DNA of 64,000 bases from Perkinsus chesapeaki ATCC PRA-425 (Eukaryota > Protista > Perkinsozoa), in assembly GCA_013115145.1 (NCBI GenBank), contig JAAPAO010000096.1:1-64000 (forward strand), given 5' to 3'. The notes below the pieces were generated by a model. The model was not told where the DNA came from, did no database searches, and worked only from the letters and a program-made list of their open reading frames with translations. A program made the translations under genes and the position numbers. Each line of letters begins with the position of its first letter. Within the stretch, counting starts at the first letter, position 1. Of this stretch, positions 1-64,000 are shown piece after piece.

Positions 1-381
1 GGGAAGCTTTTAGAGAGGGACTGGCGCTTTTCTCTTTGGTCCAATAGTGGATTGGTCCAAAAATGGGCAAACCTGGTTTTCGTCGTTTTGGGGCGTGCGC
101 TATCTTTAAAGCGCAAAATGGAAGTAGTAATCGATTACTTTGAGCAATTGTACATTTCCAGCTGTCGAACAGCTTTGCCTGGCCTCCCTTGGGGGAACTT
201 GCTCTTGCGGGTAGCTTAAACTCCGACATAAGTCGTCTGCATTTGATTTGCTCGTAGACTTGTGGTTTGATTTCCAGTGGAACGTTCGTGAGTGTTTTGG
301 TGCATCACGTGTGTTCGTTTCTCAAGACGAGTTCCCGTGTGTTGTTGTCAATTCATTTTCATCTAAGACTGGGTCTAATTA

Positions 382-2020
382 ATGCATCAACTTATATTAG
401 TATACTACTACTCAGCCGCCTTAGCTGTATCAAATCACATTATCGACATCACAGTAATATCGCCACATTCACGGCAAGCTGTCGCCCCATAGTGCTTTTT
501 CCCAGAAAGTGGTGCCGCGTAAGACTTCAGTGCCACGGTTTGAACATCTCATCGCCCGAACAGACGGTGGCATTCCAGTTCTGAGGGTAGGCTTTCACCC
601 GTTGACTCTGGCTCACTATTGCATTTTACAAGGCCAATGGTCTGGATTATGCTACTCTTGATGACCTTTTCCTCGGGGCTCCGTCAGCTTCGTTCATTGA
701 GGTAGCAGCGCTCAGTCCTTCTAAACAGTAGACGAAGGCGTTTTCAGCCGATAGTGAGTTTCCTCACGGACGGCCGCTCCGTGCGGTTTTCTCGGAAGGA
801 AGGCTTACTGTCGATATCGGAGCTAATTTGCCGTGTAAGTGACATAAAGCAGTACAAGAAGCAGATGGCTGATGATGTTGCATATATCTTTCTGGAACAC
901 TGGACGTAGCATCGAACAACTTACTAGTTCAGCCGCATCCAACTGTTAGGAGTTTCCCGTTGAAGTTCCCTCATTGGAAAAGACACTCGATGAAGAAAGG
1001 ATACGCGATAGAATTAGCAGACGATGATCAGACGGCAGCGCTGAAACTACTTTATATTGGCCTGCTGGGGGAAAGAGCAACCTCCGGTGGATGGCCGGAA
1101 TTTACTGACGTGAAGCGAGCTAGATACGAGAAAGAGATGACGATCGACGAACGTGTTGCTACTCGTGGAACCATTGAAGCTTTCATTGTAGAAAGGCTAT
1201 GTATAGCAGTGGAGGAGGCACAAGTAAGCAAGTTAGGATGAGCTTGGTCATTATCGAGCTCCAGCATACTACAAAGATGGTGATGCTTCGGCAGTTCATC
1301 AAGGATGAAGGTTTTGCGATGAACGCAACTGTTGTGGTAAGTTGAGGATGAGGAACAGATAGACGACACTCTTAAAAGGATTCATGCGCGTGGCAAGCCG
1401 GGAATCTTGGGAAAGCTGGGAATTTATCATAATTTGTTTTTCGACAATCGAAGGCGAGCATAGACTTTATGAAGCACTGGTTTCAGGCGGCACCTCCATT
1501 GAGCCAGAAATACGAAAGAAATCTGAAAGTAGCTGCTCACTAGGAAGGGACAAGTGTTGAGCGGCCTCGGCCTCCTTAGGTCTTTGTATTGTCGCCTAAC
1601 TCACTTTTCAAGCATCGCTTCAAGATGGAAGGATTGGTCGCCAACCGTGGGTCAGCCGAGAAACACAGTGTGACATTTGGTCTTGATAAAAGCAATAGAC
1701 TATTGCTCACTGCTTACGATTGCGGCGGGGAGGATAAAGGTCACGCAATATTACCGTAATTGAAATTGATGAAAGTCGTGTTCTCTTGAGCAGTTCTCGT
1801 TAGGAACATTCCAATAAGCGCATCTCCCGAGCACAGTGAGATGTGGGTTGTAGAGACGGTATCATACTCCCCGCTGAAGCTGAACCCGGCGGCGGCGGCA
1901 ACAGGTGTTTTCACCTTCCTTGAATGGCTTTATTCAACCATGTCGAGTAGCGATGCAAGCTTGGATGCCGCCGATACGGTATTTGTGAGAAACCTGTGCG
2001 AAACGTTACTGAAGCGTTAA
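382..2020 (+). CDS. Array gene A: secreted protein with two copies of the unrecognised LYxGL/LC domain (spliced)
   Basis: ATG382 MHQLILVYYYSAALA (signal-like). Domain A about 730-1225: SVRFSRKEGLLSISELICR, FPHW, ALKLLYIGL, AFIVERLC. Domain B about 1625-2005: SVTFGLDKSNRLLLTAYDCG, FTFLEWLYSTMS, DTVFVRNLCETLLKR*. Joining the two needs a probable GC-AG intron near 1392-1453. Confidence 0.7.
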
Positions 2021-2231
2021 TGAGGGTGTGCACCTTACAGGAGGCATGTACCAAGGATGGTGTTGTAGTTGTTGTTGTTCATCTATCTTGTCAAGATGTG
2101 TCGAGTTTTCTTACGGTTCGTCGATGCATTGTTGTGAGGTCGGGGGCGATAAAGTCCATTTTACGTTGCTACGGTTGCGCGGTAGTTATTGTGGTGTAGT
2201 GTCGTCACCTATCACGGTTATCATTGAAGCT

Positions 2232-4078
2232 ATGAGAACAGCAACTGTCGCCACTTATCTGGCTGCAATGCTCATTGGGCAGTCCACAGCTATCAAGATC
2301 CAGACTGCTAAAAAAAGAGTAACAGAACGTAAGTTTTATAACAATAATTTGCTCAGGTAGAGAAGGCGGTGCTTGAGGCAGCCTCGACAATCACTAAGAG
2401 GCCCGATATGAAGCTCAGGGTGAGACTGCCGCGGCCGAGCTGCAATTCCCTGTGGATGATTTGTCTATCAGATGGATCCGAGGGGAGTCTCAGCAATCAT
2501 GGATGAACTCAAAAATGTGAAAAATAAAGGTTGTTTCGATAATATGTACTCTTAGGACAAACGTAATGAGATATCCGATAGTAAGGGAAATGTCATCTAC
2601 ACGGACTCCCATGGCCCTGGCAACCATTTAAGCGTCGAAGGTATGCTGTATAATGGTGATGGATATGTCTACTATGAACGAAAGAGGTAGGGGCAGCAGA
2701 ATTGGTGGCAACAATTTGGTGAAATACTTATGCGATTTGCAACAACTCGGATCGGTGAGTTCGGTACAGGCTTTAACGTTTTTCATTGGTCAGTATTAAG
2801 CTTGAGAAGGAAGGAGCCTATAATAAGAGAGGAGACCGTGGTGTGAAGGGAAGCACAGCCGAGGCGGAGGTGAAAGACGCGGCCGTGGGAAGTATCTGTT
2901 CTGCGCTCGAGAAGGTAAATGAGATGATCGGTGGCGATGATGTCGGGTAGCTGTTATTATGTCAGACTGAGCCATATATTCTAGCCGAGAAAGAAGATGA
3001 TGGGACAGCTGCCGTATCCGTGAGTACTCAATCATGCAAATTGTGAAATATTAGTCGTAGTCAGAGTACGCATTAAATCGAACCTTGCCATCTTGCATTT
3101 ATCCCTGCGTGGCAGAATGACACTCTGCATGATCGCAAGTTTTGGCGGGATTAGGTGTACTTCTCCCCAGTCAGGCATATCTCCGCTATGTGGTGGTGGC
3201 ATTCCTTATTTTGCAGAGCTTATTATTGAGCCATTGCTCTTTTCAGGGCATTCCCGATAAAATAAGGAAGATACCGGAAAGGCCAGGCACTGATTGGGCC
3301 CCGGGGCCGAATTTCCTAAATGTAAGTCTGCTTGCATACACCACCATTATAGGGAGCCATGTAGCCTCACACAATTGTGTTTATCTGGAATCAAGAAGTC
3401 GGACCTCCGAAGGCGGAGATTCGACGAAAATTTTGCTAGAAAATCGCTCCCCCAGATGGAAGGAGGATTCATGTGACGGAACATCTGACGTCCCTCTACG
3501 ACTTCCTGCATTGTTGTCGCTTTCTGGGTCTGAATTCCGGAAAGGAGAGGTCTCCCGTGTTCGCTTTGCACCAGTGAGTGATCTGTTGTTGTTCCAGACG
3601 GAGTTGAGGCTAGGTGCCTATTCAAGCAGGCTGAATAGCTTTGTGAGGTCATATGATAAGAGTAGTCGGCGTAATCTATTGGCGATATTTGCCACCGTCA
3701 ATGATAAGCTAACCCTCGCCACCCTCTCGTGCGCAAACAGCACTGACGGTCTTAATTCGAGCGAGGTTGTCTTGTAAGAATCAGCTTTCGTCGACGCTTT
3801 AGTGATATTATCCCCTCAGTTACTTTCCTGGCATGTTTCCTGAGTACCCATCTCTTTCCACGTTCGATAAGTTCTCTTACAGCATGAAGAGTGGTGAAAG
3901 CGGAGATAACGTCATAAAGTGGATCTATAATGGCTTAGTCAATAGGATCACGAAGACTGACGGGAGCGCTGTGAAAGAGTTGAAGGCCAAGAGCCTTTCC
4001 GCCGATGCGCTATTCTTAACCCTTCTATGTGATGTGGTTAGTAAGTCCGATGGTATCAAGTTTAACACGAGGGCCTAA
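2232..4078 (+). CDS. Array gene B: secreted protein of the same family (spliced)
   Basis: ATG2232 MRTATVATYLAAMLIGQSTA (signal-like), then a chain of GT-AG bounded exons. Terminal domain: VSRVRFAPVSDLLLF, FPEYP, VIKWIYNGL, DALFLTLLCDVV, stop at 4078. Confidence 0.65.
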
Positions 4079-4345
4079 AGTGAAGCATAATATCGTTTTG
4101 TTTATATTCAACCAATTCATGTTGTTGTGGTTGTTGGTGTGTGTGAGCTAACATGGTCTTGTGTTGCCTATGAGGGGCCTGGATACTATCCAGGAGGCTC
4201 CTCAGACACTTCGTTAAACCACTTGTTGGGAAATGCATTCTAGCAAGTGTCATTATAAGATCGCATGCGCTGAGATCCGCGGTTGAGCAGACTAAACCCC
4301 AACTCTGAACTCCCTCGCACATCTCATAGCTGTTGCAACACTTAC

Positions 4346-6581
4346 ATGCATTTTATCATCTGCGCCTTGTCGGCAGCAGCCATCTTACTGCCTCAAGCCG
4401 AATCCTCGGTAGGAAACTCACGCACCTCTGTAGGAAACTCACGCGAGGTAAAAGCGTGCCATTCGCGATCAGTTCGGTGGAGAAATGATTGTCGTTCAGA
4501 TAGTTATGGCCAGGAGAAACGCAGAAGGTTACCAAGAACGCTTCAAGGTGTGGAATCCTTCGAATGAGAGCCCCATTGTGGGACCTATTCTTGACGTGGT
4601 TTTTGACGCAAAGGCTTTCGGTGATATGATATCCCTGATCTAGAAGCGTTCCTTTGCTCTGCAACTTAAGCTACCAATACACCAACCAGGAAATGTAAAT
4701 GTGAATAACTCCTGTACGTTACGAACTTTCATCTTGACCACAACATTTTGTGTCTTGGGCCGTAATGTGACGCAGCAAGCATCAGTTGTGCAAAACTTGG
4801 CGTTTGGGATGACGGCCTTCACTAGAACTAAGAGACTGTTGTTAGCACGTCACTGCCGTCAAGACTGACCTACCGCCTTTTAAGAACCTCTTTGGATCAA
4901 GCAGCGTATCAAATCTCAAGGTAAGGTTCCTTGCTTTGCTGCAGTTGATTTTTTCGACCAGGCGGGCAGTCTGAGTTCTGAAGAGGTGAATAAGATGTTC
5001 AAAGGGGCTCCTGACGCTTCTCTCATTTCGGTAAGGCTTTGCCAGTACATGAAGATCCAAGCTATCTATTAGTCTTCATATGTGCTGAAGAGTGAAGATG
5101 GGATGGCGAAGCTCACGGTAACTGACAAGCAACTACTCCTGGCTGAACTCGCCTGCTACAATGGGGAAAACGGAGAGACAGAGACTAGAGTCTTTCTGGA
5201 ACCAATTGAGTAGGGCTACGGCGAGAGTCAGATCCCACACATTGCGGTTAATGCTTCGTAGCACATTCCGCGTTGATTTTCCTCACTGGCAAGGCTCTCC
5301 GAAACAAGTACGAATCTCATCCGAAGGAGGTGTGTCAGCCGCCAAAAGAATGCTCTATGCCGGACTACTCGGAAGGCATACCGTTCTCAATGGTCAAATG
5401 GCGTTGCAAGAGCCTAAAGCTCGAAGGTTCATCAAAAACACCGCCTCCAATCCAGCACAGCGCAACCTGACTGCAGTATGGATCGACGAGTTTATAGTAG
5501 GAGCTCTTTGCAAGGACCTCAACCCTACATATGCTGTACGCCATTCCGTTTGTCGTGGTCATGTTTCCCAATATACTTCTAGATCAAAGCTCAGATAACA
5601 GATATCAAGAAAGTTGATGATACGCACACAATTCTGGTGGGTCGTCTGAGAAGCTTTCATGTGCCATGGGCTTTTCAGGTCCCACAAAAATTGTCAGGCT
5701 CAATATTAGATAGAGCCTATGATAGCATTCCACCACCCTCCCAGTTGAAGGTAACATCACCCGTCGGCTCATCTATCAACATGCGTTCAACTAACTCAAG
5801 CGTTAAACTCACTGGAAGCGTGTCGCCGCTTCCACCTTTGTCGTTATGCAGGCCAGGATCAGATGCATGTTTTTTAGATAACACCCGACTCTGATTCTTT
5901 TATCGTCACTGGAACATCGTCCAGAAGCGATGGCTCTGGCCCGGCGTTTGTTGCTTTCAAGGAAACTGTGCAGGAGAACGTGCTCTTCGTCAAATCCGCT
6001 AGTTGCCCAGACCTTGGAGGGATTATGTAAGTTCTTTCATTATTTACCTTTTTCCCGATCATTTCACGCAAGCCACCACATCTGGAAGTGCGATGCCGTG
6101 AACTTGTGGGGCCTTTTTTTATGGGACCTTCTCGTGGCTCCCTCGTGAATTTAACAGCTGCAGAGCTTGATATCGTATCACATTTCTGAGTGACATGGGA
6201 AAATCAATTCCTCGCGGCACTTGAAAGAAGTCTAGCGTCGTTTGCTTATTTGGATGTATGATTGAGTTGATACCCTATTCCTCGGTAACGCAAAGTCGCT
6301 ATGTACTAAGTGCGTCTATCTACTTCTTTCCTTTGCTTTTTCCCCGTAGGGAGCTACCTACGAACTTCGTCGACTTTACGTCCCTCAAGGATATGGAGAC
6401 GGCAGTGTTCAAGATGACTTCTAAGAAACAGATTCCCACGAGTATCTCCTTGCTCTATGTTGGTCTGATGCGCCGCATGGCTGCCGAAGAGAAATACACT
6501 TCTTCGCTTACTGCGAATGATATGCTGATCGATCAGTTATGCGAGTATACCAGAGCCGAATCGGAAGATACTCACTTCTAG
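4346..6581 (+). CDS. Array gene C: secreted two-domain protein (spliced)
   Basis: ATG4346 MHFIICALSAAAILLPQAES. Domain A: KLTVTDKQLLLAELACY, DFPHW, KRMLYAGLL, DEFIVGALCKDL. Domain B: ISLLYVGLM, DMLIDQLCEY, stop at 6581. Confidence 0.7.
4404..4445 (+). repeat. 21-bp tandem duplication in or next to exon 1 of gene C
   Basis: cctcggtaggaaactcacgca followed by cctctgtaggaaactcacgcg (reads SVGNSRT/SVGNSRE in frame). Confidence 0.85.
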
Positions 6582-6821
6582 ACCAATCGTCTGAGGAGTG
6601 CTCAAAGATGACTTACTTTCATGCTAGATGTTGCTGTGGAGATGATGTTGGAGAAGCTATTAGTTTTCGTGTTATCTTCTAATTCAACCAGTGCAAGTGT
6701 AATTGAAGCCATACTGTCTTCGTAGCTTCTACTGTTTGTTATGCCAACTTTTGCTACCTTCCTCTTGTGTAGACGGTACCATTACAGTGCTTTGTTCAGG
6801 AAAGTGGTTTCACCATTTTAT

Positions 6822-8454
6822 ATGCTTCCTCTTACACGTTCTCTTCTCTGTGTGCTATTCCTCATATATTTTGTCACGGCGAGTACCAGGAGTTACTCAG
6901 ATGCCAACGACGAAGATGAGATAGTAACCAGAGTCAACTTGGCTCATTCGTCATCATTTATCTCCGTAGGGTGATGACGATACTGGAATCGATGAGTTCC
7001 TGGATGAGGCTATTTCTTTACTTCCCGTCAGCGCTATAGATGAGTAATTGTATAATATGATATTCTGTTCCACTTCAGGTTGAAGTGCCGTTCACCAGCT
7101 CTCTAGTGTTCCCATCCGCACAGACAGTAAATTATAACTTCGCATCGCCATATAATCTTGTTAACTTAGGTTGGCATAGAAACGATCTTACAAGGCCTAA
7201 ACATCACCGGGGTATGTATCACTATCCTGTCGTCCAACTAAATCGATCGACTTCTTGCCAGGACAGCGGCATCATCGATAGCGGAGCGCTTTCTGTGACT
7301 TACGGGCATTGCAATTCAAAGAGTCGATGTCTATTCGAACTAAAATGTCATTCGAGGATAAGTCATTTCGAACATGACGGCGCTTCTGCCTTTTACCTCT
7401 TCCCCCGAGGAGCTCCGTAAGCGTCAAGATATACCTTTGTACTTACAATCCTAATATTCTCAGACACGTCGCCTTGGCGAGCGAAGGTGTGCCAGCAACC
7501 GAATCATGTAAAACCGAAGATGGAAAATGCATTCTCTTGAACAGACTATGTAACAATATCAGAAGTGATATCCTGGAGCTCACTAGTTCGGAGGAAAGGG
7601 CGCAAGAATCGGTACTGAACCGTTCCTATTTCGATATTGTTTTCGTGAAACATTAGAGCATCCCCTTCGTTGAGCTCCATGGCACGTTACCTTTGCATGA
7701 GGCCAGCATGACGGTACTTGCATCAGTCCAGAAAAACTCGTATATGTTAGCCTCGTAGTTCATGTCTGAGGTTGTCCCTGACGAGATAGATGATGTAGCT
7801 GAAGAAGGCAACAAGGGAGAGCGGGACCTAGTGGTAATTGAGTATCTACTGAGAAATGGTTCCTATCCGCTCCGTATTTAGGTTAGATTGGTGAGTCTAG
7901 AAGACGGCGGGCATTATTATAGAGTTAAAGGGGCCCCTAATAGTTATTTGGACTTTGATATAGGAAAAGACAACCTCCTTGCGCTCCAGCGTATGAGTTG
8001 TCCTGTAGAAGGTAAAAATAAAGGAAATAAACACAAAGATACCAAATTCGCTCCACCAGAAAAGTGAGTATCGTGCGCATGTGTGGCAAGGTAGACATCT
8101 TTCCTCAGAACCTTCCTTTGGGAGACTTCATTTTCCGACCACATTGATAAAAGAATACTCCTCAGTATCGTTTTACCGACGAAGGCCAAGCTTCCATATG
8201 TTCGAACCGCACTGACATGGCTCGCGCTAGGATTCTCGCCGGAGTCGTCGGGAGAGTCGAGCAGCGCCGAGCCTGCCGACGAGGCAACAGCATCCTACTT
8301 CATGAAGAATCAGGGCAGACTCGGCCGGGTACTCATAGACAATATATGTTCACGAAAACAACCCCAAGCGAAGCAGAAAAGCTCCCTACGCCTTCTCAAA
8401 ACCAAAACGACTGCCAAAAGATCCTCATCAAAGCAATCTTTAATCAAGTTGTAG
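6822..8454 (+). CDS. Array gene D: secreted two-domain protein (spliced)
   Basis: ATG6822 MLPLTRSLLCVLFLIYFVTAS. Domain A: LSVTYGHCNSKSRCLFELKCH, YLFPRGA, ILLNRLCNNIRSDI. The domain B exon is missed by the ORF track: ALTWLALGF, VLIDNICSRKQPQAKQKSS...KL* (TAG 8452-8454). Confidence 0.7.
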
Positions 8455-8765
8455 AATCTCTTCTATTATGCAACCGATGTCCTTAACAGCTGTAGCTGTT
8501 ACCTGCTTCAACTTCTTGTGTTGTGACATGTCTGGGATGAGGGGGAATCTAAGTAGTCGAATCTGGAGTAGAGAAGAATGATGTTAAGTATACCATTGAT
8601 GGGCTATCTAACGCGTCCTAATACATCTGGGCTATCACCTCACCGATCTGACCTCATATGAATCAACTACTTTGTACACCATGTGAGCCAAAATGTTTTC
8701 TCTAATTGGATTGACTATATTAATATTGTCCGTAATAGTTACACTTGTTCTTATCCCTGTGATAA

Positions 8766-10968
8766 ATGCGTTTTATTCTCTTCCCATCATCCCTCGCTTT
8801 GCTCACCCACAGCGCAACTCCCGCCGGAGACCAAGAGACCACCTCAGTTGATGTAAGTGATAGCAGCGAGTGAAGTGATTTCATTTCGAGTTTTTTTTTC
8901 AAGTTTGATGAGATTATCAAGGGCCTCGAGGATCAAAGCCGACAACTTGAAGATGAGGTGAGTCGTTATTCAACGCTTGCGGTTGGTTAACGATTTTTCG
9001 TAAATACCAAAGCTCTCGTCATCTCGTGTTATCTCCTTGACATCACCGAATACCTTTGAAGTTCGAGGCTCATAGGGACAGTGTATTACCCAAGCCTAGA
9101 GTCAACCGCAGATGGGATATTCCTAATAGTCAACCCGATTCCACTGGTACTCATTGCCCTGGATGAACTCATCACCCATGCACTCGTCGGAAATGACCTG
9201 TATGGGTGGTGGAGAATATGAATAAGCGCACTGCCGTGGAGTACACCACTCGTTTATACAACCTCCACCCATGGCTGATGTGGCATGGAGGAGCTGTTGG
9301 CATCTCAGATCAGCAAGCTTCCGAAGGCTTCTGAAGGAAGAAACGTCGCAAAGGTAAGTGGCTTATGATTGTACTGTGGCGATATGGTGTACCTTAGGGA
9401 TCGGATAAAACTGAAACATCTAATCTGGTTCCTCCGCCTAAGGTAAGAATGTTGCAACCATTGGAAACAGGTGAATGATTTAGCCTAAGAGAACGTACAC
9501 GACTTATACTGTGGGCGCTGCAGCCGAGGTGAGCCTTTTCATTGGAGGTATCATATTATTCCATTCCAGGGCCTGTATGATATTGATTCAGCGTCGAACC
9601 ATGCCAAATTTTCTCACCGTGACAGTGAGGGCCGCCCTATGCTTTCTGAGATTAAGTGTGCCTCACGCGTAACGTATGGTGGGTATGAAAGTGCTTCCTA
9701 CTACTTTCCCGATGGCTACCCGTAAGTATCTTAGACGTCTCATTATTCTGCTAATTTTGGTTGATCAGATTGACTGGGTTATGTGATCCTACAAAGACTT
9801 TAAATTCATGTCTCCTACCAAATGCTAGCGCGGAACTAGCTCAGATCATTTGTCCACGTATGGTCGAGTTAGTCGACGAAATTGTTGAAAAAAGAGCGGA
9901 GGAGAAGACTCCCGAGGGGCTGAATAAGACTGAAGTTAGGAAAGAAACGGTAGGCCCATTTCTAAAAAGTATTGTAGCTCTCACGACCTTTGTGCCTTTT
10001 CAGGATCATCCTTTCTTTGAGACCCACAATTTGAAAGAAATGGGCAGGGAAATAGATATCACTGTAAATTCAGCCACAAGGCTGATTAAGCCTTCAATGT
10101 TGTTGTCAGTTTATAACAAAGGAGTTGCCCAGGAATGGTGATTTCACTTTTGGAAGTACACCTCAGACAGCCCGGAACTTGACAGTGAGAATATGAAACG
10201 TTGAGCCTTGAGTACGAAGAGATTATTAGCGTCTGTTAGGTCAAGCTTGTGCGAGCAGCCGAAGAGGTGAAATACAGGGTGCAAGACTTGGCGGATAGGA
10301 GCGCCGATTTCAAAATTGATGACGGACGTCTCACACTTCGCACGCTTATATGCCCAAAGGAGGAGAAAGTGACAGCTAAAAAACCGAACAGGAGTAGATT
10401 GCAAAGCGCGATATCGAAGTTACCGAAGTTCTTACGTAAGAAGCAAGATACGACGCAGACTTCGAGCGTTGAGATGTTCGCTGATGAAACTAGGTAAGGC
10501 ATTGAATGCAGCAGGCTGGTTTAGTGATCTACTTTCAGCGCTACTTGTGTCTTCAGATCATTTCCTGCTAAGTGGCCCGACCTACCTACGCTATCTGGAG
10601 TCGACAGTGCCACCGTTACGCTCTCTCCGAGTGCTACATATGACCACGTGGTCGGCGCCTTAAAGTGGCTGCTCCTAGGAATGGTGAATCATGCCACTAC
10701 AAATACGCCTAAAGATCAAAGTACAAGCCAAGCGAAATCTCCATACGACTCCATGAAACCGAATGATATTTTCGTCCATTACCTTTGCCGTTATATGTCA
10801 AAGAAGAGGGCAACAGCTAAACTCTTGGAAAGTCCATCATCGCCCCAAGTTGTCGAGCCTACCACCCAAACAGGGACTGGAATCCCGGACCACCTGAACC
10901 GCGCCTACCAAACCTTGCATGTCAGGGGGAGGAAGAAAACGACAGACGATAGGAAGGCGAGCATATAG
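8766..10968 (+). CDS. Array gene E: secreted two-domain protein (spliced)
   Basis: ATG8766 MRFILFPSSLALLTHS. Domain A: AKFSHRDSEGRPMLSEIKCA, YYFPDGY, LAQIICPRMVE. Domain B: FKIDDGRLTLRTLICP, ALKWLLLGM, DIFVHYLCRYMSKK. Confidence 0.7.
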
Positions 10969-11185
10969 GTAGATGCCATCTGTGAAGGTGACATCATCGT
11001 TATCTCATTCTTTTATTTATTCTCCGATATTCGATTTATAAATTTATTCTTCTTTCTCATGTGTGATGTTCTCATGATGATGTTATGTGCATTTACAACG
11101 AGTCGTTGAATTTGTCAATAGCCTTCGTTTAACCATTATGGCCACTATCCACTATCATTGAGCTTTCACGTTATTCTCCATCTTA

Positions 11186-13864
11186 ATGCGTAAATACCAT
11201 ATCCTGCTACTTGTCGCTGTGTTAGCTATAGCGAAGAGCTCAACGAGCCAACGAGATGAGGAGGTGAGTTATCCCAGTCAGTGCTATTTAGTATAAGTAT
11301 CTTCCTGTGCCAGCAGAGGCCAATACCCCCGCCACGAAAGAATAAAGAGAACGATCAAGTGAGGCCCGGGCTGGGCGCGTGTAACTGACCTATTAGCATG
11401 GTCAGCTGTGTTCCGACTCTTCCTCGGTAAAGCGGCGCTGCATGATACCATACTTGAGGAAGCTAGCCTGGATTCAAATTGGCCATCGAATCATTATTCC
11501 CTCAGGCTCGGGTGGACTCTGTGCGTCATCGTCGTGATCCTCCTCCTCGCCCAAACGCCGTAAGATATTTTCCATTTGCTTTGCCGATCACTGGGTGTCT
11601 TGTTCAGACGCCGACGCGGTTGCAAGGTTCTACAGCAACTGACACTAAGGCGAGGATGCTTGGTTCGAGGAAAATACATCATCTATTTTCAGGGCTCTGG
11701 AGGACGGCACGGGGTTGAGGGGATTACTCAGCAAACTATCGCTGTATGTTGTGATGATATTGTTGTCGCTTCGATCCTCGATTGTTATTGTTTAGCAGGG
11801 AGACGTTGAAGGAAATGGAGCTGTTAGGAAAGCACCCGCCAAGGTATGTAGCTAAGTTAATATACACGTAACTAACGTGACTTAAGCTACTTGTTGTTGT
11901 TGCAGCCACCAAGATCGTTTATATCTGGACAGAGCGCCGAAAGCGGCTCCCTGAGCGGTGCGGGAAAGGTAGGTCTCATAGGCCATATAGGCGCGATGTG
12001 TGTGCATTTGTGTATCAGGAGACCACGCAAATGAAGACGATGAAGAAACGAGTGAGTTTACCGCCGATTAGAAATATCTACCTCTGAACTGTCATGCAAC
12101 CTAAGCAGAGGCCGTTCGGAGGCCGAGACGCAGCTCCTGGCCATCATTTGATGCTTTCCTAACGTTCTAGGCCCCGGCTGTCCCAGACGACCGGTACAAG
12201 GACTTCAAGTCACTGCTTGCCGAAGGGGAGACTAATATCCTCGATGTATGTGATGATCCTTAGACTAGTTTATTGGCTTGATGCTTATTTTCCTCAGAGT
12301 GCAAAAGCTATCACCACTGGAGCGGGTGATATCGGGAGCATCGCGAATGTACACATGCCATATCGCCATATCGGGATAACGCTTGTTACTCTAGGAACAC
12401 AACATGATCGTTTCTGACGAAGGAAAAATTATTTTCCAACCAAGTCATGAAGGAGAGACGTTGATGATAACAGAAATGAAATGCCCAACCAGGGATAGAT
12501 ACAAACTACCCAGTTTCCCCCACCCGGAGCACTCCTACTATATATTTCCGGAAGGCCTTTCGTGAGTCTTTCTCCACTCCAAATTTTTACCTTTATTATT
12601 CAGGAAGTTTCGACTGAGCTTTGGGATGTTTAAAAGTGCTACCAGAGATGACACTTATGAAATTAAGACGTCGTCCAGGCTGGAAGACTCCTTGAAGATA
12701 CTCTACATGGGGCTCTCATGGGATAGAGCTGTTCCGGCGAAAGCCGTCCATGCCCCCGCTCTCCGAGCTGCTCGGATCACTGATAGACTGTGCCATTTCG
12801 TACAGAGTGATGTTGAAGCACTTGTAAAGAATGATAAAGATAAAGTCGAAGGTGGAGTCAAGATGTTGAAGTCGGATGACAATGAGGTGAGCATGGTCTG
12901 TTAGTCCTCATTCGTATGCGAAGCAAAAAACGGAGATACTCGTGTTGCGCCAGCTAGACAGCTGATAGAGCTGTATTGAGCCATATCCTCTCCAGGCTAT
13001 ACCTTTCGCAGAACTGCATGGAACGGAACCTCTGAAGGATTCGCCTATTAAATTCACGGTAAGTATTCTTCCCATCAGAGCCTGTCGTGAGTTGTCTCAG
13101 TTCATATCGAGTACCGCACCAAACCTTAACTCCCCTATTATCGTCGATGATAAAGTTTTACAGCTTAATGTTAATGATTTGAAGGTAGGTCAGGGGACGG
13201 AGATCTGATTACTCTACTTATGGCTACGAGAGTTGAGGCAAACGTCTCTAGGTGAGAAACGAAATATATGCCATAGTCCGCCGGTATATTATAGTTTATG
13301 AAATCTCATTATATTACCCGTTCAGGTCACCCAAGTAGGTCGCGCATTCTACGAAGTCCAGTCTGAAGATTTCAAAGTGCGCTTTGAGGCCCATGCTAAA
13401 TATTTCCGTCTTAAGGAAATGAAATGTCCGGGCCGCTGGTACTCAGATAAACTAGACTCTCCTACCGATTTCGTCTTCAAGGAGGGGCTCAGGTAGCGCC
13501 AATCGTTCTAAATGTTATCTCGAGCATTGCTGGTATCTTCAGCGATTTTTTGGTAAAATTTCAAGGCTCCGATTTACTGGGGGAAGTCACTAAAGCCACA
13601 TTTGACTTGCCCGATGCTACGGAGGCCGAAGTGGCCCTCAAATGGCTATTGCGAGTTATCTCAGCAGAGGCCTCTTCAGTATTGGAGACCATGGAGGGAA
13701 CTAATAAATCTGAATTCTTGATGAGATCCACAACCCCAGAGGGATTCCTCATCCGCAACCTTTGTCGCCAGAAGGGCTCTTCAGAACATAAGAAGGACAC
13801 TTCCAGTCGTCCTGTTTCGAAGGTTAAAAGCGTCCTTAAGAGGGTGAAGCCGACTCCCAAGTGA
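11186..13864 (+). CDS. Array gene F: secreted two-domain protein (spliced)
   Basis: ATG11186 MRKYHILLLVAVLAIAKS. Domain A: IIFQPSHEGETLMITEMKCP, YIFPEGL, SLKILYMGL, ITDRLCHF. Domain B: VRFEAHAKYFRLKEMKCPG, FVFKEGL, ALKWLLRVI, GFLIRNLCRQK, then a basic tail. Confidence 0.7.
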
Positions 13865-13979
13865 TAATCTATGATCTGATGAAGATGTTTATCAATAGCT
13901 GGTGTTCATGTACAACGGTGTTCTGCTTCATTCTCTATTGTGTTGTTAATCACTCACTTTTTCCCTGCAAGTACATCGC

Positions 13980-14071
13980 GCATTCTACATTCTATCTAGC
14001 CCTATGATAGGGCCAGATAGAATATAGAATGCACGATAGATAGGGCCCCTATGATAGGGGCCCTATCCATC
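13980..14071. repeat. Twin near-perfect palindromes sharing the core CCCTAT-G-ATAGGG
   Basis: 13980-14032 has 26-bp arms with 2 mismatches. 14039-14067 has perfect 14-bp arms, extendable to 14035-14071 with 1 mismatch. Both have a 1-nt centre. Confidence 0.9.
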
Positions 14072-14154
14072 AACAACCCCATTCAAAATGCATGAGCCAG
14101 GTATTCAATAAACAGAAGTGCGCGGCATTGTATCATTCAGTTCTACCCACTGTT

Positions 14155-17100
14155 ATGCCTATCAAGTTTCACTTTCTCTCCCTTGCTGCTCTCACGAGTA
14201 CAAGCATCTCTCTAGCTAGTGTAGGCGGCCCCGACGGAGTCAACCCTTAGTCGTCCTTCAGTTGCTCAGCGGGTTGTCATCTAGTTCAAGTTTCAACGAA
14301 GATTTTGGTAGAGCGTATAAGAAGGTGAGATAACCTCCCTTCTAAATCTCCTGCCTTCTGTATGAACAGGTTACTCATCGCGATTGGGAAGGGTCGAAAT
14401 CAAGTGCGTCTACGCGTGAGGGAGACACACCAGTAAGCTTCTCCACAAGCAGGTTTACTTCAGTACAGGGCTCAGAGTAGACAGTGATCGCTCTACCAAG
14501 CTCGGTTCTTACTAGAATGCGAACGACTGTGACCATTCGCATTATCACTTTTATATCATTATGCTCAGGTAAATCGTCGCAGACGTCACTCTTCTGCTGA
14601 GATTTTCCCGGTATCTTATTCCAGCACTAAGCTTGAGCCTGATCTGTCGTTCAGAAACCGTCAAAGAAAGATCGTCCATTTGAGAGAGTGCAGAGCTTCG
14701 GTGGTTTCGACAAAGAGGAAAGCGTATCTCATAAAATGGACTCTATGCTTCTCATTTTTGCTGTAGATGGAAGCTGAAGTCCCACACACTACGGATGAAG
14801 ATTGGGAACATGCATTTGATACATCCCGCCAAGTGAGCAGTCATGCCATAGTATTATGCTGTGGGATTATAGTACAGTGCGGAAGCTTGGACTAGTAGAG
14901 AAGTGTGCCTTTACCGATAAGACTTTGTACCTATTCAAAGACTTGCTCTCTAGGCGGCTTAATCACATCAGTGTTTAACCGGTGTGAAGGAGCTACCGCT
15001 AACTCCGTACCGCACTTGCTGCAACCCGTCACGGATGTTCAGCACTGTTCCGTATCTTTCTTGATCCATTTTTTTAATTATCATCTGGACATCAATGGCT
15101 TTCAGGCAAGCGAGAATAACGTGGGCCCCGGCAACTTGTTGACACTTGCTGGCAGCAAGTCCCCTCTTCCGCCAGACATTGCGGAGTTTGACCCATTACA
15201 AGGAAAGGTATGCTGCTTACGACTATTATGTATACCGTCTCTTCGTCAGACCGACGGAGATCAAAACGGTTTGACGGCGCATGAGGAATCGGGATACTCA
15301 GCCCAAGTGCGTTTGCAATAAGTTCCTTTTACCAAACTCGGCGTACCTTTCTTTGGTATTCAATTCAGCAGGCTACAGTACGGTAAAGCAGAGATTCTCT
15401 TACCTTCTCCTCGACCACGGTTTCCGCCATCAGCTTACTTCCAGCCTGGGATCAGATTCGTCCTTCAGTTGGTTGAAAATTATGACTTACATTCAGTTCA
15501 TGAGTTTGACTGAGCATGATATACTCGTAACCTCCATTTCATCCAAAACGCTCCCCCGGGGACTTATGAGCATTGTAGCTCAGAGATTATCACTTTGTCC
15601 CTCTGAAGGAAACGTTGTCAACTCTGGTACAAACGAAATTTGGTCCAATAGATTCGTAGCCTTATGTCGACGACTTCCTACTAGAAAGTTCCTTGCCTAG
15701 TCTGAGGGGGCTCCTTCTATCGCAATTGAAAAGATGTTTGAAACGACAGGAATTATTAAACTTGAGAATAGTGGAATACGGAAGGTTAGGGGCATAGATT
15801 TAACGAATACGTCATACTAGCAATGTGATAATATAATGGCTTTTTGTTATAAGAAAGGGTATCCTTGTTGACATCATCTGCTACTCCACTATCGGAGTGA
15901 TTTCCACTAGATGTGCTCGCCAGAATAGTTTCTAAGTCGCTAGTTTGTGCTCACCTTATTCAGAGTACCGGTGACTCGATCCTCAATACTGCTATAATAG
16001 ATAGCGACACTACTGTTACCAGCAGCGGGAGCGGCAGTCACACGAGCAATGTAGAGGATTCTCAGCTGCATATGAGGCAGTGATTGTCATTCACAGGCTC
16101 CCAAGCGACACGAAAGCCAAACGGCGCAACCGCCTTTTGATCAACTCTTGGTAAAGGATGAATACAATATGTTGAAGGTTAGAATAAGCAGAGTTCGCAT
16201 CATTTTCAAGTTTCAGAACGATGTCTTTGGAAGACCAAACCTCATCGGAGGGGAAGGCGAACGGCTTGTTTACCCGGTAGGCCTCAACGCGTGTTACTTG
16301 GCTCTTTCCATTTCTCATAATCTTGAAAAATCAATGTGTCTTAGGAACCCACGTGGACCACACATACTGGCAATTTCATGATCGAGTTTTTCACACCGTC
16401 ATGGTCCCAGGGGCAGCTGGCAATCAGGCAGTTAAGCTGCAAGGCCCGGTTAGATTATCATAATGACCACTTCGCTGGATATGTGTTCCCTAAAGGCCTA
16501 CAGTAGCAAAGGAGCGCCAGCTTGTCACATCCATCTTTCCTTCCTTCAGTCGTTTCAATATGAGGTTCCCTGGATTCCCTGGAGCCCCAAAGGAGCATCG
16601 CCTTTATGGCATACAACACACTGGTCTCCTATCAGACTCTGTCAGACTCCTCTACATAGGGACAGCAGAACCCGTCGAGGGTCCCCCCCAAGACGTCAGG
16701 GCTAGCGCCACTCTACTATATCCAATTACAGTAGCTTTATGCAAGATGATTCAAGATGACATCACTGCTCACGAGCAGGATGGAGACTATAGGATACTCA
16801 AGGTATCATATGGCGATATCTGTATTATATAGCCTTCTCTTAGGATGTTCCATATATCGAAGCGCATAAAAGCATAACAGGAGACGGTGGAGCAGAGATA
16901 ACAGTAAGGTCCACTCTGACCCGCACTCATTATTGAATTGCCCTTCAATCTAGCTGGTATCAAAGGCGCTGCCCGGACCGGATGATTTTCCCAATAAAGT
17001 TGACTCCAGTGTTCCTGAGCCCGAAACTTTAAAGGTAGAAAGAACCCAATGTGCAAAAACGGAGATGCTCATATGGTATCTTCTGCATTCAGGTCGAAGT

Positions 17101-17706
17101 CAAGAAGCGTAAAAAAGGAAATTCAGTCTACACAGTCAAAGACAAGGGCAGCTTCATTTCTTTCGTGTCCGAAAAAGATCGGCTTAGATTCAACGCAATG
17201 TCCTGTCCTGGCAAGTTGCTCGCCAGTAAGATTTCCTACGAGAAGCTCGAAACCAAGCCAGCGTAGAAATTGAGCTTTCTGGGGTGTGAAATGTTTGCAT
17301 GCCTTTTAGGTACATCTCCGCCCAGTGGAGAAGAACGTTCCTTAAAGACTATAATGTGCTTCCTTTCGTGATGAAGGAAAGTGCCTCCGACGAGGAAGTT
17401 ATTAGCGCCTTGCGATGGGTATACTCTGGTCTTCCGTTCCCTCACTCTGGTACGGGTTACATTCCCGGGTCTAAAAGGAAACCTCCCCCGAAGTCCAGTG
17501 CTAACAAGCTGTTTGTGAAGATTCTTTGCTCGAATCCACCGGGAAAATCTGGGGAGAAGAAGAAGAGCAAAGGATCAAAGATTAAGAAGGAAAAGCTACA
17601 GAAGGAGAAAAAGGGGGATAAAAAAGAGAAAAAACCGAGAGATGCCCAAGGTGGAGGCAAAGGGTTTATGAAAGGCCTTTTCACACGAAAGAAGACAGCC
17701 TCATAA
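14155..17706 (+). CDS. Array gene G: secreted two-domain protein with a long N-terminal region (spliced)
   Basis: ATG14155 MPIKFHFLSLAALTSTSISLA. Domain A: GQLAIRQLSCK, YVFPKGL, SVRLLYIGT, PITVALCKMIQDD. Domain B: ISFVSEKDRLRFNAMSCPG, ALRWVYSGL, KLFVKILCSN, then a Lys-rich tail. The region could be two genes. Confidence 0.6.
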
Positions 17707-17814
17707 ATCATACGGTCTTGGCCTAGTGAATTCAGTACAGGATTTCAGAGCTGCGACTCTAACTTACCAAAATTTATTCTATTTGAAGTATCTATAAACT
17801 GGCTCATAAAAAGC

Positions 17815-19552
17815 ATGCGTGTCAGCGGTGTGTATGTTAGACTCAATTCACTCAAGTTGTTGTCCTTGTTAATAAAGGGTTGGTGCTGCTTACGAAGACT
17901 CGAACCAACACTATAGGTTGAGAAATCGAAACACACTTGCTCGCTCTGCTGAGCAGAGCGAGCAACACAAAAGAGCAGAGTCTGCTCTTTCGTGTTCGAA
18001 GCAGAGGGCAATTAGCTGTATGCTTTAGAGCGTTCTTTGTGAATGCTTTCATGTATAGACTTCACCAAAGAGCAACGTTCGATGACGCAACGGACAATAT
18101 CGCTGTATTTCCGTCCATTCTCAACCCACTCGATTTCCTTGGAAGGCTATTCAACATTTCTAGCAAGTTTTACCATTTTTAACTTCTTGCAGGATACTAA
18201 CCGGATAGAACATGAGAACTACAAAGCTGTCTTCACTGACGGGGGCGAACTGGCGCTTGCAGAGCTAATTTGCTTACATCCCACCTTGATAAACTATCAG
18301 ACGGTGTTTAGCTTCCCAGAAGGCTTATCGTAATAAATCTCTTAGATAGGCACGCAGATAGCAGGCTCGAATCTCAGGAGATTCAAGCTCGACATGGCGA
18401 AGCTGGCTGGCGCACCCCGAACGCCACAAGTCTATACCATAAAACGTTCACCTTCTATACAGGAATCTTACGGACTCCTCCTTACCGGTCTGGAGTATTT
18501 CACGAAAGAAAGCAACATGCCTAAAACAGCTGAAGAAGTTATCTTGAAAGGATTGTGCAAGATGGTCGAGGAAGACGTCAGTCTCATGATCGAGAAAGGA
18601 GCAAGTTTGCATTCTGAGGCGACAGGATCCCATGTTTTGCAGCGGCCAGAGAGCAGAAAAGTCATCAATTGGGTTCATCCCATTGCTTAGTTCTCTCCTT
18701 TAGACTATTCCATATTTAAGGCTCACCAAGTTTGCCTTGACAAATACGTCGGCCATTGTTGATGTACCAACCATGCTTAGAATATGCTAAGCTTCGATTT
18801 TGGTCTTCTGCCATGTCAGATGGTATCCGATGAAGCACCAATCGACCTTTCTTTCGCAACTGATTTCGCGTTACCCAGTCCCAGTAGCCTAAAGGTAAGT
18901 TTCATGACTTCTACAAGTTCTGGCAGTATTGCGTCGTTGCTACGGGGCCGTTCATGAGACAGATTTTTCCCGCAATCTTTGAAGGTGCTTGTCATTAGGT
19001 TGCGCCGTCTTCTACTTCGAAAACCTACAAGATTTCTCACGAAGGCAACTGGTTGAAGTTCGGTCTCCGCGATGACTTCATCGTCCTTAAATCTTACCAA
19101 TGCCCTATGGAACCCGGGGAGTCTCACGAGACGTCTCGAATGAAAGAATTCAAGGATAGAAAACGGCCCTTGTAGTGTGATCCCAAGTTCCTCACATACA
19201 CACACTTGTCATTCTTGTCAGTTTATTCGAGACTCGTTGGATGCCATCAGATGCCTTGTCTGATGTAACACTCACATCTTTCCGTATACCCCAAAGTCTC
19301 CAACTTAATATGGCATTTGTTAACGCCTACTTCAAGTGGTTTTATGTTGGGGTGGCCTTGAATTCATTGGAAGGTAGACCCTTCCCACGAAGTTATGCTA
19401 ATCAAGAATATTTGACGACTGCTACCGATGCGAATGACCTATTTATTCGCAACGTGTGCTATTATGCGCGTTTGCGGGTAACGGAATCTAGTGCTCCAGT
19501 CCAAGCTCTAAGGAAGTGCAAATCATGCTCATCTCTTAACGCATTGGTATGA
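17815..19552 (+). CDS. Array gene H: two-domain family member with a short or uncertain 5' end
   Basis: Domain A: AVFTDGGELALAELICL, FSFPEGL, YGLLLTGL, VILKGLCKMVEED. Domain B: LKFGLRDDFIVLKSYQCP, FKWFYVGV, DLFIRNVCYY. The start codon is uncertain (17815 or 18043). Confidence 0.6.
17937..17996. repeat. Twin palindromes with 1-nt centres
   Basis: ttgctcgctctgct-g-agcagagcgagcaa (perfect 14-bp arms) overlaps aacacaaaagagcaga-g-tctgctctttcgtgtt (16-bp arms, 1 mismatch). Confidence 0.9.
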
Positions 19553-19836
19553 AGCTAAAGGATGATGTCATTGTGGCTTATATTGTTGTCCTTGCATGTT
19601 GTACTGTGTGGTTGTCTAATTTCATTTCTTGTGTACATAGTGTAGGCACAGACTCAACAAAGCATGCAAAGTGTAACACAACACATGCCTGATCTGCGTG
19701 AGCTACTACTTGCTACGCAGCCAACAACCTACTACCACATTAAGAGTATTCTTTCAAGCGGTTTATCTTAACACTTGCGAGCGCTACTCCAATAGTGTAG
19801 TATGGAAACGTATAGTAATGTATCATGACAGTGTAC

Positions 19837-22800
19837 TTAAATTAATCGACCAGCATAGCACACAAAGGCACCGCCAGACAGCAGTTCGAGCTTAACGCTT
19901 TCTCTGGCTAACGCAATCGATACCGGCAAGTCAAATACTCCCTCTTCATGTACAGGAGAGGTGCTGGAAGTAACTCGCCACTTCTGCAGCAACTCGATGC
20001 AGAATGAATCGCACTCTCTGCCGAGGACTTCCCATAAGGTGCCAACAACATGAGCGCTTCCTCCCACCATATAGTAGTAAGCTGGAGGGATAGGCTCGAA
20101 CCGTCCATTAGCTATACCGGACTCTGAACACCGAATAGAAGCGCAACCCATGAGAAGGGCATCCGCTCTCAGAATCTGCGAAGCAAGCAACCGGGTGGGC
20201 CTATTTATCGGGTCTTACTCTTTTTTCCATACTACTAGTGGACCAATATTGTCCGCCGCCACTGTGACCAATATAAAGGAATACTCGACGGCTCGAAAGT
20301 GCTTTGATGACTTCTTCAATCGAAGGGTCAGTACCTGGACAGGATAATTGATCACACTGCAGGCCACCCCAATACGATGCAATATTTCGTATTTTTTATG
20401 ATTTCTCATCTACTAGTCATTCACATCTACTAGCTGTAGATGACTCGTCTACTGTAGTAGACTTCTACTATCGACTGTTCCACTCTGAAGCCTCGTAGCA
20501 CATGAATTGTCTGATTGTCAGCATTTCCTATACAAATGCAGTCTCACTGCTCAAGGCGGTGTGTCTCGCGTTCTACGCCAAGACCAAGATTCGAGTAATA
20601 GCGCGAACTGACCGGCTTTTCCTTCCCAGAATTCATGTGCCAAAATAGGGTCGAGCTTCCTATTAGCTTTGGTGAGATCAGCGCTTGGATCAAGAACATA
20701 ATATCCGCCCTTGCCAGCAGCCATGGGATGACTTTGGACCATTAGGTTAATGCAACCACCGCGTACAGTTGGATGTTGTCTGAACTCAGCATGACTCCAT
20801 GTATGCTTTGCTCATCACCTACCCGCCAAGCATGGCTTCTATGGGAAGGTTCATCAGACAGGGTGCTAGGAAGAGGAACAGTGCGGAAGCTCGTCTACTA
20901 CGATCAAGATTAGACCTGAACCGGCGTAGCCGAATTCGCCAACAGCATTTGTATGAACTACCCCTCATCTATATCAAACTCGAGCGCAGCACGGATCATT
21001 TCTCGAGCCTTTCGGCTTGTCGTCGTCTCCGAAGAATCGTCCAAAGCATCCAGGGAGGCCTCGGGTGATGCACAGTCTCCGTTACCGATAGTGAGCAGCA
21101 GACGCCAGTCTCCCAGGAGCTCCTTCCGGATTCGCTCGGTAGCTCGCCACGCTCTGGCTTCGTAGTTGTCTCGACTTCGCCAGAATTTATGACCATCTTG
21201 TTTCGATTGAACAGCGAGGCGGACATCGGCCATGTTGTCGGAAACCACTTGCTCGAGTTTGCCAGCTGCCCGCAGGACCGCCTCGGGTGAGGCCGATAGT
21301 AGCGCCAGCAAGCAGCGACCTACATGAGGGATAACGCAAGCCTTCCCAGGAGGAGACATACCCCAGGGAAATCTACGTAAGAGCCAAAAGCGGCCTAGAT
21401 GATCTTGCTCTATGAATGCAGAGTTGAGGGCGACAGGGTAGTGTTGCGTATCAATATCATCGGCCCATTGGGAGGTGCAAAGACGGACAAGTAACCTTTT
21501 GAGAAAAAGAATGTTTCATCAAAGTAGGCATGTGGTTACTTCTCCCGTGCGAGCCTGTCATCCAGGAACGCTGGAAGGTTGTTCTCCGATGATCGCTCGG
21601 ACACTCGGTATTCCGTCAACATGAAGAGGAAGGCTCTGGATGACCAGGAAACTGAGCGGTGAACTCGAAACAGAGCATGAGAGATGTCACTGACCTGCTG
21701 TGATGGCGGCCTTCGCCACCACACTACTGAATAGCTGCCTATCATGCTTACTGACTTTGCACAAGGAGATGTCCCCCAATAACGATAGCAGCAAGCCTCC
21801 ACCCTTCCGTGCCAGCCATGCACTCTGTGACTCTACAACGGCTTTCTCAAGGCTTGCTCGCACGGTGGCTATGAGCCTGGCCATCTCTGCTATATAAGAG
21901 CAACAGTCTTGTCCAGCCCCCCGGCGCCGATTCGTGTTGCAATCGCTCCGCTGAGTGTCGCTCCCCAGTAGAGCCAAGACCCGCCTCAGGCATTCTGGGC
22001 AAATGGTCAGCTTGGGCTTGGTCTCATGAACCACCCAGTAAGCATGCGTGGCCTCTTGTAGATCTCTCTCGGTTGCACGCTCACGCGCCACACTCGGGAT
22101 CTCCGGCATCGCATCTCCAGCGCACTGAAGGGACGACTAAGGCGATGAGTGCTTGTAGAGAAGCCAACCTCATCGGTGATGCTAGTAAGGAGAGCTTCGG
22201 CAACTGAGCGGACAGTTAGATGGGGGCATTCAGCGGCTTTCTGGTAGAAGAAAAGTGCTCCCTTCTTCGATCCAGTGTCATCATGGGCAACTCCAGTTAG
22301 AAGGGCCGCCTTGTACGCCGCCATTACCTGAAAACTCAAGATCAAAGTAGGCGGAGCGATGCAAGCCTAATTGGTATAAAGCACAGCAGACACTTTCACA
22401 AGGGGGAACGAACGAATGAGTTCAACTTTCATCTGCTGGCGAGAACTAAAAGGCAGCTACATTTCACCTTCCACGCTCCCGAGTCGATCGCGTCGTCCCC
22501 GAACAACTGCCGAGACAGCGAGCTCGAACCGTTGGTGAAGTCACTCACATTCACTGGAGGCCACCGAAGCAATCTGAGCTGCAACGGAGATATCCGACTC
22601 CGAATGGTCCACGGATCCTCACCAGTTTGAGACCTACCGCCGATCTGAGCACGGCTGCGTGGTCCCGACAGTACAGCCACTCCAAGACAGCCAGAAGGAG
22701 CTTTGGCCGCTCCCACCACGCAGGCTCATCAGCCAGGACATTCGCTTTAAGATCGCGGATGGACTCGGCAGACCAGAGGTTAACCGAGAAGTCGGTGAGG

Positions 22801-24170
22801 TGAGGTAACCAGGAGTCCTCTTGAAGGTAACAATTACCACAGGCATGGAGGTGATGATAAAGACTTGACTTCAAAGTTGCGAGTAATGCATTGCTGAGGA
22901 GGATTAGGAATGCTTGGGGCAGCATTGCTTTGCGAACGGCGAAGCGATAAAGTTGTAGAACACTCCCGAGGAATGTATGCTAACGTGGATACAAGAGCTG
23001 CTTCATACGAACCTCCGCAACAAGCATGTTCCCCTCACCTGTCACCATCAGGTCCATTTAATACGACACAGCCGGCCAAGATAATGGTGAGGTCAGAATC
23101 AGACAGCATGAACCATGGCGACGCCACATGATACACCAATTTGGCCAAGTTAGACCAGTCTTTCCCATTGGAGCGTTTGGACTCTAGGACCTGACCGACA
23201 GATAGCTACCGCAGGCCCTCATCAGATGAAGAACCTGAATATCTCGAGCTATCGTCGAGTCAACACCAGTAGTCTCGGTTATCAAATCAACTATTTTGGA
23301 CATAGTTGCCGATGCTTCTTCCGTCTCTGTCAGCGACACTCTAGAGAGTAGGACCGAACACATGAGGATCTTCATATGCTTGGAGAGACCAGGCTCATGC
23401 ATACTAGAAAGTATGAAATCGCGGGACATCTGCCAGACCAATTTCATCTGCGTTCGGGCCGGCCTGCTGACCTGTGCGATTAATCTGGCCAAATCATATG
23501 CCGCCAACTGTATGGCAGCCTCATCATGACCAAGTGCCGCTCTAAGGGGTGCCTCAACAGCTTCAAGGACAGCACGATCACCAGTAGCTGACCTGACCAG
23601 TATGGCTACCATACATCATCACACGTAGAATACCGCGCAACAGTTCGAAGTCTGATAATATTGGTGATAATATTTCCCTGGTCAGTTGACGTCGACAACT
23701 CCTCAGCTATGATCCTTGAGAACACTGTGAACACTTCTTCCTTGTCAGCACCACCTTCAACAACTGGAGCGGCAACAACCGCGCCTAACATGTCTTGGCA
23801 CTGCAATCGACTGTACTAGTCACTTACCCAGGCTGATCAGATCGGTTGCGTGATCCCCGCTGAGTCGTTGAGCTATCCGAGCGGCCAAGAGTGCCCCATC
23901 TAGCGGCTCCAAGGGCTCATTCTCAGTTTTGCCCGCTGCCAGAGTTCTCAACCTCAGTCGGAGCCCGCCCGGCTTGAGGTGAACTGCTTTACATAAAGCT
24001 CGGCGCTCCTTTGAACTCAGTGGAGTCTGATCAACGAAGATTCAACAGTGAGAAGAACTGCTAGCCACCACCTTGGGCAGCACATCAGTTATCTTGCGGA
24101 CTAGAATCCCCACGTCAGAGCCATTACTTGCTCGAGCCAGCTCGGCCAACATTTCCTCAACGGTGACCAT
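19837..24170 (-). CDS. ESP1: Separase (peptidase C50) family protease, multi-exon
   Basis: Spliced C-terminus reads YYVLDPSADL...WEGKAG|TDPSIEEVIKALSSRRVFLYIGHSGG...LLMGCAS...VVGTLWEV...SIALARESVKLELLSGGAFVCY, containing the His/Cys dyad motifs of C50. An upstream exon has FWRSRDNYE...LLGDWRLLL. A long helical N-terminus starts at ATG24170. Confidence 0.85.
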
Positions 24171-24236
24171 GACCTCCTCACTTGTCACTGTAATTCGGTA
24201 TTAACAACGCAACATGACAAGAAGGTAGATGTTGGG

Positions 24237-25285
24237 TTAATTAAGTGGTGCGCACTTGGGCATGTACGCTCCAGCCTCCTCCCTGCACTCGTTCCAGGTG
24301 AGGCGATCTACACAAGAATCAACTTGAAAAATATCTTGGCTGGACCCACCTGGTCCCGTAGGAGAGCCCTCATCTCTGTTCCCGCTACATGGGACCAACT
24401 TGTAGATAAGAGGCCTGAAAGGGTATCGTTGGATAGCTCAGCAGCTGCCTGCTGCTGCTGCTTCTTACAGAGGTGCCTCGGCGACTGAGGGATTGATACC
24501 GGTCTCCTGCTCCAGCACTTCCCTAGTGAACGGCCTTTCCTCTGGTGTCCCAGATTCTATAGAGAAAAACACATAGAATGCTACAATATTATGATGTAAT
24601 ATTGATCCGGATTGGTGATTAGTTCAGATTAAGAAGTCACCCAGGACCACTGAATATGCAATTGGCCACAAGAACAATTACCGTAGGCAACCGGCCGACA
24701 CTTGCTCAAATTGCTATGTGTGTTTCTACATGGCACGACCTGGCTCGGCCCGCGAAGCTGTTTCGGTTGTCCTCTAGCAATGGCCGAGTCGAGGACGCCG
24801 CTCCAGATGCGGCTGCAGCGTACTCGTGGTAAAAGTGGTAACCGTTGTGTATCCCCAACAATTCCATGATAACACTTTGCACCGAGGGATGTGTGCTAAC
24901 ATTATTCCGCAGCGGGAATCTCAACTATTATAATATGGAAGCGCGATAAGCAATGAGTATAGTAAGCAAGTCCTCTTACCTGCAACAAAGGTCGCCAAGG
25001 AGTGGTGATAGCCATTGAACTCGAAGTACCTGATAAATCACAATAATGGTAGGGATTGGAAGAATACGGCTACTCCCGAATGAGCTCATTGATAATGACA
25101 TTTTCCCTGGGTGGTTGCGGCACCTTCTCCTTGCCTTCAGCAACGCCGCCGCCGCCGCAGAGCACGTCGAACACTTCGGCCCGCAACCGTGCTCTCAACT
25201 TGCCCATAGTGCCACGAGATTCTAATGCCGATTCCAAGGCTTCCCGTAGCTCGTTTAAGGAGTCACCCTCAGGCATATGAGACAT
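24237..25285 (-). CDS. FOPNL: FOR20/FOPNL (CEP20)-like LisH centrosomal/basal-body protein
   Basis: LREALESALESRGTMGKLRARLRAEVFDVL...ENVIINELIRE|YFEFNGYHHSLATFVA|ESG...LPLIYKL matches the FOP N-terminal dimerisation/LisH pattern. Confidence 0.85.
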
Positions 25286-25399
25286 GGTAAGAGAGTAGCT
25301 GATAAGAACCTTGCTATTATAGTAGTGCAACGAGCACTGGAAGCAGGTGGAATCATTTCGATCAATTGAGGCTATGCTGTGGTATTTCTACAATTCGCG

Positions 25400-28300
25400 A
25401 AAAAGGCCGATATTCACTGACCGTGGGGTATATAGTAACAATTTAATACAGACCAAAGCGCTAATGTAGCTCAGAGGCCCTGACCGACTTCGTGTGATGA
25501 CACAATGCCAGCGTTTTAGAGCGCACAGAATCTGAAATGTGATCGAGCGCACCTTGTTCAAAAAAGACCTCCATCGGAAGACAAGAAGAAAGTGAACCTT
25601 CGTACGCCTGCGGGCATACAAACAATAAGGACTCGAAGATCCACTAGAAATAGTGTATTGATTGACATGATACTACTACTGTTGAACCCAACTCATAGGG
25701 ACATGGGCAAATACCCAAAACACACAGTACGATGATGATGATGATGATGAACAAAAGAATGAGTGAATTGGATACCACCAGCTACGCCAATACAGTATCT
25801 GAGCCATCGATTAAAACAAACCTTGTCACCGTCCTTACCGAAGTCGACCTCGGCAGCGGCAGTCTGAGGGTCATGCACCATAGTCTCCGACTCGCGGTCT
25901 GAACCTGAAAACCAAGGCACCTTCATCCGTGTATTGAAGTATCTATCGCACTGTAAAGGATATGTTGCAGGATCTGCTCGTGGGGAGCCACGAAATCATC
26001 CCCATCATCATCAAGAAAGCTCTCCTGCGGTGGCCCATATGGCGCCGCCGTCGCGTTGCATACATCTTCCCATGTCCCAGTTCGCCCAGTCCAGATCTCA
26101 AGAGCACGTCTGCAAACAAATCGATCATGAGGGCGAGCGCTCTTTACACCATCCAACCTATAGTCACTCCACATGCACTTTGCCTTGCCCACACACAGCT
26201 TCGGCACAACTTCTGTTGCGGAGCCGGTCGAGTAGAAATCCAAAAGGTTACCGTCAACATATCCTCCACGGTGCTGAAAATAGATTATATCTAATAATGG
26301 CGTGAGGCCGAAAATCTATTCGAGGCTCCGAATACGCCCGGATGCGAACCGGAGCTGGTTGGCGAAAAGTCAGGCTTAAACACTACGAATAGTCACCAAG
26401 GAGCCATCGGTAGGCTCTACTTGGTGAGTTGGTCCCGAAGTAGGCCAGTTTTGGTTTTCAGTAATACCCATCAGTAGTATTCATTATAAGCACCGCCATA
26501 TAACAAAGGCTCCGTAATATAAAGCATTACTCATCTGGCTCAGCACCCTCATGTCAGATTACCGTTGACAAGGGTTAATCGCTGTACACAATTTATAATG
26601 GTGCATGCTAGTATCACTTCATGCACTTGCGGGGGCAATCAGAAATCTAGAGATCCAAACTGTGGCTACTAGTTGGAGAAGAAAGCTTGTAAATATGAGG
26701 TCTCCTACCTTCTGTTCGGTCGAAGGCTGAGTCGGCTTCCAGAACTTCATCTTCAGCGAGGTCTCCGCAGAATCGTCGTCATCGTAAACCTGATTCGTAA
26801 ACCAATAACCATTCATCATCGGTCAGGTGATGGGGCACCTCGAATACAAACATACTGCCAGCAGGCAGGTCCTTCTTAACCACATCATCTATTTCAAGCA
26901 TCTTGGCTATGGCCATCATCAGCTCACGATGGTTCAGGAATACCCCTATCTTAAGCCGATCCCAATACTCCTCCGCAGTCTGAGAAAAATAATATCATAA
27001 CGGAACTCATCGTGAAGCTGGCCTGGCAGAATGATAAGACCGACAGATCGACTCAGGAATAGGTCGGAAATAAAACGGACACCAATCGCCCATGCAACTA
27101 TACTCAAGTACCCCGAGGATCCGAATGCCAGGGTAGGATCTTGGAATGTGCTTGGCATGAGCTAGAGTCCGTCCTAATGACGCCACTACTAGGACATTAT
27201 ATCATCTACAGAGTCTCAATTAGAGAGTATCAATGGATGCCGCTCAACCGCAAAGCGGCATCCAGTTTAGTTGTTCAACTGCATAGCTTTGGATCTTATT
27301 GTTAGTGACAGATGACAACTTAATGAATGTTGCCGAGGTAAGCCCCGATATCCCGTCGACTTCGGAGATGCTCCTGCTGTTATCTTACCATGCTCCATGG
27401 TTCATCAGCTTTCGACTCCTTCAGCATCTTCAATCCGATAGGCCAGTATAACCTAATAGCACCCATCAACAACAACAAAGCCGAGTCGGAAGCCTATACG
27501 TTGATTTGCTCTCTTCCGTTGAGTCCGGACGGCGTGCAAGGCGTAGAAGGATCTCCGGCATTCTGCCCATCCAGTAGGTCACCTACACACCATACGCCAT
27601 GACGCGTGCGTGCAGATGACTCCTACCTGCTGCTCTGTCCCAAACATTTCCTCCGTGACGAGCTGATGCGACAGATCAATGAACTGTTGGATAACGTCAT
27701 GTGACAGTGTGGAGTTTATGTCGTAATCTGACCGGCTCTGCTTTAGGGTTACACAGGTATGGCAGTATCACTAAAGCCGTCGACTAGCTTCATTCATACT
27801 GATGGGACTTTCACGCACACTTATCAAGGCTCCACCGCGGAAACGTGTGAGCGCACATATAGCGCATTACGCCGCTTTGGGCTGTGGCCAAAACCAAAGT
27901 CCATAGGCGCGACGTCAAGCGAGCTAAGTGGTCAACTAACTCGCTTGACTGACGCACCACCACTCCAGAGGTTATAGGGGGAGCTCCGCAGCCCCATATC
28001 TTTACACAAACTGCGTACTAGAATTGAACTTTGATGAGCATATTAAAAGGATTCGATATAGAACCCCTGAAGCCCCCTCCAAGTGGCGACTAAATGAGTA
28101 ATAGAAATACTGGGTAATCCAAGTCCCTGTCACCATGCTCCCTGGCTGTTCCCATGTCACCTACCTAGACCTTCATTTCTTGCAAAGCTGAAGGCATCAG
28201 CTATATTCTTAATTGTCCATGTGAGAGGCTTCTTGAAACTCGTCATATCCACCCCACACGCGGCAGACACTTTTGACAGGAGATCCTTCTGTTGTATCCG

Positions 28301-29331
28301 CAGTTCTGGAACGTGCTCAGCTTCCCTAAAAACAGGACATCATCCTCACACCTCTATCCTCTGCCTCACCATTTCTTCCGATCCTGTTGGTAGGTAGACT
28401 TACACGGACCATCCCTCGGCAGATTCATAATGGTATCGAGATTGTGCATGGTTGTCATTATCGGCACAATGTTAGGTCTGCTCTTGAGATACCCTGGCTG
28501 GCCTGTTCCCTCTGGGTAGAGCCCTTGGATCAAGGACTAAGGAGAAGGATATTTAATATAAGTCATCTAAATGATTATGTCCAGGAAGCCTAGCCATTAA
28601 GGTCTCAAAAGGAGAAAGGACTTATCAATATGATGTTGAGATCCAACAAACCAAACCACCTTAACCTATCCACGAGGGCCTGCCTACGGCCATAATACTT
28701 ATGTTGAAGAACAACGGTCATAGTTCGGCCCGAGTAAAGCACGCGAGCGCTTGAGCACAAAAACACATGAAGTGTCACAGAGACAAAGACAGAGTATTGT
28801 TAACAGATGAGCCCACTATTGATTATGTGGTCATCACGGCTCCCAGATGTGAGAACCTCACGGGTGAATCACTTACTAGGAGTGACGCAACGTTTCTGTC
28901 CATCCTCTCCGCGAAGAAGAACGAGCTTCCGTCATTGACAAAACCATTGCCAGATTTCGGCAGCAGATGACCATACTGTTCCCGCAAATAACTAACAATA
29001 AATCCACTCACAAAGGGAAGAAGACAAACACGGCCTACTTGCCACTCTCCCAGTTCTCAGCAAGACCGATTCTAGACAACGCCGCGCCGTACTTGGAAAA
29101 AACAGGCTCGTCGAACTCCTCTAGTTGAGCCTATCAACGAAGCGATTTGATCATGCCTTCAGCAGCCTAACAGATCCGTGCCTTCATATTGGGACAGAGA
29201 TAAGGGACCGGTGCGTTAGGCGCTCGGTTGCCATGCCTGGCGACTACGATAACCTTCTTCAGCGTCTCCTTGCCGGACGCTCTCGAAAACAGCGCTGAGC
29301 ATAGCCAAAGAAGGAGATGAAGGTTCAACAT
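25400..29331 (-). CDS. Secreted/lysosomal-type histidine acid phosphatase (clade 2), multi-exon; 3' end approximate
   Basis: Signal peptide MLNLHLLLWLCSALFSRASG, then VIVVARHGNRAP (RHGxRxP). The exon at about 26890-26990, GVFLNHRELMMAIAKMLEI, sits at the second catalytic motif position. A C-terminal C...WTGRTGTWEDVC pattern lies at about 26040-26200. Confidence 0.75.
27234..27264. repeat. Perfect 11-bp-arm hairpin with a 9-nt loop, probably intronic in the phosphatase gene
   Basis: tggatgccgct-caaccgcaa-agcggcatcca. Confidence 0.8.
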
Positions 29332-29626
29332 CGACCAAGACGGGAATCTAAAACCTGTCGAGTGAGATCGATATGATACCATCGGAACGCAAGTCGATAA
29401 AAAGGAATGAACGCCAATAGGCAGCACTTCAATGAACTTATGAGAGTCGATTAAATAATAATAGGACAAACTGAGGCAAATTAACTTAGAATATTGGATA
29501 GACGAATCCGTCCGGCGCTTGACCTGCGTCACTGCGCCATAAAATAGAAAAATATGCGAAACAGAAGCTACAATGTTAAAAGCAAAAGTACATATGAAAT
29601 CGTTGGAGTGCTCGCGTGCCATCATA

Positions 29627-30590
29627 TCACAGCCGATACTTGCCAGCCGAATGGCCTTTATTTTCGGCGAGAATCTCGGCAAGTTCTTGACTGGTCTCCA
29701 CTGGAGCAACTGACATCCTATCTTGTTCAATCCTTTCCGAGGCTAGCGAACCACGACTGCTCCTTTTCCTGATAGGAGCCTTCCCACTCATTTCGTGATT
29801 CAGGTTCAATCTGTGTATGTCAGTAAAATGCTCTGAATCAGTCAAGATAAATATCTTCAATAGGATACCGAAAAGTGTGAAGAACAGCTCCAACGAGGCG
29901 GCCATGCCGACCAGTAAGAACTCGTCGTAAAATCTGCTGTACTCTTTTTTAGTGACCAAACTGTCAGCTTTCCGCACAATCCTCCCCGGAAGCTCCTCGA
30001 GCAACGGGTATATGATAAGCGGATAGGAATCGGTGTACGCACAGTTCCGCGAAAAGACCTTCACATAGCAGTTGGCTCGCTCAGGACTGAAGCCGAACAC
30101 GCATCCCTCTAGCGATGTGGCAGCCTCGGCAATGTCGACGTCGAACATCCCAGAGCACCCAGCTTGAATGTACTGGCCACCAATGGTTCCAGACTCATCC
30201 ACGCAAACCAGCACAGAAGGATCGGATATGCCATCATAGACCTTTTCGAAGACTGTCATATCACTGCCACCGTCACCGGCACCCATTTTAATGGTCTGAG
30301 AGGGAAAACAGCATGACAGCGATGCGTGCCATTCGGTGGAGCTCACCTGAAACACTAGCTCTCTGGAGTACTTATAGTCATAGGAGACTGATATAATACC
30401 AGTATATGAACGGTTACCACCACGACTGAGAGACGACAGGATAGGATTGATGTACAACTAAGCTCGACGTGAAAAAGTAAATATAGGATTTTGAACAAAG
30501 AGCAAGAACAGTTGAGGGCACTATATGGTATTACGCGAGAAACGATAGTACCACACTGTGGTAAAAATAATGACCTAGACACTAGGGCCA
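29627..30590 (-). CDS. Hypothetical membrane protein with a Cys-containing domain and a C-terminal TM
   Basis: Long open frame 29627-30457 with plausible composition, hydrophobic FLLVGMAASLELFFTLFGILLKIFIL and a charged tail. The 5' end is uncertain. Confidence 0.5.
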
Positions 30591-30979
30591 TGTCTCTAGC
30601 ATTCGACCGTCAACAAAATGGAGAGCCCGTAAAGTGGATAATTACCTAATTATGGTAACGCATTCACCGTCTATACTATATGTCCCTGAGCACCCAGGAG
30701 CCGAGGGTGTTTTCTCGAAATAGTCATTAACGTCATTAAACCAAGGGTATCTGAGTAGATTAAGTAATCTCTTTACCAGACACACGTGTATGTTGCGAAA
30801 TCTGGTTCATCATTATACTGTCTATTAACTTATGCCACTCTAAGAGCGGAATCAAACTCGACAGATGTGAGTCACATCATATGACAGTGTAAGTGCACGC
30901 AGACGAATTGCAACCATTATCATCCTGGGAATGGTGGGGTTGTGGTAAATACCTCCATTCACGGAGGGGAGTTTAACGG

Positions 30980-33900
30980 ATTATATTACAAAATCGACTA
31001 CAGTAACTGTAATAAAGTTGATTATCTCTGATGAATGTTGTAATGTGTGTGGATGTATAACAATGATAAGTTCTGTGACAGCCACATCGGTTGCGAACCA
31101 CGACCAGGTGTCGCCAACATAGTGGATAGTGGAAACAAGTGTCACCGCCATTCCTATAAGTCCTGCCCAAGTCTAAGCCGTGGCTGTGTGACCCAATCAC
31201 ACTCGCCGCGAGTTGAACGCACACTGGACACTATTATTGCTCTGAAACATTTGCTGCCAGTACCAGTCGTCGATAGACATGGCCGAGACAAGGCCATATC
31301 TTAGAATGGCTTTCTTTTCAACCGAAGAGACAGATGCCAGTAGCTGAGTTGGTTATGCCAATGTCTTCGATGAAATGGTCGCCGCTTGCACTTGTACAAA
31401 AACATTACTGTTGGTCGAACTAGAGACCTGACAGATCTCTAGTTCGAACAGTTGAACAGGCTCAAGTACGTTTCTATTCGCAGACGAATTGTGTCTATTT
31501 GTAGTCTACAAATTGTGTAACTTGCGATAGATTGCCGCCGGCAGAGATACCTGCCTGGGGCCTGTGGGCCACAGGTCGTGGGTATCCACCGAAAATACTC
31601 TGAATTGAAGACCCAGCTTCCAGAGGCAAAGTCAGAGCGAGAAAAAATGTATGCTGTATCTCAAGAGTTCTGAGTTGAACCCAAAGAAGCCTGATGTCCA
31701 CTGGGAAGCCTCGAGTTAAACTCAGTGACTTCACTAGCGCAGAACCGGCTTTCATCCAGCGAATCGGGGTGCGCCGCCAGGCTTGCAACTGCGAGCTTCA
31801 TACTGGAAATACACCAGCTACGGTACGAAAAAATCATGGGGCAACTGTAACGAGAAGGAACAAGGGCCCGGCTAGCTGGGTAAAACATAGCTAACCGCAC
31901 CCAGAATGCCGCAAAAAGCCGGCACCCAAGATCCATTTATTGGATTTGCCCGAAAAACTTAAAAGAGAATCAAAGGTTGTTCGATGTGACACACATTAAG
32001 TTATTCCGCATTCGGCAACGACTACCGATAGATTGCCAAACTCACAACGTAAGGGCTCGGCCATATGGCGGCGACATAATGTCGTTACTAACAAAGGCTG
32101 CGGGATGATTGGGATTTTACATAGGATGCGTCTCGGCGAAGCGAATCCATATTGCAGACTTACATACAGCAACTGGGAACCACCCCATTTAAATGACAGT
32201 CCTCGGCGGACTCCGCGTTGAAGAGAAGGCACACTGAGAGACCAGAAATCACATCCGTACAAGTGAAGAGTGCTTCCTACGCGACAGGGAGAGAGCCACC
32301 AATAAGCCGCCTCGGAATATCGTTCGACTGTTGGGCGGCCATCGCCAGAGCACCACGCTGAATCTGACATGTTCCATTCAATTTCAGAATGGTGCGGGGA
32401 TGTATCTCACGTCGTTAGAGCTATGGGAGCAATAACTGAGAGCATCGCCACCGCAAAGGTAGTCCACCGCCCTTGTACAGCAGCAGCATTAATTTCAGAT
32501 AAATAGTAACTGTTGAACAGGTAGGCGACAAATGAGCAGAATACCTTACAGATTGCTAACGACGAGGGCAATTACAACCAAGGAGACATCATAGTCGAAT
32601 GGGGAGGAAGAGTCTGGATTTATGTCGAGCTCATCGCGGGGAACACCCCAGGCGAACGACGTCGACCTAAAAGGAGGATCCCCATGGTACCGGAAAGCTT
32701 CGAAAACGACTAAGAGAACCTGTCAGGTTCTCGCGATGTGGCAGGTCGTATCAGTGACCCGGTCAGGTTGACTGGTATGGAACAAGTTTCTACTGTACAC
32801 CGTAACGGTATAATGCAAACTTCGCATTTACGGGCTATGTGTGCATCAGATTGATCTCGTCACCACATGAGTTGTGCAGCCGGTCACCCAGTGGGCAATG
32901 TTGCTGAATCCGTTTATACTATTCTTTCCACTACTAGGCAAAGGCCAATTTGGTGTCAAGTTTCGCCCCTAACTCACCGTTTAATAAAGCTCTTCTTCTG
33001 AGGATGACGGTTTATATGCCAAAACCAGAGTAACAATAGAACCAATACTCCACCAGCTATTTGAAGGATCGACAATACATAAGGATATGACACAGTGACC
33101 CAACCCTCTTGGTTACGTCCAACAGCATGGTCAAACTCTCTAGTGAAGCAATACCATACAAATATAGCAACCACAATACCAACACCGACCAGCTTGAGGA
33201 GGCTTCGTGGGCGCAGATCCGGACATAAACCAGGATGCATATGATGCCCCAGTATTATTGCACCTGAGAGAAGACATCGGGATACACCTAAAGTGATTTC
33301 CGGATACCAGTATACAAATAAGGAGAGCCGAGAGGCACGTTGGAAGGCCCGGAGAATCGTATCCGAAGCACGGAAGTTTGGCTGTGTTCTCTGAAGCCCT
33401 GCGAGAACCAATCAAAACGGGGGAATTTGGAGGTCTACAACCCTCCAAATTGTCCCCGGCAGTCCGGTCCATCAGTTCACACTTCACCATATTGTCCGTG
33501 TTGTCCGGTCACGACAAACTTTCCCTGTGCTTCTGATCCCGCGCAGGGAAACGATCAACAAGCGTGAGGTACTTCCCAGGCGGCCTACCGAACATAATGG
33601 CACTGTGTGTCATAAACAACTGGGCGCCTGAACCGAATGTCCGTTCAACATCTGCATCGTCGCTTTTATCGTAAATGAGCACAAAGAACTCAGCCAGCTG
33701 CAAGCCAATAATTAGTATGATAACAGCAGTGGCGAGCAAACTGCGACGTCGAACTACCACAGGACTGTACCTACAGTAGAAGCGATGGCTGCACAAGAAG
33801 GATGAACAAGATAACATGGCTAAATAGCTTTACTAATGAATGGCGGCGCGTGAAGATTTTCCAAAGACTAAGGAAAGCTTTCTCTGAAAAAGCCAGTTTT

Positions 33901-34865
33901 GAAAATTGAATCTTCCTATCTACAATATGATAGTGAAGTGGGACTTACTCTAGCATATAAATTAGAACACCGCTCTTCACAATACTTTGCCATATACTCA
34001 GCACATGCGTATACCAACCAAAGGAGCCATCGACCATACGCATAATATTGTAAGTTATATAGCAAAACCATACGATAAATAAAAGGATGTGATCTGATAG
34101 AAAAGTCGTAAACCAACGCTTCACAAACTTCTCTCGTCTCAGATAAGCCACGCCTTTCCGCAATGTCTGGAAGACGCCCATACCATTCAGTTCTTCATGG
34201 TGCAGCAAACCATGCTCGTGAATCCTATGATAGTTCGGCTTGTAGCAGAAGAAACACACCACATAGAGGGCCGTAATGGTGATGACAGACGTGACCAACA
34301 ACACAGTCTCCAGCCGCTCACTCTGGCTCTTGCCGTCACCGTAGCTCGGGAACTCGGATTCCTTAGCGAACGAGAAGCATGCAAATACCAACACTTGCGT
34401 TGCGCCAAATACTAGAACGAGCACCACCAGCACATTCACAAATAAGCCTTGCACTCCTTCTTGCTTTCGGGTGTGCAGCTTATGCCTATGCCCATTAACC
34501 AGCGCCCACGGTGCGGTCTCGGGATACTTGAAAATCCTAAATGGTAGTAGCAACGTACACACCTTCGACAGTATACTGCGACACCGTCCTCGATCATCCC
34601 CCTCACTCTCCACAGAAGGCAACCGACCGGGCGGAGACCCCGGCAACGTCGGCGGAGTTTCGACCGGCGGGCCTTGGTCGCAACCTAGGCCGCCGATCTC
34701 CTGCGGAAGCTCTCCGATTCCAACCGAAAAGCGTACAGATCTTCGTATATGCGGATGAGCAAGTGGTGACGGAGGCAAGGAGGAGGAGGAGTCGGAAGGT
34801 TCTGGGATACCATGAGGGGATGGCAGACGAGGTGGGTCCATTAAATGAGTAACTTCACAGGACAA
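30980..34865 (-). CDS. Hypothetical multi-pass membrane protein with a Pro/Ser-rich N-terminus (spliced; may be more than one gene)
   Basis: 306-aa first ORF with a Pro-rich N-terminus and 2 TM segments. Further hydrophobic exons at 33509-33817, 32974-33411, about 32550-32700 and about 31050-31170. Confidence 0.55.
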
Positions 34866-35522
34866 CGTAACACATCACAGTCAGACGATAAATGTAGCAC
34901 GTGAAGGACTGACACACTCTCAGGTAACCTGAGCCAGGTTTTCCCTTTCATCCATAAAAAGCTGGGATGGAAATCATCATTCAGAAACTGCGTCTCGATC
35001 GTGCGGGCTACATCTGTACAATAACCGCCACCGAAGTCACTACGCTCCCTGACCCCTTCAATTCGAACGGGTCTACAAAACACATAGCGATATGGACCGA
35101 TAAGTGAGAGCGACTATGGAACGGCAGACTACAGAGCCTAAGTGTGATACAGAACCGAAGCCGGGACTTCCCACTTAACCTCCTGCAAGAAAATTACCAC
35201 TTGAAACGACTTGACAAAAGGCTTGTTTACTGAGACATAGAAACTGCAACGTTAAGAGGACATTCACCAACTCTATAGAGCCTTTCACCCACTCAGGAGG
35301 AATAGGCCACTGAGTGCATCGCACTCGATAGATTATAAAGATACGTCCGATACCATCTCTCTAACAACTGTGGGATAATATATTATTTCTCGATAACCTG
35401 TTCAACCTAGTAATGTAAAAAATTTAAATCCGCCTGAGCCAGTCGCCCCCCATCAACTGCCTCTGGTGAGAACTACTCATATGAATCACTAGAGATCGCT
35501 AACAGCTACAGCACGACCACAG

Positions 35523-38500
35523 TCAAGGTGATGCCATCATCCTAGCCGAGGCAGGATTCGACGGCAGTGCCGGTTTGGTCATATGTAGGACCCTATAGAA
35601 GCTATTAGTGGCCTTGATCATCCACAGTGTTGCCACACAGCCCACTAGCAGACAACCGATGTTAATGGCGAAGCTGGTAGAATAGCAAGCGGAAGAGATG
35701 CACACCTTCTTGTCTGTACACAAGTAACAATGATAATAAATACCTCAGACACCGGCTTACTTCCATCAAACGTAGATTCGCGATCATAGAGCCTGCCGAA
35801 GGTCAGCGACGCCAACAGAAACGAGCCCGTCACCTGAACCAGGATCATTATAACCAACATTCCGCCGGAAATGATCCGAGCATGGCGGGGAAGTGGTAAA
35901 TTCCTACCTGAGCAACTTGGGTGAGGGCGTACGTCGCCGCTAGATGACTTCGACCATACAGCTCTGCGCATATAGCTGCCATCAACGACCAGAATGTACC
36001 TGCGGGAAGTGCTCAGTACTTTGGGCTGAGTTAGCAGTTAAGTGAATCTAAGCTGCTTTGAGTAATCCAGTTCCCGTCCAAGCCACCTAAGGTCTCTTTA
36101 CAGGAAATGGCTCCAATAAGCGGATAACCGATACTGCTGTGAACTCGCCAAAGCGAGAACCAAAAAGGCTTTTTAGGCCAGAGTATTAGTCGACAGGCTA
36201 GTACCAGCCGACCGGCCACTAGGCAGTGCACCACTGCTAGCTGGGCACCGAAGAGCCAGCAGCTCAACCAACAAAGTAGACTGATTAAGCAGCTTACCAT
36301 AAGCCATGCCCACAATGGCACATCCGGCAAATACCAATCCTAGCAAGGCCAATATGTATCCGAAAATCATAAGTACCAGACCAAATAGCAGCGCCCATGG
36401 ACGGACCACCAAGGAGTCAGATACCCTCCCACTCAATACTCGTCCTGGAAGGAAACGAATAGTTCACTCTACAATGTGAAATTCTCACGCGCCTCATAAA
36501 TGCAAGCAAGCCACTGGTGAGAGAGGCGTCAAGCGGTGTTGGAATATAACATCATCGATGGCGTTTGGCTATGGAGTCCATAACCTAACATCATCGATGG
36601 CGTTTGGCTATGGAGTCCATAACCTAACATCATCGATGGCGTTTGGCTATGGAGTCCATANNNNNNNNNNNNNNNNNNNNNNNNNNNNNNNNNNNNNNNN
36701 NNNNNNNNNNNNNNNNNNNNNNNNNNNNNNNNNNNNNNNNNNNNNNNNNNNNNNNNNATAACCTAACATCATCGATGAGTGTATTGAAGTCTATTAAATC
36801 TAACTCGTCTTTTATCTATCATTTCATTGCTCTTAATAGTTCCAGGGATCTTGCAATATCCTTACCCGCAGCATTGCCGATTGATATCATGCTCACCATA
36901 CTAGCCACAGCACTCTTGCTCAGGCCAGCCGCCAGGCCTATTTGAGCCGAATTATTGATAACCGTCAGGCCACCGCCAAGACCAGTCAACAGAGCCACAA
37001 AGTACAACCAGAATACTCCAGTGAGCATGCTAGCTGGGCCCTGCCATCACATAATCCTTCCTAGCATTTTGGTTCTAATTACATTCTTAACGCATTTATA
37101 GCATCTCCTGTCACTAGTAGGCATCTCCTCCAAAGGCTCCTGCTCCAACATAGGGTCGCTCTTCGCCCTTGGATCACTCAACGACCGTACCTGAAACCAA
37201 ACACGGATGCCCACAAGGAACCTGAATAAGCCCCGACATGGTTACAGTAAATTTGACGGAGCACCGTAAAATTTCCCCTCTCAGCAAAGATTCAGAATCA
37301 TCATTTGAATAGGTTAGAGATATCATCATATTCTACACCTATTCGATAGGTACCCCATAAACACACGCCTCGACGATGGAGACTAACACCAGCAACTACA
37401 ATGTCAACAATTCCGGACGACGGCATTAAGGACTCGATATTCTACTCAGCCTCCGAATACTTCGAAAATCGAGTCTGAGCTGCCCGATATCTCAGTCGCG
37501 CTTTAACTCAAGATACTCTCAAGGCAACCCCCGGTTGTAATCAAGTTTCTGGGATTAATATGAGCCCCAGAAAAGCTGCGCGCTCTCACAAATGGAGCTA
37601 CTCCATCAAAGCTGCTAGCAAAAGTTCGTAAGCATCTGCCGCAGTAGCTCAAAACGTAAAGGCGTACTCCCTCCGACCGTTCCCTTCATTACGTCTGTCT
37701 TAACAGCTATTGGTAAGTAAAGTACAGTCGGAAGTATAACCACTAACGATGTGGTAAACCTACATTAACACTTACAGACACAAATGACGTCGAATGCGAA
37801 GAACGGACATTTAATAGAAATTTCACGAGAAATTCCGACCGATTTCCCACCGGAACCGCTCAGCATCACGCTTGCTTGTATCTCGCTAGTACGATCTTCC
37901 GTGAATCGATAAAATTAAATAGAAGGTAGTGGAAGGTTCTCGCGGAGCATAAGCGTTATGGCTCATCATCATATAGGCAGCTACATAGCAAAACACTGCA
38001 TTAGGCATTCGAACGATAACGCTTCGAATGTTCACAATTGCAACGGACGCCATTATCTAAAAATATTATTTCCGACCACCAACCTACGCCACAGCTCCTG
38101 GCAGCACACTAGGCGCCAGAGAGTAAACCGTGAGGACTACTGCTAATATAAGTAACATACCATACGATATAACAAAGCATCGATGATAGGCATAGTACCT
38201 ACCAACACGACAAGATCACAGAAAGGAGCGGTATGAAGATATTACTCCACGCTCACATCCTCGTGAACAACAAATATAAACCTACTGCCTATGGCGGCTA
38301 TGATGGGAGATGCTATGGCCACTGTGACGAGGAAATCAAGAGTATTATTGGAAAGGAATGTAGCCGTCACACACACCAGAAATGAGGCACCTGAGATATA
38401 GATTTAGGCAAAGGCGTACAATTTTTAATAAATCGTGGTAACAGATTGATAAAAATATTAACATGTGAAATCCAGATCTGACGCACATGATGATGATGGT

Positions 38501-40136
38501 ATTCAGTATAGAGGTATCCTACCTAACCTGACTAGTAGAGAGTTTAATTACTTCATTTCATCATTGGGTATCTTATACACTGGTGGAATTCTTTGGCGCT
38601 GAGATGGGTGGGTACAATGGCCGAGGTGACATGTTTGAACCTCCTTATGCAACCAACGTCGCTGAATTCGATTCCGAAGTCAGTTTAGCTGCTTTTATCA
38701 AAAGAAGCTAAACTCGGCCCTGCTTTTCCCACTCTAGAAGTCATTTCATGGATATACTCAATTTTCCAAAACAATTCCACCCGTGCATATGAATAATATC
38801 AGATCAATTGTCATTGTATTGCTACCAAAGTACAACAATAAAGCCAACTACCCACCGCAGGCGTTCAATGGAAGGTAAGCTTAATAGTATCAATGGTAAA
38901 AGGCAGGAGGCAATAGAGAAGGTCGCTAGGGAGAATCGATAAGGTAACCCTAAGCCCACCAAACGACCATGCCATTCCCAACCAACAGCTGCGATAAAAT
39001 TCTACTCAACCCGCTTCCTTATCGCCGCCGTTCTTACTCAAACCATAGAAGGCCTTAACAATGCCCACCAACTTCCCTCGATGCCACGGAAAATTCTTAG
39101 TATTGGTTGACACCAAAGCACTGTCCATCCATCCTACTCCTTGCCCAACACATAAAAAACAAAGTATCTGAGGAAAGCCGATGAACAGTGCTCACTGAGA
39201 ACTATGGATGATGATGAGGCACTTACCGGCGGCAGGGGCGTCCAAATCCCCAGCCTACTGGGCAACCATACAAGGACGTAGCCAACACCGACCAGTAGAG
39301 AACCTGGAACGATATACAACACTCCAAGGAAGAATCGAGAGAGCAAAACATATGAATGTTAATGAAATAAGACGTAATAAAAGTAGCCCAATCGGTGGTA
39401 CCAAAAGTAGACAAAAAGCTGCCACAGAAGGCATCTAAAGGATGAATAGATTCGCTAACCTTTATCAGCCCTAGTTCCCCTTTTACTACCAAATAGTATT
39501 GTCGGCCGCGGGCCGTACTTATCGCAGAATACTCCACCGAACACCGACAGACCATTGCCGGCATTGAACGCTAGAGAGAGGTAAGTCAATTGGGACTAAA
39601 GGATTAATGCATTAATAATATTATTAACAACGTTAAGTCGGCATAACTACAATTTAAATTTACTCGCTCGTTCAAAGCGGAAAAAGTAAATATCTGTGCC
39701 ATCTTACTACGAGCTTGGACATGTGTGAAATTAAACCGCCTCAAGAGGCAAGTTATTCCTAATAGAAGTATTTTAGGATTCGAGCTGTATTAGAGTATAT
39801 AAGAATTTCCTATATAGAGCGGCTCTAGACTACGACGACCAAGTTGATAGAAAGATCAGTATCATTGCCTCCTCATTTCCCCGGTTATTATTCTACAGCT
39901 GCTCTAGACTACAGAGAACTCCATCAATAAAGAGCTCAGGTAATCATTTCCGAAGCCTGCCCGTTTTCCTGTATTAATATTACCTGGCTCAGATCCAATG
40001 CGAACTTCAACTGTTCCGAATACAATCCAAAGGTATATACCGAGCCACATATCAACATGATTGGTAAGGAGGCAGCAGCAGTGGCCCAGGCTGCAACATT
40101 GGGGCACATCGGATGGTCACGGTCAATGATACTCAT
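35523..40136 (-). CDS. MFS transporter, nodulin-like (NFD4/MCH1-like), multi-exon
   Basis: N-terminal ASLPIMLICGSVYTFGLYSEQLKFALDLSQ|SQLTYLSLAFNAGNGLSVFGGVFCDKYGPR. C-terminal FWLYFVALLTGLGGGLTVINNSAQIG, GRVLSGRVSD...RP, FGRLYDRE and CISSACY. Confidence 0.85.
36548..36777. repeat. 39-bp minisatellite (about 3 visible copies plus a partial copy) spanning a 97-N assembly gap, in an MFS intron
   Basis: Unit aacatcatcgatggcgtttggctatggagtccataacct is repeated exactly before the N run (36661-36757) and resumes after it. Confidence 0.9.
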
Positions 40137-40894
40137 AGTAGAGGGAAAACAACAACAACAACTTCTGAAATAATGCAGTGGTGTGCCTACTACCTCCTAA
40201 GGATGACAGAATAGGATGGCACATTCTCAGGAGGTGGAACTACCCATGAAATGATTCACTATGAAGTCAGCTACCATCGCGAACTAATTACCACCCATAA
40301 AAAAGACGTAATAGAGTAGTAAAAATAAGTCGTCATGTGCTGCTTCTCAACAAGTGAAGCTTCCCTCTTAGCCATCCTACACTTTGAGTTTTTAACAATG
40401 ATGAAAGACAGCCACTTCTCTGCCATCAACCCGCACCCTCTATATGACAGTCCTTCACAGACAACCATCCCTCCTCAGAGCTCACTTTAAATGTAGAATA
40501 TTTCCCGACTAAAATCCCGGTGTCCCTCATGCCAACAGAACGGCTCGCTGTCACCACCGAGTTCCCACAATTCGATAATCAACCCAATCCACCCGCACAT
40601 TCACAAACCACCAAACTAACGAAATCTCTATCCACCCCCCCCCCTCCCCTGCCGTCCCGCAATCCGCTCACTTCCAGCAAGCTAGCAGCAGCAGTGTGAC
40701 ACAAATGTCTTCTAGCCTTGGCGCCGCACTAAACAAGCATTCACCCCCTCCCCGTGAATTCACCTAAACACCAGTCGTATTAACAAAAATTAAACTTGCC
40801 AAAATAGTTAAACCAGTAGCCGGCAAAGTGCCACTATGATGATCATGAAATCGATCACCAGGGCGAGCGATATCGATTATCTTGCGAACCACTT

Positions 40895-43500
40895 TCACTG
40901 AGTAGACACCACAACTAGCTGAGCTGTATGATCTGCCATCAATGCAGCCACCACCATTTCTCCGCCTTTCAAGCTCGCGATTCCTGTGTACCGTTCAACC
41001 CCTTCACTGCGATCTAATTCCGTAACTCTCAGAGATCCATATTGGAGATCCCATCGATGGAGCGTGCCGTTCGATAATAGAATTGAGACGTCAGATTCTT
41101 CAGAGTGCGCAATCCCCGCTATGGGCGTATCTTTCTGGTAGTCGCCGATCTTAACTCGTTTTCTCCATTCCCCTTCACTCCCCCTTTCAAGCATATACAC
41201 CCTTCCCTCGCCATTCGCCGCCACAGCTCTCGAGGCGCCCACAAATCCAATTTTCGCTATTTCCATCGGAAACGTCACCTCCGTCCCCGAGCTGCAATTC
41301 CACAGAGCCCTACCGCCAAAGGCAATAAGAATAGACCCGTCCCACCACACAACATCTGTCCCCTCTCGGCCCTCCCAGCCCACATCACACTGACCTTCCG
41401 GCCAAATACTAATGCCATCCGTTGCCACCAGCGTACCGCTCTCTCCTCCTTTCGTTGCCAGACCCACTGGAACGAAAAACGCCGCCAGCGAAGCGAAGAT
41501 TTCCGCGCTGGTCTTCAGCAGGCGAGGCTGGCCAGCCCCCGTGCCTCCCGGCAGAATGAGCCCTGTCCCGGTGGGAACATTCAAGACGTCCAATAGGCCC
41601 CAGATGAGCCTGATACGAAAGAAAATGGGCAAGGGAAGATGTCGACTATACATTATTATACTACTACTATCCACTAATAAGAATACCACGCACCACATTC
41701 AAATGTATTGCAATAAAGATGCAGGAAAACAGAGAAGGAAACAGCGAGTCCCATCGACCACGACAGCTGCTCTATACGCACGCGTGGCATCTGTGGAAGA
41801 TACAGTGTCCAAAATTCTGTCGCTTTATCGAGCATGCCACTCGATTCCCCAGGTCATGGGGACTTCTAAAAAGATTTCCTTAGAGTTGCCTTACATCTGT
41901 ATATTTTTTACTGGCACATGAACAGAAATGGCGAGAAAAATGTAAAACTTTATCGCATACGTGAATCGTACAACTAGCTCACACCCATCTGCAGAATCTA
42001 CGGGGATTATGATACATTATACATAACCATTGACAAACTTCCCCGCCCAAGCAGTACAGATCCCCGTAATGGACAATAAACGGCATTACTAGATTCCCAT
42101 AATGCCACCATTACCAGTATAAGACTCAAAGACCTCGAGGCATATCCATTGCTCCCAAAGGAACGCACTTGACCATTCCTCTAGCCCCAGCAGCTCTCCC
42201 AATTTCTATCACAATAGGACCGCTTTCCGATCCCCAACCAACACATTCCTATGACGCCAGATACCTCCCCGCTATATTACCCAACTGCCCATGTAAAGAC
42301 TACTATACTGGACGCTTGTTTATATATTGACCATGGCCTCGATGAATACTTAATAAACTGCTTCCTGCCTCTATCTTCACCCTTCACCTCATCTTTGCCA
42401 CCGCCACCACCCTCAGACCAATCCGCGCTTGTCGAAGCGAATCTACACTTTCCGCTGGACGCCAACCACCACTCTTCCTATATTACGTGACGTTCGGCTT
42501 AACCTCTTCAATAGGCTCAAGGCCCGGAGATCTTTTAATGTCCTCAGGCAGCAAGCTTTTAGATATCCTATCCGAATGCCCATGCTCATACCTACAAGAA
42601 TCGATGCTTGGGCTGGGTTACATAATCAATGCCACCAAGTACAATTTCTAATATAACCCATCACTTCACTTTGGACTGCTATATCGGCATTCCCTGCTCT
42701 GCACTATACCATAGACAGATCTATATTACTAAGTAATATATAATACATCAGTAGCTGCTCACACAAGGCGGCCCCGGCACGAATAAAACGATCCCTACTC
42801 TCAGCAACCAAGCTGAAAACGCTCGACCGTTACCTGCGTATAATGTCGATCTACTTTTTACGATTCAGACCTTCTCTTATTGCCGAAGTACTCTCACTAC
42901 TGATTTAATATAGGATGAAAATAACAAATAAAATATTGCCAAATTATCCGACGTAAGCCTTTCTATATGACCCACACAAATTACGCACACTGAATCCTGC
43001 AAGTAGAAATCTGCTAAATCACCAGCAGAGCCGCGACCAGCCAATTGGCGCCTTCCGACATCCCTCCATCCGTTGTATTATTACAGTTCGCTACTGTGCC
43101 GTTTTTGGCCTCCCTTCACCTCACTGGTTCCCGTGGCGTCTTGAAACTTCCTAACAGCTTCATAAAAAGCATGAAGCTCAGTGGCGATCTCTTCAGGCGT
43201 TGGCGAGGGGCTCTCTCCCAGCGAATCACTGCTTGAACCCTACCCAGCACGAAAATGGTAAACATGCATCGCTTCGCTCCGCCTACCATAGACTTTAATT
43301 CCAACAGTGGCGGTTGCCATCGAATATCTCCAGTGTCAGTATTGAGGTAATAGTTCACTGATTGGCCTGATGACGAAGCCCTTATTCTACTTCCACTGAG
43401 AAATAGGACGAAAACGAAACCAGAATGAATATGCCTTCTTGGTGGTAACAGACCATGATCAAGAAAGACAATACCTTCGGGCTTCACTCCATCATGGTGA
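40895..43500 (-). CDS. Hypothetical protein: N-terminal WW-like motif, hydrophobic segments, C-terminal beta-rich (propeller-like) domain
   Basis: SSSGQSVNYYLNTDTGDIRWQPP at about 43300-43380. The last ORF (267 aa) is beta-rich (VYML, ILLSNGTLHRWDL, YTGIA). Internal exons are not fully resolved. Confidence 0.5.
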
Positions 43501-44389
43501 TAAAAGTAATAATAAAAATTCAAGCGACTTGAATGGTTCACACTTGTCTCTTTGAAATTGCAATGATAAGCGCATTCCTGCTAGCAACACTCCCTTTTCC
43601 TGTACGACTCCCCGGCGCTATCTTTACAGGCCATTGTATTTCATTGTCATTATTTCACTAGTACGAAAAATACTGCGCATGCTCGTATACTACCTGAAGT
43701 ATCATCGAAGTAGCTTAATTTAACCCATTTCCCTTTGGCCAACTTATTAGCTGGTATCTGACCAGCTCTACCGAGCTCGACCATTGATAAATGCAGACCA
43801 TTCCTGAAAACCAGATTATCCTCATTTATGCTTCTAATTCCTATCTACTATAAATTCTTACACACAACCTATCATTAATACTTTGGGAGGATCATTCAAG
43901 AAGCTATCAGCTTGATCATCGTGATCCAATATCACACTTGATAATGCAGTTGATGACGTATGTTGAATGATGTTAATATAACTGCCCTTATTTACTATAT
44001 CACGTCCTTGAAGCAAATTCTGTACTACAGTCCTCCAAATAAACTTACAATATTTTGGAACAATACCATTACTTTACAACGGGAACGAGTTTAGGGCTCA
44101 TTTTCGGATATGTTACGCATATCGCAGTTCAGACTCACTTGTCAAAATGTTGTAACCGTTTCATGCCTAGTTACTGACATATGGGCGAGCGAAATTTTTG
44201 CGCGTGCCAGAATTGCCAAATTAACTTAAAATAATTATTAACCATCAACGGCAACAGATGTGGGTCTGTGTGCACAAACAAGACAGAAACCTATAAGGAT
44301 CAAACCAGCACACCATTGCGCTCATATAAAAAAGTAGTATCTGCTGCCATGCATGCAAGGATATGTCTATAATCACCCATAATGCTCTA

Positions 44390-47300
44390 GGTCATAGCAG
44401 GCCGCCGCCGCCGGCCTCCTCGACCATCAGCTTCCGTGCACTTATTAGTATCCCTCCATACGTCAAAAAAGGCCTGTTTGAGTTGCCTCCTTTTGAAAAG
44501 CATAGGCTCTGGTGAAGACTAGTTTTCTACTCCTATCCGACCCACGCGTCTACGCTCCAGCCCTTCATACCGTATTTTCTCGAACTCTTCTTTAAGATTA
44601 ATTATCTCTCCCTGCTGCAGCCTCGACAACTGCTCTTGATTCCGCCCAAATCGTCGGAACAACTTCTGTAGTTTCCTCTGTGCCGAGGCACATTCCTTTT
44701 CCAGCTTTTTCGAGGGCGTTTCCGCGTCACTGTCGCCCCGGTCCACATCTCCCCACAGGAATTCGCTTGCATTCTTAGTCTAAAACGCGAACATCTTCAG
44801 CTGCTCCGATAGATGGTCCTCACGTCAATGCCGAGGTCGGCAAGTTCTTGCTGTATGAAATTGTGAACTTGATTCTCTCCGATTATCTCTGAAAACAATC
44901 TATCCACCACCGACTGGCCTGTGACACTTTTTCGATCAAGTCTATTTTGTAATACATATGTAGCATCCGAGACACTAGTATCGAGTGGTATATAACGTTT
45001 TAATGCATAATAGGATAGGAGGCCACGTCCCCTCCCTCTACATCCTACAGTACTGCATTTTAAATGGCAATGAAAAGTGAGGAATTGTGCGAAAATAAAA
45101 AATATCGATATAGTACATAATCTCATACAACACTTATTATGCACTGTATTATTATTAGGTACTTATTATTAGGATGCGCTTGTTATGTACTGTATGCAAG
45201 CACCTCCGCCACTCCCCTCCTACTACTACCCGAAGATATTCCCACCGTACTGAACTTGGCCGGCAATCCTCCCTTCGACTCTATAGCTTGGACCAATACA
45301 AAACATACCCACATACCATTCAAAATGAACGATACCAAAGCGATAGCTTTACCTTATCACCAAAACAGGTCCAAAACCGAGGCAGACAGATTCCTACCTG
45401 GTGTCACTTCCCCAGCATAATCGAACGTCGCTGCTACACCGGCCGATAAAGGTGCGCAGTATATAAGGAATGTCATTAGAACAGCCTCACCCTTGCTTAA
45501 TATTAGATTAATCTTAAAGTGTAAAAGAGCAGTTGTAGCCATTACAACCACGAATGCCCAAGCTGCCCATGGTTGTCGATCCCCTATCATAGTTGTCCTA
45601 AATAACAACAAGTCTTCGCATACTGGCACCATTCTACCTAGTAATAATAGATACGCAACTCCTGGAACACACCACGGTACTAAACCACAGTCCGATAAAA
45701 TATAACCGATCGTATTTCCGCCAACTTTTCGATGTCAATAATTAGGCATGAAACGGTTGATCGATTTACTGTCAGATTTTCGATTATCATTACGGTTCTC
45801 ATGTTTACTATCTCTTGGCGTTGGGCTGTACTAACTCATGCACATTCATATAATTTAGATCAGCCAGAGTAAGGCCAGAAGATACACGAGGCCGCTCACC
45901 GACTTTGATCATGCTTACCCCAGAGCGAAGATAGCAAGAGTCATTAATAACTGATTAGTTCCCATGGCCATACACACCCTGGCATACGCATCATAGCCCT
46001 GCCAAGATGTTTGGAGATGTTGAAATAGTTTGAAGTGGATCTGGTACCTGTGGATCTGAGATATCATTTCACAGCCGTTCTTTGGAAGGCTCAGAGTCTC
46101 AACGAAGCCGGATCTGATTACTCAAGCAGAGCCTCGAGTCAGACAGAATAAGCCTTTTTGGGTCGACTTCGTTCTACTGCGCACAAACGATGTCATTTTT
46201 TCCTGGACCAAACCAATGTCACATCGATATAGTACGAGGCTGCTGTGACGAGCCAGGAGCTGATTTTCAAGGAGCTTATTAGCGACGCCTATTATCTTGC
46301 TTAGTCCATCCAATTTACACAGTCCAACTCGACCTATGAAGACTCAAGCTCATCCGGCCCGAGGTCTCCAAGTACTCTTCAATAAGACGATACGGCAAAT
46401 TAAACACAGCGGAGCAACCGGGCAGCTTGGACCACTTAAAACCCGTTAATATTGAAAACGCACTCCGTATCCTAGTACACACAAAAACTAGTAAACAACA
46501 ACAACGTGAATCAGCAGGAAACCTACCTCATCAGAAGACCCATAAAAGATTCCCAAAAGGTTGATAACCGGACTACTACATTCTATCGGCTTCCTTCTTC
46601 ATATCATCTCTCTCCATCTTTTGCAGCTGTTCATGCTTCCGTGCCATTGTCGCATCGACTTCCTCATTTTTAGGGGCCAAGCGATGCAGGCCGGGTATCC
46701 GCAGAATCGAACTGCCAACCCCTGATGCCTCGTAGTCCTACGAACAAGTCCACCTCATTAATTGCGATACTATGTCTACAACCGCGCACAGTGAGGGAAA
46801 TGTTATATAAGACTGACCGCGCTAGTGCCACGGGGAGAGCAAACCTAACCAGGTGACCTTCCTAGGCCATGCCCACGGCCATATACGGTATCTAGGACGA
46901 AGAAGCCAGGGAACCGGCAAGATCCACCCCAAGCTTGTAAATTACTAAAAGTTATTATTGATTAACATAGTAAGAAATTCATTATATCATAGTGTGCAGA
47001 TATAAGCTATTTTCCCCGTGGCTCACCTTGAGCGTCGCTGATGCAGCAGCGATCTCGTCAGTACCCGGGACAGGCAACCTGTAAAGGAAGGACTCGTCCA
47101 CCGAGGCCACCGCCGCCTGCTTGTACTACCGAAGCCATTGCGTAAGGAGACGCACTACGAAGGCTTGGGCAGTTATAGAAGCATGCAGGGATAGCCAAAC
47201 TGATACCAAAAGGAACATAGTGGATCCTGATAGGTTAAGGCACCTGGAAAGAACGGGACGATGAAATCTCACAGTCGAATTCACAAGGGTTTGATATGGA

Positions 47301-47760
47301 AATAATTCAATTACGAGTCTAACGATTGAAGTGATAGATCCGGGAATTAGGAAGAGACAAGGGTTCGTTCTCCTATCAAGTGTATCGTCTTTCTTGAGGT
47401 TCTGTGTACTTACCACATCCACCAGAGCCAAGGAGGATTCTCAGGCGGCAAAACACCATCATAGAACAAGGCAATACAAAAGCCGAGCATGAGGGTGTTA
47501 ACAACAAGGTAGTTATCCATCTTGGTTATAGTCAAACCGAAGAGGTCTCGCAGATCCTCCCTGTACAAACCAACCTAGAATGAATCTTGCACGGAGGTTG
47601 AGTAAAATATCTTTCCTACTTGTTGCAACCGCATGTTTTGTATCTGATGAATTTTATTCTGCCTCAGTGTCTGGTCGAATACAAAGGCATCTTTATTATA
47701 CGAGAATATCGAACCGGCGCCGCTGGCCAGCGCCGCCCCCGCAGCAGCAAGCTCTGCCAT
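44390..47760 (-). CDS. Multi-TM membrane protein of an uncharacterised alveolate-type family; TM1 region resembles Orai
   Basis: FSYNKDAFVFDQTLRQ...LYREDLRDLFGLTITKMDNYLVVNTLMLGFCIALFYDGVLPPENPPWLWW, SVWLSLHASITAQAFVVRLLTQWLR, WQGYDAYARVCMAMGTNQLL, PWAAWAFVVV, and a coiled-coil C-terminus. The 3' end is approximate. Confidence 0.65.
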
Positions 47761-48148
47761 TTAAACAATGTCTACGAAAGAACAACTTAGTCGCTTTAAC
47801 ACAATAATATAGAAGAAAAAGATATGTTATGACGAAGGCGTTGGGAGGGTATCTTTGGTGAGACCTGTATGATAGCAATAGGCAAGTACGTAGTGTCAAT
47901 AATAATAGACCTTTTGTCGTGCAAAAATCCAAGGACAAGTAGAGTTCGAGTAGAAGCCAATCAGGCAAGTGCACGAAAAATAATGACAGATCGATCGGGT
48001 TGTTGACCTAGTTTTGGTGATCTGGTTATAGAACAGGTGTTGTCAAAGCCAATGAGCCGTATGGACATTTGAATGACAGAGTCTGGTGAGGCCATTCGTA
48101 TCGCTTATTGATAACAGATACTCTATAACGTGAGTAAACAACGCTACC

Positions 48149-48173
48149 AATGAGAGTTAATTTAACTCTCATT
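48149..48173. repeat. Perfect palindrome with 12-bp arms and a 1-nt centre
   Basis: aatgagagttaa-t-ttaactctcatt. Confidence 0.85.
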
Positions 48174-50142
48174 TAACTCACACAAAGTATCTTAAGTTGA
48201 CGAGCGCAAGATACGATTGGAGTAAAATGATACTCAAGAGGGACAAAGAAAATGTTGACTCGAAACACAAGATGTGTACAAGAGACTCTCTTGATTCAAG
48301 AGTCTTGAAGAGAGTTGCACAGGGAGAATGATAAAGCCAAAAAACGTCCGATATTATGTTCGGGCAGTTTCTACTATTGAAGCTAGCCATAGCTCTGTCG
48401 ACTTAAATCATACTGTCATAGCAGGAAACTAATTGATTTAGCCTACCTAACACTAATGAAAGGTCACGAGTACATCAGCAATAACGTGTGAAGATGCCTT
48501 GTGTCTGCGTATAGATGTACGCATGCACAAATTCTGGGTTAAGGGCATCTTCGTCGTGGTAACCCATCTGATCCAATATGAGTACGTCCAGTGGCCAGTT
48601 GGTCGATTCTTATTTCACCCCTTATTGAATCATCCGCTACCACTCCGTCCATCTCACTTCGGCCAGCCGAGTGCGCCCACCGCGCGCCATTATCTTTTCA
48701 TCCACTGCCACTTCATCCATTCGTATTTCGTCCACATCTCGCGTTGCTGAACTTTTTAACATGTCACCGCGAAGCCGCTTCACCATATTGGCAAAGTGGT
48801 GAATAGGAGTCGTATAATATTCTCTGGCCGGCTATCCCACCGAATAGTACGTGGAGTCCACAATTGAGACGATAAAAGGAAACCTACTTCCAATCCCAGA
48901 ATACAGTCCTCCAGAATAATCTTAGAATATTTTGAAATAACATCATTACTTCACTACTTGAGTCATACGAATCATTCTCAGAGCGGTTCCACTTCAGCTG
49001 ATTCGCGAGTTCGTATTTGTATAACGTTCAGGTAATGAAGTAGATCGGAATATTCAAGTAGAATGATCCCCGACACCCTCTACTTAGTAGAGTGACTACC
49101 ACTACTACTGTAGACTCGGCTCATTATGACATTAGCAGGCCTTTAAAGAGCTCAGGGTTTTATCCTCCATACTGAACGGTCGTACAATATTCTGGCCTGG
49201 TGAAACTAGCTTAACTTCGCTGAGTTAGTTTAGCTAACCGCACTAGCGAAAAACTTTTGGTTGTCCAGGTTGTCGCAAGCTCAGTATCACCGACATATCC
49301 TTCCACCGTCAAGACTCGTCGAGTGTTTCAAGACCTGAGGAAGAAGGAACAGTTGATGACGATTAAGGCTAGTAACCTTAGATCAGTTAGACGTGATTGT
49401 TGTATCATGTATTTGCTCGTTATTAAGGACCATTTCAATCGACATAATCCTCGAAATGAGCTCTAATATTTCCCCGTGCGCAGGGTCCTGCGCTGAAACG
49501 TGCTCCCTCAACATTTACCATGCGAAAGTCAGTGAAATGCATGAGCGTATGCCGCCTTCGGACATTATACTAGTTATTGTATGATCATCAATATCATTAT
49601 TATTTCGCAGCTTCTGCGATGCCCGCGCAGGGCGGGAGGTTCACTTGTATGTCGACTCTCGATCAGTTATAGATCGCGAAGATATGAAAAGCGCGGGACA
49701 TGTAAGACATCGTTAGATGTCTTGCAGAACTACTAATAACAGTGACTGTAATAGCAAAACCTGACACGACAGTGCCGCGACGGCACTATGCAGCACAGTC
49801 TGTGCCGTCGGCACAGTCCTCGGCACCCTGCGGCCAACGGATTGGATATGCTAGCACAATAATTTCTTCCTACATCGTGATGGTATTCATTACTCTACGC
49901 GATAGCACAAGAATTCCTCCTTACCTGTCCCCATATCGTGAGGGAACTTCGGCAGTAGGAGGACTTCGCTTCCAGTAATTAAGGAACGAAGGTAAGTTGA
50001 GTTGCTGGAATCGCGAACGGGACTGGAATCTGGAACGCAGACGGAAGTAGAATATACCGCCGCATGGCGCGACCGGGTAGATCCCATGTGCACTCCATAT
50101 TGTGCAGCATGGGCACAGACAGTGGCGCAAGGCGGATGCGCG

Positions 50143-50163
50143 CAATAGAGCCGCTCCTCTTGA
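50143..50163 (+). promoter_or_regulatory. 21-nt motif conserved upstream of both GH18-like genes (second copy at 53882-53902, minus strand)
   Basis: caatagagccgctcctcttga versus caacagagccgctccgcttga (19/21 identical), although the distance to the ATG differs. Confidence 0.45.
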
Positions 50164-50204
50164 AAGAGCTTTGGTGACAAGAAGCTGGAAACAAGTTTCG
50201 AATC

Positions 50205-51312
50205 ATGGTTTATGACATGAAAATCCTGCTACTACTATTAAGTCTGGGATGTGGTGCTGATGTACCTTTTTATAAAGGTGTTGGTTATCCGTGGGTTAAA
50301 GACACTCAATTCTGTTTTAACTCGACTTTATGCCCGCAGCGTGTTGATTATACTTGGAAGTGGTATTTTAATACCATTATGGATAAAGGGGCAAAGCGTT
50401 TCATATTGGCTGGGTACTCCATTATCGATAGCAAGATCATACAGGATCCGCCATTCTCTCCACCGTGGGACAAAACGGATTTTGCGAACTTGAAGAAGAA
50501 GGTATCAGATGCTGGCGGACTTATTTGGTTACAGTTTGAGCGAATCTATGGAAAAGGAAAGTTCGATGAGTCTTTGTTTCGAGAAAGCGCTAGGCAATTC
50601 ATACAGAACTACTCCGTGGACGGGTTTTTATTTGACTTGCAAAAGCCGGAAGTTGCAAAGGATGCATATAGGATTCTCAGCACAGTCAAGGCGCTGGGGA
50701 AGACTGCCGTTCTTCAGTAAGAATAACGGCTGGTGTTTGAGTATGGTCACCTGAATAAATCGGTGAAGCCTCCTTCTCAGATATTGGCCAGAGGCCGAAA
50801 AGGCAGTGAAGAAAACTGGGTTAGGTGCACTTGCAGATTACACTGTGGTCTACTTGACTCCCTACTTTGACAAATCTCTCACAAAGGTATTCAATACTGA
50901 TAAGTTTGCTATCAACAGAGTCGGAAGTGCCATAAAAGCCGGAGCAAATGCTAAGGCCATAATACTGAGAGTGAGCTTATCTTAACCGAGTCACTCTGAC
51001 TCTTTGCTATCATTACTCTTTTTTCAGATCCCGCTTCTTGCGCGGGCTGACTATGAATCTAGTGACTCTGGATATTCAAGCGCAATTTTTGATATGCATG
51101 GTGACCCTAAGGGAAGCGGCTCTATTATATTCCCTAAAGGCAAAGGATATTACTTCTTCTCCCAACCGCGAGCTGTAGAGAAGGTCATCTTGGTGAAGAA
51201 AATGGGACTTCATGGTATCATGATTGACCCACCATATAGCGAAACCACGGATATCTATCCGTGGGATGACCGCTCTATTTTCTATGCTTTAGCACAGTCA
51301 GTTAAGTCGTGA
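50205..51312 (+). CDS. Secreted GH18 (chitinase)-like TIM-barrel protein, copy 1, catalytic Glu absent
   Basis: Signal peptide, then FDESLFRESARQFIQNYSVDGFLFDLQ at the DxxDxDxE position and C-terminal YYFFSQPRAVEKVILVKKMGLHGIMI (GH18-like). Two introns. Confidence 0.6.
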
Positions 51313-52675
51313 AGCTCAACAGCGAACGATTGCTCGCGGAGGTTCGACAATCGTTACGGCCAATATGGGACGTATGGTATGATGGACTTTATCGTTCTGT
51401 GTATATCTCCCCGGCCATCACTACTGCGTACACGAGATCGTCTGGATGACTTCTTACTACATTATTTTCGGTAAGTTCTCACGAAGGACCAACCAGTTTA
51501 CCCTCCATTGATTTTCTCTAGTCTCGAGAGTATCAGCGATCTTGCGTAACACAAGTTGCGTCACCACTGTTACCGGATAACAGTTATCCGATCCGCTCGT
51601 TAGGCTGCAGCCGAAAGGTGAATGCTAGTGACGACCCTTTTTATGGCTTCGAGTTCCTGCTACTCGAAGTCAGCATCTCCCCGTTCCCCTGACCAATATT
51701 GAACTGACAGGTTGTCAGAGACAACACTGTCTGACTATCGTAAGCGTAACATTGTCGAGAGGAGCGGAGAATCAGACTATACTTTAGTTTGTTTGTCATA
51801 TAGTTACTATATTATAGTATACTGCATCTTTCTTCATATGAAGAAAGTTTTCTCGAAAAACTACTTCTGTATGAACCGAGTTTCAATGTGGAATGATTCC
51901 ACCGGAATCCTACGGACTTGGAGTAGGAGTACAGTCTTCTTGAAATGATCGTGGATTCGGCGATGTTCGCTTCATAATGTCGTAAACTCCTTCTCGAGAG
52001 ATTCGGGCACCGAATTACCACTCGCTTCCACCGTGTATAGAAACGTCTAAGAAACACATCTTTCGTAAAAGAAATATAGCTCAATGTTTAGTGGCACTTC
52101 AACAGTGCAAAACACAAGCTCATCAAGCTGCAAGTTCGTCAACTTACTGAAACTAGTGAGCCTTACCTTGACATGGGAGAAAAATCATCCAGGCGATATA
52201 TTACAGTATCAGGACTGATATGGAAGATGTTAGTCATCTTCAAAAATGGAAGATGACATGCCAACAGATCAAATCTCTCTGGTAGAAAGCAACTCTTACA
52301 AAACTGCAAACTATGTGGCAGCATCACCAGAAGCTAGAAAGCATCACTTATCAGTCATGATTACGTCTTTATTACGATTATTGCAAGAGTCTCTATTATT
52401 GACTTAGATCTAACTCAGTGATAGTGGCCGCTAGTTGTATGTGGTGGAGTGTTCCTGAATGAGACTCACTTTAACTACTACAGTGCAAACACAAGCCGCT
52501 AACATCGAGACTAGAAAACTCCGCAGAATGAGACCTGGCAAGAGTTTGTCCGACTCAATGTAGTAAAAAGTCATCCAGACGATCTTGTGTAAGGAAAGGT
52601 GAGGTTCGAGGAGATGCAGGCAGATCAATAAGGCGCATCGTCATACCTCCGGAAGTAGTATTTTGCTGCTCAAAC

Positions 52676-53794
52676 TCATGCCTTAACTGCCTGTGCTAAA
52701 GCATGGAAAATAGAGCGCTCATCCCACGGGTAGATATCTGTAGTCTCACTATATGTTGGGTCAATCATGATACCACCGAGTCTCATTCTCCTCACTAAGT
52801 TAACTTTATCCACAGCTCGTGGCTGAGAGAAAAAGTAATACCCGTCTCCACTTGGGAACATGATAGAGCCATTCCCCTTAGGATCACCATGCATATCAAA
52901 AATTGCACTTGAATATCCAGTATCAGAAGATTCATAGTCAGCCCGTGCAATAAGCGGGATCTGAGAAAGAGAGATTACAAGTGACAGGAAGCCCAAGCGA
53001 TTTGTCGGTCCAAGTACTCACTCTAAGAATTATGCTCCCAGCGTTTGCGCCAGCATTCATAGCTGTCCTTATTTTACGGATAGCAAACGTATTGGTGTTG
53101 AATACTTTTGTAACAGATTTGTCGAAGTAGGGGCTCAAGTAAACGAGTGTGTAATCTGGAAGTGCACCTAACCCGCTCTTCTTTACAGCTTGTTCGGCAT
53201 CTGGCCAATATCTGAAAATACAAGAGACATCTCAGAGTCGCTCTGTTCAGTCTAGTATAACCCCAGCAGAAATACTTACTGAAGAACAGCAGTCTTCCCA
53301 AGTGCCTTGACAGTGCTGAGGACCTTGTACGCATCCTTTGCCTTTTCCGGCCTATCCACGTCTAATACGAAACCATCTACAGAGTAGTTCTGCATAAACT
53401 GCTTCGCGCTCTGACGGAAAATTGCCTCATCAAACTTTTCTTTCCCATAGAAACTTCCAACCTCTAACCAGATACTTCCACCGGCACTTGATACTTTCTG
53501 ATTAAGGGTAGCAAAAACATTTCTGTCCCACTGTGGATAGAACGGGGGATCTTTTGTGACCTTGCTGTCAATGATGGAAAAGCCACCAAACAAAAAACGC
53601 TTGGCTCCGTCAGCCATAATGGTGTTGAAGAACCAATCCCAAGTATAGCTGACATGCTGTGGACATAGAGTCGAGTTGAAGCAGAATTGAGTTTCCTTAA
53701 TAACCCAGGGGTAACCAACACCTTTATAGAAGGGTATGTCAACAGAATATCCCAGATTAACGAGTATCAGGAGAATCTTCACGTCCAGGACCAT
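52676..53794 (-). CDS. GH18-like protein copy 2, an inverted paralogue of copy 1
   Basis: Aligns to copy 1 along its length (PFYKGVGYPW, FCFNSTLCPQ, NYSVDGFVLDVD, ARADYESSD, TTDIYPWD) with the same intron positions. Confidence 0.6.
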
Positions 53795-54049
53795 GAGTCT
53801 GAAATCGTTTACCGGCTGTATTCAGAAACTGTTGCAATCTCCAGCGGAGCCAGAAGCTTGTTCCTTGCCATCATTCCTCACTCAAGCGGAGCGGCTCTGT
53901 TGTGCGCCTATATCACGCGCAACTGTGTGTGCCCTGATGGACGCAGAATACAATTCCAGTTAGTCAGTTTGGCTCACTTGTTCTGCAATCCTTTCTTAGT
54001 GAGGATTAAACCTTTGATAAGCTCAATATTATTGAGTCAATAATGAAGG

Positions 54050-54871
54050 TCACTCCTTATACAGGAAGTTGCCGTATCGCCCGTTTCCCAGAGTTCTTGC
54101 GCTGTTGCGGCTCACAATTTGTGAGGACGAGAAGGGCGATAACAAGATACAGGGAGAACTTCTTGTGCTATCGCGAGGAGTGGAAGAGTTCAATATACGG
54201 ACAATTCTTGTGCTATCACGTCGCCTCACGAGCAACTGACTTTTTGTTGGTGCCTCTACCGTTTGTTGCTGGAGCCTTGAAGGTACTAAACTGTAGCCGT
54301 GTTGTATCGGAGGCGATCGTTTAACGACCGTCGTTACCATCTTTCTCTTACGATCTTCTGGTAGGTGGCAGCCTTCAGTGTCAGGGGGTTCAATCTTTGT
54401 GACAAGCTCTGCGGAGGCTGAACCACTTTGCCGCTGTTTTTTAAAAACGGCAAAGAAGTTTAGCTTCGCATTTGCGTTCAGAACATTACTCCCCAAGTAT
54501 TTACTGTATAAGTATTCGTAGGAGCTGTTCTTGTTTTGAAGATTGGTCTCGAATAATGAACCATGATTCGTATATCCCTCCCAATGGAAGACTTTCATTT
54601 CCTGATGAGTAACTAGTAGTTACTAACTACGATACTTCCGAGGTGTTCGAGTTGTCCTTGTAAAGGATTGGGTGGTTACTAACCATACTCTAATAGAGAA
54701 ACGAGATGCTACAGCAGCCCGCTTGACTGACGATACCAGGCAATGAGCTGCAAGTAAGAGCCGTCCAATCAAGTTGATTGAACCATCATTTGGGTGTGCT
54801 TTATTCGATGTCGCTTCGCCATATTCGATGACTACAGTTGCATTAGCTTTATACTTTCGTACACTGTCCAA
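54050..54871 (-). CDS. Hypothetical spliced gene, unknown product, 5' part unresolved
   Basis: Two open frames (54623-54871 and 54050-54598) joined by a plausible gtatgg...catcag intron. No recognisable domain. Confidence 0.35.
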
Positions 54872-55023
54872 AATAGGAGGTTGTTGAGGATTGAATAGGG
54901 TTCATATTCCCCCACAGTTTGGTATCCGTATCCTAATAGTGAATATTCTTAGTGTCTTTTCCAAGTAATGCTGACATATAAGTGAAAAGATAAACCTACT
55001 ACGTACAACCTCAAGGCACTCAG

Positions 55024-55097
55024 AACTAGCAGTTGGCTAACTGATACGGTGAATAATTCACCCTATGGATCAACTGCTAGTTGATCCAGTCTGGATC
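55024..55097. repeat. Nested and overlapping palindrome chain
   Basis: Outer 12-bp arms aactagcagttg/caactgctagtt enclose ggtgaat-a-attcacc, and overlap ggatcaact-gct-agttgatcc and gatccag-t-ctggatc. Confidence 0.85.
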
Positions 55098-56175
55098 GAC
55101 TTGCCACTGGACGTAGTTATACTGGGTCAAATGAGATACACCCAGCTCAGGGTTAAGGGTCAATTTGTTTCTTGGGTTTAGCAAGTGCGCCATAATCAGT
55201 CGACAAATCGGGACGATTATCGGACGCTTCCGTCGTACCTAGTATTGCACCGATTAAATCTCGGGAATTTACATGCAAGGAATTTCCTCGCTCGCTGAAC
55301 GCGTGCCGAATATCTAATCAAGACACCAAGCGAAAATGTCAGCTTTGCATTGTAAAGGGGTAACATCAGACCCGAGGCATTCACACTCACTCGATTGAGC
55401 TTATGGAAGGCCTCAAAAGATAGTACCGGAGCCAACACGGCCAGTGACTAGTACAGCTATTCGATGGCGGCGCGCTAAATTCTTGTCACGATATTTTTGC
55501 GCCGAGCGCACGGCCAAAGCGTTTCTCCAGTCTCACACCAGCTTCAAGGCTACTCCAATAATGGCTTGCAATTAATTATCCTCCTCATCCTTGTATCTTC
55601 CAGGTTATGTATACCCTTTGGAATTTCACAGTCTGCGTTGCGTCCAACTTCCCATCTCCTATAGCTAACGCCCGGATTCGGTCACAGATCATGCATTATG
55701 CTCTGTTCCGTACTAGTTAGGGCTCCGTAACGTTTTCTTATCCGCTGTGCTCCGAAAGTACCGGCCCCTCGTGTGGATTCTAGCTACGCAGAGGACAAGG
55801 GCTTCTCTGTAATTCGGGGGTGTTCTGCTTTGTGAGCATGGCGGGGTGATGCGTACGACGAGCTGCGGTCACGGGCCAATTTTTGATAAGAAAATTTGGG
55901 CACCGGGTTCCTGGCAGTCCTGTGCCAGGCTGGCACAGAACACACGATAAGCGGCTGTTTAGGAATGAACTTCCGGTTTTACAAGCGGTTGTGCGTAGTT
56001 CAGCGCGATATTGCCAGTCACCGAGGGCTTTGGTCAAAGGCGATTGGCTTTCTAAAGTGTTTTTGCGGACACCTCGTTTTAGCACAAGGACCCTTCGTGT
56101 CACTAAATTCATGAAATGAGTTCTTCGTTTCCGGTTCTATAACATTACTTTCCTCAGGGCCCACAACCTAATCAC

Positions 56176-57119
56176 ATGATAGCCCACATCATCACCGTTC
56201 TTAGTATCATTGGCCGTCTTATTGCAGGAGTTGACGTCGAGCTCTACTATGAAAGCCTGTGCCCATTTTGTCAAGACTTTATCACTGAGGACCTCTACTG
56301 TGTTATGAACCAGCCTGATTTGGAGAAGCACATCAATCTAACTTTTGTTCCCTATGGGAATGCGGAGTAAGCTGGTCCTCTCCACCTGATGTGAGCTCTA
56401 CCGTTTCTTAGTATCAATGAAACAACTAAGACCATCACTTGCCAACATGGAGAAGACGAATGTCATTTCAATTTTTATGAGGGTTGCATGATTGCCAAGG
56501 GAGGACAGGATCAGCTCCACACTTTTAGGGCTGTTTCTGCACTTGAGGGTAGTGAAAAACTAACAGACGATGCTGCTGAACACGGTAAGAGTGACGCTTG
56601 CCTGCCGCAGTCATCAGCATGGATTGATTTCAGCATGCAAGACGTTTGGTCTTAATTTTGATGCTATTACAGCTTGCAGGAACTCTGACCAAGCCTACGA
56701 ATTGCAGAAGAGATTCGCCGAGAGTAAGCCGGTTCCCACACTGCTCCCAATTGCTTCGTCCAAATCATTGGAGTTGTCTGACATGTGATTGTCTATCAGT
56801 GACCGAAGAAGCAAGACGAAACTTCACGGAGCAATATGTTCCATGGATCGTCATCAATGGAGAACACATCGATGGCGATGACTTCGCAAATATCCTATGC
56901 AAGGCTTTACGTGAGTAAGTTATGACAACTGTCGGCTCATAGCCTATGCTTATCCGAAATATCGTCTAAGACATTCAGTGTCATTACTTTGGTACCAATC
57001 ACGCCGATAGAGTCGCAAAGCACTTTAACTGATTCGTCTTCTTCAGACACCCTAGGAAGTGCGAATGTCCTGAAAGCGGTGGGTTCTTACATCCCAGACC
57101 AGGGTTATCGCTGGCCTAA
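56176..57119 (+). CDS. GILT: Gamma-interferon-inducible lysosomal thiol reductase (GILT) family, multi-exon
   Basis: Signal peptide, then VELYYESLCPFCQDFI (CxxC), LTFVPYGNA, ITCQHGEDECHFN, YVPWIVING and ILCK. Confidence 0.9.
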
Positions 57120-59217
57120 TACTCCATTATAGGGGCCATATCAGGCTAGCTTAGCTGGCCTAGCTTTACTGTTATTAATCTTGCCCTTGCATTAGGGCTT
57201 TCTACTAGTATACAGAGGAGCTCTGTGAAGTGATCGTTACTGTAACGATGATGTAACATCAGCTCACTACTATTAGTAGTATCGAATACCAACTATCTCA
57301 GTAGAACATCGTCAATACCTTTCTCTCTTTCTTGTTACGTCTTTTGTGTTACATTGAGTGAATCAGTACATCGTGGATATGATATCGAAGTGTACCAGGC
57401 TAAGGAACTGTAAGAGAAAATCTACTGTAGACTATCTAGTAGACGGCATCTACGCAACGGTTGACATCCCGTGAAGTAACTTCACTGAAGTTGATTTGTT
57501 TCGCAGCATTGCTTGGTCAGCAATAGCAGAAGGCAGACGAGGCTTCGAAGGTCAATGATTGAGTCAATCACGATCAGACCGTCAGTCGTTACCCAGCAAT
57601 CAGATCCTACTCTCTTTCAGCATCAAAAAGGAACCTTGATGAAGGGTTTTATTGGGAAAGCATGTGGTAGAAAAAAAGATAGTGTCGCGGTGTGCTACAT
57701 ATAAATCATACGAATGCAAAGAGATAATATTGTTAACAAATCAGTAGCATAGGTTGCTAGGTACTCTGATTTGGATTACCTATAGCAGATGATAGAGCAG
57801 ACAAGCAACATTTGGGCTACAGATTTGAAATACTAATCTCGGTGGCTGTCAGCCACTGGCCGAGACCTAGCTGCGGTATCAATTGGAAGGCCACCAGACT
57901 GGTGGCATCAGTCTGTACCTTCCAGGAATCCTTTTCACGCTTGAGGCCACCAATTTGGCGAGCAGGAAAGTCACTTTCGCGGATAGGGACATCAATTTAG
58001 CCATTTGCGGTGGGGGTCGGATAGGGAGATCAATTCCGCGAATGAGGAAAACAATCTCATGAAGACGGATCATGATTCCAGGGAAAAGGACATCAAGATC
58101 GGGTTGTTCTACAAATTACAACTCTCTTTTTCATCCTCAAATGTCGATTGCGTGACTGACCTGGAGGCCCCTGAAAGGTCGCAAAGTCGACCTGGTAGAG
58201 TTTATCGTTCACATAGACTACTGACTCAGTAGTATTGCATGGCGAGTGGCATTTAGCGCGGTTGACTGGAGAGGTTTATGCAGTTCCTACATTGCAGTAT
58301 ACCTGACTTTCTACGAACCTGAAATGTATCCTGGATGAACGATGAAATGGTCGCCATCTTCGGAACCGTGATGAGGTTCCTGACTGAGGGCATGCTAGGT
58401 ACTCAATGAGTACTACTCATTAAGCGTTTGAGGAATGATACGAACCTGAGTTGATCTCGATGCGCGGAATCAATTCGGGTTTATATTAGAGCTCGGACTA
58501 CGGAGCCACTCGTGCATATTCTCCATATTGAAGATTTATATGCACGGCGACTGATAGGAAGTAACTAATGATATGCTAGGGCATCGGTACAGATAACTGC
58601 TGAGCCCTAACTGTTACACCGTGCAATTTGTGTGTAGGGCAAAATACCTTGTTCACAATCTCGTGTCCGAGGGAGCGCGAATCACGCCCTGATTCAAATG
58701 TCAAGGAAGCCTCACTTCAACACCCATGTTCGATGTGGCATCACTTCTCGGATTCAATTCCGACATCAATACTGATCAATGACATGTAATCTCTAGATAC
58801 TAAATTATATCTTTGTGGATCTTCGGGAGCTGTACCTTATTTCCTTGGCATCCTCGGTAGGTGCTAGTGCCGCTCCTTTGGGGGCGATCTGTCGTGGGGA
58901 GACAGACCGCTTTTTGGTGCCTCAGTCTTTTCAGGAGCATTCTGGAACTGCTAACTCTCATTGAAAGGTTCAAATGGTGCTTCCGACTGGGTATGGCTCC
59001 TTCTTGAGTTCTCGAGCTCGCGGGAATCGAATTCAACTGCTATGATGCTCAGCATCGACGATACCCTCACTGAACCTTTTCAGATAGGCTCCTCAATGAA
59101 CCAACTCGTACTATCAAAGATAGGAAGGTTTTCCCTAATATGAGAGCATTCTTACAGCTTATTCTTCCTGTAGAATAGTGATATTATTGCTGGAGGCAGG
59201 AAGAGTTGCATCTGGTC

Positions 59218-59260
59218 CGCCTGGTGCGAATCGCACCAGGCGATATCGCACCAGGCGATA
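59218..59260. repeat. 12-bp-arm palindrome whose right arm is tandemly duplicated
   Basis: cgcctggtgcga-a-tcgcaccaggcg, with tcgcaccaggcgata occurring twice (59231-59245 and 59246-59260). Confidence 0.9.
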
Positions 59261-59725
59261 CAGCTTCTGCTCAGCATTGGTCCAGTGCACAACTCCCTGT
59301 CCTCCATTCTAGATGCACAAGTTCTTGGCAAAGCTCTGCTCGTGGTTCTCTACTCATATGCATAAGTCATGCTGGTATAGCGAATAATTATCCAGCCTCA
59401 AATTTCTTAAGACTAAAAAAAATCGGAAATAAACTAAACGGCCTTGGTATGCATGGCGCCTCGTACAGCCACCGGCCCCAAACCCATTCGGGAAGAGGCG
59501 TGGTAGAAGAGGTGGTTGCGGTGGCGCTCAAGCACGATTTATCCTCTCACTTCTAGGACGATTAGCAGCTCTGCCCTTTCCGTAAGAGCTCATCGACCCT
59601 CATCAAAATCGAGCTCTACTCAGGATCCATGGCTTTCAGAGAGCCGCTTTCCGTGGTACTAGGAAGGAACGCAGTCAGCGTCGGCTTCTCGGTACGGATT
59701 TGTTTCAAGTAGGTTTCAATATCTT

Positions 59726-59971
59726 ATGTTTATCCTCAACCTGCGCACCATTTTCCTCTTCATGTTCGGTAGCTTCGTGGTTCTGCTGTGCCCGGCTGAG
59801 CCCTCTGTGGAGACTGACCACGGTGTCCGTAGCTTGAACCGCAAATCCGACTGTGACTTTTGCCGCTTTTGCACTGGAGGAGGAATTCTGGTGTTTCCTG
59901 TCACAATCCCCTGTGCAACCTACAATGAAAAATGTAAGGGTGATGAAGAATGCAGCGAATGCTGCGATTAA
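59726..59971 (+). CDS. Small secreted cysteine-rich peptide precursor (81 aa, 8 Cys in the putative mature part)
   Basis: True ATG, hydrophobic signal MFILNLRTIFLFMFGSFVVLLCPA, short pro-region ending RSLNRK, then CDFCRFC...C...C...CSECCD*. Confidence 0.6.
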   Translation: MFILNLRTIFLFMFGSFVVLLCPAEPSVETDHGVRSLNRKSDCDFCRFCTGGGILVFPVTIPCATYNEKCKGDEECSECCD

Positions 59972-60299
59972 CATTGTCTTCCAGCTCTCGGAATGAAAAT
60001 CTTAGTCCGCGTCACTATGCCCTCGAAGTCATGTCATGCTATTCTTTATGTTGTTAAGTTAAACATCTCTAATCAACCCGCTGGCTTCCTCTACACTGTA
60101 TTGACCTCGTCTTGGTCTCTTAAGCTATCGGAGGCCAGAGTGGCCTAACTGAGGCCGCTTAAGGGTCTGAATGGAGACGTCGATAAGAGCTATGTTTCAT
60201 AACATCGCACCATCAATGTCGACTCTACTGCTGAGCTGTGTTAAGTCTGTCCATCATCAATACTACGTACGTCATATATTGTCGTGTGTTTATGTCCAT

Positions 60300-60600
60300 T
60301 GCTGTAGAGCGCGCCACCATCTGGGCGACTACGGACTGGCAGTTGTGCTTCTCCCGTGGAGCCTCCGGCGCTCGAGGCCCACCCCCACACCAGAATGAGA
60401 GCCTTTTGTTGACCATCATGCCTCCTGCGGGTCGCATTACTAGAAACTTTGCTGATACCCTATCTGCTCAAGGATCTGGTGAACACAGCAGTCGTCACTG
60501 GGGGCGACTTTGATGCTCAATTCTGGTGATGCTATTGTACGCAAAAGTCGGCCGATTGACCTATTTCTTGTCAATGAATGCTCTTCTTGTGTTCCCTTCA
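60300..60600 (+). pseudogene. Possible frameshifted relic of an EEP/APE-type endonuclease (LINE-like)
   Basis: Motif-like fragments in different frames but the expected order: GDYGLAVVLL, LLTIMPP, VVTGGDFDAQ, KSRPIDLFLVN. Spacing is too short and stops are present. Confidence 0.3.
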
Positions 60601-61599
60601 GTGTTAATGTATTGAATTGAGCAAAAGAATAAACAGCCAAACATCAGATGTATACGGAATTATTCATTTTTCTTGCTTTTCGAAACCCTCAGTCGCTGCG
60701 CCTCAGTCATCAGCGATCTTCGATTAGTTCGTGGCGAATATGCGAGAAGTGAGTTTTGGAGAACATGGTTTTATAAGCATCGATTAATGAACCACATGAC
60801 AGACATCAGCGATAATCGATAATCCAAGAAAGATACGCACTGTGGCGACACTGTCACAGTTACAGCGAACCCCACGACCTTCGGCAAAGCAGGGGCCTTA
60901 CAGGAGGTTAAACTAACAAACGTCAAACAATTCAACTAGTTTGTAATCAGTATACACGAAGTGAGTCATGACGAGACTCTACTGGCCACAACTGGCAGGC
61001 AGTGCGGAAATGAGCAAAATGTAGCACAGAGTCTACTTGTAGATGGAATGGTTGATACTTTGTTACCTATGAACACTGAAGGTCAGTAAATTTGAAGCAA
61101 ACGTGGAGTGAATGTTGTGAGTCGCTACGAGCGAGTTCTGGCTTCTCCTCGGTAGCAGTGTATATGATTATGGTTGAAACTAAACACATCACCCTCAGAA
61201 AAGTCGATTAATGCAGCTAACAGCAGACATTAGGAATACTCGATGACATAGTCGGATGTTTCAAACAACCATTTATGATTAGTTCCTCTGTGGAACGGTT
61301 CCAGTGGAATCCCCAGAGCGCTTAAAATAGTGGGAACATAATCCCTAAGGGGCGGACAGTAAGTCAGTTAGTTCTTGCACGGCGACATCATCACCACTTA
61401 CATATTATCTACCCATCTCTCCATGTGACCCGGATTCTTAATGAGCTTTGCGGTGCTGCAGAAGATCGCCGGAGTATCAGTATTAGCAGTATCCCAAGCA
61501 CCATGGTTATTCCGATACCTAATGCATGTCAAGCTCAATATCGTGTACACACTCAGGCAGTCTAATTATGAATAACAACAAACACACTTGTTACTGTCC

Positions 61600-61692
61600 C
61601 TTCTCAAGACAACAGTGTTGTCTTAAGAAGTTGTCTTAATAACAGTTAGGGACAATTGTGTTGTCACAACACAATAGTCCCTAACTGTTATT
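61600..61692. repeat. Twin near-perfect palindromes with 1-nt centres
   Basis: 61600-61630 has 15-bp arms with 1 mismatch. 61638-61692 has 27-bp arms with 1 mismatch (aataacagttagggacaattgtgttgt-c-acaacacaatagtccctaactgttatt). Confidence 0.9.
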
Positions 61693-61999
61693 CTAGCTTA
61701 TTATGAAGACTTAGCAGCCGCACACTTACATAAGTACGTGACTAGAGTGAATTTAACTACTATTGTTGTTCATTCAAGGTTTGATTCCCATTCGTACAAC
61801 AACTCCTGCGTAATGTCTGGTGACTCATAATTCAGCGATACCGTTTCGAAGGTGGGGTCGAGTCGGCTGATTCTGGTACACACTGGATTCCGAGTCAAGA
61901 CCCCTTCACATCAATTCTACAACTAAAAGTAAGTTCCGTGAAATATTTGGCATCCAAAGCTACCAGGTTTGATGGTCTACTGATGAGCTATGTACAGTA

Positions 62000-63405
62000 G
62001 CAGTCATCTAGACTCTAGAGAGGGGGAATAGATGAGCAGCCATAACTTCTCCAAAAATGGGGCGTTCCAGTTAATTTTCCCTTCTATACAGTACTGGCAT
62101 AAACCCACAGTTTTGGAATATATGTATGTGGCTTAAAGTTTACTGCCAAGATTTACTGATGGACTTGTATTGTGAAGCATCCCCGAGGAATACCCGCCAT
62201 GGTCAGCAGTTATCAAGATGAGCGTTTCATCCTCAATGCGACCCTGACCAAGAGCCTCCAGCATCTTGAAAACGTAGCCATCGGCGTTTTTCAAAGCGGC
62301 GTAATACCTGCAGCAAAATGAGCCAATCAGATGCAGGAAACTGACTGTGGAGAGCCCCAGTAGGATTCATGACCAGCGCTGTCGACCTGAGGCATGAGGC
62401 GGCCGGAAGACAGCAAGGAGTGGTTACGGACCTCTTCAATGTGGAGAAATGTAACATGAGGTGCATCATCGGCTATCATCAGATCGAAAAGGAACTTCAC
62501 CGGACCATCATCATGCATCTTTCCTAAACCGACCATCCTCATCTTGACCTATTTGCCGAGCCTTACCGTCAAACTCGTGGTCCACATCGTTGCCAGATAG
62601 GGTTTCTGAAACATGCTCGATGATCGAGACAGATAACGAGACATAACGTACGCAACCAGGACCAGCCATATGCAGAGGCCGTTGAAATGAGCTTTGAGAA
62701 GGTCTTCGCCGAATGGAAAATTGTTGGCGGTAATTTTCCTGAGGATCAACTCCCGCCTCATTCGACGCGGAATCTTACCTGCCCCAGTTACTGGGGCGAC
62801 GCGCCCATCCACCAAACTGCTCGGGCTTGAGTCGTTCAAAGACCATCCATTGCTGAGTATTCCGGTACCGGCTGGAGGGATGCCTAAGAGCATCGTTTGT
62901 TATGACCAACACTAGTAGTGATGATATCTACCTGTCAGTATCGTCGACCAATTTGGTGCGCTGATAGTGGGATTCTTATTTCGTGCTGAGAACGTATAAG
63001 CGCATTCATCAGAATCAATCAAGGACCTGAAGGCGGACCAAGGATGACTTCAACATCATAAATACTGAAGAAAGGTTCACATTCCACCGTTTGCTCTTGT
63101 GCAACAAATCAATCGTTCTACCACGACTACAATCCAAAAGGGATACAACACTACTGGTAACCAATGACGGCCTTAGGAGACACCAGATATGCAAAAATGA
63201 GAAGTTCTAGCGGACACGATTACGCTTACTTCAGAGTTGGTGCGTGATCTTTCGTAATGTTCCTCAAATAAACCCCGCCGAGCCCATCAATGCCGATTAT
63301 CAAAGCCCGCTTGAACATACCGTGTGGCCACGCACTCGTATCCGCTCCTGCTTCAATAGCGAGGAGGAGGAGGAGGAGGAGCAATGACAATATTGCGAGA
63401 CGCAT
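62000..63405 (-). CDS. Secreted alkaline-phosphatase-superfamily enzyme (type I phosphodiesterase/NPP-like), multi-exon
   Basis: Signal MRLAILSLLLLLLLLAIEA, then RALIIGIDGL, NPTISAPNWSTILTG, FLHIEEVDSAGHESYWGS and LILITADHGG. The 3' end is uncertain. Confidence 0.8.
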
Positions 63406-63499
63406 GCCAGGTAATCGGAAACTGGATCGATCGAGATTGCCATCTGCCTTTTGGAACGAACGCATATCGCTCCGCTAAACCTGACAATATACCGTGTCA

Positions 63500-64000
63500 T
63501 GTCGCAACAGTATAGGCCAAGGGCCATGGCTATATAATTGACAATACTTCAGAATAACACAACACATAGAAAATACAGAGACAACTAGCCAATTTCCGAG
63601 CGACGAACTGAAGTCGGTTAAGCTGTACGCATGAACACAGAGGAGAAGCCTACATTGATCAACAGTGCTGCAAGGATCATCATGTTGATGGTGTTGCGGT
63701 TTCGGCACCCACCCGGCAATTGCCAAGTCGGGTGATGCCTTCTGAAAAAGCAGCATTTACCTGCTATATCGTCTCTGTTCATTCCCCTGCCCTGCCCGAG
63801 TGACAGGTGAGGCACCCAGAATAAGTACCGGACAACAAGAACAGGCAACTGGAGAGGGGGTACTCCCATATCAGAGGTAACAACTATAACACCGGACACA
63901 AGCGAACAAGCCAGACTTACTTGTATGGAGCAGTGAGAATCCCTCTGGGACATGTCCGCCAACTTGAACGACATCAACAAAGAGATCGAGCGAAGCTAGC
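63500..64000 (-). CDS. Probable 3' part of a spliced membrane-protein gene running off the window edge
   Basis: Hydrophobic exon-like segments (LLPLIWEYPLSSCLFLLSG; MMILAALLINVGFSSVFM) bounded by gtaag/ag sites. Confidence 0.3.

Follow-up and report, generated by a model that had tools for sequence, protein, structure and literature searches.

A family of putatively secreted proteins with a duplicated two-cysteine module, encoded in tandem in Perkinsus chesapeaki

Apicomplexans possess lineage-specific families of secreted proteins encoded in tandem, such as the motif-named families of Cryptosporidium and the SRS or ROP arrays of Toxoplasma. Perkinsids diverged close to the base of the dinoflagellate/apicomplexan radiation, and Perkinsus species cause major losses of oysters and clams, P. 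chesapeaki being a parasite of clams; only a handful of the proteins that Perkinsus species secrete or carry on their surface are known. The P. chesapeaki locus analysed here resembles the apicomplexan arrays in that its genes have putative signal peptides, are duplicated in tandem, are confined to one genus, diverge fast and vary in number between species. It showed no relation to them in sequence or fold (no Pfam or structural match), and its two-cysteine module, with six predicted strands and two predicted helices, is distinct.

Eight genes in tandem (A to H), all on the + strand, occupy positions 382 to 19552 of the window (the whole 64,000-nucleotide stretch analysed) and encode 15 copies of one two-cysteine module, 13 of them full and two, D1 and E1, with a shortened C-half (Table 1), in line with the about 15 modules and about eight genes of the initial annotation. 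We lean towards reading the locus as an array of eight separate genes, the family as restricted to Perkinsus and its proteins as probably secreted. A typical member would begin with a signal peptide, followed by a linker of variable sequence, in many cases charged, then by two modules of ~130-170 aa and, often, by a basic C-terminal tail.

Table 1. Genes and modules of the array (window positions; X and Y, first and second exon of a module; U and V, linker exons).
Feature	Positions	Strand	Description
Gene A	382-2020	+	ATG 382, then hydrophobic stretch; modules A1, A2; stop 2018-2020
Module A1	706-1220	+	X 706-905, intron 906-949, Y 950-1220; leave-one-out X E 0.008, Y E 4e-8
Module A2	1580-2017	+	X 1580-1755, intron 1756-1803, Y 1804-2017
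Gene B	2232-4078	+	probable signal-like start 2232; long N-terminal region; one second-position-type module
Module B	3598-4048	+	X about 3598-3773, intron 3774-3819, Y 3820-4048
Gene C	4346-6581	+	signal-like start; modules C1, C2; orthologue of P. olseni P0014/P0016
Module C1	5073-5529	+	X 5073-5209, intron 5210-5261, Y 5262-5529
Module C2	5878-6560	+	X 5878-6027, Y 6351-6560 (profile match 6360-6560); exon structure in between uncertain
Gene D	6822-8454	+	signal-like start; shortened D1; U 7657-7713, V 7759-7841; D2
Module D1	7262-7569	+	X 7262-7416, intron 7417-7463, Y 7464-7569 (short, additional cysteines); missed in leave-one-out
Module D2	7885-8367	+	X 7885-8063, intron 8064-8108, Y 8109-8367
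Gene E	8766-10968	+	signal-like start 8766 (alternative 8693); shortened E1; U 10004-10063, V 10110-10184; E2
Module E1	9570-9871	+	X 9570-9721, intron 9722-9768, Y 9769-9871 (short, additional cysteines); leave-one-out X E 2e-5, Y missed
Module E2	10240-10806	+	X 10240-10493, intron 10494-10538, Y 10539-10806
Gene F	11186-13864	+	signal-like start; F1; U 12996-13058, V 13101-13184; F2; basic tail; AlphaFold2 two-module model
Module F1	12395-12811	+	X 12395-12561, intron 12562-12603, Y 12604-12811
Module F2	13326-13783	+	X 13326-13492, intron 13493-13542, Y 13543-13783
Gene G	14092-17706	+	signal-like start (ATG 14092 or 14155), then a long N-terminal region free of modules, a pair of modules and a lysine-rich tail; P. 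olseni orthologue P0017/P0023
G first module	16345-16760	+	X 16345-16502, intron 16503-16549, Y 16550-16760; folded with AlphaFold2, pLDDT 83.1
G second module	17093-17547	+	preceded by U 16844-16903, V 16954-17034; X 17093-17262, intron 17263-17309, Y 17310-17547
Gene H	18043-19552	+	5' end uncertain; two modules; missing from the syntenic site in P. olseni
Module H1	18190-18576	+	X 18190-18329, intron 18330-18377, Y 18378-18576
Module H2	18999-19477	+	preceded by U 18704-18763, V 18820-18894; X 18999-19171, intron 19172-19221, Y 19222-19477

The module is encoded by two exons. Exon X, strand-like, leads to LxLxE[LM]xC, then a variable loop and then F-P-x-G-L; exon Y begins with [RK]FxxxF and bears [AS]L[KR][WL]LYxGL and [FL][IL]xxLC, so that the motifs named in the initial annotation lie where it had placed them, on the + strand. 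Fourteen X/Y pairs are linked by a GT..AG intron of 42-52 bp, phase 2 in every case and directly after FPxGL, whose donor (GTA or GTG) creates an in-frame stop. A splice-aware Viterbi gene finder over-spliced when self-trained and merged or split genes with fixed parameters; introns were retained only if backed by paralogue conservation or by deposited models. The features that define membership (LxLxELxC followed by FPxGL in X, WLYxGL and xxLC in Y, and a phase-2 intron between them) were found in the 15 modules of the window, 13 of them full, and P. olseni proteins match both the X and the Y profile.

Pairwise identity between module copies is 11-28%, and the array has no DNA-level repeat between them, as had been noted from the sequence, just one 30-nt chance family turning up. 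Leave-one-out profiles searched against 2383 six-frame fragments recover most of the copies: the omitted X was the top non-training fragment in 13 of 14 cases (the miss being D1) and the omitted Y, apart from the untrained C2, in 12 of 14 (misses, D1 and E1), with E-values from 1e-8 to about 1, mostly ≤ 0.05. The fifteenth Y exon (6360-6560, module C2), absent from the training set, was picked up at E 4e-8, and neither profile matched outside the array on either strand of the 64 kb. A further module in the N-terminal region of gene G (14.1-16.3 kb) was considered and rejected: neither profile supports it, and the P. olseni orthologue is also module-free there.

The initial annotation could assign the proteins to no named family, and no search gave a relative outside Perkinsus. 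With the exons and the full P0001, P0002, P0004, P0007, P0014, P0016, P0017 and P0023, Pfam gave no family at E ≤ 0.01 (best stray matches, 12-15 bits; cut-offs, 22-27); among 177,635 distinct chains of PDB sequences, the best E for profiles A1 and A4 was 0.19 and 0.92; and feature searches of the ESM Atlas yielded no usable match. An exhaustive profile search of 1.84 billion proteins found matches only in P. chesapeaki and P. olseni, all of them 'hypothetical proteins'. Word-index protein searches returned nothing for the 211-aa exon 3142-3774 or for the two-module alignment A3, where lysine-rich tails are suspected of having filled the candidate list, and just one P. olseni protein for residues 170-500 of P0017. 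No P. marinus member was seen in protein searches, which limits the claim of age within the genus. P0006, P0008, P0009 and P0010 were discarded as members, matching only short repeated WLY-like or LLYIGL-like motifs.

Three of the profile matches (KAF4672892.1, KAF4672893.1 and KAF4672894.1 of P. chesapeaki) are the deposited models of the array locus, and P. olseni KAF4696372.1, KAF4696375.1, KAF4747116.1, KAF4734432.1 and the 609-aa FOZ62_011034 are orthologues or paralogues, alike in motifs, module order and syntenic position. The genes are thus already deposited (KAF4672892-4); what is new is the family and its domain, previously undescribed. None of the deposited Perkinsus proteins is named or placed in a family, and a literature search with the accessions found them in no paper of the collection covered. 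The outcome is a defined candidate family, for which gene boundaries, a definition of the module and the orthologues of a second species are now available.

The array is syntenic in P. olseni. First-position modules lie on one side of a tree branch with support 92/94, and the B module groups with second-position modules; by this tree, the split between first and second modules is older than the gene duplications. This split and the synteny with P. olseni bear out the proposal of an old family, and its proposed fast divergence agrees with the identity between P. chesapeaki and P. olseni orthologues (38.5% for G and 31.9% for C, versus 63% for the flanking genes). Host-driven selection is one possible cause of such fast divergence, relaxed constraint another. 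The family may have arisen from a two-module ancestor by tandem gene duplication followed by rapid divergence, members being gained or lost between species, a pattern usual for proteins at the parasite surface or host interface. The extreme divergence, the shortened D1 and E1, a 5' end of gene H that resists modelling, listed RNA runs of which none contains the stretch and two small P. chesapeaki runs that gave no contig over 11100-17000 could instead be taken to mean that most of the array is silent or decaying DNA, its duplicated genes drifting without function. We consider this very improbable, since open reading frames, core motifs, both cysteines and the position of the intron are preserved throughout the 15 modules, P. 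olseni retains a syntenic array with like motifs, and D1 and E1 have one remodelled layout in common, with pairs of cysteines added, suggesting that their structure has been retained and is not decaying.

Only the two cysteines are nearly invariant in the module: that of exon X is invariant in 21 of 21 aligned modules, that of exon Y is present in every module reaching its position, and four is the exact number of cysteines in mature proteins that carry two full modules (F, G, C and P0007). From this conservation, the two cysteines of each module are predicted to form one disulfide. For the first module of G, AlphaFold2 gave a model with pLDDT 83.1 and pTM 0.76, and in the two-module model the order of elements recurs twice (pTM 0.75); the input was sub-ranges of deposited proteins and the alignments lacked depth, their 21 and 10 rows coming from just two species. 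The predicted order is three strands, the third bearing the ELxC cysteine, a variable loop, three more strands, the first bearing FPxGL, and two closing helices that bear WLYxGL and the second invariant cysteine, of xxLC. The disulfide would staple the last helix to the sheet. Comparison of the predicted fold with known structures gave no match but only weak rows, among which UBC/RWD-like alpha+beta domains recur, their likeness being a small antiparallel sheet followed by helices. The module could be imagined as a divergent domain of that kind, with its invariant cysteine catalytic or ligand-bearing rather than structural; we regard this as extremely unlikely. The module does not match the UBC/RWD-like superfold as defined by an N-terminal helix, a four-strand meander and helices, with an HPN-Cys (E2) or YPxxxP (RWD) motif.

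The module contains no conserved set of His, Asp or Ser that would suggest catalysis, its conserved residues being hydrophobic core positions, and length variation is concentrated in two loops, one after the first Cys and one between the helices. The most likely role of the module is accordingly that of a stable scaffold for binding outside the cell, with loops and tails that diversify. Secretion itself is suggested by the hydrophobic signal-like stretches, judged by hydrophobicity alone, at the N-terminus of seven of the eight genes (A to G; seven such genes had been noted initially) and of P. olseni P0014 and P0023; for gene H, a clear signal-like start was not seen. A PEXEL-like RxL motif was looked for after the leaders, and none was consistently common to the genes. 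A host-facing location is what we infer, and to cast the proteins as effectors or antigens is a guess based on context. The same evidence for secretion fits equally well with proteins that enter the secretory pathway but act inside the parasite, in the trophozoite wall, where basic C-terminal tails could bind acidic matrix, or in the lumen of a zoospore apical-complex secretory organelle. This is a serious alternative, if an unlikely one: orthologue identities of 32-38% beside 63% for neighbouring genes, and the differing gene content between species, are more typical of interface than of structural proteins, and the array proteins do not show the low-complexity repeats that many wall proteins have.

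Taking the host-facing reading further, we tentatively propose that the module may be a new fold confined to Perkinsus (perkinsids), disulfide-stapled, with six strands and two helices, and deployed by the parasite in pairs as a secreted, rapidly diversifying scaffold at the interface with its host. If true, the proteins would form a class of perkinsid host-interaction proteins that had not been recognised before. A confident prediction with no recognisable structural neighbour makes the module an inexpensive and clearly delimited subject for structure determination, and the members are candidates for testing as secreted or surface proteins, diagnostic antigens and markers of variation between species. 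The family also offers an evolutionary example of how perkinsid-like lineages invent secreted proteins of their own.

The gene boundaries in Table 1 differ from those of the deposited 996-aa and 1828-aa models, which are probably wrong fusions of genes A-C and D-G. After the last module of each gene, a stop is followed by an ATG with the hydrophobic start of the next gene. Were the deposited models right, the locus would encode a short protein and two giant ones of 996 and 1828 aa with multiple modules, and the internal hydrophobic stretches would be membrane spans. KAF4672892.1 and KAF4672893.1 do stand as deposited, and their small introns match those called here, but the four gene-to-gene joins require gaps of 418-575 bp, whereas 55 of the 77 gaps between mapped exon blocks are 38-62 bp, and would remove a stop codon, the start of the next gene and, at three of these joins, a portion of a conserved C-half. 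The P. olseni orthologues, moreover, are separate genes of 259-609 aa, with P0014 and P0023 beginning with signal-like stretches, and we hold the fused proteins to be improbable. With eight separate genes, the annotation of the locus would be corrected, the two long deposited models probably each fusing several genes. In UniProt, these two models are labelled 'transmembrane protein'.

The module motifs, read in six frames over 1-20 kb, lie on the plus strand only, as the initial annotation had it, and most of each module is encoded by two exons, X and Y. Exon X (~50-60 aa) carries Y-x-V ... F ... L-x-L-x-E-L-x-C, a loop of variable length and F-P-x-G-L; exon Y starts with [RK]-F-x-x-x-F, followed by [AS]L[KR][WL]LYxGL, a second variable stretch and [FL][IL]xxLC. 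The window is eukaryotic DNA whose introns are very short and GT..AG. The X and Y frames are joined in 14 pairs (window 906-19221) by exactly one such intron of 42-52 bp, invariably GT..AG, in phase 2 and directly after FPxGL, and in 14/14 the GTA or GTG of the donor puts a stop in frame at the exon end. That 14 copies have this intron at one and the same position strongly supports common descent for the two-exon unit as a whole.

HMMs of X and Y had no other match on either strand of the 64 kb, except that the Y HMM matched a fifteenth copy (6360-6560, E 4e-8) absent from the training set. The total of 15 modules, 13 of them full, bears out the earlier estimate of about 15 and confirms the initial observation. 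In leave-one-out tests, the omitted X copy was the top non-training fragment in 13/14 cases, and the omitted Y copy was top, bar the untrained fifteenth copy, in 12/14. Scores stayed at a low 9-32 bits, which is explained by an identity between copies of no more than 11-28%, and no DNA-level repeat linking them was found, again as first noted. The failures were D1 (7262-7569) and E1 (9570-9871), the leading modules of their genes, which have one remodelled layout in common: the Y half is reduced to ~30 aa, a short loop replaces everything between strand 5 and helix 1 inclusive, and a cysteine pair is added (C-x6-C in D1, C-x8-C in E1). The X half of D1 has two extra cysteines as well.

We propose that the array consists of eight genes, the number initially estimated, with the domain in duplicate in all except gene B.

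Proposed genes of the array (window coordinates)
Gene	Position	Strand	Modules
A	382-2020	+	2
B	2232-4078	+	1
C	4346-6581	+	2
D	6822-8454	+	2
E	8766-10968	+	2
F	11186-13864	+	2
G	14092-17706	+	2
H	about 18043-19552	+	2

A hydrophobic, signal-peptide-like stretch opens genes A to G, which agrees with the seven such genes counted initially; for gene H no convincing start was found. Two small conserved exons separate the first Y from the second X: U (I-P-F-x-E-L-H-G) in D, F, G and H, and V (F-[IM]-S-x-x-x-P) in D, E, F, G and H. The F-G spacer contains three near-palindromic CCCTATGATAGGG-like motif copies within about 75 bp (window about 13995-14070).

A profile built from the window exons alone retrieved three deposited P. 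chesapeaki proteins, KAF4672892.1, KAF4672893.1 and KAF4672894.1 (FOL47_011243-5), which come from one 79.7-kb contig and map exon by exon onto the window, a match that independently ties the window to this species. These models join A-C into 996 aa (KAF4672892.1, window 990-6578) and D-G into 1828 aa (KAF4672893.1, window 6822-17703). Gaps between mapped exon blocks measure 38-62 bp in 55 of 77 cases, whereas the gene-to-gene joins require 418-575 bp, skip a stop codon and the start of the next gene, and in three of four cases also lose part of the conserved Y half. The P. olseni annotation has the orthologues as individual genes (259-609 aa), and those of C (P0014) and G (P0023) open with signal-like stretches. 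From the oversized gaps and the separate P. olseni genes, both long models appear to be fusions, and we give little weight to their being correct as deposited. In that case, internal leaders would account for the UniProt label 'transmembrane protein' on the 1828-aa model.

Pfam gave no match to exons or full proteins, PDB sequences none to profiles of Y and the full module, and ESM Atlas feature searches none, in keeping with the initial failure to assign a named family. An exhaustive search of 1.84 billion representatives with the Y profile (cut-off E <= 0.001) returned ten proteins, six from Perkinsus; the other four were short-repeat artefacts. Artefacts aside, only Perkinsus proteins were thus recovered; none in the protein searches was from P. 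marinus, which may reflect either true absence or missing annotation. The genes are already deposited, but unnamed and partly mis-modelled; for the family, module, exon logic and predicted fold, no description exists in Pfam, PDB or the literature searched. A genus-specific, tandem, fast-evolving secreted parasite family is a familiar biological kind; the domain itself is not.

The P. olseni locus around KAF4696375.1 has nine Y and seven X profile matches (E <= 0.1, plus strand), and beyond it, as beyond the window array, the same flank follows on the minus strand. In the window this flank (19805-30143) is colinear with P. olseni JABANP010000011.1 (13218-22415), where Separin_C and His_Phos_2 domain proteins are among those encoded, and the amino-acid identity is about 63% (1837 aa aligned). 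For the array, only pieces could be aligned (42% over 960 aa), and end to end the orthologues of G and C are just 38.5% and 31.9% identical. Between C and G, two genes are annotated in P. olseni versus three in P. chesapeaki. No counterpart of gene H (window 17707-19552) occupies the syntenic position, where the flank directly follows the G orthologue. In its Y half, H1 is similar to the first module of G, so H may have arisen by duplication of G on the P. chesapeaki side. The family thus predates the split of these two species, varies in the number of its genes and evolves faster than the adjoining genes, which supports the initial view of an old, fast-diverging family. P. olseni has at least a second locus, since the contig of a further two-module member, KAF4734432.1 (JABANO010016870.1, 923-3071), shows no detectable similarity to array or flank; for P0007, a two-module protein, the contig has none to the array locus. 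In an ML tree of 21 modules, a branch with 92/94 support places all nine first-position modules on one side and the second-position modules plus the single B module on the other, which argues that a two-module protein preceded gene duplication. Terminal branches of about one change per site make the finer duplication order unreliable.

The first G module was folded by AlphaFold2 with the 21-module alignment (mean pLDDT 83.1, pTM 0.76; five models all 78-83). In the model, the first three strands span residues 8-13, 16-21 and 31-38, with invariant Cys37 on the last of them. After a loop of low confidence come strand 48-57 with FPxGL, two further strands (60-62, 75-77) and helix 85-96 with LLYIG; another low-confidence loop leads to helix 110-133, which bears the second Cys (residue 122). 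Large alignment insertions coincide with the two loops. A two-module model of gene F (pLDDT 69.9, pTM 0.75) repeats this order, with exons U and V as added strands before the second module. Foldseek found no neighbour in the PDB (best E 0.88 for the single module, 0.10 for two), nor did a fold search of the ESM Atlas (best TM 0.43 and 0.29 respectively).

The X cysteine is invariant in 21/21 aligned modules, and the Y cysteine is present in 15/15 window copies and wherever the deposited model extends that far. In mature F, C and P0007, and in G over its two-module region, the cysteines number exactly four, two per module with none elsewhere, which, together with the leaders, points to one structural disulfide per module; decay of the array carries little weight beside this conservation. 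The leader would take each protein into the ER, and each module would form a small sheet under two helices, locked by the disulfide; two modules would sit in tandem, their variable loops and basic tails providing a diversified surface. Duplicates in tandem whose number changes and whose sequences diverge fast would fit proteins exposed to the host or the outside. We lean, with some reserve, towards eight separate genes for Perkinsus-restricted, probably secreted, disulfide-stapled, host-facing two-module binding scaffolds. A role internal to the parasite, within its secretory pathway, seems unlikely but deserves consideration; an enzymatic role, for which no conserved polar triad hinting at catalysis was found, has little to commend it.

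Rfam and tRNA scans of the window gave no match, and the ten longest ORFs beyond the array (20000-64000) were all without a Pfam match at E <= 0.001; recognisable domains are scarce around the array. At 36661-36757, a stretch of 97 N marks an assembly gap.
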